A stretch of 64,000 nucleotides of DNA from a virus (IMGVR_UViG_3300045051_000365:1-64000); one strand, 5' to 3'. Counted from the stretch's first letter, positions 1-64,000 are shown. Notes: a model not told the origin generated them from the letters alone. Numbers and translations are program-made.

Positions 1-31
1 AGCGCCGCGTTCTAGCGATCGGTATTTTCCC

Positions 32-1498
32 TTGACATCCTCACCGCGCTGAAGCGACGGTGATTCCCGGCAGATCGAACAAGCTTAATTGGACGATCTT
101 CGGATGGGTTGACGCTTCACGGGATGCCGCTCCCTTAGCGGAAGTCTTACGCTTTCCTCCACGTCCGTTTTGAGTCTCCGAATGTCCTCCGGCGACCTTG
201 ATGTTTACCGCGGCCGTGATGTCTCTATCGTGGAACGCGCCACAGAAGAGACATTCCCACTCGCGGATATTCAACGCCTTTCTCCCGCCGATATTCCCGC
301 AACAGGAACATCGCTGGCTAGTCGGTTCCCATCGGGAAATGACCCGAAAATCCCGTCCGTATTTCTCCGATTTTGCCGCTAACATATCTCGGAAAGAACG
401 CCATCCGAGATCCGATATAGCGCGGGATAGTTTTCGGTTTTTCATCATCCCCGACGTGTTGAGATCTTCCAGAATTATCGTTTGGTTTTCACGGACAACT
501 CTAGTAGATATTTTGTGGAGAAAGTCGGTACGGGTATCTTTGATCCGAGCGTGGATCTTCGCTACCCGTTTTCTCGCCCTCTCCCGTCGCTTACTTCCCT
601 TCTGTTTTCGGGATAGGTTTCGCTGTGCCTTCCGTAGCCGCTTCAGTCGCTTCTTTAACGGTTTCGGCGCGTCGATCTTCTCTCCCGTACTCAGGGTAGC
701 GAACGTGGCGATCCCGAGATCGATTCCTACCGAACTTCCGTTATCGGGGAGTTTTTCGGGAACGATCTCAACAACGAAGCTTAGGAAATAGCGATCCGCC
801 GCGTCTTTAATCGCGGTGACGCTAGAGGGAATCGAGGGGAGTTCTCGACTCCAGACAATATCTAGTTCACCGATTTTCGAGAGGGTGACGGTATCTCGAT
901 TAACTTTGAATCCCCCTCTCGTGAACCGCGCCGATTGTGCCGATCTCCGCTTTTTAAAACGTGGCGGTCTAACCTTTCTCCCTTTTCGCTCCCCCTTGCA
1001 CGACTTGAAAAAGTTCGAGTAGGACTGTTCGAGATCGTTTAACGATTGCTGTAGCGGGATAGCCGATACCTCGCTTAACCATTCCCGCTTTTCGGTCTTT
1101 TTCGCCGCGGTGATAAATTGTTTTTGAAGTTCAGATCCTTTCGGTTTCTTCTCTCCTTTTCGATAGATCTCCTCGCAATACGCTAACGCGTCGTTCCACA
1201 CGACCCTGACGCACCCGAACAATTTACCGAGGGCTTGTTTCTGTGAGTCGGTGGGATAGATTCGGTAGCGATAGCGTGCTTTCATGCTAGTATTATATCG
1301 CAAAACTAGCCAACGGGTAGACATGGAAAGGCAAAGGTTTAGTATCCGAATAGAGTCCGAGCGACTAGAGAAACTACGGAGAGTGGCGCGACAGAGAAAA
1401 AAGACCATGACTCAATTAGTTGAGGACTGGATCGATAGACTGGAAGAAAAGCCGTCCTCCGCTTCGCTAAAGGACGGGGCTTTAGACCCAGATCTCCG
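32..1498 (-). mobile_element. IS200/IS605-family element without tnpA (tnpB plus divergent RHH gene)
   Basis: On the minus strand, TTAC (1502-1499) precedes the left end with hairpin AAGCCGTCCT...AGGACGGGGCTT (~1449-1482); the right end closes with TCAA (35-32) beside hairpin TCACCG...CGGTGA. TTAC and TCAA are the IS608-type cleavage tetramers. Confidence 0.85.
41..1285 (-). CDS. tnpB: RNA-guided endonuclease TnpB
   Basis: Start MKARYRYRIYPT (HTH_OrfB), RuvC motifs GIDLG, ILEDLN and DRD-AAVNI, CxxC...CxxC zinc ribbon; probable ATG at 1285. Confidence 0.95.
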   Translation of the reverse strand: MKARYRYRIYPTDSQKQALGKLFGCVRVVWNDALAYCEEIYRKGEKKPKGSELQKQFITAAKKTEKREWLSEVSAIPLQQSLNDLEQSYSNFFKSCKGERKGRKVRPPRFKKRRSAQSARFTRGGFKVNRDTVTLSKIGELDIVWSRELPSIPSSVTAIKDAADRYFLSFVVEIVPEKLPDNGSSVGIDLGIATFATLSTGEKIDAPKPLKKRLKRLRKAQRNLSRKQKGSKRRERARKRVAKIHARIKDTRTDFLHKISTRVVRENQTIILEDLNTSGMMKNRKLSRAISDLGWRSFRDMLAAKSEKYGRDFRVISRWEPTSQRCSCCGNIGGRKALNIREWECLFCGAFHDRDITAAVNIKVAGGHSETQNGRGGKRKTSAKGAASREASTHPKIVQLSLFDLPGITVASAR

Positions 1499-1502
1499 GT
1501 AA
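1323..1502 (+). CDS. Ribbon-helix-helix (CopG-like) protein of the IS
   Basis: MERQRFSIRIESERLEKLRRVA...TMTQLVEDWID, divergent from tnpB. Confidence 0.75.
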   Translation: MERQRFSIRIESERLEKLRRVARQRKKTMTQLVEDWIDRLEEKPSSASLKDGALDPDLR

Positions 1503-1818
1503 CGAAAGAATCGGTATCGAGTCCGAAAACCGCGGCGAGAACCCGCATATTCCCGAGGTCGGGGCAGGACGCGATACGCGGTAATTCCCAATTCTGAATC
1601 GCCCCGACGGAGAGACGAACGCCCGGAATTCCGAGGCGATCCGATTCGCGCTCGATCCAGACCACGAACTCCTCTTGCGTCATGCCTAAATCGTCGCGTT
1701 TTTCTTTTAAAGTTTTCCCGAGGCGTTCGATTCCGTGTTCGGTTAGAGCCGAAGATTTTACCCGCTTTCTCGGAACGGTTTTTCCGTTCTCGTCGGTAAC
1801 GGTGCGCGATACGGCCAT
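1339..1818 (-). CDS. XRE-family HTH phage repressor, C-terminus replaced by IS sequence after 1499
   Basis: LKEKRDDLGMTQEEF...VGAIQNWE...PDLGNMRVLAAVFG; divergent from the replication genes; residues after FVT read through the IS end. Confidence 0.8.
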   Translation of the reverse strand: MAVSRTVTDENGKTVPRKRVKSSALTEHGIERLGKTLKEKRDDLGMTQEEFVVWIERESDRLGIPGVRLSVGAIQNWELPRIASCPDLGNMRVLAAVFGLDTDSFVTGDLGLKPRPLAKRRTAFLPVYRSSPQLIESWSFFSVAPLSVVSLVARTLFGY

Positions 1819-1979
1819 ATTAGATCTCCTAGTTTTTGTTCAGTAAGGATACAGATTATTCTATCCTGTATTCCAAAAATATGACAAGATCGACCGGGAA
1901 AAAGCTTGTCCGAGCGGGTATGTCGAGCGGTTCCGTTGTGCTAGGCTAAAAGAATCGTTCTCTATCCGACTAGAAAATT

Positions 1980-2201
1980 ATGATTCAGTCACCTACCGAA
2001 AAGCCTACAAAATTTTCGTCTTATATCGATCGCGAGATATGGGAACAGGTCGGGGAGAGGGAGAAACAGACCGGGAAATCCCGGAGACAGATTATAGAGG
2101 CGGCCTTATCCCTATTTCTCTCGATCCCCCCCGAGATCGAACTCCAGATCGACCGCGAGATCCGCGACTCCTATCTTTCAAAACTCCGTAAGAGATTGTA
2201 A
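1980..2201 (+). CDS. Small RHH/Cro-position regulator
   Basis: KFSSYIDREIWEQV...GKSRRQIIEAALSLFL; divergent from the repressor. Confidence 0.65.
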   Translation: MIQSPTEKPTKFSSYIDREIWEQVGEREKQTGKSRRQIIEAALSLFLSIPPEIELQIDREIRDSYLSKLRKRL

Positions 2202-2352
2202 AGTTACGGGGAGATTACTCTTGTAGTATTCCCCTACAAGAAAGTTTCTGTTAGGATTAGTCCTAGATTCTCTCTTCTAGGGGATCGGAAACCCAATAAA
2301 AAAACTCGCGGTGAGCGAGTTCTCTAATTCCAATCAAAAACTTTATGTTCTT

Positions 2353-5199
2353 ATGACCTCAATACTAACACAGAACCGCGTCAAATTGCAACCCTGCCCC
2401 CATTGCGGGAACCGGAACGAGACTAATTACTGTTTCGGCTATACCTCGGACGAGGGAAATCTGCTCTCGGTGTGTAGACGGGGAGCCGATCCGGGCGATG
2501 GATGGGAGCGATCGAAAAAGTCCACTGGCACGGGCGAGCCGATCTACTATCTCAAGCGCGACAAGAAATTTTCAGAATTTAAAAAAGAGAAAACTACCCA
2601 CTACGCCTATCCCCCGCTACGGGACGGCACGATCGTCCGGGTGTACCGCAAGGATTACCGAGAGGGCGCGAACTGGAAAAAGGATTGCAGACAGCAACAC
2701 TCGAAAGACGGCGGGAAAACTTGGATCTGGAACCTACAGGGTATTGAATATAACGAGATCCCCCTGTACCGCGCCGATAGACTCGGGAAAGCGATCGCCG
2801 CGGGAACCCCGATCCTCGTGGTCGAGGGAGAGAACAAGGTAGAGAAATTAGAGGCGATGGGGTTTGTCGCTACCTGTAGCCTCGGGGGGGCGGGCAAGTG
2901 GCAAGAATCGCACTCGGAATTTTTGAAAGGGGCGAAATTAATTCTCTGCCCGGATCGCGATAATCCGGGAGTGAAGCACGTTGCCCGAATCTATCGAGAT
3001 TTTCCCGACGCGCGTTTCTTGTACGCCTATCCCGATTCCGTTCTCTGGAACCATCTGCCCGAGTCCGGGGGTTGCGATATTATCGACTGGATCGAGGAAA
3101 AGAAAATCTCGAAAGAGGAAATTCTAGCGGCCGTTGTCGATGCCCCGAAAGAGATCCGCGTCAGGGAACCCGTGAAGCCCGCGGAAGAAAATTTATTGAC
3201 GATCGAGGAAATCATCGCGGCGATCGACGCGGCGATCGAGCAACGCCTAACCCGCACCCAATGGGAAGCGAAGATCCACGGGTGGGCGAAAGCCTCGGGT
3301 AAAACACCGAACGACATCCGCGAACTGAAGAGAGCGAGGGAACGGGAACTAGAAGAGTCGGATCGGATCGACGCGGCGATCGGGGATTTCCTCAAGAACA
3401 GCCACTACCGGCAGAAAGAACTCGATATACACAAGATCCTCCCGCCGAAACTCGCGGAGGCACTAGAATCTCGGGCTAACACGATCCGCCAACCGTCGAT
3501 CCGGCTACTTCATTCGCTCTGGCCGGTCATGGGCGCGATCCTCGGTTCCCGGTTCGCGATTAATATGAGGACGTCGCGGAACTCTTCCGAGTGTTGGAAA
3601 GAATTCCCGATCTTTTACATGGCCGACGTAGATTATCCGAGCGGCGGGAAAACCACGACCCAAAAACAGATCTACCGTGTTCTCAAAGAGCGCGACCTGA
3701 TCGAACAGGATCGGATCGATCGCGAGTACGATCGCCTCGAACAATTAAAAGCGGAATGGGCGGAAATGACCCGCGACGAACGGCGCGAGAACATGACCAA
3801 CGCCGATGTTAACCCGCGCCTCTACGAGCGGGAACACTGCCGGGCGAAACGGTGGGTGTACGACGAGGGAACGCTAGACGCGATTCTCAAAACCTCCTCC
3901 CTACAATCCCGATGGCAGGGCGCGGTATGGCTCGCCGACGAACTGACCGGATTATTCGACGGGATGAACCAGTACAAATCGGGCGGGAAAGGTAGCGATC
4001 GACAAAGGCTATTATCCGCGTGGAACGATCCCTTGCAGTTTACTTTTGACCGGGTGAACCGCGAGAACCGTTATACCTTGAACGGTCAAACCCTCAACGT
4101 TCTCGGGGGGATACAGATCGGGAAATTGCAGAAATACCTCGATCTTTCCGATGACGTTGACGGGCTAGTTTCCCGGTTTCACTTCCTGATTAACGAACCA
4201 CTCGATCCCGTTCCCGGTCGCCCGCCGATGGACATGAACTCGATCGAGTCCCTAATCCTAGACGCGTTCAATCGGGTGAACGGTATCGATCTAGAGGTCG
4301 GGGAGAACGGGGTAGAGCGCAACGATCTTTGGTTCACCGAGAAGGGCGAGAATTTCGCTTGGGATCTCAACTATCGCTATAACAATCTCGTCAAGTTGAA
4401 CCGCTCGAAAAATCCCTCGCTGTCCGCGTATGTCGGGAAGCAGATGAAAATGTTTTTACGGTTCGCGCTCTCGATCCATCTATTGAACTGGATCTACGAT
4501 CCCGAACATACCGACCTCTACCGAATTCCCGTGCAGACCGCGGCTAAGGCGGCCGCCGTGACCGACTTCTATATCAATCAATTTCTCGCCATTCAGGGGA
4601 TTACCGGCGGCGACGACCAGAACCCGATTCAGGGAATCCTACATGAAATATGGGATCTCGTGAGAACGGCGGGCAAGATCACGACCCGCGAGATCCATCA
4701 AAAATTTCAGTCCCGCAAGATCGACGGACAGAAAATGAATTCCGCTCTCGCCCTCGAACTACTCGAACAATTACAGAAGGCCGGACACGGACGGTTAGAG
4801 GGAAAAACACTGCACTACCTAGAGCCAACGGCGATCGCCGTAGAGGAAACGGTATTCGAGGAAGAGGAAATTATTATCGAGTCTAGTGGTCAGGAGTCAG
4901 AATTCAGGAGTCAGGAATCAGGAGTCAGCGCTGAAGAACTCCCCTCGGTTTACAGCGCGGACGGAACCCATATTGACGCACTACCCGATTACGAGCGGCA
5001 GGAAGTTTTGATCCGAACCGCGGAACCGGCCGACGCGGGGGGCGAAATTATTCCAACCCGCACGATCGCCCGGATCGTGGGGATAACTTTCGACACGATC
5101 GGGAACTGGCTGATCGAGGCGGAAACCCGATTCGGGGAAACCCTGAACCGATTTACATTGCCCTTCGGCAGTTGCTACGTGAACGACGTGGGAACGTGA
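2353..5199 (+). CDS. Primase-helicase (Zn finger, TOPRIM, DUF3987-like P-loop domain, C-terminal wHTH)
   Basis: CPHC, VVEGENK and CPDRD TOPRIM motifs, PSGGKT Walker A, ADELTG Walker B; start at 2353 or 2311. Confidence 0.85.
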   Translation: MTSILTQNRVKLQPCPHCGNRNETNYCFGYTSDEGNLLSVCRRGADPGDGWERSKKSTGTGEPIYYLKRDKKFSEFKKEKTTHYAYPPLRDGTIVRVYRKDYREGANWKKDCRQQHSKDGGKTWIWNLQGIEYNEIPLYRADRLGKAIAAGTPILVVEGENKVEKLEAMGFVATCSLGGAGKWQESHSEFLKGAKLILCPDRDNPGVKHVARIYRDFPDARFLYAYPDSVLWNHLPESGGCDIIDWIEEKKISKEEILAAVVDAPKEIRVREPVKPAEENLLTIEEIIAAIDAAIEQRLTRTQWEAKIHGWAKASGKTPNDIRELKRARERELEESDRIDAAIGDFLKNSHYRQKELDIHKILPPKLAEALESRANTIRQPSIRLLHSLWPVMGAILGSRFAINMRTSRNSSECWKEFPIFYMADVDYPSGGKTTTQKQIYRVLKERDLIEQDRIDREYDRLEQLKAEWAEMTRDERRENMTNADVNPRLYEREHCRAKRWVYDEGTLDAILKTSSLQSRWQGAVWLADELTGLFDGMNQYKSGGKGSDRQRLLSAWNDPLQFTFDRVNRENRYTLNGQTLNVLGGIQIGKLQKYLDLSDDVDGLVSRFHFLINEPLDPVPGRPPMDMNSIESLILDAFNRVNGIDLEVGENGVERNDLWFTEKGENFAWDLNYRYNNLVKLNRSKNPSLSAYVGKQMKMFLRFALSIHLLNWIYDPEHTDLYRIPVQTAAKAAAVTDFYINQFLAIQGITGGDDQNPIQGILHEIWDLVRTAGKITTREIHQKFQSRKIDGQKMNSALALELLEQLQKAGHGRLEGKTLHYLEPTAIAVEETVFEEEEIIIESSGQESEFRSQESGVSAEELPSVYSADGTHIDALPDYERQEVLIRTAEPADAGGEIIPTRTIARIVGITFDTIGNWLIEAETRFGETLNRFTLPFGSCYVNDVGT
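4891..4928 (+). repeat. Heptamer tandem repeat CAGGAGT x5 (cyanobacterial STRR-like) inside the primase gene
   Basis: CAGGAGT CAGAATT CAGGAGT CAGGAAT CAGGAGT CAG. Confidence 0.8.
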
Positions 5200-5251
5200 G
5201 ATTTTAAACATCCGCTTTGACTTTTCTGTAAACTTTTTTGAACGAAATATC

Positions 5252-6427
5252 ATGACACTAACCCTACTCAGTCCGGGACAGTTGACGGCCGCCACGATTT
5301 TTTCGGGAGGCGGCGGCGCGGATGCCGCTCTAAGAAAGCTCGGATTCAAGATCGTCGGCGCGTTAGAGCGGGAACCGAAGATCGCCGCGGTCTACCGCGA
5401 GAACTTCGGGGATCATATCGCCGTGGCCGACGCGCTCGGGTTCGACTATCGCCGGTGGGAAGGGATCGATCTGCTTCACGCGTCCCCGGTCTGCAAGGGC
5501 TACTCGAACGCCCGGAGTCGGGAACTCCCCCCGCACCCCGATAATAATGTCGGGTACGCGTGTATCGAAGCTATCGAGGCGATCCGTCCCCGGTGGTTCA
5601 CGCTCGAAAACGTCTCGGATTATCGAAAGTCCGATGTTTATAAGGCGATCCACGCTTGCCTCGAAAAACACGGGTACAGAACTTTTCAGAAAGTGATCAA
5701 CTGCAAGGATCACGGCGTTCCGCAAAACCGGAAGAGGCTTGTACTCGTGGCCTCTCGGGACAATATCGACTATCGATTTCCCGAACCGAAACCCGAGATC
5801 GGGTGGTACGCGGCGATCGAGCATCTTTTACCCGATTGCCCCGAGACAACTTTTGCCGAGTGGCAGAAACGGAGACTGAAAGATTTCGATTTTACCTGTC
5901 TGATTAACGAGGACGGGAAACGCTCTCGGGGAGTCCCCGCGGATGCCCCGTCACCGACCGTAACCGCGTCGGGGTCGGGGGCGAGATTCAAGGCGATCCT
6001 CGTGGATAACAACCGCAAGGCTCTCCGCTATCCCGAGTATCGTCCCGCCCCCGCGATCCGATCCGCCCATCAGGGCGCGCTTCGGGTACTCATGCAACGC
6101 GCCGGGGGGAATAAAGACAGAACGAACCCGAGGGGAGAACACGAACCCGCGCCCACGCTGACGTGCGGGGGAGGACACTCGCACACCCTAGACGTTATCG
6201 AGCTAATCCCGTCCGTCCCGCCCGAATACATCAAGATCGTGAAATTAACGCCCCGTTGCCTCGCCACGCTCTGCACGTTCCCCGCGGATTACCGACTACC
6301 GCCACAAGTCACTCTCGCGACGGAGATTATCGGCAACTGTTTCCCCCCGAACGCTTACGAGGAGATCGTCCGATGTCTATTGGAGAGTACCGAGAATCGA
6401 CTTACCCCGACAAGATCTATCGCGTAG
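5252..6427 (+). CDS. DNA (cytosine-5) methyltransferase
   Basis: FSGGGG (I), SPVC (IV), ENV (VI), QNRKR (VIII), FP...GN (IX/X). Confidence 0.93.
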   Translation: MTLTLLSPGQLTAATIFSGGGGADAALRKLGFKIVGALEREPKIAAVYRENFGDHIAVADALGFDYRRWEGIDLLHASPVCKGYSNARSRELPPHPDNNVGYACIEAIEAIRPRWFTLENVSDYRKSDVYKAIHACLEKHGYRTFQKVINCKDHGVPQNRKRLVLVASRDNIDYRFPEPKPEIGWYAAIEHLLPDCPETTFAEWQKRRLKDFDFTCLINEDGKRSRGVPADAPSPTVTASGSGARFKAILVDNNRKALRYPEYRPAPAIRSAHQGALRVLMQRAGGNKDRTNPRGEHEPAPTLTCGGGHSHTLDVIELIPSVPPEYIKIVKLTPRCLATLCTFPADYRLPPQVTLATEIIGNCFPPNAYEEIVRCLLESTENRLTPTRSIA

Positions 6428-6591
6428 ATTCCTACGGTCAAATTTTTCGGAAATGCAAACCCCTCGGGATCGTCAAAACGGCGATCGGGATCTTCTATCA
6501 TTTCGAGTCGATCGATCCCGAATTCCCCGAGCTTAGGGGATACAAATTTTGGTGTTTTAGAAAGGAAGATTTCACGGAAGTTACTTTCTAG
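6373..6591 (+). CDS. Hypothetical phage protein
   Basis: ATG at 6373 (MSIGEYRE...), overlaps the methylase end. Confidence 0.55.
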   Translation: MSIGEYRESTYPDKIYRVDSYGQIFRKCKPLGIVKTAIGIFYHFESIDPEFPELRGYKFWCFRKEDFTEVTF

Positions 6592-6598
6592 AAATTTA

Positions 6599-6628
6599 CT
6601 TGACAATTCAAGAAAGAATTAGTAGGAT
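6599..6628 (+). promoter_or_regulatory. Sigma70-type promoter overlapped by the palindromic operator CTTGACAATTCAAG
   Basis: TTGACA-17 nt-TAGGAT; the same 14-mer occurs at 18663 and 28130. Confidence 0.75.
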
Positions 6629-6656
6629 TTAATTAGTTTAGAAGTCAAAAGGAAAG

Positions 6657-6887
6657 ATGAAATCACTTGTTAACGAGAATAGTTGCGTTTTAATGTCCCT
6701 CGCTTATTGGTATAGAGATCAGTATTACGATCGTCCGACGGGAGATCTAGATCCTTCTGGAGAGCTTAAAAGACAAGTTTTGGCTTTCAAACTAGGGGCG
6801 ATTAACGAGTGTTTGAAAAAGCGCGGGGAAAAGCCTATCAAATGGAAAAAGCGCGAGCGTAAACCCAGTAAAGTCGAGGCGGCGTAA
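6657..6887 (+). CDS. Hypothetical protein
   Basis: AAGGA RBS, just downstream of the promoter. Confidence 0.65.
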   Translation: MKSLVNENSCVLMSLAYWYRDQYYDRPTGDLDPSGELKRQVLAFKLGAINECLKKRGEKPIKWKKRERKPSKVEAA

Positions 6888-7039
6888 TGGCGAGAGAGAA
6901 AGTAGTTATCTGGACTAATTTAGGCGAGAAGGGAAACACGAAAGGACTTATCCGCCAGATCGAGGAAAGAGAATCTTCGGAGAGGCTAAAAGCCCATTTG
7001 CTAAAGTGTAAAACTCATTTAAAGGAGTGGAGAGAATGA
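6887..7039 (+). CDS. Hypothetical 50-aa protein (not in ORF track)
   Basis: TAATG and ATGA coupling at its two ends; MAREKVVIWTNLG...EWRE. Confidence 0.6.
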   Translation: MAREKVVIWTNLGEKGNTKGLIRQIEERESSERLKAHLLKCKTHLKEWRE

Positions 7040-7242
7040 GTATCGAAAAAGAAATCAATCAACACGGAGAGATCAAATTAACCGATCTCGATCGGAGATT
7101 AAAAGTTACTTTAACCCCTCGCCCCTACGTCTACAATTATCAATTACAGATAGAGGGGATCGGAGACAGCTATCTCTGCTGGTCAAAAGCTAAAGCGAAA
7201 GCGTTGCGAGATATTTTAAATCAATTGCCGTTAGACGATTAA
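7036..7242 (+). CDS. Hypothetical protein
   Basis: ATGA overlap with the previous gene. Confidence 0.6.
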   Translation: MSIEKEINQHGEIKLTDLDRRLKVTLTPRPYVYNYQLQIEGIGDSYLCWSKAKAKALRDILNQLPLDD

Positions 7243-7251
7243 GAGAGAGAG

Positions 7252-7560
7252 ATGAAAGAAACAAAAATCAGCGAGAGAACAGGATTAACTTACACTAGAA
7301 GCCCTGTTTTCGAGGATACACGCCCGAGCTACTACCTAAGCGAACCGCTAACCGCAAAACGAGCGAGGGAGATAGCGTACACGATCCCGGGTATTTACTA
7401 CGCTGTTCGAGCCGTTGACGGGGGAACCGATTTATTTATCGCGGAGAGAAATAGTTTTATTACGAAGCTTGCCGGATACGATCCCGAAACACTCCTAATC
7501 GGATACTGCAAAATCGACGCGAGAGGAAACGAGTACATGGTTGTAGGGGGGAGCTTATGA
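7252..7560 (+). CDS. Hypothetical protein
   Basis: ORF coupled to the helicase start. Confidence 0.6.
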   Translation: MKETKISERTGLTYTRSPVFEDTRPSYYLSEPLTAKRAREIAYTIPGIYYAVRAVDGGTDLFIAERNSFITKLAGYDPETLLIGYCKIDARGNEYMVVGGSL

Positions 7561-10424
7561 ACCTAACATTATTCCAAGAAACCGAAAAGAACACCCTGAC
7601 AATCTCGTCCCCGACGATCCAACTCCGTCCCGATCAGAAAGCTCTTAAAAAAGAGATTTACGGCAACCTCAGATCGGGATTTAAAAGGATTCTAGCCGTC
7701 GCTCCTTGCGGGTACGGAAAGTGTCTAGCAAAAGATACGCCGATTATTATGTATGACGGTAGCGTGAAGCTATCGCAAAATATCGAGGTAGGGGATATTC
7801 TGATGGGGGATGATAGCAAGCCCCGTCATGTCGATTCGATCTGTAGAGGAAGAGAAACTATGGTAAAGGTAATCCCGAACAAGGGAGAGCCATTTACTTG
7901 CAACCGTAGCCACATTCTTTCGTTAGTTTATAACGGGAGAAGCTATCCGAAATCGGGATGGATCAACGGAGATGTTTACGATTTTTCTATCGATCAGTAC
8001 CTTTCTCTCCCGAAACATATTCAGATCTCGATGTTGCTCTATCGGGTTCCTGTAGAATTCGACAGCAAACCCATCACGATAGATCCCTACTTCCTCGGTA
8101 TCTGGCTAGGAGATGGCAATCACAGGCACACGGATGTCTGTACGTCTAATCCTGTATTGATCGACTATATAAAGAAATACGCCGATCGTTTAGGGATGAA
8201 AGTTTATTCTGATGCAAGGAACGACAACCCGAATTCTCAGCTTCACAGGATCACGATGGGAGAGAAGGGACGAAGAAAGAATTATTTATTGAACATGATG
8301 AGAGACTTAGATCTTGTCCAAAACAAGCATATTCCTCAGAACTATCTAATCAACTCAAGAGAGGTCAGGTTAGAACTTCTCGCCGGACTTCTTGACACGG
8401 ACGGACACTGGCAGATAAAAGGGGGCTACGAGATAGCGCAAAAAAGAAAAGAACTCGCGGATCAAATTGTTTTTCTCGCTCGCTCTCTAGGTTTTTTCAC
8501 AAGCGTGGGAACCAAAGAAGTAAAAGGAGAAACTTACTATCGTGTCAGAATTAGCGGTAATACAGAAACTATCCCGATCAAGACCGAATACAAGAAAACC
8601 CCGAAAGAATACACGGAAAAACAGAAATGCAATGTTTTAAGAACAAATTTCAAGCTAGAGTTTTTGGAGGAAGATAATTATTACGGGTTTACAATCGACG
8701 GAAATCGCCGCTTTCTCTTAGGGGATTTTACCGTAACCCACAATACAGTTCTATTCTGCCAAATGATTTACGACGCGGCGATCAAGAAACAACGTCGCAC
8801 ACTGATCGTCGTGCCGTTCACCTGCTTGATCGAGCAAACGATAGAAGCTCTCGAAAAATTCGGATTAACCGCGGGAATAATAGCGGGAGAGTACAAAGAA
8901 GACCGAACCCGAAAAGTGCAGATCGCCACGACTCAAACACTAGCGAGGCGGGATATTTCATGGTTCGATCCCGAAGTTATTTTTCTCGATGAGTGCCATT
9001 TGTCGGCGTACTCGCTTTGGTTCAGGGGTAATTTTAATAATCTCAAAAACGGCAGACAGACGACCTCGATAAAAGACATTTCTGCCGAACTCGCTACTCT
9101 CGGAATCGCCGTCGAGCGGGAAGGATTGGAATTCGGGTATCGGGTCACTTTCGAGGAAGTGAAAACTAAATTCAAATCCCTCGCCCTTCTCCATCATCCC
9201 GACCACGGGGGAACGAAGGAGAAAATGCAAGAATTAAATTCCGCTTGGGAAATCCTTAGAAAACAGGAACATTTATTTTCGGGGAATGAATTATCGACGG
9301 ATAACCGGATCGTGATCGGACTGACAGCGACCCCGTGGCGATTGTCGAAGCGGGAGGAAATGGGGGACATTTTCGAGACACAAGTTACCGGCCCGACCCC
9401 GAGAGAGATGATCGACCGCGGCGCGCTCGTGGGATGCGTCTACTTCGCTACTAAAGACCAGATCGACACGAAAGGAGTTAAGTCTACCGGCGGTGATTTC
9501 GACGCGGCGGAACTCGAAACCCGTTGTCTTGAGGCGGTACAGTCGATCGTCGGGGAATACAAAAGGCTCGGGCAGGATCGTCCGTTCGTCTGTTTCGCCG
9601 CGGGGAAAGTTCACGCCGCCTCGCTCGCGAAAGAATTCACCGATCGGGGGATTCCCGTCGCCACGATCACCGCGGAAACCCCGCACGAGGAAAGACGGGA
9701 AATATTTAAAAACGTGGCGCGACTGAAAACGCGGGGGATTATCAATATCAATACTTGCGGTATCGGGTTCAATCTGCCCGAAATTAGCTGTATTATTCAT
9801 TCCCGCCCTACTAAGAGTACGACCCTTTATATCCAGATGACCGGCCGCGGTCAACGGATCTGCAAGTGGCTCGGGAAAGAGGACTGTATCGTTCTCGATC
9901 AGGCGGGAAACGTGAAGCGTCACGGCTTTATCGAGGACGTGACCTATCCCGTTCTCCGGGGATCTGGAGACATCGAGAAGGGCGAGGCTCCCGTCAAGGA
10001 ATGCGAGAATTGCGGTTGCATGGTTCACGCGTCGGCGCGGGTCTGTCCCGAGTGCGGGTTCGAGTTTATTTCCGAGGGGAAAGAGAGGCGGATAGCGAAC
10101 GAGAAGTTACAGCTTTTAGTCTCGGACGAGGATAAAAAAATCTATTACGCCTATCGGGAAGCGCGGCGGGAAGCGTATAAAAAAGGGAAGAAGCCCGAAG
10201 CCGCTAGGTTCGATGTTGCTAGGATCTATAAATTAACGGATTGGTGGCCAAAGAAGTTCTGGAAGCTTCACGCGGTATTCGGGGAGAAGTATACTGAAGA
10301 CAACGTGAAAAGTTATCAAGATTATTTGAATCGTTGTTGCGGCGGTATCGATAATCAAAAATGGGTAGAAAGCAAAATGCGCGAGGAGTTCGGGGATGAC
10401 TACGGCGAGAATACTGGGAAGTAA
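7557..10424 (+). CDS. SF2 DEAD/DEAH helicase (YejH/RadD-like) with intein and inserted J-domain
   Basis: QLRPDQ, GYGK/T Walker A split by an intein, DECH, GLTATP, QMTGRGQR, C-terminal CxxC-CxxC; HPDHGG insert. Confidence 0.92.
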   Translation: MNLTLFQETEKNTLTISSPTIQLRPDQKALKKEIYGNLRSGFKRILAVAPCGYGKCLAKDTPIIMYDGSVKLSQNIEVGDILMGDDSKPRHVDSICRGRETMVKVIPNKGEPFTCNRSHILSLVYNGRSYPKSGWINGDVYDFSIDQYLSLPKHIQISMLLYRVPVEFDSKPITIDPYFLGIWLGDGNHRHTDVCTSNPVLIDYIKKYADRLGMKVYSDARNDNPNSQLHRITMGEKGRRKNYLLNMMRDLDLVQNKHIPQNYLINSREVRLELLAGLLDTDGHWQIKGGYEIAQKRKELADQIVFLARSLGFFTSVGTKEVKGETYYRVRISGNTETIPIKTEYKKTPKEYTEKQKCNVLRTNFKLEFLEEDNYYGFTIDGNRRFLLGDFTVTHNTVLFCQMIYDAAIKKQRRTLIVVPFTCLIEQTIEALEKFGLTAGIIAGEYKEDRTRKVQIATTQTLARRDISWFDPEVIFLDECHLSAYSLWFRGNFNNLKNGRQTTSIKDISAELATLGIAVEREGLEFGYRVTFEEVKTKFKSLALLHHPDHGGTKEKMQELNSAWEILRKQEHLFSGNELSTDNRIVIGLTATPWRLSKREEMGDIFETQVTGPTPREMIDRGALVGCVYFATKDQIDTKGVKSTGGDFDAAELETRCLEAVQSIVGEYKRLGQDRPFVCFAAGKVHAASLAKEFTDRGIPVATITAETPHEERREIFKNVARLKTRGIININTCGIGFNLPEISCIIHSRPTKSTTLYIQMTGRGQRICKWLGKEDCIVLDQAGNVKRHGFIEDVTYPVLRGSGDIEKGEAPVKECENCGCMVHASARVCPECGFEFISEGKERRIANEKLQLLVSDEDKKIYYAYREARREAYKKGKKPEAARFDVARIYKLTDWWPKKFWKLHAVFGEKYTEDNVKSYQDYLNRCCGGIDNQKWVESKMREEFGDDYGENTGK
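7722..8744 (+). mobile_element. Intein (341 aa) with LAGLIDADG homing endonuclease
   Basis: Starts CLAKDT, has block B CNRSH, LGIWLGDG and LAGLLDTDG, ends VTHN followed by T. Confidence 0.95.
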
Positions 10425-12015
10425 CGGGCTATTACTGTCCTCCTCTCAAGAATATAAAGAACAGGTCGCGAACGAATTATTTAGACTCGTCAGCGTCGCC
10501 CGCGCGCCGATCGTCTCCCGAATTGTCACGACCCCCCCGACGAACGGACTAAGCCCCGATTCGTTCTATATCGTTCCCGCGGGCGCGTCTGGCGCGTGGT
10601 CGGGAAAGACCGATAAAATCGCTTGCCCGGCGATCGGGTTAAGCGGACAGGTAATTTCGGGCGCGTGGAAATTTTACGATCCTTTCGAGGGATTAAAAGT
10701 ATCGCTCCTCTCGGGAGGGGATCTAGTTTATAGCGGGAACGAGTGGGCGGCCGCTCCGGGCGGGGGCGATATGCTCGCGGACGATTACGACTCGGACGGG
10801 GATCTAAAAGTTGACGCGGCGGAAGTCGCGGACGAGATCGCCGGGACTCCCTCGGGCGATAACGTCTACGGCGTTAAAGACGGGGTAAAGGGCTGGACGG
10901 GTTTTTCCGCGTGGGTAAGATCGGTTCCCCTGTTCGGGCTAGTCACGGGAGCGAATACGGCGATCACCAACTCGAATACTATTATTCAAGCTTTCCAGAA
11001 CTTACAGGCGCAAATTACCGCGATCCTGACGGGAGGAAGACTGATCCCGCCGGGCGGGACAACGGGGCAAGTTCTCAAGAAGTCCACGAACGGGGATTAC
11101 GCGGTCGGGTGGGGAGACGATAACGCGGGAACCTCGGGAAGTTCCGCTTTCACCGGACTCGCCGATACTTTTAGTTCGTTCACCGGCCGCGCCTCTCAAT
11201 TTCTACGGGTGAACGCGGCGGGAACTTTAATCGAGTCGATCGCTCTCGGGGCGGCCGCTTTCCTCAAGCCCGGAACCGACCCCGGAGATCTGTTGCAAAG
11301 AGACGTGGACGGACGCTATCCCGCCGGTGACGGACGCAATATCACGGCGATCAACGCGGGGAATATCACGACGGGAACACTCAGCACCGCCCGACTCGAT
11401 ACGGGGACGACAGCGGGGAAAGTGGTGGTTCTCGATGGAGCGGGAAAGTTACCGGCGGTGGACGGGAGCCAGCTTACGAACCTTCCGTCCGGTGGTGGAT
11501 CGGCTATCACCGTATCCGACGAGGGGACAAATCTCACATCCAACGCCACGAGTTTTAATTTCACGGGGTCGGGAGTAACGGCGACTAATTCTGGTGGTGC
11601 TGTTACGGTTAATGTGAGTGGTGGAGGATCTTCCCTCACCACATCCGTCATCACCGCTAACACCACGGCAGTATCCAATACCCGTTATCTCTGCAACACC
11701 TCTAGCGGATCTTTCACTCTCACCCTTCCCGCGTCTCCAAACAACAGTGATGTTATCGAGATAGCCGACTTTAATAACTCCTCTCTACTCACGGGATTCG
11801 GGATTAATCCACTCACGATTACCGCCAATACGGGACATAATATCGTCGGGAATACGAATCTAGTATTAGATAGGGGAGGACAGGGAGTAGAGTTAGTATT
11901 CCATACGAATCGATGGAGTATTGTTAGTGGGATAGGGGAAAATTCAACGTTGGTATTGTTACAGAATCAATTATTAGCAGAGGTACAGGCTGTTATGTTA
12001 GCGGGAGGATTTTAG
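10396..12015 (+). CDS. Tail fibre-like protein with DUF2793-like N-terminus
   Basis: YIVPAGASGAWSGK...W.FY.P.EG motif; G/S/T-rich fibre body; TLTLPASP cyanophage-type C-terminal repeat. Confidence 0.8.
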   Translation: MTTARILGSNGLLLSSSQEYKEQVANELFRLVSVARAPIVSRIVTTPPTNGLSPDSFYIVPAGASGAWSGKTDKIACPAIGLSGQVISGAWKFYDPFEGLKVSLLSGGDLVYSGNEWAAAPGGGDMLADDYDSDGDLKVDAAEVADEIAGTPSGDNVYGVKDGVKGWTGFSAWVRSVPLFGLVTGANTAITNSNTIIQAFQNLQAQITAILTGGRLIPPGGTTGQVLKKSTNGDYAVGWGDDNAGTSGSSAFTGLADTFSSFTGRASQFLRVNAAGTLIESIALGAAAFLKPGTDPGDLLQRDVDGRYPAGDGRNITAINAGNITTGTLSTARLDTGTTAGKVVVLDGAGKLPAVDGSQLTNLPSGGGSAITVSDEGTNLTSNATSFNFTGSGVTATNSGGAVTVNVSGGGSSLTTSVITANTTAVSNTRYLCNTSSGSFTLTLPASPNNSDVIEIADFNNSSLLTGFGINPLTITANTGHNIVGNTNLVLDRGGQGVELVFHTNRWSIVSGIGENSTLVLLQNQLLAEVQAVMLAGGF

Positions 12016-12016
12016 A

Positions 12017-12763
12017 ATGGTCTATCTCGGTTCTATGTTTAATCAAGCGGTATTACTTCCGAATCTAAAAAACGGTTTAATATCGTGGTGGGATCTAGAA
12101 GAGATTTCGGGAAATCGCTTAGATTCTCACGGAACTAATCATCTAACCGCAACTAATGTTAGTTATCGAAATCATCTATCGACAAGTAGCCCGAACTTTC
12201 AATATTCATTGTCGGTAGCGAATAATTCTACATTAGAACTAGCTTCTAAGAGTTTTACAATCTGCTGTTCTGTAGCTTTGTTTCAATCACCCTCCGTTAA
12301 TGGGAATTATTTCTTTATTTTTAACAAAGACAATATTGGGACAAATGGAAGGGAATGGGGTTTAATTATAACGTCTGTCAGCGATCCAGTAGCGAATAGA
12401 TTTATATTCGGTATATTCAATAAAGATGTTGGTGGTGGACAAGATACTATAACCGCTAATAACGCAGGAAACTTTACTCTCAATACCCGTTACTGGATAG
12501 TCTGTAAATACAATAAATTATCGGGTACTATATCGATTCGAGTCAATAACGGAATATCCGATACTAAAACCTACAACAATGCTATCATTCACTCTAATAC
12601 TCCTAGTCCTGTTAGATTGAGTGCATCTTCGGGAACAGGTACACCTTACGGGTTAAACGGGGTAATTACAAAAGCCTGTATTTACGAGAAGATATTATCT
12701 GATGTTGAGGAGGATTATCTATGGAACAATGGAAGATTACGAAATTACCACGAATTATACTAG
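12017..12763 (+). CDS. LamG/concanavalin-like domain protein (putative receptor binding)
   Basis: LISWWDLEE.SGNRLDS start, SFTI, IYEKILSD.E..LWNNG end. Confidence 0.75.
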   Translation: MVYLGSMFNQAVLLPNLKNGLISWWDLEEISGNRLDSHGTNHLTATNVSYRNHLSTSSPNFQYSLSVANNSTLELASKSFTICCSVALFQSPSVNGNYFFIFNKDNIGTNGREWGLIITSVSDPVANRFIFGIFNKDVGGGQDTITANNAGNFTLNTRYWIVCKYNKLSGTISIRVNNGISDTKTYNNAIIHSNTPSPVRLSASSGTGTPYGLNGVITKACIYEKILSDVEEDYLWNNGRLRNYHELY

Positions 12764-12790
12764 CCGATATTCAAGCAGGAGGGATTTAAG

Positions 12791-13417
12791 ATGACGGTAG
12801 GATTGAGTGGGTTGTATACAACAGGGCAGACCGTACCGACAGAGCCTTTTAGCTTATCGATAAAACTCGGTAACAGTCAGTTTTATACATTTACTGGAAA
12901 TCACAACGGTTTGGTTTTACCGATTTCAACATCCGTGCCGTCATCTCTTACTTTTGGTGTTTGGATTAAACCATCCTCGGTTTCGGGTGTGCAGAATATT
13001 CTTTCCAAAAACAGTTATTTCGCCACGGGGACGGGAGATTTTCCCCTCTCGTTTAGTTTGACCAGTTCATCTTTAGGACTTAATCTCGATGGTGGCAACG
13101 ATTTCTCGCCCGACCTAACTCTAAATTCTTCGGGAGTGACGATTACTACCGGCGCGTGGAGACATATCGGGTTCAGTTATTCTAATAACGGACAATCTCG
13201 ACTATATATCGATGGAGTCGTAAACGCTTCAACGTCTATAAACTTTTCTGTTGGTAATAATTCAAGAAATTGGACACTGGGTAAGTGTAGTTTTTTTAAT
13301 TCGGGAGATAGTCAACTTCGTTATTCTGGAGATATGTTCGATCCGTTTATAGCGATCGGGGAACAATCTGATTTTTTGATAGCTACTTTATTCCAGAAGA
13401 AACCTTTTATTAACTAA
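12791..13417 (+). CDS. LamG-like jelly-roll protein
   Basis: TFGVWIKP, WRHIGFSY, RLYIDG. Confidence 0.8.
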   Translation: MTVGLSGLYTTGQTVPTEPFSLSIKLGNSQFYTFTGNHNGLVLPISTSVPSSLTFGVWIKPSSVSGVQNILSKNSYFATGTGDFPLSFSLTSSSLGLNLDGGNDFSPDLTLNSSGVTITTGAWRHIGFSYSNNGQSRLYIDGVVNASTSINFSVGNNSRNWTLGKCSFFNSGDSQLRYSGDMFDPFIAIGEQSDFLIATLFQKKPFIN

Positions 13418-13422
13418 ACATC

Positions 13423-13839
13423 ATGCCTAAAACCTACGTCTCACCAGCCGCTCAAAACATCAACGCTCAAGTTCCGCAAACCTTCGCTAACAGTGACGGA
13501 ACCAACATCAAAACCTGTTACACGGCGGGAGCGGACGACTCGAATATCAAAGCGATTATCGTCACCAGTACCGATACGAGTTCTAAAGACATTCAATTTT
13601 ATATCTCTGACGGAACCAGTAACTTTATCCTGAGAAGGGTCACTATTCCCGCGAGTAGTGGAAACTCTACTTCCGCTTTACCCGTAGATTGTTTATCGGG
13701 CATACCGGGATTACCGTTCGACGCTCAGGGTAATCGTATCTTACAGTTGAGAAGAGGGTTTCAATTGCGGGCTAATTTAGTTAGCGCGGCTAGTTCGGGA
13801 ACTCAGATTAATGTTATAGCGATCGGGGAGGATTATTAA
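13423..13839 (+). CDS. Putative virion protein of the fibre cassette
   Basis: Beta-rich 138 aa, translationally coupled to the next gene. Confidence 0.6.
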   Translation: MPKTYVSPAAQNINAQVPQTFANSDGTNIKTCYTAGADDSNIKAIIVTSTDTSSKDIQFYISDGTSNFILRRVTIPASSGNSTSALPVDCLSGIPGLPFDAQGNRILQLRRGFQLRANLVSAASSGTQINVIAIGEDY

Positions 13840-14654
13840 TGCTAGGAATGAGAGGGATGGAGTTAGCGGCGGCTAAATTAATCAGATCGATCGGATCGGG
13901 ATTATTATTGTCAAACTCCGGGCAACTTTCTTTAGATACAAGCGTAGTTCCGAGTACACTTTACAACGGACTTGTATATAATTTTCCGTTCGATAATTTC
14001 GCTTACTCGATCGCCCAAGCCGCTAGTTTTAACAACGCGATCACGGGAAATAATTACAATAGTTCCCCGAAGCTCGGAACCCGATGCTTGGTAAATACCG
14101 GATCGGGATATACGCTCGATAGCAATGTCTGGCGAACGGTCAACTTCAATCGGGATTTCGGGGTCGCTTTTTGGTTTTATCCTACTGTGATTACAGGGGG
14201 ATCTAGTGCTTCACCTTTTGCAATAGACTCTATAACCACGAGTGGGTCTGCGTTTTGGATGTTTGTTGTTAATTTTTTCTCCCGAAATAGCGGGGGAAGC
14301 GGTACGACTGCCCCTCGATTAATAGCGAGAGACAATATCGATTTACAACTATCCAGCAGTCAGGTTGCGCTTAATACTTGGTGTCATGTAGCAGTTAGAT
14401 ATAGCGCGTCCTCTCGCAACTTTGTACTTTCTATCAACGGAGTCCATTACAATGCACCGGGAACGATCGGCACTGGCTTTACCGACGAAAATAGTTCGAG
14501 TTCGGCGCGGATTTATCTCTTCGGGGGAAGTAGCGGAACTTCCGACAACCTGAATCACACCGATCGCCTCGATCAGCTTCTCTGGTGGTATCGTAGACCG
14601 ACGGATTCCGAGATAGCCGCGCTCTACAACAACGGGAACGGACTTGAATTATAG
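13839..14654 (+). CDS. LamG-like jelly-roll protein
   Basis: VAFWFYP, NTWCHVAVRY, LSING, SEIAALYN. Confidence 0.8.
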   Translation: MLGMRGMELAAAKLIRSIGSGLLLSNSGQLSLDTSVVPSTLYNGLVYNFPFDNFAYSIAQAASFNNAITGNNYNSSPKLGTRCLVNTGSGYTLDSNVWRTVNFNRDFGVAFWFYPTVITGGSSASPFAIDSITTSGSAFWMFVVNFFSRNSGGSGTTAPRLIARDNIDLQLSSSQVALNTWCHVAVRYSASSRNFVLSINGVHYNAPGTIGTGFTDENSSSSARIYLFGGSSGTSDNLNHTDRLDQLLWWYRRPTDSEIAALYNNGNGLEL

Positions 14655-14656
14655 GC

Positions 14657-14690
14657 AAAAATCACCCCCGATAAAGAGGGTGATTTATTA
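14657..14690. terminator. Bidirectional intrinsic terminator
   Basis: AAATCACCC-10 nt-GGGTGATTT between converging genes. Confidence 0.65.
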
Positions 14691-14703
14691 GCCTAAACCT
14701 CGA

Positions 14704-14862
14704 TTAAATACGGGGAGCCGAGGTACACGTCGGAGGAGAGACGATCGGGTAACATCGAAGACCGTGAGCCTCGTTAGAAGGTTTTTCGGTTTGAGCCAGA
14801 GCGGAACCGGCAAGGGAAGCGAAAACGAGAGCGGAAAGAGCGAGAGATTTTAAAAATTTCAT
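14704..14862 (-). CDS. Unannotated 52-aa secreted peptide (Sec signal peptide plus 2-Cys mature peptide)
   Basis: MKFLKSLALSALVFASLAGSALA/QTEKPSNEAHGLRCYPIVSPPTCTSAPRI; AGGT RBS 8 nt upstream, terminator downstream. Confidence 0.75.
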   Translation of the reverse strand: MKFLKSLALSALVFASLAGSALAQTEKPSNEAHGLRCYPIVSPPTCTSAPRI

Positions 14863-15021
14863 ATAGATGCACCTGAATTAAAGTCTTGATACACCTATCT
14901 TTCCCCTCCGATTCGGAAGGGCGATCGGGGGAATTCTCGGAAATCTTAAAAAAACATACTTTTCTCTTACGTGAAACTGTCAGGAAGAAAGGTACAATCG
15001 TGTTGACGCTTTCCCGATACC

Positions 15022-17361
15022 ATGAATCTCTACTACCACGTTTTCGGAACCTGTAGGGAGAAATCCCTAAACGGATCGCAGGATAATCCCGCTTTTTGGC
15101 GAACATTAAACCCGATTTCGTGGGATAAAGTCCCAAGGCTAGATATAGCAAGCGTGGACGATAACAGAGGGACAAGCACTTTCGGACAACAATGGAAGAT
15201 TGTCACTAAATACAAGCAAATACAGGGAATTGGTTATATTTCCGAAACTAATTACAACGCGCGGGAAACCGGGGCTATAGATTTCGGATTCGGAGGAGGC
15301 GAAATTTATAGAACGTCCGCTAACTACTCTTCTCAAGGGTCGATCTCCGGACACACTCGACTCGGCTACGATGTCGAGATCGTCGCGGTCGTTCGGGTCA
15401 CGAATCCCGCCCATTTTCCACTAAATCCCTATCCCGTAGATCTTCCCGAATTCCCGATCCTACCCGACAAGGATTTTTCTGTAGAGATTCAATTCAGTAA
15501 TTACGAATACGACAACACCGGCGACGCGGAACAGAGGATCGTGGAATGGGCAGACCCGATCCGCGTTTTCAACCTCTCCCGATCCGCTCTCCGAACCGAA
15601 GATCTCGATCGCCTTCTCGATTTTCACGAGGCGAGGAAAGGGGCGAAAGGGGATTTTCTCTACCGGGATCTCTCGGACGATCGGGCTACTAGGATTCCCG
15701 TGAATCTCGGCAATGGGGCGAGTACGCAAGGCGTTTTATATCCCGACGCGGACGGAACTCGAACCGAGTTTATCCTGACAAAAGCTTACTCGTGCGGCGG
15801 AAGCGTCCACTACCGTCCGATTCTCTATCCCGACGCGGGACTCAAGATCTACCGCGGAAACACCGAACTAAGCGGGTACGTTGTCGCGCCGGATCGGATC
15901 GTTTTCGATAGCCCGCCATCCGCGGGACTATTGACATGGGAAGGAACTTTTAAAATTCCCTGTTCTTTCGAGAGCGATCGCCTCGACTATCGGCCGCTGG
16001 TCAAGACTATAGACGGGAATCCGACAACAATTAAAGGCGTTTTCGAGATCCCGAAATTCGTACTACGCGAGTCGAGAATCGAACCGGCGATCGTTCCCGC
16101 GGACGTGTTCGAGGGTAGCACGTCCCACGTTTTCGGGCTTAATCTTTACAAAGCCTCGACACTATCCCCCGAATTCCAGACTAATATTATCGACCTCTCT
16201 AGCGGGGAGCGAAAACGGTTCGCGCGTCGGGGGAAACCCTCGGACACTAATTCGCTACAGCAGAGAAAAACCTTACGCCAGCGAGATATAGAGTATCTAA
16301 CCTGCCTCTGGCTCTCTCACAAGGGAACCGGCGCGACGTTTCTTTTTCCCGATCTCCTGAACGGGGGAAACGTAATATCGCGATTTAACTCGAAATCCCT
16401 AAGCTACTCCAATCAGACGATCCAACGCGTCTACTCCCTCGGGGAACTCCAGATCCGACGATTCACGGACGGAGCTAGAACGGACGCGGGGACGGGGGGA
16501 TCGCTATCCTCTCCCGTACTCACGATCTGCCGGTCCGTACTGATCGAACTCGCGGACGGGGAAAAGCTCGGGTACACGAATCACTCGCGGGATCTAAGGA
16601 TCGACGGCGTGACGTACCGCGCCCGCCGCGCCCTCGATCCCACCGCGCTCGATCGCTCTCTCGGGTTTAACTCCGATAACGAGGAATTCCGCGGCGCGTT
16701 CACCGACGATCTAAAAGAATCCTTGATTCTCTCGCCCCGATTTCAAGAGGCAAAAATTATCACGGCCGTAGTGGACTGGCGAGATCTCCCCGACTCGCTT
16801 CTCGATCTACCCGACGAGCGGGTACAGATAGGATTTGTCGGGGAGATCGCCTCGAAAAGCGGCGAAACCTATACTCTCGAAAATTTAACCGAGGCGAGTA
16901 TCAAGCTCCGGCAATCGCGGGACGAACGGGTAACGCCCCTGTGCCGGTGGTTTTTCGGACAGGATAACGGCGACGGAACGGGATGCCGGAAAAGTATTCC
17001 GACCTACACGAGTTCGGTGCGAACCGTCACCGATCGCCGCGTTATCGAGGTCTACGGGGTATTCGATAACCTTTCATGGGGAACCCTGACGTTTTTAGAT
17101 GGCAAGAACAAGAGCGCGTCGTACCCGATCTATAGATCCGAGTCTTACCCCGCGTCCTCGGGAACTACGAGGATCGAGTTATTCACCGGCGCGTCCGATT
17201 CAATTTTCGCTCACGACAAGGTAAGACTAACCGCGGGATGCGATCGGACTTACGGGACGTGCCGAACGCTCTGGGACAATACGGGCAATTTCGGCGGGGT
17301 TCCCTCATCCGGGAATTTTATGCCCGGCGGAAAGTTCCTGTTCGCCTCCCCGACTCGGTAA
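15022..17361 (+). CDS. Fused distal tail/hub protein (DUF2460-like plus DUF2163/BR0599-like)
   Basis: LDFHEARKG...FLYRD, TWEGTFKIPCSFESD; LGYTNHSRDL, AGCDRTYGTC...NFGG.P. Confidence 0.85.
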   Translation: MNLYYHVFGTCREKSLNGSQDNPAFWRTLNPISWDKVPRLDIASVDDNRGTSTFGQQWKIVTKYKQIQGIGYISETNYNARETGAIDFGFGGGEIYRTSANYSSQGSISGHTRLGYDVEIVAVVRVTNPAHFPLNPYPVDLPEFPILPDKDFSVEIQFSNYEYDNTGDAEQRIVEWADPIRVFNLSRSALRTEDLDRLLDFHEARKGAKGDFLYRDLSDDRATRIPVNLGNGASTQGVLYPDADGTRTEFILTKAYSCGGSVHYRPILYPDAGLKIYRGNTELSGYVVAPDRIVFDSPPSAGLLTWEGTFKIPCSFESDRLDYRPLVKTIDGNPTTIKGVFEIPKFVLRESRIEPAIVPADVFEGSTSHVFGLNLYKASTLSPEFQTNIIDLSSGERKRFARRGKPSDTNSLQQRKTLRQRDIEYLTCLWLSHKGTGATFLFPDLLNGGNVISRFNSKSLSYSNQTIQRVYSLGELQIRRFTDGARTDAGTGGSLSSPVLTICRSVLIELADGEKLGYTNHSRDLRIDGVTYRARRALDPTALDRSLGFNSDNEEFRGAFTDDLKESLILSPRFQEAKIITAVVDWRDLPDSLLDLPDERVQIGFVGEIASKSGETYTLENLTEASIKLRQSRDERVTPLCRWFFGQDNGDGTGCRKSIPTYTSSVRTVTDRRVIEVYGVFDNLSWGTLTFLDGKNKSASYPIYRSESYPASSGTTRIELFTGASDSIFAHDKVRLTAGCDRTYGTCRTLWDNTGNFGGVPSSGNFMPGGKFLFASPTR

Positions 17362-17388
17362 AATTACAGATAGAACGAAAGATCTATT

Positions 17389-17892
17389 ATGGAAAAAACT
17401 ATGACTGTCGCTACTTTTCCCACGGCCGTCACGCCGCCCCCGTCGCAATGGACGATTCAGGATTGGGGGGTCGTATTCAGTATTTCGATCGCCGTCGGTT
17501 CCGCGGTAGGTTCGTATTTCATGCTCCGATCGAGATCACAGGCTAAAGAGCTAGACGAGGCTACAATCGAGCGAGCCGCCGAATTAAGTGAGGCTCAGGC
17601 GGGCAGATTAGAGAAAATGATGGAACGCTTAGATACGAGCGTAGGACACCTTGACGGGTCGATCCGACAACTCGGGGAGAAGATCACGGGACTAACCGAA
17701 CGGCTCGCCGTCGTGGAGACAAAACAGCAAGTGGCCGATCAGATCATGCCGGTATACGAGCGGCAGTTCGGGGAACTCCGCTCGCGACAGGACGCGCTCG
17801 CTCATCGGCTCGTGACGATCCAACGCGGGCAAACGATGATTTTTTCTCACCTTAAAAAATTAACAGAAACTATCAACTCCTCAACAAAATGA
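17389..17892 (+). CDS. Single-TM coiled-coil protein, putative holin or lysis accessory
   Basis: One hydrophobic helix then a coiled coil; overlaps the endolysin start. Confidence 0.5.
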   Translation: MEKTMTVATFPTAVTPPPSQWTIQDWGVVFSISIAVGSAVGSYFMLRSRSQAKELDEATIERAAELSEAQAGRLEKMMERLDTSVGHLDGSIRQLGEKITGLTERLAVVETKQQVADQIMPVYERQFGELRSRQDALAHRLVTIQRGQTMIFSHLKKLTETINSSTK

Positions 17893-18644
17893 GCAATAGT
17901 CTAATCGCCCTCCGGGATACGCTTCTAAAATCCTACCCGATCGACTCCTCCGATCCGAATCCCCCGGACGGATTCGCGACGATCCCGGTGAAGAAAGGGG
18001 AAAAAATTACCTATAACTGGATTCGCCCGAAAGGAAAGCACTTACTTTTCGAGGGAACCGAGATCCGGGGGGACTTCTGGAACTGGTACGCTTTCCGCGA
18101 TCACTTCGACAACTCGAATATCGATTCTCCCGTGGTTCGAGAGGATCAAGTAGAGTTTATCCTGAATCACCCGATCGCCGATTCCCTATTTAAGAGCCTC
18201 GACAATTGCCTGAAAAGATTCGAGATAACCACGATCCCCCGCGTTCGACACTTTATCTCGCAATGCGCCCACGAATCAATGGGATTCCGGCAATTCAGCG
18301 AGTTCGCATCGGGCGCGGCTTACGAGGGACGGAGAGATCTCGGGAACGTCCGCCCTGGTGACGGTCGCCGATTCAAGGGGGTCGGGGCGATTCAGGTCAC
18401 GGGACGGCACAACTACCAAAGATTCGCGGATTTCATCGGCGATCCCCGCGTGATGGAAGGGTGGCGGTACGTTGTCACGCGCTACCCGTTCGAGATCTCG
18501 GGATTCTGGTGGATGGATAACGCGATGAACTCGCTCATCGATCGGGGCGCGAGTGTAGAGCGAGTAACCCGACGCGTGAACGGAGGATACAACGGACTTA
18601 GCGATAGAATCAAATATTACAATAGAGCTTTACAAGCTATCTAA
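17889..18644 (+). CDS. Endolysin, glycoside hydrolase family 19
   Basis: FISQCAHES, YEGRRDLGN, FKG.G.IQVTGRHNY, TRRVNGGYNGL.DR. Confidence 0.92.
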   Translation: MSNSLIALRDTLLKSYPIDSSDPNPPDGFATIPVKKGEKITYNWIRPKGKHLLFEGTEIRGDFWNWYAFRDHFDNSNIDSPVVREDQVEFILNHPIADSLFKSLDNCLKRFEITTIPRVRHFISQCAHESMGFRQFSEFASGAAYEGRRDLGNVRPGDGRRFKGVGAIQVTGRHNYQRFADFIGDPRVMEGWRYVVTRYPFEISGFWWMDNAMNSLIDRGASVERVTRRVNGGYNGLSDRIKYYNRALQAI

Positions 18645-18662
18645 AATCCTCTCTCTAATTTA

Positions 18663-18692
18663 CTTGACAATTCAAGAAAGCTTTAGTATTAT
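18663..18692 (+). promoter_or_regulatory. Promoter with CTTGACAATTCAAG operator
   Basis: TTGACA-17 nt-TATTAT. Confidence 0.75.
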
Positions 18693-18715
18693 TTAGCTAA
18701 TCGAGCTTTCTGGAG

Positions 18716-18913
18716 TTGTTTTGTCTTATGATCGATGATGAGTATTTAGGGAATTGTTTTGACGACCTAGTGATAGTTATCACTAAAATGACCGAAGAAC
18801 AAAAAGAGATGAACCGATATTTAAAGGAAATATCGGAATCTTTTAAACAGCTAATTCAATGCGAGCAAACGCTAGTCAAACACTGCCTCGGGGAGAAAAA
18901 CAGCCATGAATAA
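18716..18913 (+). CDS. Hypothetical protein
   Basis: ORF after the promoter, GGAG RBS. Confidence 0.5.
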   Translation: MFCLMIDDEYLGNCFDDLVIVITKMTEEQKEMNRYLKEISESFKQLIQCEQTLVKHCLGEKNSHE

Positions 18914-19163
18914 GGGATATAGACCGTTAATTATCGAGGACGTGAACGGGAAAAAGAATCTTATTAACTGTTACGAGGTTGTAATTGTCGCCCCTAGCGA
19001 TCGTGAATCCCTTTACGGCATTAGCCTATCAACAAGATCGGCTATTATCGTGGATGAGCGAGTCGCGGAGATTCTAATGGATCGCCTTACCGACGAACTA
19101 TTCTTCGCTCCCGAATCTATCGAGCGGCAAAAAGCGATTTTAAATCCCGTAGAGGAGGATTAA
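18906..19163 (+). CDS. Hypothetical protein
   Basis: Overlapping operon arrangement. Confidence 0.6.
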   Translation: MNKGYRPLIIEDVNGKKNLINCYEVVIVAPSDRESLYGISLSTRSAIIVDERVAEILMDRLTDELFFAPESIERQKAILNPVEED

Positions 19164-19167
19164 AACT

Positions 19168-19506
19168 ATGTTCACCATAGATCAAAACGTGAGATTAAAA
19201 ACGGAAGAGATCGGGGAAAGTATCGATCGGGGAGTCGGTCGGATCGTGGGGTTCGTTCCCGAAACTCCCTACCTATCCGTCGATTTTCAGATTCCCGAAA
19301 CCGAGAATCTGTGGTTGCTCCCGTCCGAGGTTATCCCCGTCCCTCCCGCAACCAGAAAACATTCACTCAATATTGTAGACTGCTTCGGGATCGGTTACGA
19401 GGTTCCATCGAACGAGCCAGATCCGCGAGACGACGACGGGAACGGGTACGGGGTTCACGATTACGCGCCTCCGTCCGACGAACCGCTAGTATTTCGAGAA
19501 TTTTAA
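19168..19506 (+). CDS. Hypothetical protein (SH3/KOW-like N-terminus)
   Basis: GGAGG RBS; FTIDQNVRL...GRIVG. Confidence 0.6.
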   Translation: MFTIDQNVRLKTEEIGESIDRGVGRIVGFVPETPYLSVDFQIPETENLWLLPSEVIPVPPATRKHSLNIVDCFGIGYEVPSNEPDPRDDDGNGYGVHDYAPPSDEPLVFREF

Positions 19507-19532
19507 AGTTTCTCTCGCTGAATGTTTCAAGG

Positions 19533-19558
19533 AAGACCGCTACTAGAGCGGTCTTTTT
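19533..19558 (+). terminator. Intrinsic terminator
   Basis: AAGACCGCT-ACTAG-AGCGGTCTT followed by a T tract. Confidence 0.7.
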
Positions 19559-19590
19559 CTCTTAGAATACAGAGTAGAACTATTATTCCC

Positions 19591-20895
19591 ATGTCTAAAG
19601 CAAAAGATAAAAAAGGCAAAAAAAAAGATGGATCGCTGAGAGGATCACAGCGATCGCTGGCCACGTCGGGAATTTTGTCGATGTCGCGCCGGTACGATCT
19701 GGAGATCGAGGAGAACCCGATCCGCGATCCCCGTATCTCCCGAGAGTTAATCGAGCTTAACCAGTGGTGTTACGAGGTTTTCCACTCCCTAGAGATGGCG
19801 GCCGACGATACTTTCGCTAGTTCCGACGGGGACGATCGGGGATGGACGATCGCCGATACCCTAGACGACGAGGAAACGCCCGTTAATCCCGAGGTTCTCG
19901 CCATAGGCGAGGACGCGCGACAGCGAAAACAATCTCTCGACTCCTACGTTATCGGCGGCGACAAGCTTAAAAAAGCGTTGCGGTGGTCGCTCGGGAAAGG
20001 GGATTGTTTTATCGAGCTAGGGATCGAGCGCGAGGGACTATCCCCGAACAAGAGCAAGGATTTCGGCGTGAGTAGGAGTCTCTACCTCCCCACGTTCGAG
20101 ATGTTCCGGAAAGAATCCGATCAGGGGGAATTGCTCGGATTCGAGCAGAGAAAATATCTATCGCACTCCGATCCCGATTATTTTTTCGAGCCAGAAAAAA
20201 TCATCCATCTCCGGCACTCTCCCGAATTTCTCTACGGGCGATCGCTCTGGCTTCCCTCCCTCGACGCGTGGGCGGACGTGAAGCGCGCGGCTGACAACCT
20301 ACAGAGAAAAGCCGACGATATAGCGAGCGATCCGACGATCTACACGTTTCCGGGGATCTCGGAAGAGGAAAAGCGAAAATTCGAGCAAGAACTACAATTA
20401 CGCCGACAGTCGGGAACCATTACCGATTTCGTGCTAAAAAGCGACAAGTACCTGATTAACAAAATGGCGAATTTCCGGGACGATCTATCGCCCCTGATCG
20501 AGTATCTTCTACAATGCCGCTACAAGCTGATTATTCCCGGATTCCCCTCGTATTTTTTCCCCGGACTCGAATCGAAAGGCGGGACGAAAGAGCTATCGAG
20601 ATCGCCCGATCGCCGTTATTCCCGGATGCGTTACGGGTGGTGTCAATTGCTAACCGGGGCGATCAAACAGACGATCGACACGGAGATCGTTTTACGCAAG
20701 GGATACGAGTGGTATGTAGAAAACGCGCGCAATAAGTATCGGATCTTGTGGCCGGAGTGGTCGGAATCGATCGACGGGATGAGCGGGAACGAGTCCGAAA
20801 ATACGGGTAGCGAGGAAGAAAGCGGGAACGGCGCGGGAGCCGACAAAAAACCTAAAAAAGGAAGTAATGCAAAAAAAATCGGGAGATCTCGCTAG
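19591..20895 (+). CDS. Phage portal protein
   Basis: GDCFIEL, FEPEKIIHLR...YGRS motifs; first gene of the head module. Confidence 0.8.
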   Translation: MSKAKDKKGKKKDGSLRGSQRSLATSGILSMSRRYDLEIEENPIRDPRISRELIELNQWCYEVFHSLEMAADDTFASSDGDDRGWTIADTLDDEETPVNPEVLAIGEDARQRKQSLDSYVIGGDKLKKALRWSLGKGDCFIELGIEREGLSPNKSKDFGVSRSLYLPTFEMFRKESDQGELLGFEQRKYLSHSDPDYFFEPEKIIHLRHSPEFLYGRSLWLPSLDAWADVKRAADNLQRKADDIASDPTIYTFPGISEEEKRKFEQELQLRRQSGTITDFVLKSDKYLINKMANFRDDLSPLIEYLLQCRYKLIIPGFPSYFFPGLESKGGTKELSRSPDRRYSRMRYGWCQLLTGAIKQTIDTEIVLRKGYEWYVENARNKYRILWPEWSESIDGMSGNESENTGSEEESGNGAGADKKPKKGSNAKKIGRSR

Positions 20896-21589
20896 GGCGT
20901 TAGCCGCGGGAGAGATCCGCCCGCACTATCAAGCGATCGTCAACGCTGACGGAGTTCCCCGTCTTTACGAATCTCTCGCCCGATGGAAAGGATTCGAGGA
21001 AATAGGCGCGCGGATCGTGTTCGAGGCGGCCGCGGACGAGGATCTTTTATTTTCGCTTTATCTATCCCTCGCCGAATCGATCCGGGAAGATACCCGAAAC
21101 TACGGTATTTCGAGGGTTTGCGTAAACATATCGCCGCTACAATTATCCGATCGGTGTCACCTGAAAAAGCTCGCGGAAACGCTCGATCCCGAGCGGGTAA
21201 TAATCGAGGTAACGGAAAGCGATCCGCTTTCCCCGAGCGGACTAAAGGGAGTTCTTCACCTAAAAGAAATCGGGTACAAGCTCGCGATCGACGACTTTCC
21301 CTGTAATCACGCGGGACTCGATCGGCTATTCGCGATCCTCCCCGAGATCGTCAAGTTCGATCGGCGATTTTTGCTCGATTCCGAGAACCCGGCAAAATCT
21401 AGTTTTATTCGCTATTTTACAAACTTCTGCCGGGAACAGTCGATCACTACCGCGGCGGAAGGGATCGAGTCTTTAGAAAAATTTAATAGTTTAAAAGAAT
21501 TAGGGATAGACTATTTTCAAGGGTACGAGATCCATCGCCCCGAACTTCCCGAGAATCTATCTAGATACTTGTCAAAAGATTTCGGGTAA
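20867..21589 (+). CDS. Stand-alone EAL domain protein (putative c-di-GMP phosphodiesterase)
   Basis: PHYQAIV, YESLARW, VNISP, IEVTE, AIDDF, VKFDR, AEGIE, FQGY. Confidence 0.92.
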   Translation: MQKKSGDLARALAAGEIRPHYQAIVNADGVPRLYESLARWKGFEEIGARIVFEAAADEDLLFSLYLSLAESIREDTRNYGISRVCVNISPLQLSDRCHLKKLAETLDPERVIIEVTESDPLSPSGLKGVLHLKEIGYKLAIDDFPCNHAGLDRLFAILPEIVKFDRRFLLDSENPAKSSFIRYFTNFCREQSITTAAEGIESLEKFNSLKELGIDYFQGYEIHRPELPENLSRYLSKDFG

Positions 21590-21728
21590 ACTAGATCCGC
21601 GATGACACATCTACCCGAGGATATAATGCGGGAATTAAAGAGCGAAAACCAAGAGATCGTCAGAATTTACTCCGGGATCTTACTCTGGATCGGGATAGGA
21701 ATTCTCAATATAGGGAGAGATTTGCTCG

Positions 21729-21899
21729 ATGGCGAAATTCAATCCGAAGGACAAGAATCTCGATCCGGTGACGCGGTTGCTGTCGAGAGCGAACGTGAAT
21801 TCTAGCGATGTATCCGCGGCGATCGGGGACTGGAAAAAGAAACCTCCCGATCCCGATTTCGAGAATTTTTTAGAGCCAGAGATCGATGAGCGACTTTAG
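21729..21899 (+). CDS. Hypothetical 56-aa protein (not in ORF track)
   Basis: MAKFNPKDKNLDPVTRLLSRA...; GGGAG upstream, overlaps the next gene. Confidence 0.5.
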   Translation: MAKFNPKDKNLDPVTRLLSRANVNSSDVSAAIGDWKKKPPDPDFENFLEPEIDERL

Positions 21900-22524
21900 T
21901 TTTAATCCCCTCACGCGCCGCTATCACGACAACCGATCGAAGAAATTCCTATCGGCCGCCCGCGTTCGGGAACTCGTGTCCGAGACGATCGCCGCGAGAG
22001 AGGATCGGGCTACCCGAATAACCCGAGAGCTACTATCAGAACGGATAACGCCTCGGGAATGGGAAACGCGGATGAGCGAGGAGATTAAAACATTGACGAT
22101 CCAGCTATACCGGATCGGTCGGCCGGACATGAACGCCTCGGACTACGGCAGGATCGGCTCTATCCTCCGCTCTCAATACGCCCGCCTCCGAAAATTCAGC
22201 CGGGATATTATTCTCGGAACCCAAAGCGAAAAACAGATCTTAAACCGGGCGAAACGCTATATCGCTAAAGCGCGCGAGGCGTTCGAGGAAGGGAACCGCC
22301 GGGGATACGCCACGGTGAGCCGATGGGAAAAACGGGTACGAACGAAAATTGAATCCTGCCGGGAGTGCCGCGTTTACGAGGCTATGGGATGGCAGATCGT
22401 CGGGACGCTACCCCGTCCCACCGATCGCTGTTCCTGCCGGGATAATTGCGGTTGTTACCTCGCCTACTCCAATTCCCGCGCCCGCCCGACAACGAACCTA
22501 CTTCGGGGATCGGGATGGCTGTAA
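21886..22524 (+). CDS. Minor head protein (Mu gpF/SPP1 gp7-like)
   Basis: C-terminal C.EC...LP.P...C.C..NC.C motif, located after the portal. Confidence 0.75.
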   Translation: MSDFSFNPLTRRYHDNRSKKFLSAARVRELVSETIAAREDRATRITRELLSERITPREWETRMSEEIKTLTIQLYRIGRPDMNASDYGRIGSILRSQYARLRKFSRDIILGTQSEKQILNRAKRYIAKAREAFEEGNRRGYATVSRWEKRVRTKIESCRECRVYEAMGWQIVGTLPRPTDRCSCRDNCGCYLAYSNSRARPTTNLLRGSGWL

Positions 22525-22683
22525 ACACAAAAAAGCGGGGGAGGAGTCACCCCGCTATCTAGGATACTTGCCATCGAACGTTAAATTTCGGTTTTAAATT
22601 TTGAATTTATTAGCCAACACCCGAAATTATCTTAACATAAACTTTCAGTTTAAAGATAGAATTGTAAATATAGATTTAACGCT

Positions 22684-23397
22684 ATGCTTTTAACCCGAGC
22701 GGATTTCGAGAAACTACTAGAGACGCGCGAGCCTACCGCGGAAGAACTGACGGCGATTAACGCCTACGCTCCCCGCGGCGCGTCCCCGTGGGAAGCCTCG
22801 GAACTAACAAGATTCTGTCTTCTCGCCTCGAATAATCTAATCCACGGATCGCTGATGGCGTGGGACGAGACGGCACTAGCGACGATGGTAGCGAGCTATC
22901 CCGGATGCCCGCTCATGATCGATCACGCGTGGGAGAACGGATCGAAAACCTTCGGGATGGTTTACGACGCGCTCCTCTACTCGCTACCGCGGGTGAGCGA
23001 GGAGGGAATGAGCAAGATTCTTTCTAAATCCCCGAATCCCGAGGAAGACCGGGGGATTATCGAGCGAGACGGCTATCATCAGGTCTTGGTTTTCGGGTTC
23101 CTCGAATCATCCCATCCCGAAGCGTCCGATATTATCTACGGCCGACGCGCGAACGTGAGTATCGGCGGGAATTTCTACGGAAAATCTTACTGTCCTACCT
23201 GTAACACCCCCTACAGCGATAAACATTGCGATCACTATCCCCCGTATATGGCGGGATGGGTAGACGAAGAATTGCTAACCCCGTACTATCGGCGCGTCGG
23301 CAAACTGGAGTCGCTAGAGTGTTCGTTCGTATTCGCCGGTAACTGTCGTCAGGCCAGAATTGTCGATAAAAACTTGAACGCTTTTGTAATGGCGTAA
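22684..23397 (+). CDS. Putative prohead maturation protease
   Basis: PLMIDH, NVSIG, ECSFV; lies before the capsid gene. Confidence 0.65.
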   Translation: MLLTRADFEKLLETREPTAEELTAINAYAPRGASPWEASELTRFCLLASNNLIHGSLMAWDETALATMVASYPGCPLMIDHAWENGSKTFGMVYDALLYSLPRVSEEGMSKILSKSPNPEEDRGIIERDGYHQVLVFGFLESSHPEASDIIYGRRANVSIGGNFYGKSYCPTCNTPYSDKHCDHYPPYMAGWVDEELLTPYYRRVGKLESLECSFVFAGNCRQARIVDKNLNAFVMA

Positions 23398-23448
23398 GGT
23401 TAAAACTTCAAGTATAATTTTTTTAGCGATCGCGAGAAAACCTGTACC

Positions 23449-25356
23449 ATGTCCCAAAAAACACTGCAAGAAATTAAACGAGTGACCCCCGTGGTCGTGA
23501 AAGATTCCGAGGGGGAAACCGTGGACGAGAAAGAATTATTCGAGATGAAGACCAAGGCCGTCGAGCGGAACGCGCTACAGTCTCCCGCCGGATTCGTTCC
23601 CGTCAAGAATGTCGAAACCGAAACCGCTCCGACTCCGCTCGATTTAAAAGAGATCGAGTCGATCGTCGCTTCCGCGGTTAAGTCGGCCGTAGACGAGGTA
23701 AAAGCGGCGACGGACGCGGAAAAAGCCGAGCTAGAAACGCGAAATCGGCAACTAGAAAACGAGAGAGACGGGATTAACTCCTCTCTAGCGGAAACCGCGG
23801 AAGCGGTCAGGCAGACTAACGAAAAGCTAACCGCGCTCGAAACGGAACTGAACGAATCCAAGCGGATTATTAACAATTTCAACGACCTCGGGAAACTCCA
23901 CGGATCGGGTCAACCGGCAAAAGAGGCGAAAAACGACGAAGTGAAAGAACAGAACAACGCGCCGAAATTCAAGACGGTAAATTTCAACACGAATATCTCG
24001 ATCGGCTACAACGATAAGTTACCCGGCACGTTCCGAGAGATCCAGCATCACATCGATTCGCTCCCGAAAGTCCTCAAGTACACGGGTACTAAAGAGCGGG
24101 TGATCGATTTCGACAAACAAGAACTCGATCGCTACGTCAAGCAGAATTATCGCCATGTCCTAGCGGATCTCAATTCGTGGGGCAAGGGCGCGGGTTTGTT
24201 CCGGGGAACCGATATTCAGATGATCGATCCCGGCGAGAGCGTGGCTAACACGATCATCTCGGATCTTCCCGGCGGTTTTCTGCCGACGCTCTCCGCGATC
24301 ATGCGCGTCACCCATCGCCCCGGCTTCGTGTTTCACATGATGCCCTTGATGCGCTACGATTTTGCGAAATCGCGCGGGAACGTCATTCAGATCGGGCGAT
24401 TTAACTATCTTTCCGTCTCCCCGACCCTTGCTGATTACGAACTTTCAGCGGGCAGTACCTACAGCGCGATCACGACCCGTAGCGACTCGATGAACACCTC
24501 GAAAGTCGATGTTCAGATCCGCGAGTACGGACGGGGGAAAGAGGACGCGCAGACACAGATCAACCCGATCCGGATCGTTAGCTTTGTCGAGTATTTTTCG
24601 GCTTACGAACTGGCCGCGGAACTCAATCAAAAATTCGGCTACGATTACGCCCAATTCGAGGATCGCCTGATCCGTTCCCGCTACGATGTTACCTCGGTCA
24701 TCTGGTACAACCGCGGCAACACGATCACCACTTCCGCGACCGCTCTACAGAACGGCGATGGGCGGATGTCCAAACAATTCCTCCGCGAGATGCGTCATCG
24801 CGCCCATAGTAGCACGTCCCCGTGGGAGCCTTTACCCGATGGCAATTTTATCTCGGTTATGAACTCTACCGCGTGGAAGCAACTTCGCGAGGATCTTGAT
24901 GATGATTGGGAAGTCCCGACCCCTTCTAACCTTCTCGACTTCCTTAACGCGATGTTGCCCGCTTACGTCCCCGACGAGTCCGAGCCTCGGGTTAACGGGT
25001 ACATGGGCGTTATCGAAGGGGTTCACTGTTTCGAGAGCAACGCTTTCGGGGTAGGTAACGCCGGGGCTGACGGGGTAACGAATGTCACCGTTCGCGCCGG
25101 TTCTCCCGCGACCACCGCGACTTTCCGCGATTCCTATTTCTTCGGACACGGTGCTGTAGGCCGGGGTGTGGCGATGCCCGTCGAGGTTCGCACCGATAGC
25201 GTTACCAACTTCGATCGGGAATCCCGCCTAACGTGGCTCTCGTGGGAAGGGGTCGATACTCTCGATGTCGATCCGACCGGATCGGGCAACTCTAGTCAAC
25301 AGCTACGGGTCGCCAAGTTCCGGACGACCGATAACGCTCTTTCCGGGCTGAGTTAA
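23449..25356 (+). CDS. Major capsid protein with N-terminal coiled-coil scaffold region
   Basis: 635 aa; acidic coiled-coil N-terminus; capsid-like C-terminus (G.IEGV.CFESN, FFG.GAVG); terminator follows. Confidence 0.75.
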   Translation: MSQKTLQEIKRVTPVVVKDSEGETVDEKELFEMKTKAVERNALQSPAGFVPVKNVETETAPTPLDLKEIESIVASAVKSAVDEVKAATDAEKAELETRNRQLENERDGINSSLAETAEAVRQTNEKLTALETELNESKRIINNFNDLGKLHGSGQPAKEAKNDEVKEQNNAPKFKTVNFNTNISIGYNDKLPGTFREIQHHIDSLPKVLKYTGTKERVIDFDKQELDRYVKQNYRHVLADLNSWGKGAGLFRGTDIQMIDPGESVANTIISDLPGGFLPTLSAIMRVTHRPGFVFHMMPLMRYDFAKSRGNVIQIGRFNYLSVSPTLADYELSAGSTYSAITTRSDSMNTSKVDVQIREYGRGKEDAQTQINPIRIVSFVEYFSAYELAAELNQKFGYDYAQFEDRLIRSRYDVTSVIWYNRGNTITTSATALQNGDGRMSKQFLREMRHRAHSSTSPWEPLPDGNFISVMNSTAWKQLREDLDDDWEVPTPSNLLDFLNAMLPAYVPDESEPRVNGYMGVIEGVHCFESNAFGVGNAGADGVTNVTVRAGSPATTATFRDSYFFGHGAVGRGVAMPVEVRTDSVTNFDRESRLTWLSWEGVDTLDVDPTGSGNSSQQLRVAKFRTTDNALSGLS

Positions 25357-25359
25357 TCC

Positions 25360-25381
25360 AACGGGGAGAAATCCCCGTTTT
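25360..25381 (+). terminator. Terminator after capsid gene
   Basis: ACGGGGA-GAAA-TCCCCGT-TTT. Confidence 0.7.
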
Positions 25382-25404
25382 AAACAATATTTTAAAAGGT
25401 AGCT

Positions 25405-25629
25405 ATGGCCGAAACGAAAACCAAGACCGAGAACGCTGGCGAGATTCCCGCGCCCGACTTCCCCCCCGCGGAGAGCGAGTATCAACTGTTGAACCTGAAG
25501 AGTCAGGGCGTGAAGCTCTGTAACGATTGCGGGGGGCGATTGCAGTACGACGATGGAGCGCGCGCCGCTTTCTGCCCGCAACGGACGAAAGAGAATCAAA
25601 AATATTGCCCGATGCTCAAAATCTCCTAA
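25405..25629 (+). CDS. Small Cys-rich protein
   Basis: CNDC...CP...CP; AAGGT RBS. Confidence 0.6.
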   Translation: MAETKTKTENAGEIPAPDFPPAESEYQLLNLKSQGVKLCNDCGGRLQYDDGARAAFCPQRTKENQKYCPMLKIS

Positions 25630-26297
25630 TGATTTTTACTTCCGACGATTTAACACTATTCGCGCCCGGCGTGGCCTTAACCGGCAACGCGCTAGAGGGC
25701 GCGATTTTATTCGTTACCTCGATAGTCGAGAGCGATCGTGGGGCGGATCGTCCACTGGAGATCGTCCGCCATCGGGAAAAGTTACGCGTGAATCTAAAAT
25801 TTCAGAATTTCCGATTAACCTACGTCTCGATCGATACCCCGCTCGCGGAAGAACCCGCGCCGATTGTTAAAGCTCGCCTCGGGAACGTAGTAGATGGATT
25901 TAATCGAGCGATCGCCCCCGACAACTGGAAAACCCTAACCCCCGACGAGTACCGGATCGATAGCGACGGACAGATCGATCTATCGACTTTTTGCGGACGC
26001 TCGTGGGGCTACGGCCGCTCGTGGAACACCCGAGAACCCTATCCCGAATTTTCCGAGGCGGACGTAGAGTATTCCGCGGGGATCGACTTCTCGGAAGATA
26101 CCCGAACGGTGAGACAGCTAAAAGCCGCTTTCGGGCGCGTTCTCGATTGGGTTTGTAACACAGGAAGTTTCAAGGGCATTACGTCAGTAGAACTGCCGTT
26201 CGAGGAATTAAAAATCAGCTACGGGACGGGGCAACTCGGGACAGTTCCCGACGATTTGCTATTAGCTTTTCGGAAGTATAGATCTATCACGGTATGA
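25629..26297 (+). CDS. Putative head-tail adaptor
   Basis: After the capsid; VEYSAG and C-terminal ISY...L..FRKYR pattern. Confidence 0.6.
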   Translation: MIFTSDDLTLFAPGVALTGNALEGAILFVTSIVESDRGADRPLEIVRHREKLRVNLKFQNFRLTYVSIDTPLAEEPAPIVKARLGNVVDGFNRAIAPDNWKTLTPDEYRIDSDGQIDLSTFCGRSWGYGRSWNTREPYPEFSEADVEYSAGIDFSEDTRTVRQLKAAFGRVLDWVCNTGSFKGITSVELPFEELKISYGTGQLGTVPDDLLLAFRKYRSITV

Positions 26298-26446
26298 GCT
26301 TTTTATTTTTGCTAAATTACCGTGTTTTTCAATGGTTCGGGTATCGTCTCGCCCGAATTATCGATACCGAGACGGGAAAACAGATCGGGTAGTATTGGTG
26401 GAAATGCCCGCTAATGCAACATTGGAACATCAGGAAGAAAAAATGA
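26294..26446 (+). pseudogene. 50-codon gene with an internal TAG at 26390-26392
   Basis: ATGA overlaps at both ends; the frame stays open after the TAG (KQIG*YWWKCPL...). Confidence 0.55.
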
Positions 26447-26850
26447 TCGCTACTTTTACCTGTCCGCTCCCCCCGACATTAAACGATCAGATCCGAGAAG
26501 CGCGCGATAACAAATTTAAAAGCGCGAGTCTTAAAAAGAAGTGGAATCACTTCATCGCTATCCTCGCCATCGAGCAGAAAATCCCGAGGTTTACGGGCGA
26601 GATCTGGCTACATTACGAGTGGATAATCAAGAATTTTAGCCGCGACCCCGATAATACTTCTGCTGGGGCGAAATACGTCAATGACGGACTGAAACACGCG
26701 GGGATAATAGTAGAGGACAATCTAAAGATTATTCGGGGCTACGATCACAGCTTCGCCAGGGGAGACGAGGATAAATTAGTTTTAACGATTAGCGATCGTC
26801 CTATTTTTACGAGGGTTCGCTGTGAGAAATTTGAATCGAGCATTGTTTAA
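26443..26850 (+). CDS. RusA-like Holliday junction resolvase
   Basis: PPTLN, RDPDN...KYVNDGL..AGII.EDN. Confidence 0.8.
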   Translation: MIATFTCPLPPTLNDQIREARDNKFKSASLKKKWNHFIAILAIEQKIPRFTGEIWLHYEWIIKNFSRDPDNTSAGAKYVNDGLKHAGIIVEDNLKIIRGYDHSFARGDEDKLVLTISDRPIFTRVRCEKFESSIV

Positions 26851-27046
26851 AGACTGGAAAACCTCTTTTCTAGCGGCAATCTATTTAATCAGCGACTATG
26901 TTACTTACGCTCAAAGTCATCCCGAGATGGACGGGCTAATTCTGTTATTTAACTACATTGCATCGGACAATTGGCAGGGAAAATTAATTGCCCTTGCTCT
27001 ATTCGTGGCCGGGGATTCTAGGGATGATTCGGGGGAGAGAAGTTAG
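26822..27046 (+). CDS. Small membrane protein, holin-like
   Basis: KDWKTSFLAAI plus hydrophobic segments. Confidence 0.45.
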   Translation: MRNLNRALFKDWKTSFLAAIYLISDYVTYAQSHPEMDGLILLFNYIASDNWQGKLIALALFVAGDSRDDSGERS

Positions 27047-27321
27047 CAAACAAACCTCAATCTTTCTTCAATTTCCGCCCATTCGGGGATTGGCCTCACG
27101 AGGGACGGACAGACGGGAACCCCGACCACGCGGGCGGCATTGTAACGCTCTCGCAACCATTCCGCTTTATCGAGAGGCTTGTCTCCCGCGGCAACGTCGA
27201 TATAATGACGAAAATCCTCCCGATCGCCCGTGTTACCGGGCAGGAAAAGCAAGATTTTCCACTGTTCGATCTCCGAGAGGGGAAATCGGGTTTTATTAAC
27301 TACCTCGATCGAATTCGACAT
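27043..27321 (-). CDS. Hypothetical protein
   Basis: Minus-strand operon with RBS. Confidence 0.6.
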   Translation of the reverse strand: MSNSIEVVNKTRFPLSEIEQWKILLFLPGNTGDREDFRHYIDVAAGDKPLDKAEWLRERYNAARVVGVPVCPSLVRPIPEWAEIEERLRFVC

Positions 27322-27323
27322 AC

Positions 27324-27674
27324 TTAGCCCTCTCCTTCTATTACGAGGCTATATAAACAATCCGAGTAGTTACTAACAAGTTCTCCACAATGGGGGCAAT
27401 CACTAGGTAGTTGCGGGAACCCATGACCGAAAGGAGCGGAAAAAGCTACGGTATCACGGGTAATGTAATCGGTACATTTTTTATGCCAAGCGCAACACCC
27501 GATCTCTTTTTTGTCGGCCATCGCGTTAAGAATTCTTGTCGCGCTAAACAATTGCCGCGGCGACAGCTTTTTCGCCTCCTCTTCTACGTTTTCTTTTTTG
27601 TAAATTAAATAGATAACACGACAGACATCGCTTCTTAGCTCGTCCTCTTCAACTGCCCTGATCGAATCTGACAT
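27324..27674 (-). CDS. Hypothetical protein with Cys motifs
   Basis: H..C...CPHC. Confidence 0.6.
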   Translation of the reverse strand: MSDSIRAVEEDELRSDVCRVIYLIYKKENVEEEAKKLSPRQLFSATRILNAMADKKEIGCCAWHKKCTDYITRDTVAFSAPFGHGFPQLPSDCPHCGELVSNYSDCLYSLVIEGEG

Positions 27675-28086
27675 AAACCTTAATCCTCCGTCCTAATTTA
27701 CTGGAAATATCTAATTGCTGACTTGTCGGGGATTCAAAAGCGTTCAATTGCCGGACGAGTCCCGATCGTCCGTTGATCACGACCCGGATATTCCCCGCGG
27801 CCCGTATCGGGAACGGGTAGTTTTTCGGGGATACAAGACGACCCTCGAAATATTCCGAGTCTAAGTACGATCCCTCCTGTACGTCCGCGTAAGGGGGCTT
27901 TTTCTGCTGAAGCCAACAGGAAAGCGCGACCTCTTCCGTCGCGTTCGTGGCGAGGATCGGGTTTCCCACTTCGTCCACGGTCATCGTCGGATCGCCGATC
28001 GCCACGGGAAACACGAGGGAGGCGTTCGCTTCTATCGTCGGGTTCGAGAGAAATTGACCGGCTATACCGATCGCCGCGTCGATCAT
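27649..28086 (-). CDS. Hypothetical protein, possibly head-closure-like
   Basis: TVDEVGNP and beta-rich pattern; probable ATG at 28086. Confidence 0.45.
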   Translation of the reverse strand: MIDAAIGIAGQFLSNPTIEANASLVFPVAIGDPTMTVDEVGNPILATNATEEVALSCWLQQKKPPYADVQEGSYLDSEYFEGRLVSPKNYPFPIRAAGNIRVVINGRSGLVRQLNAFESPTSQQLDISSKLGRRIKVYVRFDQGS

Positions 28087-28129
28087 TTTTATATCCTGAA
28101 ACTTTCTGAAATCAGTATATCTCGATTCT

Positions 28130-28159
28130 CTTGACAATTCAAGAAACTTGTTATAACTT
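28130..28159 (+). promoter_or_regulatory. CTTGACAATTCAAG operator/promoter between divergent genes
   Basis: Exact third copy of the 14-mer. Confidence 0.7.
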
Positions 28160-28184
28160 TTAAGTATGGAATCGAGAATATCCT

Positions 28185-29000
28185 ATGACAGCAACAATTC
28201 TTGACATTAAATTAACGCCTTTTCTAAAGTACACGGGCGGGAAAACCCGACTTCTCCCCGAACTGCTTCCCCGCGTTCCGGGGGGATTTACCCGCTTAAT
28301 TAGTCCTTTCTTCGGGGGCGGCGCGCTAGAGTTAGCTATCGCCCCGAAAAAAGCGATACTCGCCGACGCTAATCCCGAATTAATCAACGCCTTGCAAGTG
28401 ATTCGGGATTTCCCCTACACGCTGATCGAGTATCTATCCCATCACGCGTACAGCCCCGAATACTATCTAGATCTACGGGGCAAAAGAACGACCGATCCTG
28501 TTAAAAGAGCGTCCCGCTATATCTACCTAAGTAAGTGCGGATTTAACGGGGTACAGAGAACGAATAAAAAGGGAGAGAATAACGTCCCGTTCGGAAAACA
28601 CAAGAGTCGTCCCGATTGGGTTCAAAGAGACAAGATTCTCGCTATTTCTAGATACTTGAACAAAAACGAGATCGAGATCGCTAATTCCGATTTCGAGGCG
28701 ATTATCGATTGTTCTACGGAAGGGGATTTTCTCTATCTCGATCCCCCGTACCACGGAACCCATACCGCTTACGTCGCCGCGGGGTTCACAGAAAAAGATC
28801 AGATCCGACTTAAAGAAACGGTGAATCGGGCTAATAACCGCGGGTCTAAGTTCCTGCTATCGAGTTCCGATACGGATTTTATTCGCTCGCTCTGGCAGGA
28901 CTACAAAATCGAGGAGGTGACAGTAAGGCGATCGGTTTCCCGCGACGCGTCCACGCGGGGAGAGGTGACGGAATTGTTAATTAGTAATTATAGGATCTAG
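28185..29000 (+). CDS. dam: Dam-family N6-adenine DNA methyltransferase
   Basis: PFLKYTGGK, PFFGGG, NVPFG, YLDPPY, ELLI.NY. Confidence 0.9.
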   Translation: MTATILDIKLTPFLKYTGGKTRLLPELLPRVPGGFTRLISPFFGGGALELAIAPKKAILADANPELINALQVIRDFPYTLIEYLSHHAYSPEYYLDLRGKRTTDPVKRASRYIYLSKCGFNGVQRTNKKGENNVPFGKHKSRPDWVQRDKILAISRYLNKNEIEIANSDFEAIIDCSTEGDFLYLDPPYHGTHTAYVAAGFTEKDQIRLKETVNRANNRGSKFLLSSSDTDFIRSLWQDYKIEEVTVRRSVSRDASTRGEVTELLISNYRI

Positions 29001-29004
29001 TCTC

Positions 29005-29547
29005 ATGCCCGAACCCGTAAAACTTCCCCTAGAACAGAAATTTTTGCTGTATATCAAAGCCGAATTAATTTCACGAACAGACAATCACTTCCTTTTTAAA
29101 ATTCAACTTCCGCGCGCTATTGTTAGCGGCTTACAAAATCTCACGGGATGGAAATTTATCCGAGATTCCGATTTTACCGAGCCGATCGATATAGTTCGGG
29201 AACTAAAAGAACGGCGGTACGTTCCCGATCGCTGGCCGACTCGTGACGACCGACAGAAAGAGGTAGAAAACCCCGCGCTAATGCTGGCATTTTGGGAGCA
29301 ACAGAGTGATAAAGCGATCGAGATTTTCGACGTATTAACCCGTCACGGGGTAGCGATCGATGTCGCCCTTCCGGTCGTAGAACCCTATCTAATCGAAGAT
29401 TACATGGTTCGAGGGGCGATCTGGAACCTCGATAAAACCCCGCGGGCGATCGAGAATCCCCAATTTTATCCGCTATCCCGAGAACTCGCCGATCTTGTAG
29501 AGAAGATGGCGATCGAGTTAAAAAAAGCCGAGGTGAAAAATGGATAA
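29005..29547 (+). CDS. Degenerate ThyX-like protein
   Basis: Residue pattern resembles phage ThyX but lacks the RHRxxSxxxxSxR motif. Confidence 0.4.
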   Translation: MPEPVKLPLEQKFLLYIKAELISRTDNHFLFKIQLPRAIVSGLQNLTGWKFIRDSDFTEPIDIVRELKERRYVPDRWPTRDDRQKEVENPALMLAFWEQQSDKAIEIFDVLTRHGVAIDVALPVVEPYLIEDYMVRGAIWNLDKTPRAIENPQFYPLSRELADLVEKMAIELKKAEVKNG

Positions 29548-29770
29548 ATCGACATTGAAAAACTTGAGGTTCGCCGCGTTCGATATTCTATGGCTCGGGT
29601 TCGCTTTCGGGTTAGGCGGGAGCAACGCGCTGGCGGAGCCAGAACGCTCTCGTAACGTGGTTTACGGGTCGGAATCGATCGCTCTCTCGCTTCTACAGGT
29701 CGTTTTCGTTCTCGTTCTGTTCACGTTTCTTTTGATTTTAAAGCCCCGATGGAAGGGAGGAGATCGATGA
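29540..29770 (+). CDS. Small membrane protein
   Basis: Two hydrophobic segments; followed by a 27-aa TM ORF at 29767-29850. Confidence 0.55.
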   Translation: MDKSTLKNLRFAAFDILWLGFAFGLGGSNALAEPERSRNVVYGSESIALSLLQVVFVLVLFTFLLILKPRWKGGDR

Positions 29771-29852
29771 TTTATTTACCTCTTTCTATCGGGGCGATCG
29801 CCTACGTCCTCCTACTGTTTACGCTTCTTTTTCTATTGCAGAGACGATAATC

Positions 29853-30194
29853 ATGCCGAAGCCAGCCGACAACACTTTGAGTATAAATCGATACCTCGGG
29901 AACCCCTGCCTACACGAACACCTATACGAGGATACGGGGAAAAGTCTAAGACGTAACAATGACGGGGCTTGTGTTATTTGTAGTCGGGAAAGAAATAGAA
30001 AATGGAAAGAAAAAAATCCGAACAGGAAAAACTACTACAATCCCGAACTTGTGGCGAATTTCCCGATCGTTATCAGCCGAAAACAGAAAGAACTGTTTAA
30101 AGCTAATTGTGACAGATTAGGACTAAAACAGACAAGGGTTGTCCGAGAATTAATTCGACAGTGGAACGAGGAACAAAGAAACAGCAAGTCATGA
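29853..30194 (+). CDS. Zn-binding (C..H...CxxC) protein with RHH-like C-terminus
   Basis: YLGNPCLHEH...SLR....ACVIC; paralogous to 31865-32137. Confidence 0.6.
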   Translation: MPKPADNTLSINRYLGNPCLHEHLYEDTGKSLRRNNDGACVICSRERNRKWKEKNPNRKNYYNPELVANFPIVISRKQKELFKANCDRLGLKQTRVVRELIRQWNEEQRNSKS

Positions 30195-30460
30195 AAATCT
30201 CAAACAGAATGATCGACAAAGAAGAGGAAAGAATCCGCGGCAATTACGAACAGTGGAAAAAGCCGTTATTAGAAGGCAAAATCTATGTTCCCTGTTGCGA
30301 GAAGATCGACAGAAAGGGAATGAAAATCATTCTCTTAAAATACAACCTTGTAGACTACAAAATTCCCCCGCCCGAACACGGGTACATCGAACGCCGAAAG
30401 GCGATCGAGTACAACGGGGAAAGGATAATCGTTAACTTTTTTGAAGCTGTAAAATTATGA
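30191..30460 (+). CDS. Hypothetical protein
   Basis: ATGA-coupled. Confidence 0.55.
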   Translation: MKISNRMIDKEEERIRGNYEQWKKPLLEGKIYVPCCEKIDRKGMKIILLKYNLVDYKIPPPEHGYIERRKAIEYNGERIIVNFFEAVKL

Positions 30461-31212
30461 CATCTACCAAAGAATTGCCACCTATCTTTCAAGGTTTTGT
30501 CGGGGAAATCAACGAGTGTTTCGAGGGAATCCGACAGATTAACAATCGATTGCGCCACGTTCTGCATGAATTCGAGGGAAACGGCGGATACCTCGCGATC
30601 GGGTACAAAACTTTTCGGGGATTCTCAAACGCGTATCTATCGCCCTATATGTTCCGGCGCGTCAAGGAAGAGAATTCGGCCCGGATGATCGAGATGATTA
30701 TATCTGTACCGATCGGGACGTACTCCTATAAGGCACTCGCCCCGCTATTGAACCGGGAACGCGTGATCGTCCTCGCCACGAAAGAGGCGCACGATAACGC
30801 GTCCGAAGTAGGACTCGCCTGTAATCTCGAACGGGCCGGGGAAATCCGATCGCTCTGGCAGAAAATCACGGCCGAGGCGGGAACCGATACCCCGACCCCG
30901 GCACAGATCAAATCTATAGCGAACCGCGTCGGTATCCGAAAACCCGATCCCGTCAAGTCCGATCTCCCGAAAGATGAATACCGGGAACTACTAGAGAAGT
31001 ACAACGTACTACAAGCCGAGAACCACGGGCTAAAACGACAGATCGAGAGACTTAAACCCGCGAGTTTAACGGAGAATATCATCGCCCGCCAGAGACAAGA
31101 GATCGAGAGATTAAAAGACGAGAAAGCGAGATTAGAGCGGAAAAATCAGGAATTAGTAAACAGCCTTCCGTTCGATCGACAACTCGCCGCGTCAGTATAT
31201 CAAGGAGAATAA
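30457..31212 (+). CDS. Hypothetical coiled-coil protein
   Basis: 251-aa coupled ORF. Confidence 0.7.
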   Translation: MTSTKELPPIFQGFVGEINECFEGIRQINNRLRHVLHEFEGNGGYLAIGYKTFRGFSNAYLSPYMFRRVKEENSARMIEMIISVPIGTYSYKALAPLLNRERVIVLATKEAHDNASEVGLACNLERAGEIRSLWQKITAEAGTDTPTPAQIKSIANRVGIRKPDPVKSDLPKDEYRELLEKYNVLQAENHGLKRQIERLKPASLTENIIARQRQEIERLKDEKARLERKNQELVNSLPFDRQLAASVYQGE

Positions 31213-31522
31213 TGACAGTAGAACATAGAAAAAGCGCGGAATGGCTAGAAGCCTACGGGAACACCCTATCCCCCTCGGGGAAAAGGTTTCCTACGTTATC
31301 GGGGAACTTTTTGACGGCATTTACCATCGGGGAAGTGCCGTATTACACGAGCGCGTCAAGTGGCAGAACGATCGAACGATCGAGATCGTTCTGCCAGATA
31401 TATTTTGTACCGGGCGACTCAAGAAACTCATAGAACTATCCGAGTCCGCGGGTATCGATCTCGCAATATCGGGCGCGTCGCCTAACTATCTCCGAATTAA
31501 ATTTTGGGAGAGAGAAATATAA
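31212..31522 (+). pseudogene. Phage protein split by a 1-nt frameshift in a C run (31270-31274)
   Basis: AAGGAG RBS and start MTVEHRK...NTLSP; adding one C joins it to LGEKVSYVIGELFDGIYH...FWEREI. Confidence 0.55.
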
Positions 31523-31544
31523 TTAACTACAAACATACTACAAA

Positions 31545-31868
31545 ATGAAAAGAATCTTGGAACTTCTATCGACAGGGCTATCTTTCGCCCTATTAATTAG
31601 CTCTCTGCCGTTCCTCGCGCTTTTCTGGATCGGACACGGGATCGTCGCGTTATCGGCTTTTATTCTGGAAGAGATCCTAGAGATAGCGACGGATCTACTG
31701 CCGAAGTACGATCGCCCGAGGAAACAGAAACTCACGAAAGATCCCGAGATCGAGAAAATGCTTTCCTGTAAATATTATTTCGAGGATCATTTACCGGGGG
31801 CAACTATCAAGTGCGCCGTTAATCCCTGTAGCTCGTGTCTCGATTGCACGACGGGAGAAAAACCATGA
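31545..31868 (+). CDS. Membrane-anchored protein with C-terminal Cys cluster
   Basis: Hydrophobic N-terminus; CKY...KCAVNP...C.DC. Confidence 0.65.
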   Translation: MKRILELLSTGLSFALLISSLPFLALFWIGHGIVALSAFILEEILEIATDLLPKYDRPRKQKLTKDPEIEKMLSCKYYFEDHLPGATIKCAVNPCSSCLDCTTGEKP

Positions 31869-32137
31869 ACGAATTAGAACCGATCGCCGGGGTTTATTAT
31901 CTCGGGAGACTATGCAAGCGCGGCCACGAGTGGAGAGATTCGGGGCGATCGCTCCGAAGACAATCCTGCCACGGGTGTATCGAGTGCAACAGGAAACAGG
32001 CGAGAGAGTACCGAAAAACCCCGAGGGGAGAGGAGATACAGAAGCGGGCGATCGTCGCGTTCGTCTCCCGTAATCCTGACTACTATCGGACGTACTGTAA
32101 ATCCTATTACTGGCGTAAAATTAAAGCAGAGAATTAG
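31865..32137 (+). CDS. Zn-binding (CKRGH...CxxC) protein
   Basis: YLGRLCKRGH...SLR....GCIEC. Confidence 0.65.
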   Translation: MNELEPIAGVYYLGRLCKRGHEWRDSGRSLRRQSCHGCIECNRKQAREYRKTPRGEEIQKRAIVAFVSRNPDYYRTYCKSYYWRKIKAEN

Positions 32138-32160
32138 ATTTTCATCACTCCATTTGACCG

Positions 32161-32188
32161 AAATCCCCCGAGCGCTCGGGGGATTTTT
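32161..32188. terminator. Intrinsic terminator between converging operons
   Basis: AAATCCCCCGAGC/GCTCGGGGGATTT plus T tract. Confidence 0.75.
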
Positions 32189-32281
32189 GTAGGTACACGA
32201 CAAAACCCCGCTTTCCCGAAAACTATAAAACGGGAAAACGGGGTCTGTAGGAATCGATCGGCAAGTTAGCCGGAGGTTTGA

Positions 32282-33073
32282 CTATTCTAGCGCGGGGCGG
32301 GATGTTTCGGGCAAGAGTTCACGATCCGCGAATCGGGGAGAGCGGGGGGCGAGAGGATTAAAACGAAAATACCCGATTACCGGTTCCTTGAAAAAATATT
32401 CGTGCCAACAATCCCCGAAAGTATATTCCCTGATTATTGTCGCGCGGCTCCAACCGCGTCCGTGTCCCCGAAAATGCAGACATATCGCCGGTATCAATTC
32501 TGACGCGACGATAACCGCCTCTTCGGGAGTTACCCTACGCTTTCCGAAAATCTCGCACAGTTTAATAGTCAATTCGATTTCCTGTCTCGCTAGACTTCCG
32601 GGGCGTTCGCCGGGGATCGGGGATTTTTCACCCGCGGGAATTCCGAGCGGGTATTTGTCGATCGGCCAATCCTCGGGTAGCCCGGCCGCGGCTAGTTGTT
32701 CTGAAGTAGTTAAGGGTTTTTCTATCCCGATCTTCGTCTCTCCCGTAGACATGAGGGTGAAGATATGGCGATCGCACCATATAGCAAAACCGGGAGAGAT
32801 CCATCGAGCGCAATTAATAGCAAGAGTCGGATGCGCCCAAGTTCCTCCCTCGATTCCCTCTTTGGTATCGATCGCCGATCGATAAACTCCCTCAGATCTG
32901 AGGGAGTTATCTAAAACCCTTACATAGTCTTGAGTTGATTTGAGTCTCAAAAAATTATCAACACGTTTCCCCCCGGCCGCACACATACTTGTCAGGTCAA
33001 TATACCCATCGGATTGACGGCGATTGATAATTTTGCCGTCATAGTCAAACCCGAAAACTGCTAAACTAGACAT
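32282..33073 (-). CDS. KilA-N domain protein
   Basis: DGYIDLTSMC...FLRLKST...GTWAHP.LAI..ARWISP.FAIW. Confidence 0.9.
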   Translation of the reverse strand: MSSLAVFGFDYDGKIINRRQSDGYIDLTSMCAAGGKRVDNFLRLKSTQDYVRVLDNSLRSEGVYRSAIDTKEGIEGGTWAHPTLAINCARWISPGFAIWCDRHIFTLMSTGETKIGIEKPLTTSEQLAAAGLPEDWPIDKYPLGIPAGEKSPIPGERPGSLARQEIELTIKLCEIFGKRRVTPEEAVIVASELIPAICLHFRGHGRGWSRATIIREYTFGDCWHEYFFKEPVIGYFRFNPLAPRSPRFADRELLPETSRPALE

Positions 33074-33167
33074 AAGAATATTTTCTCTGGAAGGCTAGAC
33101 AACTTCCATCATAGCACCCCGCCAGATCCCCGAATCTAGGCGGGGTCTCTGTTTTGGGCGTTTCAGT

Positions 33168-33845
33168 CTGTTAGGGGCGTTGGACGATGTTAAGAAACTG
33201 ATAACATCTCCGAACCCTCTCACCGCAAGCTTTTCGACGAAATGTTATGAATGTTCGCCCGATCTAGGAAAAAAGTAGGGACGGGAAAAAGCGGGGCGTG
33301 TTACATAAGTAGTATTTGTAATACATCGGACTCTACTATAGCGATCGCCGCGGGGGAGTTTACAAAACTTCACAATAAGACATCCCCGATCGGGTGTTGC
33401 GATGTCATGGGATGTTAGAGGGGTTCATAACACCCTGCAATTCTTTCCCCGTCTAGCTTGTAGAGATTTGTTATGAATGTTATGGCGATCTAGGGAAAAA
33501 GAGAGAGAGGGGATCGGGTAGAGCGGGGTCAACAGTGGAAACGTAGGGAATACGATCCGAGGATCGAGGTATAGGGAAAGTGATTAACATCAATAACAAA
33601 TTGATGAACTCTATATATATCAATACTTTTTCCCTGTTATAACAAACTCTAACGTCCCCTAACATCGATAACGTGGTTCCCCCGTACTATCCCCGTGATG
33701 GAGTGGCGAGGTCGTGAGGGAGAGATCGGGGGAAGATCGCTATACGGGAAAACGACATAACACACTAACAAAAAGTTAAAACTCTTTCTCTATCTATCTT
33801 TTCCCTGTTATAGACTCCCTAACATCTCCCTAACGTCCCTAACAT
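33168..33845. repeat. Cluster A: four TGTTA-N9/10-TAACA-N35/36-TGTTA-N3/4-TGTT elements (two forward, two reverse)
   Basis: Units at 33188-33256 (+), 33413-33482 (+), 33585-33654 (-), 33758-33824 (-). Confidence 0.85.
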
Positions 33846-34146
33846 TTCCCCGTACCTCGCTCTATACCGGAATCAGCCGATCGGGTCTTCCCTCTAAAGA
33901 CCGATCTCGTGATAATAGAGGGGTAATTCATTGGAGGTAGAGTTTCCGAGAGATTGACAGAGTACGCGTGAAATTGAATTCTCTTCTTGTTCCTCGGGGG
34001 ATCGACCGACCCCCCGATTTGTTTATCCTCTCTACCTCGCTAAAAATCCCCCTAGAACGCTCTCTAGGGGGATGGATAGGGAATAAGTTGTCTAGTGGAT
34101 TCGGGACACTCTGACGCGTTCTAAAGTCCCGATCGTCCGATCGCTA

Positions 34147-34884
34147 TTAACGGGCGGTACGGTAGGTATTTACTTCCGGTATTAAATTTCGGAGGATAGC
34201 GGAATTAATTCGGATCGGCTTGCCGTCATCGGTTATTAGAACCCATCGCTGAAACCGTTGATGTAAAATCCGAATATCGGGAATCCGCTTGTGATCTCGC
34301 TCGTATTTGTCCATGTACTCGGCGATCGCGTCGATCAGCTTCGCTCGCTGAATAGCGTTAGCCGAATTGGAGTTGTACGCGCTGGCCGTAGGGATTGACG
34401 AGAATTGAGAGATCGATTCGCTCGGTTGTTTCGAGTCCAACGCGAAACGCTCTCGCTCTACATCGGTTTTCGTGGTTTCTAGCCGGAGTTTCGCTATCTC
34501 TAGCTCTATCTTTGCGTTTTCTAGTTCGATCTTCAGTTTTTCGGTTTCCGACAATTCCTGTCGCTGTCCGTATTCCCCGGTTTTCCGGATCGAGGGGAGG
34601 ACTTCCTCGAAAACCCAATCTTGGAACTTTTCCGCGGACGGTAACTTGGAAGAAAAAATTAGTTGATAGATACCGGGTTCCTCTAGAACCGTTATATCAC
34701 GGAGCTTTCCGTCAAGTGTCTGGGTTTTACAGACACTTTTGTTTTTCTCTTTAACAAGTCGGTAAACAGCATCGGCGGGATCTTTATATCCCAACACGCG
34801 AGCTACATCGTTAGCGACGGGGCGATCGCCGACAAAACGGATCTCTTCGTCTTGAAACTGAAACAGTACAATATTGTTAGCCAT
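34147..34884 (-). CDS. Bro-N domain protein (antirepressor-like)
   Basis: VANDVARVLGY, EPGIYQLIFSSKLP.AEKFQDWVFEEVLPSIRKTG.Y. Confidence 0.92.
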   Translation of the reverse strand: MANNIVLFQFQDEEIRFVGDRPVANDVARVLGYKDPADAVYRLVKEKNKSVCKTQTLDGKLRDITVLEEPGIYQLIFSSKLPSAEKFQDWVFEEVLPSIRKTGEYGQRQELSETEKLKIELENAKIELEIAKLRLETTKTDVERERFALDSKQPSESISQFSSIPTASAYNSNSANAIQRAKLIDAIAEYMDKYERDHKRIPDIRILHQRFQRWVLITDDGKPIRINSAILRNLIPEVNTYRTAR

Positions 34885-34962
34885 TTTGACCTCTGTAGTA
34901 GGTTGACTTGGTGAGTCCCCCGCGGTTACGGGGGCATTTTATTATATTCCGAAAGTTTCTAT

Positions 34963-36546
34963 CTATCTCCCGTATCCCCTCGGCAATCCGCCCCTAAACT
35001 CGTTCACGGGGGTAGAGGATACAATCGGGGTCGCGGACTCCTCAGATCCCCCGAAAAATTCATTTTCAAGCGAGTAGAACGCGCCGGATAGAGAATCGAC
35101 AATATCGTTTACCGGCGGCGGTTTCTTGTTCCCGTCAAAACTCTGACACGCGTTCAAGAAACGGGTATTCCAGACAGCATCGCGGAGTAGATAGATCTGC
35201 CCTCTACTGGCCGCCGTGGCCGCGGGTATCGATCGGGTGAGTTTATCCCCTTGCGGTTTGATCGCCGCTACATCGTGATTCGGGTGATACTCGCGTATTA
35301 CATTGGTGATCGTGTTTTCCACGAATTTGCCGCTCGATCCGCCCTCCTCTTCCCACCGAACCGCGACGCTCTTGCCGTCTATCCCCGCGGTATTTTTCAA
35401 CATCAATTCAACCTCGCCGACTTTCTTCTGCTCGCATAGGTTATCGGCGACCACGTACACGAATTCCCGTACCTCTTTCCCGTCCGATAGTACGGACTTG
35501 ATACGCTCGTATTTATAGACGAGGGTTCCGGACGTGTAGCAGTGATAATCCTCCGCGTTCTCTTTCGCCGTGGCCGCCAGATCCCAAAAGCGAACTTTCC
35601 CGAGTAATTTCCAGTCCGCGGGGATATTATCGATAACGTGAAACCACGTCCGATCGAAGACGGAACCGTTTTCATACTTAATCTTCCAGTTGCCGTATAA
35701 AAGGCGTTCTCTCTCTACCGGGTGCAACGCTTCAAGGTTCGCGATATATTCGGGGTTAGTCTTTAGAAAAATCGGATTATCGTAGATCGTCGCGTTGATA
35801 AAGGTAAAGCTTTTCGGGCTAGACTTCGGGAATCGCGCGATCAGTTCGTCCTCGGTATCGCCCCAGACTAAAGACCCCCCCGATCGCACGAAGTAACGGA
35901 TTACCCCGCAACGATCCTCGATCGGGTATCCCGTTCTAGGGTCGATCCACCAATCGATCATTCCCGCGACCCACGAATCAGCGTCCGGGTTCATTGTTGC
36001 CCTAACTTTCGGCTTAATTCCTGACATCGATCGGTTACGGGATAGCAAATACCAGAACGCCTCGCCGTCATCGTCCCAATGAGTTAACTCATCCCAACAG
36101 ATTAAATTTACCTGCGCTCCCTGCCAAGCGAAAATATCTTTCCGATGCTGTAGATACCGGAAAGATATTTTCGCTCCCGATGGAAATTTCCAGTCGAACG
36201 GCTTTGTAATTAATTTTCCTCCTAGATCTCGGTAGATTAATTGTGATTCATCTGCTAGACCACCGGGGTTTGTTATCTGACTATAGGATATTCGGAAGAT
36301 CACCGCGTTAAAAAGCGGGTTATAGATAAACTCTTTTCGAGCGCAATAGGCGAGAAGATTTCTTGATTTTCCGGAGCCGGCCGCACCGCCGAAAAATACT
36401 ATATCCGCATCGGAATTAAAGAATATAGTTTGTTTTCCGGGTTGTGGCTCGGGATACCTGTAATCCGTCCTAGTCGAAAAGCGAGAGCTGTTTTCCTGTA
36501 CGCGATATAGGTTTTTGGGGCTGATTTTTTGTCTGTTTTTTAGCAT
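34963..36546 (-). CDS. terL: Terminase large subunit
   Basis: PQPGKQ, GGAAGSGKS, ICWDE, ATMNP, RFWDLAA, NDIVDSLSGA. Confidence 0.92.
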   Translation of the reverse strand: MLKNRQKISPKNLYRVQENSSRFSTRTDYRYPEPQPGKQTIFFNSDADIVFFGGAAGSGKSRNLLAYCARKEFIYNPLFNAVIFRISYSQITNPGGLADESQLIYRDLGGKLITKPFDWKFPSGAKISFRYLQHRKDIFAWQGAQVNLICWDELTHWDDDGEAFWYLLSRNRSMSGIKPKVRATMNPDADSWVAGMIDWWIDPRTGYPIEDRCGVIRYFVRSGGSLVWGDTEDELIARFPKSSPKSFTFINATIYDNPIFLKTNPEYIANLEALHPVERERLLYGNWKIKYENGSVFDRTWFHVIDNIPADWKLLGKVRFWDLAATAKENAEDYHCYTSGTLVYKYERIKSVLSDGKEVREFVYVVADNLCEQKKVGEVELMLKNTAGIDGKSVAVRWEEEGGSSGKFVENTITNVIREYHPNHDVAAIKPQGDKLTRSIPAATAASRGQIYLLRDAVWNTRFLNACQSFDGNKKPPPVNDIVDSLSGAFYSLENEFFGGSEESATPIVSSTPVNEFRGGLPRGYGR

Positions 36547-37282
36547 TGAACGTTAGCGATCGGGTTATTTTTGCTTTCTCTAGAACTTCTGGCTCGTGCA
36601 TCGCTTTAATAGCGTTCCAACAAACCTCGCCTTTTTTTCTTTTCCCATTATTCCCCGTTCTTTCGGCATAAGATGCAATTCCCCGTTCCCGCCTCGCTCT
36701 AGCGATCGTTCTTTTGCTTAAGCCAAATCTTTCCCCGATCTTATAATCTGGTTCGGTTCCGAGAAGATCGATAATTTCCTGACTCAATTCTATTTTATTC
36801 CATCCTCCCATCGGGGGCGGGATAGGTTTTTTTAGATTGCCACAAGGCGAAATTCCTCGGATCGTTCGCTGGTAGTTTACAGTTTTTGTCGAACATCCGA
36901 GTTTTTTCGCTAGTTTATTATCTGGCATTGTGCCTAGTAGATACTCGTATTCTTCCCATTCTAGGCTCGCGTTGTTTCCCGATCCCCCGTGTCCCGCGCT
37001 ACCCGTATTAGTCAGATCGAAATATTTCCCGTACTCGATCATCCATCGCTTTTCCGTCTCGATCGCTTTTTCTTTTTCTACCGCATCGATTTCGATAATT
37101 ATCGGACGATACCCTTTTTCCAGAATTTCTTTAATTTTTAATGCCTTTCGAGTATTTTTCTTTTTTCCGTCTCGAATATGATTATTCAGGCGATGCGTTA
37201 GTCTCATCGTGGTTCTACCCACGTAGAACGGGATACACTCGATCGGATCGATTAATATGTAAATTCGTGTTAAACTCTGCAT
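36470..37282 (-). CDS. Free-standing GIY-YIG homing endonuclease
   Basis: RIYILIDP...FYVGRT...RL..H, E..W, LTN; repeated LLGT.PD..A helical motifs. Confidence 0.8.
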   Translation of the reverse strand: MQSLTRIYILIDPIECIPFYVGRTTMRLTHRLNNHIRDGKKKNTRKALKIKEILEKGYRPIIIEIDAVEKEKAIETEKRWMIEYGKYFDLTNTGSAGHGGSGNNASLEWEEYEYLLGTMPDNKLAKKLGCSTKTVNYQRTIRGISPCGNLKKPIPPPMGGWNKIELSQEIIDLLGTEPDYKIGERFGLSKRTIARARRERGIASYAERTGNNGKRKKGEVCWNAIKAMHEPEVLEKAKITRSLTFNAKKQTKNQPQKPISRTGKQLSLFD

Positions 37283-37433
37283 GGTTGACCTACTCCCATA
37301 GGTTAACAAACAAACCGATGAGATCGTCACATCTCATCGGTTTAATTATAATTCAATTTCGGCGATAATTCTCGGTATTCGATTTGATCTTCGATCGGTT
37401 CTTAATCGACGCGCCGTTACGGATTATCACGAT

Positions 37434-37742
37434 CTATAACCAGTAAGTTTTCTCTTCTTTCTTGCCGTAGCGATCGACCTTGAATTTAATCGCGTCCTCT
37501 AGGGTATCGAATGTTGTTATTTCTTCCCACCGGACAAATTCCCACCATCCCCCGATCGTGAAAGTATCGCCCCCGCGGATAAAATCATCGATACATACAA
37601 TGACAGCGATCGGGAACATAAGAGAGTACCCGATCCGCTCGAATATATTTCTTTTCCGATAGAGAGTGAAAACTAATTTACCACCGCGATACTTGTCTTC
37701 TACACTCTCGATAACCTTGAACCTTCTATCGTGTTTCATCAT
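37434..37742 (-). CDS. Hypothetical membrane protein
   Basis: Coupled operon; one hydrophobic segment. Confidence 0.55.
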   Translation of the reverse strand: MMKHDRRFKVIESVEDKYRGGKLVFTLYRKRNIFERIGYSLMFPIAVIVCIDDFIRGGDTFTIGGWWEFVRWEEITTFDTLEDAIKFKVDRYGKKEEKTYWL

Positions 37743-37992
37743 TTTTCAACACTCCATAGTAAGTAAAATTCTTTCCCCGCTCCGATCGGATCTTCCCTTC
37801 CGATACCATCCGATCGAGATGTTTTTTAACCGTTTCGGGGCGACGCGTTCCCCATTGTAATCGCTTTAATATTTCGTACACGTCAAGGTAGTTAGAACGT
37901 CCATAATTGTCTAGGACAATAATTAGAACAGATTCGGGTACGTGTCTAAAGCGATCGACAATTCTATCGAGCAAGTCTTTAATTAACCGCAT
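37726..37992 (-). CDS. Winged-HTH-like small protein
   Basis: ETVKKHLDRMVSEGKI...FTYY. Confidence 0.55.
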   Translation of the reverse strand: MRLIKDLLDRIVDRFRHVPESVLIIVLDNYGRSNYLDVYEILKRLQWGTRRPETVKKHLDRMVSEGKIRSERGKNFTYYGVLKNDETR

Positions 37993-38281
37993 ACGTCCAC
38001 CTCGCCGTTAAAATTTTAAAATGCAAAAACGGGATAGCGAAATCTTTAAAATCTGTCGCTTTATCCCCGATCGCTTTCCTCGATCTTTTTGCGTGGATCT
38101 CCCGTACTTTTAAGGTAAATACTATCGCGTCGATCGGGATATAGTTACCGTCGAAATTATTCGCTAGATAAACGGCGAACCCTTCTAACAGGAGAGGGTT
38201 CTTATAGTGAATATCCGTCTCTAGTCTCGCTAGTTCAATCGCGAGAACGGCATTGTATATTTCAGCGGTATTCGCGTTCAT
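37979..38281 (-). CDS. Hypothetical protein
   Basis: Probable ATG at 38281 (MNANTAEIY). Confidence 0.55.
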   Translation of the reverse strand: MNANTAEIYNAVLAIELARLETDIHYKNPLLLEGFAVYLANNFDGNYIPIDAIVFTLKVREIHAKRSRKAIGDKATDFKDFAIPFLHFKILTARWTYAVN

Positions 38282-38469
38282 CTCGCGTAATTCTCCATAG
38301 CCCGACCTATTACCCAAAAGGGTTCTATTAGAGCGAACTCTCCCCGATTCGTGACGAGTAATTCCGCGTATCGATCGAGGCCGATCGATTCCCACGGGTA
38401 CAGATCCCCGATCGCGTCGTTGATAGCGATCTCGAAAGATAAGCGTTCTAAGGTGTTTAATTCGTTCAC
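38278..38469 (-). CDS. Hypothetical protein
   Basis: Coupled to the terS end. Confidence 0.55.
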   Translation of the reverse strand: MNELNTLERLSFEIAINDAIGDLYPWESIGLDRYAELLVTNRGEFALIEPFWVIGRAMENYAR

Positions 38470-39230
38470 TCTTCCTCCTCTCCCGTGATAACCGTGGGAA
38501 TCAGCACGTCATCATCGACTACCGCGGAATCCCTCACGATCGCCGCTATATCGTCGTCAACACCGGGGGCGATCGCCTCCTGTCCTACTAATTTTCCATC
38601 GGGATCGATCACCGCTAACCCGTTCTTTTGAATCACGTTTATCGCGTAGTCGAGAGTATCGAACCCCATGACTTTTTCAAGTACATCTGTCAGCGTTTTC
38701 GACATCGATAGCGCGTCCCGGTGCGACCAGTTCCCGTTCGGTTCGATCGTTAATTGTATCGGTCGGCCGCTCTCGTCTACCGAGGTCACGGTTCTACGGG
38801 AGATCGGGTAGTTTGTCATCGCCTCGATCTTGTCAAGACTTTTCATCGCGATTTTTAGCGTTCTCTCGCGGATTTCTGTCAGGACGTGATCGATATGTCC
38901 GTCTTGATCTTGTATTTTTTTTAACCAGTAAGCTCGCGCCCTTTCTTCCCATCGGTAATTCTTACAGGCGAGTATCCAGTCATCGGGTACTGTCTTAGCT
39001 CGCTTGAATTTCGTTTTCTCGATCGTTTCCCCGGCGGCCTCACCGCAATTAGAGAACGCCCGATTTAACGTCCTGTACCCGCTAGGGACGGGCAGATACC
39101 AAGTTTTAAAGCGTTCGTACCAATCGATCGACTCTAACGGTTGTTGTTCCCATACCGGGAAAGTCACGAGTTCGATCGTTTCCTCGTGAATCGTGTAAGT
39201 TCGTTTTCTGCCGCGTCGCGCTACTACCAT
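38466..39230 (-). CDS. Putative terminase small subunit
   Basis: WEQQPLES...F..Y, W......W.ERA.AY pattern, same strand and upstream of terL. Confidence 0.6.
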   Translation of the reverse strand: MVVARRGRKRTYTIHEETIELVTFPVWEQQPLESIDWYERFKTWYLPVPSGYRTLNRAFSNCGEAAGETIEKTKFKRAKTVPDDWILACKNYRWEERARAYWLKKIQDQDGHIDHVLTEIRERTLKIAMKSLDKIEAMTNYPISRRTVTSVDESGRPIQLTIEPNGNWSHRDALSMSKTLTDVLEKVMGFDTLDYAINVIQKNGLAVIDPDGKLVGQEAIAPGVDDDIAAIVRDSAVVDDDVLIPTVITGEEEE

Positions 39231-39275
39231 CGGATAGGATAAAGTGTTTTTATAAGTTTACCTGACAATTCAAGT

Positions 39276-39884
39276 ATGACAGATAAATCCGATAAGTTAT
39301 CGATCGAGTATCGCCGTCTCTCCGATCTCGTTCCACTGAAAAGTAATAGCAAAAAACACGCGACCGAGAACACGATCGCTCTTATCCTAGAGTTCGGTTT
39401 TAAAGACCCGATCGGCATCGATCCGAGCTTAAACGGCGGAAAAGGCGGAATTACCGAAGGACACGATCGACGTGCCGCATTATTAGAGATTAAAAAACGC
39501 GATATTCCCGCGCCTCGGGGAATTATCCTCGATAAAGACGGAGAATGGATGGTTCCTGTTTTAATCGGGATACATTTAGAATCTGAACCGAAAGCGATTA
39601 AATACTCAGTCCTACACAATCACAGTACAATCCGGGGCGCGGGACTCGATCCGATCGATGAACTGAAACTATTCGATCGGGATCTGTTACTCGAACAAGC
39701 GGAATATCTCGATACTCACGGGGAAGACCTCGGGGCGATCGGGGATTTAAACACGATTCTCGAAACGTTAAACGCGGGAGACGGGGAAAGCGATGAAGAA
39801 ATTCCCGACGATAACCGCAATATAGACGAGGAAAGTTTAGGCGAGACGAAACACGAATGCCCTAACTGTAAATTCCGGTGGTAA
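39276..39884 (+). CDS. ParB/Srx-like protein
   Basis: N.KKH...I.EFGF.DPI...GHDRRAA; C-terminal CPNC; precedes a methylase. Confidence 0.7.
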   Translation: MTDKSDKLSIEYRRLSDLVPLKSNSKKHATENTIALILEFGFKDPIGIDPSLNGGKGGITEGHDRRAALLEIKKRDIPAPRGIILDKDGEWMVPVLIGIHLESEPKAIKYSVLHNHSTIRGAGLDPIDELKLFDRDLLLEQAEYLDTHGEDLGAIGDLNTILETLNAGDGESDEEIPDDNRNIDEESLGETKHECPNCKFRW

Positions 39885-39889
39885 GGACT

Positions 39890-40915
39890 ATGAGTGAATG
39901 GACGTTTCACCCGCGACCACAAACGAAACCTGTAACGGTAAGAGAAGCGTTCGCGGGATTGGACGAAAACGAACCCTGCCCGATCGCTATACCCGAATGG
40001 ATGCGGAAAGTAGCGGGCGAGATGGTAGCCGGGGATTTTAACAGCGATCGGATCAAGCCGATCATCGCGAAGTACAAAAATGGAAAAACGGGCGGTTTTA
40101 TGGCTATTAAGCTGTTATCGTGGGACAAACCATCTTGTACCTTAATTAAATTTAAAAATTGGGAAGCGGGCGGCATAATTCACCCGAACCGAAAGCGATT
40201 CGTTAACGAGCGGGAACTAGCCAGACTCGCGAGCTTTCCCGATGACTTTATATTCCCGCCGTCCCTCGGATTTAAAAACGTTATCGAGCGCGTCGGAAAT
40301 TGCGTACCGCCGTTGCTAATGAAAGCGATCGCCGAAAATTTACGCTTATCCCCGTTCCTACAAGATACCGATCGGCCGACCGTTATCGATACCTTTTCCG
40401 GTTGTGGGGGAAGTTCCCTCGGACTCCATCTCGCGGGATACGATGAACGGTTAGCGGTCGAGTGGGATAACAAGGCGGCCGCGACCTACCGATCGAACTT
40501 TCCCGACGTACCGCTCTATCACGGGGATATAAAAGAACTGTCCCCCGATCGGGCCGTAGAATTATCGGGAGTGAAACCGGGCGACCTCGATCTATTCACC
40601 GGTTCCCCGCCGTGTCAGGGCTTCTCGGTATCCGGTAAGCGCGAACTGCACGACGATCGCAATCAGCTGTTCCGCGAGTATTGCCGGTTACTGGACGCGT
40701 TTAAACCGAAAGCTTTCGTGATGGAAAATGTCAAAGGAATGATCTCCGGACACATGAAACCGATCGCTCTCTCTATATATAGTGAACTCCGATCGTGCGG
40801 TTACGAGGTACGGGGGCAAGTGTTGAACGCTAAATACTACGGGGTTCCTCAATCGCGGGAACGCGTGATCCTAGTCGGGGTTCGGAAAGACCTAGTACAG
40901 AAGCACGATCTATAG
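39890..40915 (+). CDS. Circularly permuted DNA (cytosine-5) methyltransferase
   Basis: RELARL.SFPDDF and GNCVPP (IX/X) precede FSGCGG (I), SPPCQGFS (IV), MENV (VI), QSRER (VIII). Confidence 0.9.
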   Translation: MSEWTFHPRPQTKPVTVREAFAGLDENEPCPIAIPEWMRKVAGEMVAGDFNSDRIKPIIAKYKNGKTGGFMAIKLLSWDKPSCTLIKFKNWEAGGIIHPNRKRFVNERELARLASFPDDFIFPPSLGFKNVIERVGNCVPPLLMKAIAENLRLSPFLQDTDRPTVIDTFSGCGGSSLGLHLAGYDERLAVEWDNKAAATYRSNFPDVPLYHGDIKELSPDRAVELSGVKPGDLDLFTGSPPCQGFSVSGKRELHDDRNQLFREYCRLLDAFKPKAFVMENVKGMISGHMKPIALSIYSELRSCGYEVRGQVLNAKYYGVPQSRERVILVGVRKDLVQKHDL

Positions 40916-41061
40916 AGTCCTATCGATACCCGTCTATCCGAACTATAGAGAAAGACACAGCCAGAAAGTTTCAAGATTTTTTAGGGACGATCTCGCTCGG
41001 ATCGTCCCTATTCCTTTCGTAGCGAGCGTTTCGGGCTGAGAGGGGAGTGTTACCCCGTTAC

Positions 41062-41090
41062 TTGACATATCCAAAAACAGGCGGCATTAT
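41062..41090 (+). promoter_or_regulatory. Sigma70-like promoter of the early-gene array
   Basis: TTGACA-17 nt-CATTAT. Confidence 0.5.
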
Positions 41091-41096
41091 TAAGTC

Positions 41097-42143
41097 ATGG
41101 GAAAGCGAAACACCCAAACAGAAAACATTCAAAAGCGAGAGGACATTATGATTTCCATCGAACAAATTAAAGCTTGTGAAGTTTATTCCGAATTGCAAGC
41201 CGTAGGGAAGGAACTAAACATCGCTCACGAGGCGGGAATCAAGATAGTGGGAGTTTCTAAAGTCGCGCTACGGGAATCGATCGTTAGCTGGATCGAGAAC
41301 AATCTAGTAAACGTATTAGAAACTATCGAAGATTCCGAACCCGATAGCGATGAACTGCAATCGGAAGAAAACGAACTAGAAACCGAACCAGAAACCGAAC
41401 CCGCTATCGAAGAAACCATCGAAACGGAATCCGAAGAAAACGAGAACGAAGTAGAAACCGAACCCTCTCCCGACGAACAAGCGAGCGATAAAGGAAAAAT
41501 CCTAGTAACTTCCGATCTTAAATACGAGATCGAGTATTGGGGAGAGAGTATTAAGTTCTTTGACTATCAAAAGAACGAGGTTTACAAAATTCCCGCGGAT
41601 CTGTTTAAAAGCCTTAACGCTCGCACGAAAGAAGTGTATTTAGTAGACTTTATCGAACACAACACACCCGTACATATTCCCGATATAGAGGAGTGGTTAT
41701 TCTCTAAAGGAATCGGGTACGGATGGACTGACACCGGACTCGTGAACATGGACTGTCGCTTATTCACGGACAGCGACAAATACTACGCGGTCAATAAAGC
41801 CGGGGAAATCGTGTCCACGATGGATAGTGCTTTCTTCAATCCTAAATGGTTTAAGTCTCAAGCTTGGGAGTCGTGGCTCGGGATCGAGAAAAAAGCCCGT
41901 AAATCTAGCGGGGGCGGCGCGCCGGGTTCGCGAGCTAATAATCCGAACGCCAAAACCCCGAAAGTTCCTCAAAAACTTGTCGATTTTATGCGGGAAAAAC
42001 CGCGAACCGTTAGCGAAATGATGGAATTAATGGGATGGAATTACCATAACGCGAGAAATTATCTCAGCTATATCAAGTGGAATGGAATGACCTTGGTTTC
42101 CGAGGGTAAAGGCGAAACGAGAACCCATCACATCGTAGGCTAG
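41097..42143 (+). CDS. Hypothetical protein with acidic linker and C-terminal wHTH
   Basis: ETEP-rich tract; RTVSEMMELMGW...ARNYLS; alternative start at 41148. Confidence 0.7.
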   Translation: MGKRNTQTENIQKREDIMISIEQIKACEVYSELQAVGKELNIAHEAGIKIVGVSKVALRESIVSWIENNLVNVLETIEDSEPDSDELQSEENELETEPETEPAIEETIETESEENENEVETEPSPDEQASDKGKILVTSDLKYEIEYWGESIKFFDYQKNEVYKIPADLFKSLNARTKEVYLVDFIEHNTPVHIPDIEEWLFSKGIGYGWTDTGLVNMDCRLFTDSDKYYAVNKAGEIVSTMDSAFFNPKWFKSQAWESWLGIEKKARKSSGGGAPGSRANNPNAKTPKVPQKLVDFMREKPRTVSEMMELMGWNYHNARNYLSYIKWNGMTLVSEGKGETRTHHIVG

Positions 42144-42207
42144 TCTATCACCGGGGATCACCCGATCCCCTCTCTAGTAAACCTTAATCAATCAATGGAG
42201 TTTAATT

Positions 42208-42372
42208 ATGTTCGCTGTAATTCTCTTGACCGACGCGCATTATGAACAGATTGGCAGAATTATCGATCTCTATTTCTGCCCGGTATCCGAGAAACGAGAG
42301 TACAAAGTAATTCTAGAAAACGGCACGGTAGTTTATTGCGAAGCCGATGATCTAATTCCCGTACTGCTATAA
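42208..42372 (+). CDS. 54-aa hypothetical protein (not in ORF track)
   Basis: GGAGT RBS; MFAVILLTD...DDLIPVLL. Confidence 0.6.
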   Translation: MFAVILLTDAHYEQIGRIIDLYFCPVSEKREYKVILENGTVVYCEADDLIPVLL

Positions 42373-42425
42373 ATCCCCTCGCTTTTGAGTCCTAATCACA
42401 TCAATCATTCAATGGAGTAAAGGCG

Positions 42426-42581
42426 ATGATCGACTATATCGAGTGTTACAACTTTGAAGTTTATTCGGATAATGTGATTGTCGGATACGTCCGGACAGAA
42501 GCGGATATGAGACAGTTTAAATCGATTTATCAATCCCCGTTCTCTCCCGCTATATTTTCCCTAGCTTGTCCGCTTAAATAA
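42426..42581 (+). CDS. 51-aa hypothetical protein (not in ORF track)
   Basis: GGAGT RBS in the shared leader. Confidence 0.55.
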   Translation: MIDYIECYNFEVYSDNVIVGYVRTEADMRQFKSIYQSPFSPAIFSLACPLK

Positions 42582-42637
42582 TCTCCCGATCCGCTTTTTG
42601 AATCCTAGTAAAAACATCAATTATTTCGGAGTAAATC

Positions 42638-42985
42638 ATGTCTGAAACAAAAAAAGAATTCCGTAAGTTATTTTCCAGTATCGCAAAATCCCACCGATTA
42701 AAAGCTGTAGATTTTTACGTTACCGGGGAGTATGTCGCGTTCCCAACTACTTACCTAGTCAGTGAGACATTAGAGGCGTTTAAAGCACTAGGTATCGAGG
42801 CTAAATATCTTTACATCATCGGAGTATCGGTAAAAAAAGAAGAACTGAAAAAAGTAGGAATAGATCTACCCGTGGGAACATATTTCATTCCTACCGACAC
42901 TCGGAAACCGATCGCGAAAAAACAATGGGTAAAAATTGTCGATTCGGAATACTACGCGGATATGTACCCGCGAGGTAGCGTGTAA
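42638..42985 (+). CDS. Hypothetical protein
   Basis: GGAGT RBS; terminator at 43011-43035. Confidence 0.65.
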   Translation: MSETKKEFRKLFSSIAKSHRLKAVDFYVTGEYVAFPTTYLVSETLEAFKALGIEAKYLYIIGVSVKKEELKKVGIDLPVGTYFIPTDTRKPIAKKQWVKIVDSEYYADMYPRGSV

Positions 42986-43132
42986 AATTCCCACCGCTAA
43001 CCGAACACGGCCGCCGATCGCCCCGGCGGTTTTTTCGTATCTCCCTTGTAGTATGTCTGTAGCGAGGCGTAGGGAAAATAGGGACGGGATAGAGGGGATC
43101 GGGAGGGAGAAGAGAGAGAAAAAAGTTATTCC

Positions 43133-43490
43133 TGTTAATGAGTGTTAGGAGAGTTAATAACATTCTCTATCCCTCTCTACGTCGATGTTCTAGCTTTTTG
43201 TTATTGATGTTAGGGCGATTCCCGTGACTTCGTTTCCCCGTGTATATCTCTCCCGATCCCCTCGAAAATAGCTTCTATCCCTATCCTCTCTATTCCCTCG
43301 ATAGAATCTATATCCCGATCGCTTATCGTGTCTCTACGTTCGTTCTTATGGACGGGTTCGGTTATTCCTGTTCCGATCCATTCTTTCCCTCGGATCGGCT
43401 AAACATTCATAACAAATCGCTGTAATCGTTACAGGATAAGACTTTCAGGGTGTTATTGACTCCCTAACATTCCCCCGATCCCGATAACAG
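43133..43490. repeat. Cluster B: two convergent copies of the same TGTTA/TAACA element
   Basis: Units at 43143-43212 (+) and 43401-43469 (-), with the same spacing as cluster A. Confidence 0.85.
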
Positions 43491-43622
43491 GGGATAGATA
43501 GAGAAAAATCTATAGATACTATAGAAAAACTTGTAGAGAAAACTTTAAGGATTTTACTTGACAACTTAAGTAATTTACAGGATGATAGTTTGTGTCAGGA
43601 CAAACAAGCGAGAGGAAACAAG

Positions 43623-43904
43623 ATGAACGAAGTACAGGAACTTCAAGTTTCAAGTCTAATGCCGGGGATTTATGTTATCGGCGTACTAAACGCCGATAAT
43701 CCTAAGCTCGCCCCGTCGCTTTTAAAAATGTTCGTGGGCGAGAACGGGATCGAGATCTATTGGGAAGACTACCCCACGGGGAATAACGGGAAAGGAAATA
43801 AAAAATTCAATTGTTTCGACGCGATCGCTCATTCTCATATTGCGACTATCCCCGTGCATCGAGAAAACTTTACGCCGGTATTTATTACTGGTTCCAATGA
43901 ATAA
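43623..43904 (+). CDS. Hypothetical protein
   Basis: GAGG RBS; promoter-like CTTGACAACTTAAG at 43557. Confidence 0.6.
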   Translation: MNEVQELQVSSLMPGIYVIGVLNADNPKLAPSLLKMFVGENGIEIYWEDYPTGNNGKGNKKFNCFDAIAHSHIATIPVHRENFTPVFITGSNE

Positions 43905-43992
43905 CCCTAGCCGATAGGCGGCCGCGCGGGGTTCGATTCCCCGCTAGGGATTGCCCGAATAGGGCAAATACTAGAAACATTCAACGGAGTAA

Positions 43993-45159
43993 ATGAAAAT
44001 GACGCTATCTATTTCCGATCCCCGCAACGCCGGATGGAATCTAGGCGAACGGAATCGCCAAAAGGCACAGATCGTGTACGGGGGCGTTGATCCCTCGTAT
44101 GGATTGGGGATCGAGTTCGATAAAAACATGACCACGAACGAAGCCTTATCCGAGGTCGGACTGAACTGGCAGATTCAAAAAAGCGAGTATCGGTACGGGA
44201 TGTTCTACGAACGGAATAACCCGAACAAGATAGCCTTATCCGATCCCGAAGGTCGCGATATGGGAACCGTGAGTAAGGAATGGTCTGACAGCCTGATTCC
44301 TTTCGGGCAGTATGTCGATAATTTTCGGAATTTCTGTAGCGAGAATTCCCTACCGCTAGAAAGAATAGGCAAGCTCGAAACTGTCAATCGAGCGGGTGAA
44401 TTGGAACTGAGATTATTTATGGTCGCGGATCTAGCGGGATCGGGGTTCAGTATATGTGGTGATGACCCCAATACGGGAAAGCTGTTAATACAGCACCCGT
44501 TTTATTACGGCGCGGGTCACTCGATTTCTAATATCGCCTTCCGTGTTGTCTGTAGCAACGGAATGGTAGAGAAAGTAAGAGACAAGGTCAAGATCATCGG
44601 ACACAACTCGAACGCCGCTTTAAATATTCAAGCTTGCTTACAGGCCGCCCGTGACGGATGGGAATCCTACAAAAATCGGGTTAACCTTTTAGCCCAAACC
44701 ACGATCACGGGCGCGGAAAGTTTAGTGATCCTGATAGACCGCTACGGAACCCGTCAGGAAAATAAAGATCTCGCCCGTAACCTGCTAGGACGGTTACAGC
44801 AGGAAAAAATAACCGTAGAACAGTTAGATCGCTTAGTTAACTCCATCGATCTAACCGATGAATCGGAAATACTCCGAACCGTTCACGCGATGTATACCCG
44901 TAACGCGTTCATCGGTAGCGACCTCGTTTCATCCCGCGAAACCGCGTGGGGATTACTAAATTGCGTGACAGAATACTACTGTCACAATCGATTAGAAGAG
45001 AGCAAAAATCTTAACCGTAGCGTTAATTCGTTATGGAATGGAAATAGCCAGTCTTCTACTCAAGCTTTCCTAAATTCTATCTCCTCGTTCGCTCACGAGA
45101 AAGCGAACCGAGAAAAACTGAAAACATCGAATATAATCCAAGCCGTCCGCGCTTGGTAG
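43993..45159 (+). CDS. DUF932 (phage/plasmid-like) family protein
   Basis: AL...GLNW.I.K, RVVCSNG, TAWGLLN.VTEY..H, SLW.G. Confidence 0.8.
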   Translation: MKMTLSISDPRNAGWNLGERNRQKAQIVYGGVDPSYGLGIEFDKNMTTNEALSEVGLNWQIQKSEYRYGMFYERNNPNKIALSDPEGRDMGTVSKEWSDSLIPFGQYVDNFRNFCSENSLPLERIGKLETVNRAGELELRLFMVADLAGSGFSICGDDPNTGKLLIQHPFYYGAGHSISNIAFRVVCSNGMVEKVRDKVKIIGHNSNAALNIQACLQAARDGWESYKNRVNLLAQTTITGAESLVILIDRYGTRQENKDLARNLLGRLQQEKITVEQLDRLVNSIDLTDESEILRTVHAMYTRNAFIGSDLVSSRETAWGLLNCVTEYYCHNRLEESKNLNRSVNSLWNGNSQSSTQAFLNSISSFAHEKANREKLKTSNIIQAVRAW

Positions 45160-45226
45160 GAAATAAAATAGCGGGGTGAAATTCCCCGCGTACCCTTCTG
45201 TAAAATTCATTCAATAGGATTGTATC

Positions 45227-45667
45227 ATGACTTACGCTATTCATAGCTTCACTGAAAAATTCAACGACCCCGATCCGCTAAGAAAAATAAAATAGGTTCC
45301 CGATGGAATAGCCTGTCATGACGGATACGATTGTATCGTTTACGAAGAAATTCATCCCGCTAATAATATTCATAAACGACTACTCCTGTCGGTAGTTTAC
45401 GCGCCCTATTCCCCGGTAGACGGATACGAGACTTACAGGGCGATCGGGTATGACAGCAACGAACGCGTTACCGAACAAATAAAGCTCGTAAAATACGCTA
45501 TCGCCCGCCATGACTATCAAGGCACTTTTGCGGTAATCGAGCGAGAAATAAACAAGGAAAAATACTACAACTTCCGCGGAATAGACGAGAAAGATTATCT
45601 CGCCCGGACGTATAGCGAGGGAATGGACGGGGAATGCAAAATAGTTGCGCTTGTGACGGCTAAATAG
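45227..45667 (+). pseudogene. 146-codon gene with one in-frame TAG (45293-45295)
   Basis: AGGA RBS; the frame stays open for 123 codons after the TAG. Confidence 0.65.
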
Positions 45668-45760
45668 GTACTCAAGCCTTACAGGGGAGTTGCGAGGTAT
45701 TCCCCTAGCCTTGCCCGAAAATAGGGCAGTTAACCGAAAATAATCAATGGAGTAAAAGCA

Positions 45761-46249
45761 ATGACTCACGCGTTAGAAATTCAACCGATCGCCTCTATCA
45801 ACATCGAAAATAAAAATATTTTCGTGGGGGCAAAATTCCCGCAATTAAATAAACTAAAAACGCTTGCAGAATACGTGGCGCAACTCGAAAATTTTCATCC
45901 CGACAAACCCGTGATAGAGCGGGTAAAGATAACCGAACAAATAACCCTGTCTCAAGCCGATTACAATCGGTTTACATCCGCTCTAACAGACGATCGGGAT
46001 TGGCTCGCGGGGAAAGGTGGTCACGACAGCGACTATCCGACGGAACTAGAGGGGATGACTTTATTGTCCAATAGCGAAGAGTTTTGTAAATGGCGAGAAA
46101 AAGCCTATCGGATATGTGTTTTGGTCGTGTCCGATACCGATCGCCGGGGAATACTGGTAGATCCGCAAGGGTATAATTACGCCCGCTATGTCGGGTTAAT
46201 AAACGCAAAAACGCTATCGGAAATAACCGAAAAAATTATTAATGAGTAG
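45761..46249 (+). CDS. Hypothetical protein (DUF6329-like)
   Basis: D.DWLAGKGG...ILVDPQGYNYARYVG. Confidence 0.65.
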   Translation: MTHALEIQPIASINIENKNIFVGAKFPQLNKLKTLAEYVAQLENFHPDKPVIERVKITEQITLSQADYNRFTSALTDDRDWLAGKGGHDSDYPTELEGMTLLSNSEEFCKWREKAYRICVLVVSDTDRRGILVDPQGYNYARYVGLINAKTLSEITEKIINE

Positions 46250-46304
46250 AAATAATTCCGCTTTTTGAATCCCATAAAAATAACCATCACCCGAGGAAAA
46301 ATAA

Positions 46305-46535
46305 ATGCTCACGCGCGATATTTGTAACAATTGGTTAAGCGATCAAGGATCGGGAGATCGCTATCGAGTACACAAAAAAGAACCCGATAGAGCGATCGCC
46401 ATCCGAACAGACGGAGCGGAGTCGAACGTGCTTCACGAGATTATCGACGGCGAAAAAATCCAAGTTCTCGATCTCGGATGGGATAAGTGCATCGATCGGC
46501 TACAAAAATATTTTCACGAGGAAAAAATAAAATGA
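46305..46535 (+). CDS. Hypothetical protein
   Basis: GAGG RBS. Confidence 0.55.
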   Translation: MLTRDICNNWLSDQGSGDRYRVHKKEPDRAIAIRTDGAESNVLHEIIDGEKIQVLDLGWDKCIDRLQKYFHEEKIK

Positions 46536-46738
46536 ACACTCAGCCGTTAACCGTATCGAACGCGGGAACCCCGATAGGTAGAACCGTGTTTATCTCCGAA
46601 AAAGAAACTTACTCGGTAGACCTCGATCGGGAATGGACGGCCGCGGAAATAATGCTAGATTCTATCTGGAAAAATAACGCGGAACCCGTCGCCACGATCG
46701 ATCCCCGAGGGATCTTGTGTCTTGACTTTCGGAAATAA
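46532..46738 (+). CDS. Hypothetical protein
   Basis: ATG at 46532, coupled. Confidence 0.5.
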   Translation: MNTQPLTVSNAGTPIGRTVFISEKETYSVDLDREWTAAEIMLDSIWKNNAEPVATIDPRGILCLDFRK

Positions 46739-46760
46739 AAAACAAATAGGAGTAAAAACG

Positions 46761-47057
46761 ATGAAAGTAATCGCGACAGACGCTAATGATCGAGAAATAA
46801 TCTTCTATTCCGAGAACGGGGAACTAAATGCGATAGAGAAGCTATCCCCCGTAGACGATTCCGAAATAAACGAGATGATCGAATGTGGCGTTCATTTCGG
46901 ACGGGCGATCTCTTACGGCGCGTGGGAAATAGAGATCGAGCGGACGGACGCGGAAAAATTAGAGGCGATCGCCAACGTCGCCCGCGCATTCCCGCCGGAC
47001 GCGTCGATCGAGCTTTATCGGCGGGGAATAGAAGCTGTCCTCGCGATACTTGACTAG
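46761..47057 (+). CDS. Hypothetical protein
   Basis: AGGAG RBS, ATG at 46761. Confidence 0.55.
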   Translation: MKVIATDANDREIIFYSENGELNAIEKLSPVDDSEINEMIECGVHFGRAISYGAWEIEIERTDAEKLEAIANVARAFPPDASIELYRRGIEAVLAILD

Positions 47058-47110
47058 ACAAAAAATAAATCGTGTATAATGTCTTAGGTTGTCCCTAAGA
47101 CTTTTCCGCT

Positions 47111-47539
47111 ATGGACGAAAAAATAATTCAAGAAATAATCGATCGCTACCGAGGGGATGAGTATTTATCTTTCGTGGAAATAGCGGACGATCTGAAAATA
47201 GAATATCGTTCGCTAGTGGAAAAATTACAGCCACTAGCGAACGAGATCGAACTGAAAGTATTTAACCGCTCGGGCAATAGAAACGGACACGCGATAGATA
47301 CGAGTCCGTTCCTGCTAGACTATTACTATATAGTCGATTGCGATCTTAAAATTCTCGCCGAAACGTTCGGGTATAGCGATTACAGCAACGCTCTTAGAGC
47401 GATGCGAAAAAATAAACACTATATCGGCAAAAATAAAAATATGTTCTCAGAACTTCCCCATATTCCCCCGTTTCCGAAGAATACTAAAACCATGCGGGAT
47501 AGGAAAAAAAATAGGGATAAAATAAAAATAAATGATTAA
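47111..47539 (+). CDS. Putative HTH DNA-binding protein
   Basis: LSFVEIADDLKI; LAETFGYSDYSNA. Confidence 0.5.
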   Translation: MDEKIIQEIIDRYRGDEYLSFVEIADDLKIEYRSLVEKLQPLANEIELKVFNRSGNRNGHAIDTSPFLLDYYYIVDCDLKILAETFGYSDYSNALRAMRKNKHYIGKNKNMFSELPHIPPFPKNTKTMRDRKKNRDKIKIND

Positions 47540-47927
47540 TTGGAATATAGGGAAGCAAATAGCAATAGAAGCGTTCGGGGAAATGGTAGACGAGTTCGCC
47601 GGTGAAATAACCTACCAGATCCGCGATCCGAAATGGCAGTGGCCGCGGGAAACGCGACGGAGGAACAGCACGATCGCCGGTTCCCCCCGTGACATCGTGG
47701 ACACGGAAGAATTGAAAAATAGCCAGTTCACGGAAGATATTAGCGATACCTATAAGGTGATCGGCTACACCGCCGAACACGCCGCGCTAGTTCACGAGGG
47801 CTATCAAATAGAGCGGGCGGACGGGGGAGTAACCGACGTTCCCGCGCGCCCGTTTATCGATGAAGCGGTGAAGGAATACGATCCGCTAGAAAGCTACGCC
47901 GATATTTTACGGGAGAAGTTGGGTTAG
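47532..47927 (+). CDS. Tail completion protein (HK97 gp10-like)
   Basis: IVDT.EL.NS, A.LVHEG, PARPF...A. Confidence 0.75.
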   Translation: MINWNIGKQIAIEAFGEMVDEFAGEITYQIRDPKWQWPRETRRRNSTIAGSPRDIVDTEELKNSQFTEDISDTYKVIGYTAEHAALVHEGYQIERADGGVTDVPARPFIDEAVKEYDPLESYADILREKLG

Positions 47928-48042
47928 AACTATATGGCAATTAAATTTTACAAAAGTCCGTTTCACGCGACCGAATCGCCCGAGCGAGCCGATATGTTAT
48001 GCAAAATAGTTGATCTTTTGTTAAAAATAAGGGATATAAGAA

Positions 48043-48489
48043 ATGAACGAAACCGAACTAAGATCGACCCTAGCGGCGATCAGAAATAACCTGATTCTCG
48101 TTCTCGATTCCGACCTCGGAAAATACGAGATTTTAAATCCCTCGGGACAAAAAATAAGCGAGGTTCCCGCTATCTGGACAGAACCGCCCGAACTACCCTC
48201 GAATTATCGGGTAAAACCCGATAGCGGGATCGAGACGATAATCCAACGGGAACCCGATCCCGAATACGATTCCCTACTCGGGAACTATATCGAGGTCGCG
48301 AGATACACGATCGTACTCAAGCAGTACGATCTATCCCGTTCCCTGACCCCCGTTGTCGGCAGACTCCAGATCTGCCCGTACTGGAACGTCCTAGAATCGC
48401 CCCGCGTCACGTCCTACACGAAAACGCCCGAAGGAATTGTCCGCCCGAGAGCCGTTATCAAGGTATCGACGGCCAAAGTTTTAAGGTAA
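48043..48489 (+). CDS. Putative tail terminator
   Basis: Position between the gp10-like and tail tube genes. Confidence 0.55.
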   Translation: MNETELRSTLAAIRNNLILVLDSDLGKYEILNPSGQKISEVPAIWTEPPELPSNYRVKPDSGIETIIQREPDPEYDSLLGNYIEVARYTIVLKQYDLSRSLTPVVGRLQICPYWNVLESPRVTSYTKTPEGIVRPRAVIKVSTAKVLR

Positions 48490-48525
48490 AATATTACTTG
48501 AAACTTTAGGCAGAAAGATAAAATA

Positions 48526-49266
48526 ATGTCTACCTACGCGGATCTCAAGACCCCGGACAATCTAACCCCGGCGCGTAACACGAAAGTATTAGTGTCGGCC
48601 GTTTTTCCCTACGGCGATCCCGCCCCTGCTAGAACCGTCGCGCTCGCCGCGGGCGTTGACGAGGGAGACGATCAGATCACCGTGGCGAGCGGGGGATTCG
48701 GTCGCCTTCTATTCGAGGGAACCAAGATCGAGATCGGGGCTACCGGCAACTACGTCATCGTTCGGAAGAAAACCACGACCACGACGCAAGTAGCGATCGA
48801 CATCGAACCGGCAAAATTCTCCGATACTCTCGACACACCGACCCCGCAAACCTGCACGATCCGCGCGTGGATTCCTGTAATCAGCGCGAAGACCTACAAC
48901 ATCGACGCGAGTAATAACGAGGGTTCCGACTCCGTTTTCTCGGACGATCTCGCGATGGAGAAATTCATCGAGAGCGTCAACTACTCGGGTTCCGTCTCCG
49001 GCCCGGAAGTGTACGGAGATCCCTCCCTCAAAGTGATCACCGCGGCCGAAGAAGCGGGCGCGTGTCTGTACCTCGAAATCCTCAAACCCGGACAGCGCGG
49101 CGGGCGTAACGCTCAATGCTATGTTTCCCGCGGCGAGAACGGCGATAAAACCGCCTATCTCCAGAACACGATCAACCTCACGATCACGGGCAAGGCGGGC
49201 TACATCGATGGTATGGCAAGCTCTCCGTTCGATGGCGACGTGGTTCAAGCCGACTACACCTTATGA
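48526..49266 (+). CDS. Major tail (tube) protein
   Basis: Position, size, beta-rich sequence, high-expression codon usage. Confidence 0.7.
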   Translation: MSTYADLKTPDNLTPARNTKVLVSAVFPYGDPAPARTVALAAGVDEGDDQITVASGGFGRLLFEGTKIEIGATGNYVIVRKKTTTTTQVAIDIEPAKFSDTLDTPTPQTCTIRAWIPVISAKTYNIDASNNEGSDSVFSDDLAMEKFIESVNYSGSVSGPEVYGDPSLKVITAAEEAGACLYLEILKPGQRGGRNAQCYVSRGENGDKTAYLQNTINLTITGKAGYIDGMASSPFDGDVVQADYTL

Positions 49267-49538
49267 TGATCCGGCACTTGACGGACGCGGGGCAAGAGGT
49301 ATTTCTCGTGAATTGCGAGATCCGCGGTGAATACCTTTACTTCCGCGTCGGGGTGTTCGATCGAGAAATAAAGGACGAGAAAAAAACCTTCTATTCAGAC
49401 CCCGATCCGAGGGGACACCGGGACGAGTACGAACTAGAACTCGATCCCCTCTGGTTGAACGATCTACCGCGCGTAAAAAAAAATAAGCGAGTAAAAATAC
49501 ATGGCATTAAGCATCTTAGGAAAATTCAAGACGGATGA
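49263..49538 (+). CDS. Hypothetical tail-region protein
   Basis: Coupled ORF. Confidence 0.55.
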   Translation: MMIRHLTDAGQEVFLVNCEIRGEYLYFRVGVFDREIKDEKKTFYSDPDPRGHRDEYELELDPLWLNDLPRVKKNKRVKIHGIKHLRKIQDG

Positions 49539-50271
49539 AGCCCACTTTTTCCCGCTAAGGAAGGAATGGATCGGGTACATCGAGGAGGAAAAAGTATTAG
49601 AAAAACTCGATACGATCGTATCGGAAAAAGACGGGGAGATCGGGATCGAATTAACCAAGCGGTACGGGGTTCACCCGTCCGAGAATAAGGCTATTCCCGA
49701 AGCGTTCGAGAGACGGGAAAAAGCCGATAAAGTTTTTCTAGAACAGCTTAAAGCGGTTAGCCAGAAAACCGGGCTATCGATCGGGGAGGTCGAATCGATC
49801 GTCATGAGCGATAACTCTCTCGCCGAACGCGTCGAAGAAATCATGGTTTCCGCCGCGGAGATGACGGACTCGCGCCCCGAGGAAAAAATAAATATCGCGA
49901 AGGTCGTACAAGAATCGATCTCCGATTCCCGCAAAAAACGCCGCGAGTTTAGTAAAGAAACCGCCGATCTTATCGCGCCGTTTCTCGATGAATTAAATAG
50001 TCTATTTCAAGAAAGATCCGACGCGTTCGACAATTACAATCGCGAACTAATCACCTTGTTTTTAAATAGCCCGCGCCGGGTAGCGAAAGCCAATCCCAAA
50101 AAAGAACCCCTCACCCGCTCCGACATCGAAGGACTTCACCCGGCGATGCTGATCCGCTTTTATAACGATTACGTTTACCCCGATATTAACCAGTGGCCCG
50201 CGCCGCCCGCGGTGAGCGAACCCGAAAAAGAACTCGAACCCGAGGAGGAGGAAACCGAAAAAAAAGAATAG
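49501..50271 (+). CDS. Tail assembly chaperone (lambda gpG-like)
   Basis: Ends at a slippery A AAA AAA (50259-50265). Confidence 0.75.
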   Translation: MALSILGKFKTDEAHFFPLRKEWIGYIEEEKVLEKLDTIVSEKDGEIGIELTKRYGVHPSENKAIPEAFERREKADKVFLEQLKAVSQKTGLSIGEVESIVMSDNSLAERVEEIMVSAAEMTDSRPEEKINIAKVVQESISDSRKKRREFSKETADLIAPFLDELNSLFQERSDAFDNYNRELITLFLNSPRRVAKANPKKEPLTRSDIEGLHPAMLIRFYNDYVYPDINQWPAPPAVSEPEKELEPEEEETEKKE

Positions 50272-50717
50272 ACGACGCGATAGAGGCGAGGTTAGAGGCG
50301 ATAAGCAACCCGATCGAATGGGAGAAGATCTATTTCCAGTGGTTCGCTTGGGGACTGCCGGCCGAAGAATGGCACGAGTGGCCGGACTGGATGATCCTCA
50401 AAAAATGGTCGGGAGTGCAACGGGTCAAGGCGGAAGAAATAAACTCGCTATCGGGAACCGCAAGCCAGATCGCCGCGATGGTTCACGCGTACATGAAAGC
50501 GCAAGCCAAAGATAGCGGGAAAGTGGACGATCTCTCGCCCGGCGATTTTCTCCCCTACCGACTAGAGAAAGAGAAAGAATATTTCTTCGATCCCGAAACC
50601 GCCGAAGTATTGGTAGAGGCGTTAAAAGCCGGGGAGGTTCCCGTCTACGCCCTACAGATAATCGTGGATTGCGGACTTTACGACGAACTTATACTGCTAG
50701 GGGATAAAACAAAATGA
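50259..50717 (+). CDS. Tail assembly chaperone -1 frameshift extension (gpT-like)
   Basis: The -1 frame is open from the slippery site to the tape measure start. Confidence 0.75.
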   Translation, partial: KKRIDDAIEARLEAISNPIEWEKIYFQWFAWGLPAEEWHEWPDWMILKKWSGVQRVKAEEINSLSGTASQIAAMVHAYMKAQAKDSGKVDDLSPGDFLPYRLEKEKEYFFDPETAEVLVEALKAGEVPVYALQIIVDCGLYDELILLGDKTK

Positions 50718-53700
50718 CGCTCTCGCTCGGTACGCTTGAAATCGGATTAGGGCTAAATACCGCCGATTACGATCGGAAGATCGCGAGAGCGGAGAATCGG
50801 ATCTCCTCGTTGAAACGTCAGGTCGAGCGCGTCGGCATGACCGCGAGAATCAAAGTAGAGGTTGACGATCGCCGCCTCTACGAACTGAACGATCACCTAA
50901 AACTCAAACGGGACGACCTCGATAAAACCGCCGCGCACTACCGACGTAATCCGATCCGCGTTCGAGTGGAAGACGATTCCCTAATCCGCCTCAATCGGGA
51001 GTTGCGGGAATTACAGCGCGTCAGCGTCGATATACGGGTTCCCTCTCGCCTCGTTGTCGAACATCGCTTCTCGGGGTATCAGGATCGGGTAGAAAAGGCG
51101 ATCGAGCGATTATCCGTCACCGTTCGTAACTCTAGCCCGCGTTCCCGGAATCCCCTCGAAAAACTATTTAATCTGACCGTGGGCAACGCGGTCGGGGGAT
51201 TTTTCACGGGGGCGGGAGCCTACGCGGGAGTAAAAGCCGGAAAAGGTTTTTATAAGGGATTCGATACCGACTTCGACGCGATCGGGCGGGAATTCGGCAT
51301 TTACACGAAAGACAAGGTGGATCGGGTCAAAAAAGGACTCGATACGGGATTTCGGGAGTTGCTAGGGTTCCCCGATGGATTGAAAGACGCGAAACGCCTA
51401 TTTCAAAAGAATTTTGATACTTTCCTCGATAACATCACCGATCCGGGGTTTTACCGGGATCTAGAGGATCTTTTCGTCGCGATGGCGCAAGCGAAGTTCG
51501 ATCCCTCGATCCTGAAAGCCGGGGCAAAACTAACCGAGAGCCAAGCGGCCGATAAAAAAATATTCGAGGAAGCGCGGGGAAAAGTAGTTTCTCGATTCGA
51601 GGAAACGGTTAAAGAGGATTTTGTCCGAGCGGCCGGGGCTTTCATGAAGCTATCGGCTCAACCCCTGCGAGTTCGTAAGCGGGTACAACTCCGGGACTCT
51701 TCCGAGATGGCCCGGCAACAGTCGGGAATTTTCGGGCGGGAATACGACGCGGTTCGGGACAAGATCGACGCGTCCGATAATATCGTTCTCATGACGGGCG
51801 GCGTTGACCCGACAAAATCGAAGCGGGGCAAGCCCAATGTAGATACGACCTATCAGATCGCCGCGGGAATTCAAGCTCTTTTCCCGAAAGCGTTCGTAGA
51901 TACCATTACGCCCTATCACACGACATCGATCGAGGATCTAGAACAGGGCGCGTATAACCGGATCTTGCGGGGATCGATCCTGCCGTTTATCAAAGAACAG
52001 AAAGACGCGCTCGCTAACCTTTTTGGCGAGAAGATGGTTAACGACATCATCGCCAACCTCGAACAGTTTCACCCGGTAGAGTCGATCCTCCGGCAGTCTG
52101 TCGAGAAGGGCTATAACGACGACTCGATCCGGATGGCCACGAAAGCACTATCCGCGTCGATGATGTTCCCCGATAAAAAGATCACCCTCGCCGGGGCATC
52201 GGGGGGCGGCTTCGTCGTGGAAGAGGCGATCGCTATCCTCAATCAGATAGCGAAACGGTTTCCCGAATTACGAAAAGCGATCTCGAATATCAAGGGATTC
52301 GCTATCGGTACTCCGATGGCCGGCATGACGGCGACAAGTGGCGGGATAAAGGGAGAGTACGCCAAATTCCAAGCCTATATCGGAACGCTAGACCATATCG
52401 GGAAAGGATTTTTCGGGGATACCCTGTACGCCGGGGACAGAAAAACGGCGAAACCGAACGAGATCGAGAGACTCGATAACGAGATCGCTCTCCCCGGCGG
52501 GATATTAAATCCGAAAAATAATCTGCAAACCGTGATCGGCGGATGGGGATACGATCACGAGGTCGGGAAAATGCTCGCGGATCTCGGAAAGCCCGTTTCT
52601 GAATTCCTGCTACTCCTTTCCTCGTTCCTGAATAACCGGGTAATGCGACCCGAAGAAGCCAAGCGACTAACGGGAGTATTCGAGAAAATAAAATCCCTGA
52701 AAGTCGGGCAAGATGCTAACGCCTATATCGACGATCTCGCGGCGATTATCAAAGAGATCGGAAGCGTAAACAAAAAAATAGGCGGGATTCTCGATACCAA
52801 AGAACTCGGGACGCTATTGCGAAAAACCCGACAACTAGCGCGCGCGACGGGGAGCGAGGGAGCGAAACAATTCGAGGGACAGATCGCTAGGGAGATCGAG
52901 GGGGTTCTGAGATCCGGACTCGGGATCGATAACGTGGCCGGACTCGGGGAACGCGGGGGCGGGCAAACCTCTTTAGTCGTTCGCAATATCTCGGATCTAA
53001 TCCGGGACGCGTTCAACGAATTAGCCCGAAGACAGGGCAAGCCGTCGCCGTATCCCGAATCGGACTTTCAGCCGCTCGATCCCTTTCTCGAATCGATCGC
53101 CACGATCGAGGACGCGCTACGCAAGTCGGCCGAAGAATTAAATTTGCCCGCGGGTGATTTCGGAAGCCTGATCCAACTATGGAAAGCGGGCAAGGCGACG
53201 GAACCGCCGGTAAGGGGCTATGCCGACGAATTCCGTTCCGTGTACCGGGATTTTCTCAAAGAACTCGGGAAACTCTCGAAACTAGGGAAAAACTATTTCC
53301 AGAAAAGCGAGGACGGGAGAACGAAAGTAGATTTTTACAAACTTCTTTGGGATTCCGCGAAGATCGCCGCGGCCTACGGACAGCCTCCCTACGCGGAAAT
53401 GTCCGGGAAATACCGCGAGCAAACTTTCAATACACCCGAAGAGAAACAGATGGAAAAAGCCTTACTCGCTTTTTTCAAGCTGTACGAGAAAGACGCGGAA
53501 ATATTCAAGAAGCAATATCTAGAGATCGCTCTAGAGGCGAAAAAGCTGTACGCGGCGGGAGATCCCGCGGGATTACAGAAACTAACCGAACTTCTGTCCA
53601 CCTCGAAATTCTCGCGGATCGCGGAACTCGGGAAGAATATAAAAACCGCGAAGAGCGGCAGGATCGGCAAAGAAAAAGCCCTCGGGGAAGGAACGAACTA

Positions 53701-56700
53701 CAAACGCCTCGCGGGATTCTTGGACAAGTTGCTAGAAAGTCTCGTCCGGTACGAGGTATCGAACCGACAGGATACGAGTGGGTTCGGGGAACTCGCCGCC
53801 GCGGGCTACGGTATTAACGCGATCCTCGATTTCGTGAATCTCGCGGCAGAACGGGGCAAGGAATTCGCCCGCGTCCCCGATCTCCTAAAATCGTCACAAA
53901 TACAATCGGCACTAGAAGATCCCGAGATCGCTAAAAAATTCGAGATCAAGGCCGAGAACATGAAATCGGCCTTACAAGAGGTTTACGCCAATCTAGAAAC
54001 GCCCCTAGAAAGAAAGACGGCCGAAATTGTCGAGGCTTACGTTAGCGGTATCTCGAAACTGATCGACTCGATCGACGCGGAGATCGTCGCCCGAAAAGTT
54101 TCTACCCCCGTCACCATTGACGGCAGACTCCGGGAGATGGCCGTCAATCGCCTACAGACCCCCGACCGCAATAACGAGATCGTCAACATCGCGGGGAACG
54201 AGGATACCGCGAGTCTACTGCTACAGACGGCCAAGCGCGAGATCTTTAATGCCCTCAATCTCTCGGATAAATCGCTCTGGAAGGGGGCGAACGCGACGAT
54301 CCAGATCTTCGATCGGCTCGTCATCGCCGCCCGAAAGGTAGAATCCGCTTTTCTCGGGAGAATACCGGCGGCGATGGCCGCGAAGAATATAGCGGCTCCC
54401 GTTGTCGCGCCGATGGCGTTGGGGGCGATGACCCTCGCGGGATTGCCCGATGATGTCGCTCACGGGATCTATCAATCGCTATACAACGTTTTTCACGAGC
54501 TTTACAAAACAGGAAGCGATAAATACGTCCAGGAACTAGCCGCGCATATCAAAGACGCGCTAGATATTGCGGTTCCCGCCGACGCGAACCCCGCTATCCG
54601 GGGGATTATTCAGGGCGTGAACATGGCGACCGAACAGATAGCTAACGCGGTGATCGCGCCGATACAAAGCGTTGCAAACTCGATCGTGGAAGGAGAATCC
54701 GCGGGAACCGCTTACGCTACCGCGACGACAGTAACGGGATTCGCCGTAGAAACCCTATTCGGGACGGCCAGAAAAGCGATCGCCCCGAAAGCGTTAGCCC
54801 CCGAAAAACTTGTCGAACTAGAAGCGAAAGGGATGGCACTAGGCGCGTCCCTCGCTAAACTTACCGATTCTCTCTCTAGAATCACGAATAATCTGCCCGC
54901 GCTCCCCCCCGGCGTTGACCCTTTCAAGCGGGAATATTACACCCGCGACCGACTACGGGAGATCGCTCGCAATCAGGGATTGAACGTACTGCCGGGCGGG
55001 AGTAAAAAAACGCCCTCGGTCGATGATTACTGGAAGGCGATTATCTCGAAAGTCCCGCCCGAGACGTTAATAAAACTTCTCCTCGCCACGAACGAAAAAG
55101 GACGCACGAAAGCGGGACGCGAGGCGTTAGCGGGGATGAGTTACGCGGCCTCCCCGATCGATAAAGGATTCGTGACGACGATCGGGCAGTCGGTCGCGAC
55201 CGTCCGTAAAATGGCGAAAGGCTCGCTCGCGGAAGCGGAACCCGATCCCCGCAAGCTCGCGGAATACTACCGGCAACTACAGAAAATCAAGGGCGAGATC
55301 GCTAAAGTTCGAGCGAACCCCGAACTCGACACATCGGGACTCAATCGCAACCTTAACGCCCTCGTTATTAATATCGAGAATTTACAGGGGGATATTCAAC
55401 GCTCGATCGGGAACCTAACAAAAGGAGCGAATAACGAGCTAGATTCCGCGAGACTGAACACCCGCGAGATCGGGGAGAACGCTATAGACGATCTCGATGA
55501 CGCGCTCGGGAACCGATCGCCCTCGTGGAAAGGAAAGCGATCCGGGAAAAACCTGATCAAGGGATTGGAAATAGGAACCGCGGAAGAGGCGAGAGTCTTT
55601 ATCGGTCAGATCGACGCGCTATTCCGAGATATTAATAAACGCCTTGAACTCAACCAGAAGCAGGGCGGAAAATTCCTGATCTACGCGAGACGGGAACACC
55701 TCGACTCGATTATGAACACGGGCTACCAAGCCCTACACCCGAACAGCAACAAGGATCGCTCTCTCCGAAAACGATTCGAGAACGCTATCCGTCCCGACTA
55801 CTCTCCCGAGGGGGTCAGTCCGATTTACGGGTTCTGGCATCCCGACGCGGCCGGTAAATTCATCGGAACCGGGGGAGGGATAAACCGACCGCGCGCGCTG
55901 ATGGCTTTCGGAACCCATAACTACGGCGGGAGAGAACCCGTAGCCCTAGAGGGTTTGTTCAACCCCGATCGGATGATGTTACACGCGGGCGACAGTCTCG
56001 GGATGGCAAGCGGGCTGGCAAGCTCCGCTCCGATGTCGCGCGATATGGTCGAGCGGATAACGTCCCGTTTCGGGAGACTCATCGAGGCCGACATCCCGAA
56101 AATGTTCGAGAAATTCCGAATCGCTACAGGAGACGAGGAATTTAGTTCGGACACTTACGGCATGGAAGGGATCTTGTGGGATAAATTCCTTCTCACGGCA
56201 GTAGGCGCGTTGCACACCTATGACGGACAGATCGGGGGAGTCCGTCCGTTCGAGGACGGTACAAGGGAACTGGCCAAGAAAAAAGGCATCGAGCTACAGG
56301 ATCTCGAATGGGTACAAGACCCGAACGCGAGCGATTGGGACAAGCTTCTCGGGCGTGACGGGATGTTTCAAGAGCGGACGCAACCCGGCGCGATCAAGCA
56401 ACAGATGTCGCGGTTCCAAGAACTTTATAAGCTCTGGCAAGATCCGAGCCTGCCCGCCGGTAAACGTAAGGATATTTTTATCGAGCTATCCGTCGCGCTC
56501 CTCAAGCAACAGGGAGAACTCCGAACGATCGCTACCGCTATCGGCGCGGATATGTCTACCTTGATGTTCACCGCGGGCAAGGTCGGCGCGTCCAATTTCC
56601 AAAAAGGTTTACAGATCGGGGTCGCCACGAACGAGGCGGAAAAAATCGCCTACCAGAACGCGCTCGACATCGTGGACGAGACGAACAAGGGACTCGGGAA

Positions 56701-59700
56701 CGCGTCGCCGTCCAAAAAAGCGATGAAAGCGATGCGGTTCTTCTACGAGGGACTAGCGTTAGGCGCGCGCCAGATCCGCTTCGGACTAGGACTAGAAACC
56801 CGCTTCGATAAAGAGGTGAGCGACTTTACTTTCTTTGTCGGGATGAAGTCGAAAGAAGCCCGAAAAGCGGTGCTTCAGGCTCTTAAAGAGATGGGGCTAG
56901 ACCGCGGGGAACGCTTACAGGTTATCGACGAAGTTCTCGGATCGATGGATTCGGGAACCTTTACTTCCCCCCGCGCTTTCCAAGCGATGAAGCGGGCTAC
57001 CGTTATCGCCCGCCCGAAAACAACGCGAGAAGAAATCCTCGGGGATTGGAACAAAAAACGCGACAATTTATTTAACACCCTCGATAGCATCGAGAAAGCG
57101 GGAGTTTCTAGCGGGTTCACGAGAGGGATCGTTAGCGGTATCCGCGTCGCCGTCGCGCAACTCGACGGATTTATAGGTTCGCTATCGACGGCCGGTAAAC
57201 TACTACGGACGATCGATAAGGAACTCGACGCGGCCACGGGCGGGATGTTCAATCTCAGAAAAGCCGCGCTCGCGGTAGTCGGGGGATTCGCTCTACTCAA
57301 GGGAGCGGAATTCTTATTACAGCCGCTTTATTTCGGTATTCAAAATCTTCCCTTCACCGTACAGCAAGCGGTAACGAACTCGCTTCAGTCTCTAGTCGAG
57401 CTACAGAGAATCAAGGTTAACCTCGATGTCGCCGGGGTAGACAACGCGGACGAGGCGATCGGACAGTTGCGGGATCGGGCTAACGAACTCGGTATCTCGT
57501 TCAAAGAGAGCGTGAAACAGTACGCGCAATTCCGGATCGTCACTACCGACACCCCGCTAGAGGCTCAGGGCGATTCTATCTACCGGGGATTTCAATCGGC
57601 TCTCGCGGTGCGCAATACCAACCCGCAACAACAGACCGAGACATTCCGGGCGATCAATCAGATGGCCTCCCGCTCCGTTCTGTCGGTGGAAGAATTCACC
57701 CAACAGTTAACCGAGTCCGGGGGACTTTACGACGCGCTGATCGTCGCCGCCCGAGCGATGGGACTAACCACCGCCGAATTCTACCGGCAAGCGTCCGCGG
57801 GACAATTGTTATCGCAAGACGTGATCCCCCGGTTATCGGCCGAATACGAGCGGATGAGCGCGGGGGGACTCGGGGAATCTGGGAAAACCCTACAGGCGGA
57901 AATTAACCGCTATCAGAATAATCTCGAACAGTTATCGATGGGAGTCGGGGAGAAGATCGGCGCGGTAGCCTATCCCGCTCTACAACTGCTGAACGTCGCG
58001 CTAGGGGGGGTAAACGACAACCTCGACGCCTTGTTAATTGTCGCGAGAGCCGCGCTTAACGTCACGATCGGGTTAGTCACAAAATCCGTCCTACAATTTA
58101 TTGCCGCCACGCGACTCGGACAGCTTGTCCTTTCTTCGTACAATGCCGCTCTTTTTACTACTGGAGTACGCGCCGGAGAAACCGCCACGCGGATGCAAAT
58201 GTTGTCAGCGACAGCGAAAGCGACGGGGGTAGTTTTTAATTCGGCTATTTCGGTAATGGCGATCCCTCTCGCCGTGACCGCGGGATTACAACTATTCTTC
58301 GCGATCTGGAACGCGGGGAGCGAGGATCTTCGTAACAATCTACAGACGATCAAAGAATCGAAAAAAGTATTAGAAGATCTCGGGAAAATCAAGCCCGAAT
58401 CTAACCGGCAAAATTTCCTAGAAAAAGTTTTCACGCCGGAACAAACCAAAAAAGATCTATCCGAGGGGAACTGGTGGGATAAAACGGTCGCGCTCTTTAC
58501 GTGGAGTCCGTTCCGGGAAGCGGGAAAAGTCGGATTCGATAGCTACGGAACGAGCAAGGATATTCGGAATATTAACGACACCCTAAAAGAAGGCGAAACC
58601 GTCCTAAAGGGATACAGGGATCAACTTTCCGATGTAACCGGGATCGATAAATTTATCGATTCCCTGCAAGGTCTTCGGAACAAGCTCGCTCAGGTTCGCG
58701 CGGAACGGGCGATCGCCGCGGGGAAAGGGGATTCCGCGGGAGTGGCGCGGGCGAATACCGTCGAACAAGAACTGATGAAACAGGAACAGGAAGCGATCGA
58801 TAAACGCTTCGGTTCTCTAGGGTCCCGTATTGCCGCGGATCTGCAAGCTTACGAAAGCTCGCTCGCGAAACTGGAAGAGTCTTATCAAAAAGGCAATGTT
58901 TCCGTAGACGAATACACGGACAAATCGACAAAACTTAAAGCCGTAATCGCCCAACTCAAAGCCGAACAGCAGAATTATCTCAATATACTCAAGGATCAAG
59001 AAAAGCAGTACAAAAAACTTCAGTTCGGTTTTAAAAGAACCCTTAACGCTCAAGAAAATCGAGACTTTATTAACGCTCGAAAATCCCTGAATCGGCAGAT
59101 CGGCAACGAGAAGGGATTCGCCGCGGGACAGCTTAACGAGTACGAATTTAACGTCAGGGTGCGGGAGGAATCGCTACAGACGGCAAAAGAGAAAATCGCC
59201 TCGCTACAGACAACCGCGACGGAAACGGGGGCAAAACTCAATACCCGCATCACCGAAGCGGCCGATAAAACCCTCTCCACTTATTTCGGCAAAGACCTCG
59301 AACGGCTCGGGGTTGGCAGTTTTTCCGAGGCGATCGCGAAAAACCTCCTCTCCCCGAAAATGATCGAGGATGTCATGGACGAGTTTTCGGGAGATCTCGA
59401 ATCGAACGCCGCGCTAAAAAATATCCTAGAGATGGCGAAACGGTACGTCTCTACCCGACAGGATATTCTATCCTCGGAAAAAGAGATTCAGGCGATCAAC
59501 CGGGAAATTATTACCGAGCGGAAGCGTCGCCAGATAAACGAGAAACAGGCGGGGAACGAGGTTCTTATCGCCGGGAAACAGGAAAAACTCTATTCCTCTA
59601 CCCCGACCGGAAAACTCCGCTCGTTTCAATCGTCCGAGACGCGGCTATCCCTAGAAGAACTTTACAAGCAACTGGCGATCGAGCAGGAACGGCTCGCGGC

Positions 59701-62623
59701 TAACGTCGATGATCCCCTCCCGATTAAATCCAATATCGCCCGGATTAAAGCGAATATCGCCCGGACGAGATTATCGCTACGGGATCAGCAGAACGACCTC
59801 GCCGAATTCTACGCGACCACGGCGATCGAGATCGAGGCGACAAACAAATTAATCGGGCTAACATCCCGAACCGTATCGAGTCAGGTCAAGACTTTCGCCC
59901 GCGACCAAACACTGATCGAACTCGGAAAACTTTACAAACAACTCGCGTTCGAGCAATCGAAGCTTAATGGGACACTCAAGGGCGATCCCCTCGAAATTAA
60001 AGCGAATATCGCCCGAATCCAACTTCAGATCGAGCAAGCGAAACTATCCCTACGGGATCAGTCTTTCGATCTCGTGGATTACTACACGAACCTTCAAAAA
60101 CAGATAGTCGATCTGAGGGTATCGATCGAGGATTTCCAGATTCAATCGTCCCGCGAGGTGCGGGGATTCCGGGAAGCCTACGGGGATATGATCCGCGGGT
60201 TACAGCGGTCGCTTATCGAGTCCGAGAACGAATTTCGGGCGAGTCAGCGTAGCCTAGAGGGGCAACGTTTACGGGTATCGATGCTAGGGAGTAGAACCCC
60301 CGGCGTGAATTCCCTACAGAAACAGATAGACGAGCTAATCCTACAGTACCGGGATGAAATCGCGTCGATTCAGGGAGAGGCGGACGGATTGCGGACAAAA
60401 CCGCTCGATATTCAAGATCAATCGATCCAGTTCGCCCGACAGTTGCGGGATCTGCAAGAGCAGATCTACGACGCGGAACGGAATCGCCTCAAACAGCTAC
60501 GGGATTTCTGGACGCAACAGGTACAGATAGCTAAAGAGATCGAGCGTCAGCAGTTAACATTTAAGTCGCTTAACGAGATATGGGCGGGAATTCTGGAGAA
60601 TTCCAAGAAACTCCTCGCCCGATCGGGAGAGATCGCCGGCGGGAAATCCCCGAAAATAGCACCGGCGATCGGGGGCGCGGGTAACGCCGGGGCGATGAAG
60701 TCCGAGGCGACGCGGCAGGGAACCCCGAACAATCCCCGAACATTACAGCGCGGGGATTACATCGACTACGGCAACGGACAGATCTATAAATACGATCCCT
60801 CGCCTACCTACGATCCGAAAACCCGCACGTACCGGGAGACGGTCAACGCCGATAATATTCAACATCCCTCGGTAGTGCAACAGGTTCAGACCTCGGGATC
60901 GGCGGAATTCGATCGTCTTCTGATGCGCTCGGGACTTTATAAAAATTGGGAGGGATTCGCCCGCACCGTTCTCAACCCGAATCTACAGCCCCTTACACCC
61001 GAGGAACGGGCGAACTACAACGCGGGCAACGTTCCGAAATACTCGGGAGCGTTATCGGGTCAACCGATGGCGAATATCCCGCTCGCCCCACTGCCCTCGT
61101 TCGACTACGATCGGGCGCGGGAACTCGACACGCAGATCCGCATTAACCGGGAACGAACGCTAGAGAATCAGAAGGCCGAAAACTTACTCAAGCTCGAACG
61201 GGCGAGACGGGAAAACCTCGATCGGATCGCGGGATTGATCTTACAGACGCGAGAGAGTCGGATTCAAGCCGAGATCGGACTGAGGGACACGGGCGATAGT
61301 TCCTCCGATCTAATGCTTTCCTCGAAAGGGTATCTAACTTTCTCGGAAAGAGTCGAGCAGACCCGTCGCAACGGGAACCGCGAGATCGAGAAACAGCGCG
61401 AGGGTATCCAGTCACAGATCCGATCGCTCGGACAACTTACCGATAGTTTCGCTAAAAACTCGGAAGAAACGCGGGCGCGGCTACTGAAAGACACCGGCAA
61501 CGATGACGCTTTCAACGCCCTCGCCGCGGAGAACAAGCGGAATCTAGCTATCCTAGAAGGCTATAAAGCCCTCGACGATCAACTCGCCAAGTACGGGCAG
61601 ATCCGGGGCGACGCGGCCGCTACCCGAGCGATCGAGGAAGAACGGGTGACGGCTCTCGAACGCTACAACAATCTGATCGCCGACGGTATCGACGCGAGTA
61701 ACCGGATGAACCCCCTCGGGAACCTGTTCAATACCGGGGAATCCCGAAAACTCCGGATAGAAGCGGACTTCGCGCGCCGTCGCCTCGAACTCAAGCGGTA
61801 CGCGGAAGAGGGATCGCTTTCCCCGCAAAAACTCGGGGAGATGTCGGCCGCGCTCGATAAAATGCAACAGGCCGATCTCGCGTCCGCGTTTATCGAGGCT
61901 AATCCCGCGGTAGGGGCGTTCGGGGATCTGTTACGGGCCGCGTTCACCGGCGGGCGGGATACCTTGCAACAGATGCTAAACGTTCTGATCAACTTCCTAC
62001 AGAAGATCGGGGAGATGGCGGCCAATCAACTACTAATGCAGATCTTCGGGGGAGGGGGGAAAGCGTCACCCGTCCCGACCGGGGGCGGATCGGGATTCGG
62101 ATCGGGAATTCTCGGGGCTTTAGTCTCGGGAATCATAGGCGGGGCTACCGGGGGGTCGTCGTCTTTCGCGTCGCTCGCCCCGACATCTTTCACGGGCGCG
62201 TCCTCTTATTCCCTCGGAACGGGACTTAGCCTCTTTAGTTCCGGCGGGAAAATCGGAGGCGACGCGCCCGTAGAGAAAAATATGGTTTCCGCGTTCCGGC
62301 GCGAGCGGTCTATGAGCGGGGGAAGAAATCCCCGGCTGATCGTGGCTAACGAGGACGAGTACGTTATCCCCGCGAACGAGGCCAGATCCTATCTAGAATA
62401 TAAAAACGCGCCGGTTAAAAATTACGCCGGCGGGGGATTCGTCGGGGGAACCGGCTATAATGTCACGACCTCGAATAATTCTTCCTCCGATCGCTCTCTC
62501 GCGATCACGAATGTCAGTAACATCACGATAGAATCGCGGAACGATATGGGGTATTCTCTAACCCAACTCAAAGAGCGCGAGAACGCGCAGAACGAGCGGA
62601 CAAAAAGGAGATTTTTCGGATGA
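50714..62623 (+). CDS. Giant tape measure protein (3969 aa) with embedded globular domains
   Basis: Tape-measure motif AINQMASR..LS.EE..QQL...ARAMG (~57400-57950), SPS motifs, C-terminal F.SGG...EYVIP; follows the chaperones. Confidence 0.9.
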   Translation: MTLSLGTLEIGLGLNTADYDRKIARAENRISSLKRQVERVGMTARIKVEVDDRRLYELNDHLKLKRDDLDKTAAHYRRNPIRVRVEDDSLIRLNRELRELQRVSVDIRVPSRLVVEHRFSGYQDRVEKAIERLSVTVRNSSPRSRNPLEKLFNLTVGNAVGGFFTGAGAYAGVKAGKGFYKGFDTDFDAIGREFGIYTKDKVDRVKKGLDTGFRELLGFPDGLKDAKRLFQKNFDTFLDNITDPGFYRDLEDLFVAMAQAKFDPSILKAGAKLTESQAADKKIFEEARGKVVSRFEETVKEDFVRAAGAFMKLSAQPLRVRKRVQLRDSSEMARQQSGIFGREYDAVRDKIDASDNIVLMTGGVDPTKSKRGKPNVDTTYQIAAGIQALFPKAFVDTITPYHTTSIEDLEQGAYNRILRGSILPFIKEQKDALANLFGEKMVNDIIANLEQFHPVESILRQSVEKGYNDDSIRMATKALSASMMFPDKKITLAGASGGGFVVEEAIAILNQIAKRFPELRKAISNIKGFAIGTPMAGMTATSGGIKGEYAKFQAYIGTLDHIGKGFFGDTLYAGDRKTAKPNEIERLDNEIALPGGILNPKNNLQTVIGGWGYDHEVGKMLADLGKPVSEFLLLLSSFLNNRVMRPEEAKRLTGVFEKIKSLKVGQDANAYIDDLAAIIKEIGSVNKKIGGILDTKELGTLLRKTRQLARATGSEGAKQFEGQIAREIEGVLRSGLGIDNVAGLGERGGGQTSLVVRNISDLIRDAFNELARRQGKPSPYPESDFQPLDPFLESIATIEDALRKSAEELNLPAGDFGSLIQLWKAGKATEPPVRGYADEFRSVYRDFLKELGKLSKLGKNYFQKSEDGRTKVDFYKLLWDSAKIAAAYGQPPYAEMSGKYREQTFNTPEEKQMEKALLAFFKLYEKDAEIFKKQYLEIALEAKKLYAAGDPAGLQKLTELLSTSKFSRIAELGKNIKTAKSGRIGKEKALGEGTNYKRLAGFLDKLLESLVRYEVSNRQDTSGFGELAAAGYGINAILDFVNLAAERGKEFARVPDLLKSSQIQSALEDPEIAKKFEIKAENMKSALQEVYANLETPLERKTAEIVEAYVSGISKLIDSIDAEIVARKVSTPVTIDGRLREMAVNRLQTPDRNNEIVNIAGNEDTASLLLQTAKREIFNALNLSDKSLWKGANATIQIFDRLVIAARKVESAFLGRIPAAMAAKNIAAPVVAPMALGAMTLAGLPDDVAHGIYQSLYNVFHELYKTGSDKYVQELAAHIKDALDIAVPADANPAIRGIIQGVNMATEQIANAVIAPIQSVANSIVEGESAGTAYATATTVTGFAVETLFGTARKAIAPKALAPEKLVELEAKGMALGASLAKLTDSLSRITNNLPALPPGVDPFKREYYTRDRLREIARNQGLNVLPGGSKKTPSVDDYWKAIISKVPPETLIKLLLATNEKGRTKAGREALAGMSYAASPIDKGFVTTIGQSVATVRKMAKGSLAEAEPDPRKLAEYYRQLQKIKGEIAKVRANPELDTSGLNRNLNALVINIENLQGDIQRSIGNLTKGANNELDSARLNTREIGENAIDDLDDALGNRSPSWKGKRSGKNLIKGLEIGTAEEARVFIGQIDALFRDINKRLELNQKQGGKFLIYARREHLDSIMNTGYQALHPNSNKDRSLRKRFENAIRPDYSPEGVSPIYGFWHPDAAGKFIGTGGGINRPRALMAFGTHNYGGREPVALEGLFNPDRMMLHAGDSLGMASGLASSAPMSRDMVERITSRFGRLIEADIPKMFEKFRIATGDEEFSSDTYGMEGILWDKFLLTAVGALHTYDGQIGGVRPFEDGTRELAKKKGIELQDLEWVQDPNASDWDKLLGRDGMFQERTQPGAIKQQMSRFQELYKLWQDPSLPAGKRKDIFIELSVALLKQQGELRTIATAIGADMSTLMFTAGKVGASNFQKGLQIGVATNEAEKIAYQNALDIVDETNKGLGNASPSKKAMKAMRFFYEGLALGARQIRFGLGLETRFDKEVSDFTFFVGMKSKEARKAVLQALKEMGLDRGERLQVIDEVLGSMDSGTFTSPRAFQAMKRATVIARPKTTREEILGDWNKKRDNLFNTLDSIEKAGVSSGFTRGIVSGIRVAVAQLDGFIGSLSTAGKLLRTIDKELDAATGGMFNLRKAALAVVGGFALLKGAEFLLQPLYFGIQNLPFTVQQAVTNSLQSLVELQRIKVNLDVAGVDNADEAIGQLRDRANELGISFKESVKQYAQFRIVTTDTPLEAQGDSIYRGFQSALAVRNTNPQQQTETFRAINQMASRSVLSVEEFTQQLTESGGLYDALIVAARAMGLTTAEFYRQASAGQLLSQDVIPRLSAEYERMSAGGLGESGKTLQAEINRYQNNLEQLSMGVGEKIGAVAYPALQLLNVALGGVNDNLDALLIVARAALNVTIGLVTKSVLQFIAATRLGQLVLSSYNAALFTTGVRAGETATRMQMLSATAKATGVVFNSAISVMAIPLAVTAGLQLFFAIWNAGSEDLRNNLQTIKESKKVLEDLGKIKPESNRQNFLEKVFTPEQTKKDLSEGNWWDKTVALFTWSPFREAGKVGFDSYGTSKDIRNINDTLKEGETVLKGYRDQLSDVTGIDKFIDSLQGLRNKLAQVRAERAIAAGKGDSAGVARANTVEQELMKQEQEAIDKRFGSLGSRIAADLQAYESSLAKLEESYQKGNVSVDEYTDKSTKLKAVIAQLKAEQQNYLNILKDQEKQYKKLQFGFKRTLNAQENRDFINARKSLNRQIGNEKGFAAGQLNEYEFNVRVREESLQTAKEKIASLQTTATETGAKLNTRITEAADKTLSTYFGKDLERLGVGSFSEAIAKNLLSPKMIEDVMDEFSGDLESNAALKNILEMAKRYVSTRQDILSSEKEIQAINREIITERKRRQINEKQAGNEVLIAGKQEKLYSSTPTGKLRSFQSSETRLSLEELYKQLAIEQERLAANVDDPLPIKSNIARIKANIARTRLSLRDQQNDLAEFYATTAIEIEATNKLIGLTSRTVSSQVKTFARDQTLIELGKLYKQLAFEQSKLNGTLKGDPLEIKANIARIQLQIEQAKLSLRDQSFDLVDYYTNLQKQIVDLRVSIEDFQIQSSREVRGFREAYGDMIRGLQRSLIESENEFRASQRSLEGQRLRVSMLGSRTPGVNSLQKQIDELILQYRDEIASIQGEADGLRTKPLDIQDQSIQFARQLRDLQEQIYDAERNRLKQLRDFWTQQVQIAKEIERQQLTFKSLNEIWAGILENSKKLLARSGEIAGGKSPKIAPAIGGAGNAGAMKSEATRQGTPNNPRTLQRGDYIDYGNGQIYKYDPSPTYDPKTRTYRETVNADNIQHPSVVQQVQTSGSAEFDRLLMRSGLYKNWEGFARTVLNPNLQPLTPEERANYNAGNVPKYSGALSGQPMANIPLAPLPSFDYDRARELDTQIRINRERTLENQKAENLLKLERARRENLDRIAGLILQTRESRIQAEIGLRDTGDSSSDLMLSSKGYLTFSERVEQTRRNGNREIEKQREGIQSQIRSLGQLTDSFAKNSEETRARLLKDTGNDDAFNALAAENKRNLAILEGYKALDDQLAKYGQIRGDAAATRAIEEERVTALERYNNLIADGIDASNRMNPLGNLFNTGESRKLRIEADFARRRLELKRYAEEGSLSPQKLGEMSAALDKMQQADLASAFIEANPAVGAFGDLLRAAFTGGRDTLQQMLNVLINFLQKIGEMAANQLLMQIFGGGGKASPVPTGGGSGFGSGILGALVSGIIGGATGGSSSFASLAPTSFTGASSYSLGTGLSLFSSGGKIGGDAPVEKNMVSAFRRERSMSGGRNPRLIVANEDEYVIPANEARSYLEYKNAPVKNYAGGGFVGGTGYNVTTSNNSSSDRSLAITNVSNITIESRNDMGYSLTQLKERENAQNERTKRRFFG

Positions 62624-62785
62624 GCGAGCTATCGGAGAAAAAGCGGGTTCTAGCGATCGTCGGGGTATTTCTCGGGGGGGCGGCCGCGCTGACTTTTCTC
62701 GATTCGTGCCGGGGGGATCGGGTTCTATACGGAAATCACTGCATTGTCTACCGAAACTCGGTAGCGATGGATTCTACACGGAAGA

Positions 62786-63220
62786 ATGATAATGGTGAAC
62801 ACGCCTGTTATTGCGCCAATCGGTGATCGGATCGTCATCGAGGCGATCGGGTGGATCGGGACTCCGTGGTATAGCAATCAGTCCAAGAAAGGGATCGGGT
62901 GCGATTGCGTCGGGTTCCTCGCCGGGGTCGGCAGGAACGTCGGCTTTCTGCCCGAGGATTTCGCGCTCGAAAATTACGAGCGGATTCCCCGAAGCGATTT
63001 TCTCGTGAAGTCCCTCGATCGTTACCTGTACCGGATCGATAGTTTCCCCCCGATCGCCGGGGACATACTCGCGTTCCGGCGGGCGGGAGTGATCACCCAC
63101 GTCGCGATCCACGCGGGGGAAGGGGCGATGATCCACGCGGACATGGATTCGGGCGTGATCCGCTCCTACCTCGCGGAATATATCAAAACCCTCGCCTATA
63201 TCTATCGGGTACAATACTAA
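62786..63220 (+). CDS. NlpC/P60 family tail peptidase
   Basis: WIGTPW, GCDCVG, GDIL.F, HVAI...MIHA. Confidence 0.9.
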   Translation: MIMVNTPVIAPIGDRIVIEAIGWIGTPWYSNQSKKGIGCDCVGFLAGVGRNVGFLPEDFALENYERIPRSDFLVKSLDRYLYRIDSFPPIAGDILAFRRAGVITHVAIHAGEGAMIHADMDSGVIRSYLAEYIKTLAYIYRVQY

Positions 63221-63248
63221 AAGAAACTTTAGTATTCCGCCTTAAAAC

Positions 63249-64000
63249 ATGGCCGCCTTTTTAATTCCCGTGGCGATCGGGATCGCAACAAGCGTACTAA
63301 CCGCGGTACTCGCCCCGTCGCCCCCGCGTCAGCGACAGGGCAAAATCGAGGATACGGGTATCCCCGAGGCGGAATACGGCTTTTCCCTCTCTCTCCCGTT
63401 CGGACGGGTAGAGAAAGAAGGGTTAAAAATGATGTGGGGCTTGAAGCTCAAGGAAAAGCGAAAAAAGCGCGGCGGGAAAGGCGGGCAAAAAACCGAAACT
63501 TTTACTTATTTCCTCACGGCCGCTTACCCGATCGCCCGAGAGATCGAGTACGTGCGCCGCGTCTGGATGAACGGGATTCTCGTCTATACCCACGGCTCGA
63601 ACGACAAGAAAAGTCAGAAATTCCTAGAGTGTTGCACGATCTACACCGGAAACCAAACCTCGCCATCGTCGGTAATTCAAGCGAACGAAACGAACCCCGT
63701 ACCCGCGTTCACGGGATGGAGTTATCTAGTTTTTAACAACTACCCGCTCGCCGAATTCAACGGCAACGGATTCCCGAAAATCGACGTGGAAGTAGTGGGG
63801 GAAGGCGGGGAGAATCCGAAGATTAGGGATATTCTAAGAAAAGTCTGCAAGATCGCCGGGATAGCGGAAAACAAGATCGACGTTAGCGGGGTTCCCGATA
63901 ATATGCAGATCGAGGGATTCGATCTACTATTCGAGGGAACGTCTTTCGCCGATCAGATCGGGGAATTATTACGGGCGTTTTTCCTGATAACCCGAGAGAC
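63249..64000 (+). CDS. Tail tip/central fibre protein, partial (runs off window)
   Basis: MAAFLIPVAIG...YG...PFG, GGKGG, RRVWMNG, YTGNQT, PAF.G.SYLVF..YPL..F. Confidence 0.8.
   Translation, partial: MAAFLIPVAIGIATSVLTAVLAPSPPRQRQGKIEDTGIPEAEYGFSLSLPFGRVEKEGLKMMWGLKLKEKRKKRGGKGGQKTETFTYFLTAAYPIAREIEYVRRVWMNGILVYTHGSNDKKSQKFLECCTIYTGNQTSPSSVIQANETNPVPAFTGWSYLVFNNYPLAEFNGNGFPKIDVEVVGEGGENPKIRDILRKVCKIAGIAENKIDVSGVPDNMQIEGFDLLFEGTSFADQIGELLRAFFLITRE

What the first reader, a model, noticed from the sequence alone, without database searches (positions are those of the whole stretch)
33168..43490. Six spacing-conserved TGTTA/TAACA elements in two convergent clusters flanking the terminase region
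Seen: a unit of about 70 bp, TGTTA-N9/10-TAACA-N35/36-TGTTA-N3/4-TGTT, at 33188+, 33413+, 33585-, 33758-, 43143+ and 43401-. The long spacer is 36, 36, 36, 35, 36, 36 nt, while its sequence differs between units. Extra TGTTA-like words lie on the outer side, often about 10 bp apart. The units fill the two longest non-coding regions, each cluster is head-to-head, and purine/pyrimidine-skewed tracts surround them. Conserved geometry with free sequence implies a multi-subunit protein-DNA complex. Hypotheses: a bipartite origin for the primase-helicase (like P4 ori1/crr iterons), packaging signals, or recombination sites that could invert the 9-kb segment between them. I do not recognise it as a described element.
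Basis: partly seen in the sequence, partly recalled or inferred. Interest (0 to 1): 0.8.

Follow-up and report, generated by a model that had tools for sequence, protein, structure and literature searches.

The report
Repeated TGTTA-word modules in a cyanophage
A probable cyanobacterial phage carries several conserved non-coding modules built from short TGTTA words at fixed spacings, which look most like docking sites for a phage DNA-binding protein, perhaps replication origins, though no function has been shown.

Summary
All six units exist, with long spacers of 36,36,36,35,36,36 nt. The strict pattern gives 5 hits against 0 in 100 shuffles (the sixth unit starts CGTTA). The 73.2-kb genome holds two more units beyond the window, so there are 8 units at three loci.

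Each locus is a module: two convergent arms of about 90 bp, each with 5-6 TGTTA-like words about one helical turn apart, around a core of 104 or 190 bp. Two related IMG/VR phages keep three modules at the same map positions, with spacer 36 and cores of 103/189 bp, while the flanking genes are swapped. A more distant clade keeps the architecture with variant words (TGT[T/A/C][A/G]A) and a spacer of 33-34.

Gene presence across relatives argues against integrase, the 357-aa ParB-like protein, KilA-N, Bro-N, Gp3-like and DUF932 as the binder. The primase-helicase (predicted C-terminal winged helix) and a TerS-like protein remain.

My best reading (about 0.4) is replication origins or origin-like control sites, as in SPP1 oriL/oriR and P4 ori/crr. 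Rivals are operator arrays, pac sites and recombination sites. I found no sign of inversion. I class it as a new variant of a known kind.

The parts
33169..33255 (+). Unit u1, the outer left arm of locus c1. It has outer words at -19 and -10, then TGTTA-N9-TAACA-N36-TGTTA-N4-TGTT.
33299..33348 (.). Conserved block of about 50 bp between u1 and u2, starting TGTTACATAAGTAG. It is kept in G001 and present twice in G002. Its role is unknown and it may not belong to the module.
   Evidence: compared by eye
33395..33481 (+). Unit u2, a B-type arm of the inner c1 module. Its spacer is 36 nt and not AT-rich.
33482..33585 (.). 104-bp core of the inner c1 module, purine-rich on the + strand. It holds a block resembling GATAAGCGAGGTC of c3.
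   Evidence: motif compared by eye
33586..33673 (-). Unit u3, an A-type arm whose first word is CGTTA. Its spacer holds TTGATATATATAG, the third least stable 20-bp site in the genome.
33759..33844 (-). Unit u4, the outer right arm of c1. It is A-like, with a 35-nt spacer and N3 before the last word. It has three direct words at -20, -11 and 0.
43009..43031 (+). Terminator-like hairpin plus T-run that closes the operon entering locus c2.
43124..43211 (+). Unit u5, the C-type arm of locus c2.
43212..43401 (.). 190-bp core of c2, pyrimidine-rich on the + strand. It is 189 bp in G001 and G002 and holds conserved blocks such as ATAGAATCTAT.
43402..43489 (-). Unit u6, the B'-type arm of locus c2.
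43558..43586 (+). Sigma-70-like promoter P (TTGACA-17-GATGAT) just beyond c2. It is one of three copies of a block of about 45 bp; the others are at about 6600-6628 and, outside the window, about 67130. It neighbours the modules and is not part of the unit.
2311..5199 (+). Toprim-primase/DUF3987 helicase, the leading candidate for the protein that binds the words. The predicted winged helix is encoded at about 4624-4821 and is followed by a small beta domain.
38466..39230 (-). 254-aa TerS-like protein, the rival candidate binder. Its gene overlaps the start of TerL in G007 and is found in both clades.

Best explanation
The units are the arms of composite cis-acting modules. This genome has three loci: c1 at 33.2-33.8 kb with two nested pairs, c2 at 43.1-43.5 kb, and c3 at 66.75-67.0 kb outside the window. 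Each arm of about 90 bp carries 5-6 copies of a TGTTA-like word in a fixed register: direct copies at -20 and -10, an inverted pair TGTTA-N9/10-TAACA, a 36-bp spacer, then TGTTA-N4-TGTT. Two arms face each other across a core of 104 or 190 bp.

I read the modules as assembly sites for one phage-encoded, sequence-specific DNA-binding protein. The most likely binder is the winged-helix domain at the C-terminus of the primase-helicase (gene 2311-5199). That would make the modules replication origins or origin-like control sites of the SPP1 oriL/oriR or P4 ori/crr kind.

Proposed steps:
1. Winged-helix domains of helicase subunits bind the words (inferred).
2. The inverted words TAACA-N36-TGTTA bracket a spacer. 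In the 'A' arms the spacer is (TA)4-5 and among the least stable duplex in the genome, and melting would begin there (stability computed, melting inferred).
3. Oppositely oriented arms load helicase in both directions (inferred).
4. Arms without an AT-rich spacer (B and C) serve as auxiliary, pairing or fork-arrest sites, as proposed for gp38 at SPP1 oriR (speculative).

What is shown: the architecture, its conservation, and which proteins co-occur with it. No binding or initiation is shown.
For: Architecture beyond chance; reversed-pattern control 0; 0 matches in 20 mononucleotide shuffles.

Geometry is conserved while sequence is free. The spacer is 36 nt in 18 of 19 units. Cores are 104/190/104 bp in G000 and 103/189 bp in G001 and G002. 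The c2 and c3 modules align with only 1-nt indels, while the flanks carry indels of 16-44 nt.

The same map positions are kept in G001 and G002 even though neighbouring genes are replaced. A distant clade keeps the architecture with variant words and a 33-34 nt spacer: 7 matches in G007 and 5 in G003. Its A-arm core CCTATATATATCAA occurs 2-6 times per record in 5 of 5 records (4-6 in the three at least 91% complete), against 0 for the reversed control.

The A-arm spacers rank 3rd and 9th among distinct least-stable 20-bp sites of the 73-kb genome, and 5th and 6th for 40 bp. The stretch just beyond c2 ranks 1st for 100 bp.

The primase-helicase has a conserved C-terminal H-beta-H-H-beta-beta segment with pLDDT 78-87. 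It matches winged-helix DNA-binding domains with best Z 8.4. That gives the domain order reported for P4 alpha and pRN1 ORF904: primase, helicase, winged helix (PMC2777425, passages read). The protein is found in 6 of 7 related module-bearing records; the seventh, G002, lacks that map region.

Other candidates are missing from module-bearing genomes. The 357-aa ParB-like protein is absent from G001 and G002. Integrase, KilA-N and DUF932 are absent from G001, where Gp3-like leaves only a 40-aa match and Bro-N only a 38%-identical homologue at another locus. The HTH protein at 68619 has no match in any of the four relatives.

Precedent in SPP1: two origins share direct repeats plus an AT-rich unwinding element and are both bound by gp38. 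oriR sits in a long intergenic segment of the late region, bracketed by transcription signals and next to moron genes (PMC6316719, passages read). This matches the setting here of terminator, module and promoter among variable genes.

The c3-type module always heads the early operon that leads to the primase-helicase, 3.5-8.5 kb upstream (distances worked out).
Against: No binding, initiation or replication data exist. The co-occurrence test cannot separate the primase-helicase from the TerS-like protein or from a 50-aa ORF (6887-7039), which are also present in both clades.

No module lies in or beside the primase-helicase gene. Only A arms have an AT-rich spacer; B and C spacers are GC-containing, often with small palindromes. 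Three or four origin-like loci per 63-90 kb genome is many. No DnaA boxes lie in the modules: 0 of 22 one-mismatch matches, and the total is at chance.

Skew follows gene orientation and marks no origin. AT-rich low-stability sites also mark promoters such as P at about 6600, so the stability result does not exclude a promoter. The winged-helix match is generic. P4 alpha's own domain (1ka8) was not among the 50 rows listed, and Foldseek gave no hit at E <= 0.001. In G007 the c3 module lacks its B arm, so the paired form is not obligatory.
Confidence: 0.4

Rival explanations
1. The modules are operator or insulator arrays. A phage (or host) transcription regulator binds the words and wraps the DNA between operons. 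This would control a promoter in the A arm and/or termination in the B arm, or the neighbouring promoter P.
For: Each module sits between an incoming terminator and an outgoing promoter. c2 and c3 lie 70-130 bp upstream of two of the three copies of promoter P. A spacers are easily melted, like promoters. Some B spacers are A-run/hairpin/T-run palindromes, for example in G001 and G007. Words on both sides of a 36-bp spacer could clamp a promoter.
Against: The sigma-70 scan finds 0 promoter-like sites in c1 and only P in c2. The most conserved A-core, (TA)n-CAA, cannot supply a TAnnnT -10 hexamer in either direction (read from the sequences). The orientation of modules relative to transcription flow and to P is not consistent: A is next to P in c3, but B' is next to P in c2. 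P at about 6600 has no module. The likely immunity region at 1818-1980 has no TGTTA words. The small HTH and RHH regulators tested are missing from some module-bearing genomes.
Confidence: 0.22
2. The modules are packaging (pac) sites. The TerS-like 254-aa protein binds the two arms and terminase cuts in the core, as at SPP1 pacL-pacC-pacR.
For: Two arrays of words flank a conserved core, as in SPP1 pac (PMC6316719, passage read). The TerS-like protein is present in both clades. Its nearest named Atlas clusters are small-terminase families, with a score of 0.90, which is a lead only. TerL is of the T4-like Terminase_6N type.
Against: There are 3-4 loci per genome, and c2 is inverted relative to c1 and c3. 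No module lies in or next to the TerS-like gene; the nearest are 2.3-3.9 kb away. The TerS-like model was too poor to test its fold, with mean pLDDT 41.
Confidence: 0.1
3. The modules are sites of recombination. They would be either targets of an unidentified site-specific recombinase or conserved 'linker' cassettes where homologous exchange shuffles gene blocks between phages.
For: The flanks of all three loci are the most variable parts of the genome. In the distant clade the B arm is replaced in four loci that agree by eye (L161, L175, L193 and the matching place in G007, so possibly one event). L166 has an insertion of about 150 bp at the same point of the core, just left of AAACGAACTAGACA. 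c1 in G000 is a nested double pair.
Against: G001 lacks the integrase yet keeps three modules. No other recombinase was seen in the ORFs I scanned. Gene order is collinear in the compared genomes, and no inversion or deletion joints appeared in the contigs. Linker homology alone does not explain fixed spacers with free sequence.
Confidence: 0.1
4. The modules are centromere-like or genome-organising sites. A ParB-like or other clamp-loading protein would bind dispersed sites, as with SopB-type sites scattered over some phage genomes.
For: Dispersed SopB-site copies in three phage genomes are mentioned in PMC3177203 (one passage read). Two ParB-like ORFs exist in G000.
Against: The 357-aa ParB-like protein is absent from G001 and G002. 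The 202-aa ParB-N protein is absent from the distant clade. A Walker-A pattern search found no ParA-like ORF. The genome has an integrase.
Confidence: 0.05
5. The modules are small non-coding RNA genes or mobile MITE-like palindromes.
For: The c3 module folds better than shuffles (z = -4.0 on the + strand, -3.1 on the - strand). It has a terminal-inverted-repeat look and c1 is nested.
Against: Rfam gives no hit at the gathering threshold. Both strands fold about equally, as expected of a DNA palindrome. The words are invariant rather than co-varying, while spacers differ freely between copies. Positions are syntenic across genomes at about 70-80% identity rather than scattered.
Confidence: 0.06

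Closest known systems
Bacillus phage SPP1 oriL/oriR (origin-binding protein gp38)
   Same: Several loci per genome share initiator-binding repeats next to an AT-rich, easily melted stretch. One locus lies in a long intergenic segment of the late-gene region, bracketed by transcription signals and next to moron genes. A non-initiating copy is proposed to stall forks (PMC6316719, passages read; PMC3485210, abstract seen in the listing).
   Different: SPP1 uses direct repeats, a separate origin-binding protein and a DnaB-type helicase, and oriL lies inside gene 38. Here the words are 5-mers in mixed orientation with a rigid 36-bp spacer. The arms come in convergent pairs around a core of fixed length. 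No module lies in the initiator gene.
Satellite phage P4 ori / crr with alpha protein (primase, SF3 helicase, winged helix)
   Same: One polypeptide carries primase, helicase and a C-terminal winged helix (PMC2777425, passages read). Short words occur in both orientations at two separated loci that act together; this last point is recalled, not seen in any call.
   Different: The helicase here is DUF3987, not shown to be the P4/D5 type. Sequence search against PDB chains found nothing, and the structure search did not list 1ka8. The word, spacing and paired-arm architecture differ, and there are three or four loci rather than two.
pac sites with two protein-binding arms around a cleavage region (SPP1 pacL-pacC-pacR; P1 pac, the latter recalled)
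   Same: Arrays of short words on both sides of a central region, bound by an oligomeric small terminase.
   Different: Those sites are single and lie in or at the terS gene. These are multiple, lie in both orientations, and are kilobases from the TerS-like gene.
Archaeal origins with inverted ORB boxes flanking an AT-rich unwinding element, and SV40/papillomavirus origins with inverted pentamer or hexamer words (recalled, not from a call)
   Same: Short words in inverted orientation bracket the stretch to be melted. The initiator or helicase binds through a winged-helix or origin-binding domain and loads in both directions.
   Different: The initiators are unrelated. Nothing here shows melting or double-hexamer assembly.

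Membership tests
Iteron-type phage replication origin (SPP1 oriL/oriR, P4 ori/crr kind) | Clustered repeats of one short word in helical register | tested here: met
   There are 5-6 words per arm at -20, -10, 0, +14/15 (inverted), +55/56 and +64/65. The pattern gives 0 matches in shuffles.
Iteron-type phage replication origin (SPP1 oriL/oriR, P4 ori/crr kind) | Adjacent AT-rich DNA unwinding element | tested here: inconclusive
   A-arm spacers and the edge of c2 are among the least stable 20-100 bp windows of the genome. The AT run is only about 14-20 bp, and B and C arms lack it.
Iteron-type phage replication origin (SPP1 oriL/oriR, P4 ori/crr kind) | Genome encodes an initiator with a sequence-specific DNA-binding domain that co-occurs with the sites | tested here: inconclusive
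   The primase-helicase has a predicted winged helix. It is present in 6 of 7 related records, and the seventh lacks that map region. The TerS-like protein shows the same pattern.
Iteron-type phage replication origin (SPP1 oriL/oriR, P4 ori/crr kind) | Initiation of DNA synthesis at the site, or autonomous replication of a mini-replicon | not testable with these tools
   Only assembled contigs of DNA runs were available, and no RNA holder was listed.
Headful pac site | Single site in or next to the small-terminase gene | tested here: not met
   There are 3-4 loci per genome. The nearest is 2.3-3.9 kb from the TerS-like gene.
Headful pac site | Virion DNA ends map to the site | not testable with these tools
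   No raw virion reads were available.
attP of a tyrosine integrase (arm sites plus core) | One site per genome, dependent on and usually next to int | tested here: not met
   There are three loci. c3 is 4.4 kb from int. G001 has no int match but keeps three modules.
ParB/parS-type centromere (including dispersed phage sites) | Conserved ParB-type binding protein with a ParA partner | tested here: not met
   The 357-aa ParB-like protein is absent from G001 and G002. The ParB-N 202-aa protein is absent from the distant clade. No ParA-like Walker motif was found (pattern search only).
Structured non-coding RNA (Rfam family) | Match to a curated model, or covariation supporting one strand's fold | tested here: not met
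   There are 0 Rfam matches at the gathering threshold. Both strands fold about equally. The words are invariant, not co-varying. No formal covariation test was run.
MITE / insertion sequence | Near-identical copies at non-syntenic places with target duplications | tested here: not met
   Copies within one genome share only the words. The loci are syntenic in three genomes. Target duplications were not examined.
Sigma-70 promoter with flanking operators | Conserved -35/-10 at a fixed place in the unit | tested here: inconclusive
   The scan found 0 sites in c1 and only P in c2. A TACTTT-like hexamer is present in near-clade A arms but not kept in the distant clade (by eye).

The most novel reading that the evidence does not exclude
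Each arm, with its 5-6 phased words, is a docking platform for one hexamer of the primase-helicase: six winged-helix domains for six words. The convergent pair then assembles a head-to-head double hexamer around the core. That would be an SV40/papillomavirus-style or archaeal-style origin architecture in a tailed phage. The same modules would double as fork barriers and as the fixed boundaries at which this phage lineage swaps accessory gene blocks.
Probability: 0.12. Interest if true: 0.8.

Novelty: new variant of a known kind. Interest (0 to 1): 0.55.

Why it matters
Replication origins, packaging signals and other cis-acting sites are almost unknown for uncultured cyanobacterial phages. Here a whole lineage carries an unusually elaborate element with rigid geometry that can be recognised from sequence alone. 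That lineage comprises this genome, 10 IMG/VR contigs with the exact B-type pattern, and a more distant clade.

If the modules are origins, they give a testable model of how a one-polypeptide primase-helicase with a winged helix finds and opens DNA. They would also explain why the modules stay fixed while neighbouring genes turn over. If they are something else, such as operators, pac sites or exchange sites, they still mark the functional boundaries of the genome. They also offer a handle for finding relatives, for building mini-replicons, and for mapping phage replication in metagenomic time series.

Tried and rejected
Known relatives. Megablast of 33000-45000 against the phage and plasmid collections gave no match. 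TerL reaches at most 42% identity to cultured phages, and the primase-helicase has only partial hits. No annotated relative could therefore be used.

Prophage search. The B-type pattern gave 0 hits in genome contigs, so no host was named.

RNA and reads. tRNA and Rfam scans gave 0 hits. No RNA holder was listed for the stretch. The four DNA runs are kept as contigs only. One 68-kb contig covers 32500-44500 with no differences, but it may be the source. X2 laid nothing, X3 and X4 gave short pieces, and no joints appeared. Parts without cover mean nothing.

Other tests.
- GC and AT skew follow gene orientation only.
- DnaA-box search was at chance and gave no hit in the modules.
- The ParA motif search was negative.
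- Sequence search of PDB chains with the primase-helicase, the ParB-like protein and the 369-aa protein gave nothing significant.
- Foldseek on the C-terminal model gave no hit at E <= 0.001.
- The TerS-like model had mean pLDDT 41 and was not searched.
- The single-protein Gp3-like locus search found only close relatives.
- The 12-bp repeats inside ORF 41097-42143 were considered as an alternative iteron set. I set them aside because that ORF has no match in the distant clade.

Host-regulator lead. I recalled that the L-box of the cyanobacterial regulator RcaC is a TTGTTA repeat. Two searches and passages of PMC8256508 and PMC5737509 mention the L-box but not its sequence, so this stays an unverified recollection. 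Resemblances to NtcA, CRP, LexA, HLR1, Pho-box and chromosomal parS consensus sites were considered from memory. I rejected them on spacing or core letters; none was tested.

Literature. Searches for the words themselves, for cyanophage origins and for P4 crr iterons found no description of this element. Supplementary files were not opened. Subscription-journal papers, such as the P4 ori/crr work, were not available, and those details are recalled. A word search of earlier scan notes found nothing.

Full report
WHAT IS THERE. Reading 32900-34100 and 42900-43700 confirms six units of the form TGTTA-N9/10-TAACA-N35/36-TGTTA-N3/4-TGTT at the stated places and strands. The strict three-word pattern gives 5 matches in the window and none in 100 dinucleotide-preserving shuffles. 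The sixth unit (33586-33654, minus) begins CGTTA. The terminal word pair TGTTA-N4-TGTT gives 5 matches against a mean of 0.10.

The window is the first 64 kb of a single 73,200-bp contig. Scanning the whole contig shows a third convergent pair at 66751-66818(+) and 66923-66991(-). That makes eight units at three loci. TGTTA/TAACA is 18 times denser in the 1,433 bp of these loci than elsewhere: 36 of 134 words.

ANATOMY. Every unit has further TGTTA-like words at -10/-11 and/or -18 to -21 (8 of 8 units). An arm of about 90 bp therefore carries 5-6 words. Units come as convergent pairs around a core of 104 bp (inner c1), 190 bp (c2) or 104 bp (c3). At c1 a second pair (u1, u4) is nested outside the first.

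The arms fall into types by their spacer (by eye):
- A arms hold TTGATATATATAG or a near variant.
- B arms begin (C/T)CC(T/C)GAAA, and some have small palindromes.
- C arms occur only at c2.

After the last word both arms of c3 continue with CCCGATCCT(A/C)GAC, so the whole module is an imperfect palindrome. Both strands fold better than shuffles to about the same degree (z -4.0 and -3.1). That is what a DNA-level inverted repeat gives.

The cores are purine-rich on the strand read outward from the B arm. Those of c1 and c3 share a block around GATAAGCGAGGTC (by eye).

CONTEXT. The genome is a temperate-looking tailed phage. Its annotated genes include:
- TerL (34963-36546, minus);
- KilA-N and Bro-N genes on either side of c1;
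- a GIY-YIG endonuclease;
- ParB-N-like and C5-methylase genes;
- DUF932;
- a tyrosine integrase (71451-72563) and an Xre-type repressor interrupted by an IS605-type TnpB;
- a Toprim-primase/DUF3987 helicase (2311-5199).

The 369-aa protein has a DHH-phosphoesterase-like fold in the Atlas look-up. CGATCG (247 copies) and GATC (963) are strongly over-represented, which fits a cyanobacterial host. No close cultured relative exists.

Each module sits in a gap between operons. A terminator-like hairpin closes the operon entering c2. A near-consensus promoter block P follows c2 and c3. P is repeated at about 6600, 43558 and about 67130, and is conserved in relatives.

CONSERVATION. Of these, 15 are related to this genome by BLASTN at E <= 1e-20; the rest look like chance. 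A more specific B-arm pattern gave 14 stretches in 10 contigs. All 14 lie in related contigs. The same pattern found none in 185,579 species genomes.

Two near-complete relatives, G001 (64.5 kb) and G002 (63.5 kb), each have three convergent pairs, against 0 for the reversed control pattern. The pairs lie at the same map positions. Across the three genomes the spacer is 36 in 18 of 19 units found by the anchored search and 35 in one. One further G002 unit was missed by that search. Its 62-nt match implies a 37-nt spacer, counted by hand. Cores are 103/189/103 bp in G001 and 103/189 bp in G002.

Alignments of c3 and c2 have only single-base indels from the first to the last word, whereas the sequence just outside has indels of 16-44 nt. 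The genes next to all three loci are those that differ most between the genomes. KilA-N, Bro-N and Rha-like genes vary at c1. The 115-aa and 104-aa ORFs and DUF932 vary at c2. Two 66-aa ORFs, the 111-aa ORF and Gp3-like vary at c3; G001 has an ORF there that looks RecT-like by eye.

A MORE DISTANT CLADE. A search with an alignment of the 965-aa tail protein that precedes c3 found 61 loci, most at 62-65% identity. A search of those loci for the A-arm core, allowing one mismatch, found 13 distinct module sequences. They carry a homologous module with variant words: TTGT[T/A/C][A/G]AT in 8-mer notation. The geometry is word-N8-word(inverted), then a spacer of 33-34, then word-N3-word. This pattern matches 7 places in G007 (90.6 kb) and 5 in G003 (82.8 kb), against 0 in 20 shuffles each.

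The A-arm core CCTATATATATCAA, with up to one mismatch, occurs 2-6 times per record in 5 of 5 long records (4-6 in the three at least 91% complete). The reversed control gives 0. Left and right half-sites vary independently, for example TTGTTAAT or TTGTAGAT opposite the same ATCTACAA. That fits degenerate protein recognition better than base pairing.

In L161, L175, L193 and the matching place in G007, which agree by eye and may record one event, the B arm of the c3-type module is replaced. The breakpoint lies just left of AAACGAACTAGACA in the core. L166 has an insertion of about 150 bp at the same point. An A arm with half a core can therefore stand alone.

WHO COULD BIND. I used presence and absence across module-bearing genomes.
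- Absent from at least one complete-looking genome that keeps its modules: the 357-aa ParB-like protein (absent from G001 and G002), and integrase, KilA-N and DUF932 (absent from G001).
- Nearly absent from G001: Gp3-like leaves only a 40-aa match, and Bro-N only a 38%-identical homologue at another locus.
- The HTH protein 68619-68954 has no match in any of the four relatives.
- Confined to the near clade: the Xis-like 85-aa HTH, the DHH-like protein, the ParB-N 202-aa protein and the 348-aa ORF.
- CI and the small RHH-like ORF are not seen in G007.
- Found in both clades wherever that map region is present: the primase-helicase (6 of 7 related records; G002 lacks that map region), the 254-aa protein, a 50-aa ORF (6887-7039), and structural proteins.

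The 254-aa protein's gene overlaps the start of TerL in G007. Its nearest named Atlas clusters are small-terminase families, with a score of 0.90, which is a lead only.

The primase-helicase ends in two conserved domains after the helicase. The first is modelled as H-beta-H-H-beta-beta with pLDDT 78-87. It aligns with many winged-helix DNA-binding domains: best Z 8.4 over 85-86 residues, including the Fur DNA-binding domain and the C-terminal domain of an archaeal AAA+ ATPase. The second is a small beta domain with SH3/Sm-like matches at Z of about 6.5-6.9. The scores are of the size the tool warns may be generic, and P4 alpha's own domain was not among the rows listed. The order primase, helicase, winged helix is the one described for P4 alpha and pRN1 ORF904 (PMC2777425, passages read).

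HOW IT MOST LIKELY WORKS. The fixed register of the words fits the wrapping of about 90 bp of each arm around an oligomer that recognises the words. So do the rigid spacer and core lengths, combined with free spacer sequence. The inverted words TAACA-N36-TGTTA bracket the spacer symmetrically.

In the A arms the spacer centre is (TA)4-5. By nearest-neighbour energies the two strongest A spacers are the 3rd and 9th least stable distinct 20-bp sites of the genome, and 5th and 6th for 40 bp. The stretch just beyond c2 is 1st for 100 bp.

SPP1 offers a documented parallel. Two origins share initiator-binding repeats plus an AT-rich unwinding element. One sits in a long intergenic stretch of the late region, between transcription signals and beside moron genes. 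A proposed role of the second copy is to stall forks (PMC6316719, passages read; PMC3485210, abstract in the listing).

I therefore rank 'origin or origin-like sites for the primase-helicase' first, at about 0.4. The steps from binding to melting and helicase loading are inference. So is any role of the B and C arms, whose spacers are not AT-rich.

WHAT SPEAKS AGAINST, AND THE RIVALS.
- The data cannot separate the primase-helicase from the TerS-like protein.
- No module adjoins either gene.
- DnaA boxes are at chance and absent from the modules.
- Skew is uninformative.
- Low duplex stability also marks promoters.

An operator or insulator reading (0.22) fits the terminator-module-promoter setting. 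However, no conserved sigma-70 elements were found in the arms. The (TA)n core cannot give a TAnnnT hexamer. Module orientation relative to promoter P is inconsistent.

A pac reading (0.10) fits the two-arms-and-core shape. It does not fit 3-4 loci in both orientations lying kilobases from the TerS-like gene.

A recombination or exchange reading (0.10) fits the variable flanks and the shared breakpoint in the distant clade. But G001 lacks the integrase, the genomes are collinear, and no joints were seen.

Centromere, RNA-gene and MITE readings are each weak.

NOVELTY. I found no description of this element in searches for the words, for cyanophage origins or for P4 iterons, and no Rfam family. 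In concept it belongs with iteron-type viral origins and other word-array nucleoprotein sites. The particular architecture appears new. It combines mixed-orientation 5-mers, a rigid 36-bp spacer, convergent arms around a core of fixed length, several copies per genome, and conservation across two phage clades with a shifted word. I had reached the same count independently.

Noticed in passing
window 6600-6628, 43558-43586; genome about 67130 (L126 about 7130): A block of about 45 bp with a near-consensus sigma-70 promoter occurs three times: TTGACA-17-TAGGAT/GATGAT. Its -35 lies inside the palindrome CTTGACAATTCAAG. The block is also kept in G001, G002 and G007. It is probably a co-regulated early or middle promoter with its own operator.
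   Followed up: partly
window 33299-33348: A conserved block of about 50 bp (TGTTACATAAGTAGTATTTGTAATACATCGGACTCTACTATAG...) lies between u1 and u2. It is present in G001 and twice in G002 and could form small hairpins. Its role is unknown.
   Followed up: no
window 36470-37330 (minus): A GIY-YIG/HTH homing-endonuclease-like gene, together with small ORFs, sits between the TerS-like gene and TerL. It has no full homologue in G001 or G002. In G007 the TerS-like gene overlaps the start of TerL.
   Followed up: partly
window 1339-1818 (minus) and genome 72786-73199 (minus): The same 37-residue stretch of the repressor (VGAIQNW...DSFVT) is encoded at both ends of the contig, on either side of the TnpB insertion. 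The contig may join IS-containing and IS-free variants, or it may be a permuted circle.
   Followed up: no
window 41367-41464, inside ORF 41097-42143: Three tandem copies and one nearby copy of a 12-bp unit (AGAAACCGAACC) encode an acidic E/T/P repeat. The ORF is only partly conserved in G001 and G002 and is absent from the distant clade.
   Followed up: partly
genome 68981-70090 (L126 8981-10090): A conserved 369-aa protein downstream of c3 has a DHH/DHHA1 phosphoesterase-like predicted fold (Atlas TM 0.55-0.62). In G001 it follows an ORF that looks RecT-like by eye, in place of the Gp3-like gene. This suggests a recombination module.
   Followed up: partly
whole genome: CGATCG occurs 247 times, GATC 963 times and GCGATCGC 24 times in 73.2 kb, far above expectation. 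The phage also encodes two C5 methylases and one D12-class N6-adenine methylase.
   Followed up: no
L204 9524-10492 (G007): A HEAT/PBS-lyase-like repeat protein gene lies directly upstream of the B-less c3 module in the distant clade. It may be a phycobilisome-related accessory gene.
   Followed up: no
window 33957-34080: By eye there is a TTGACA-17-AATTCT promoter-like site followed within about 60 nt by a GC hairpin with a T-run. A second hairpin lies at 34050-34080 and is conserved at 82% in relatives. These could be a small transcript or the bidirectional terminators of the TerL operon.
   Followed up: no
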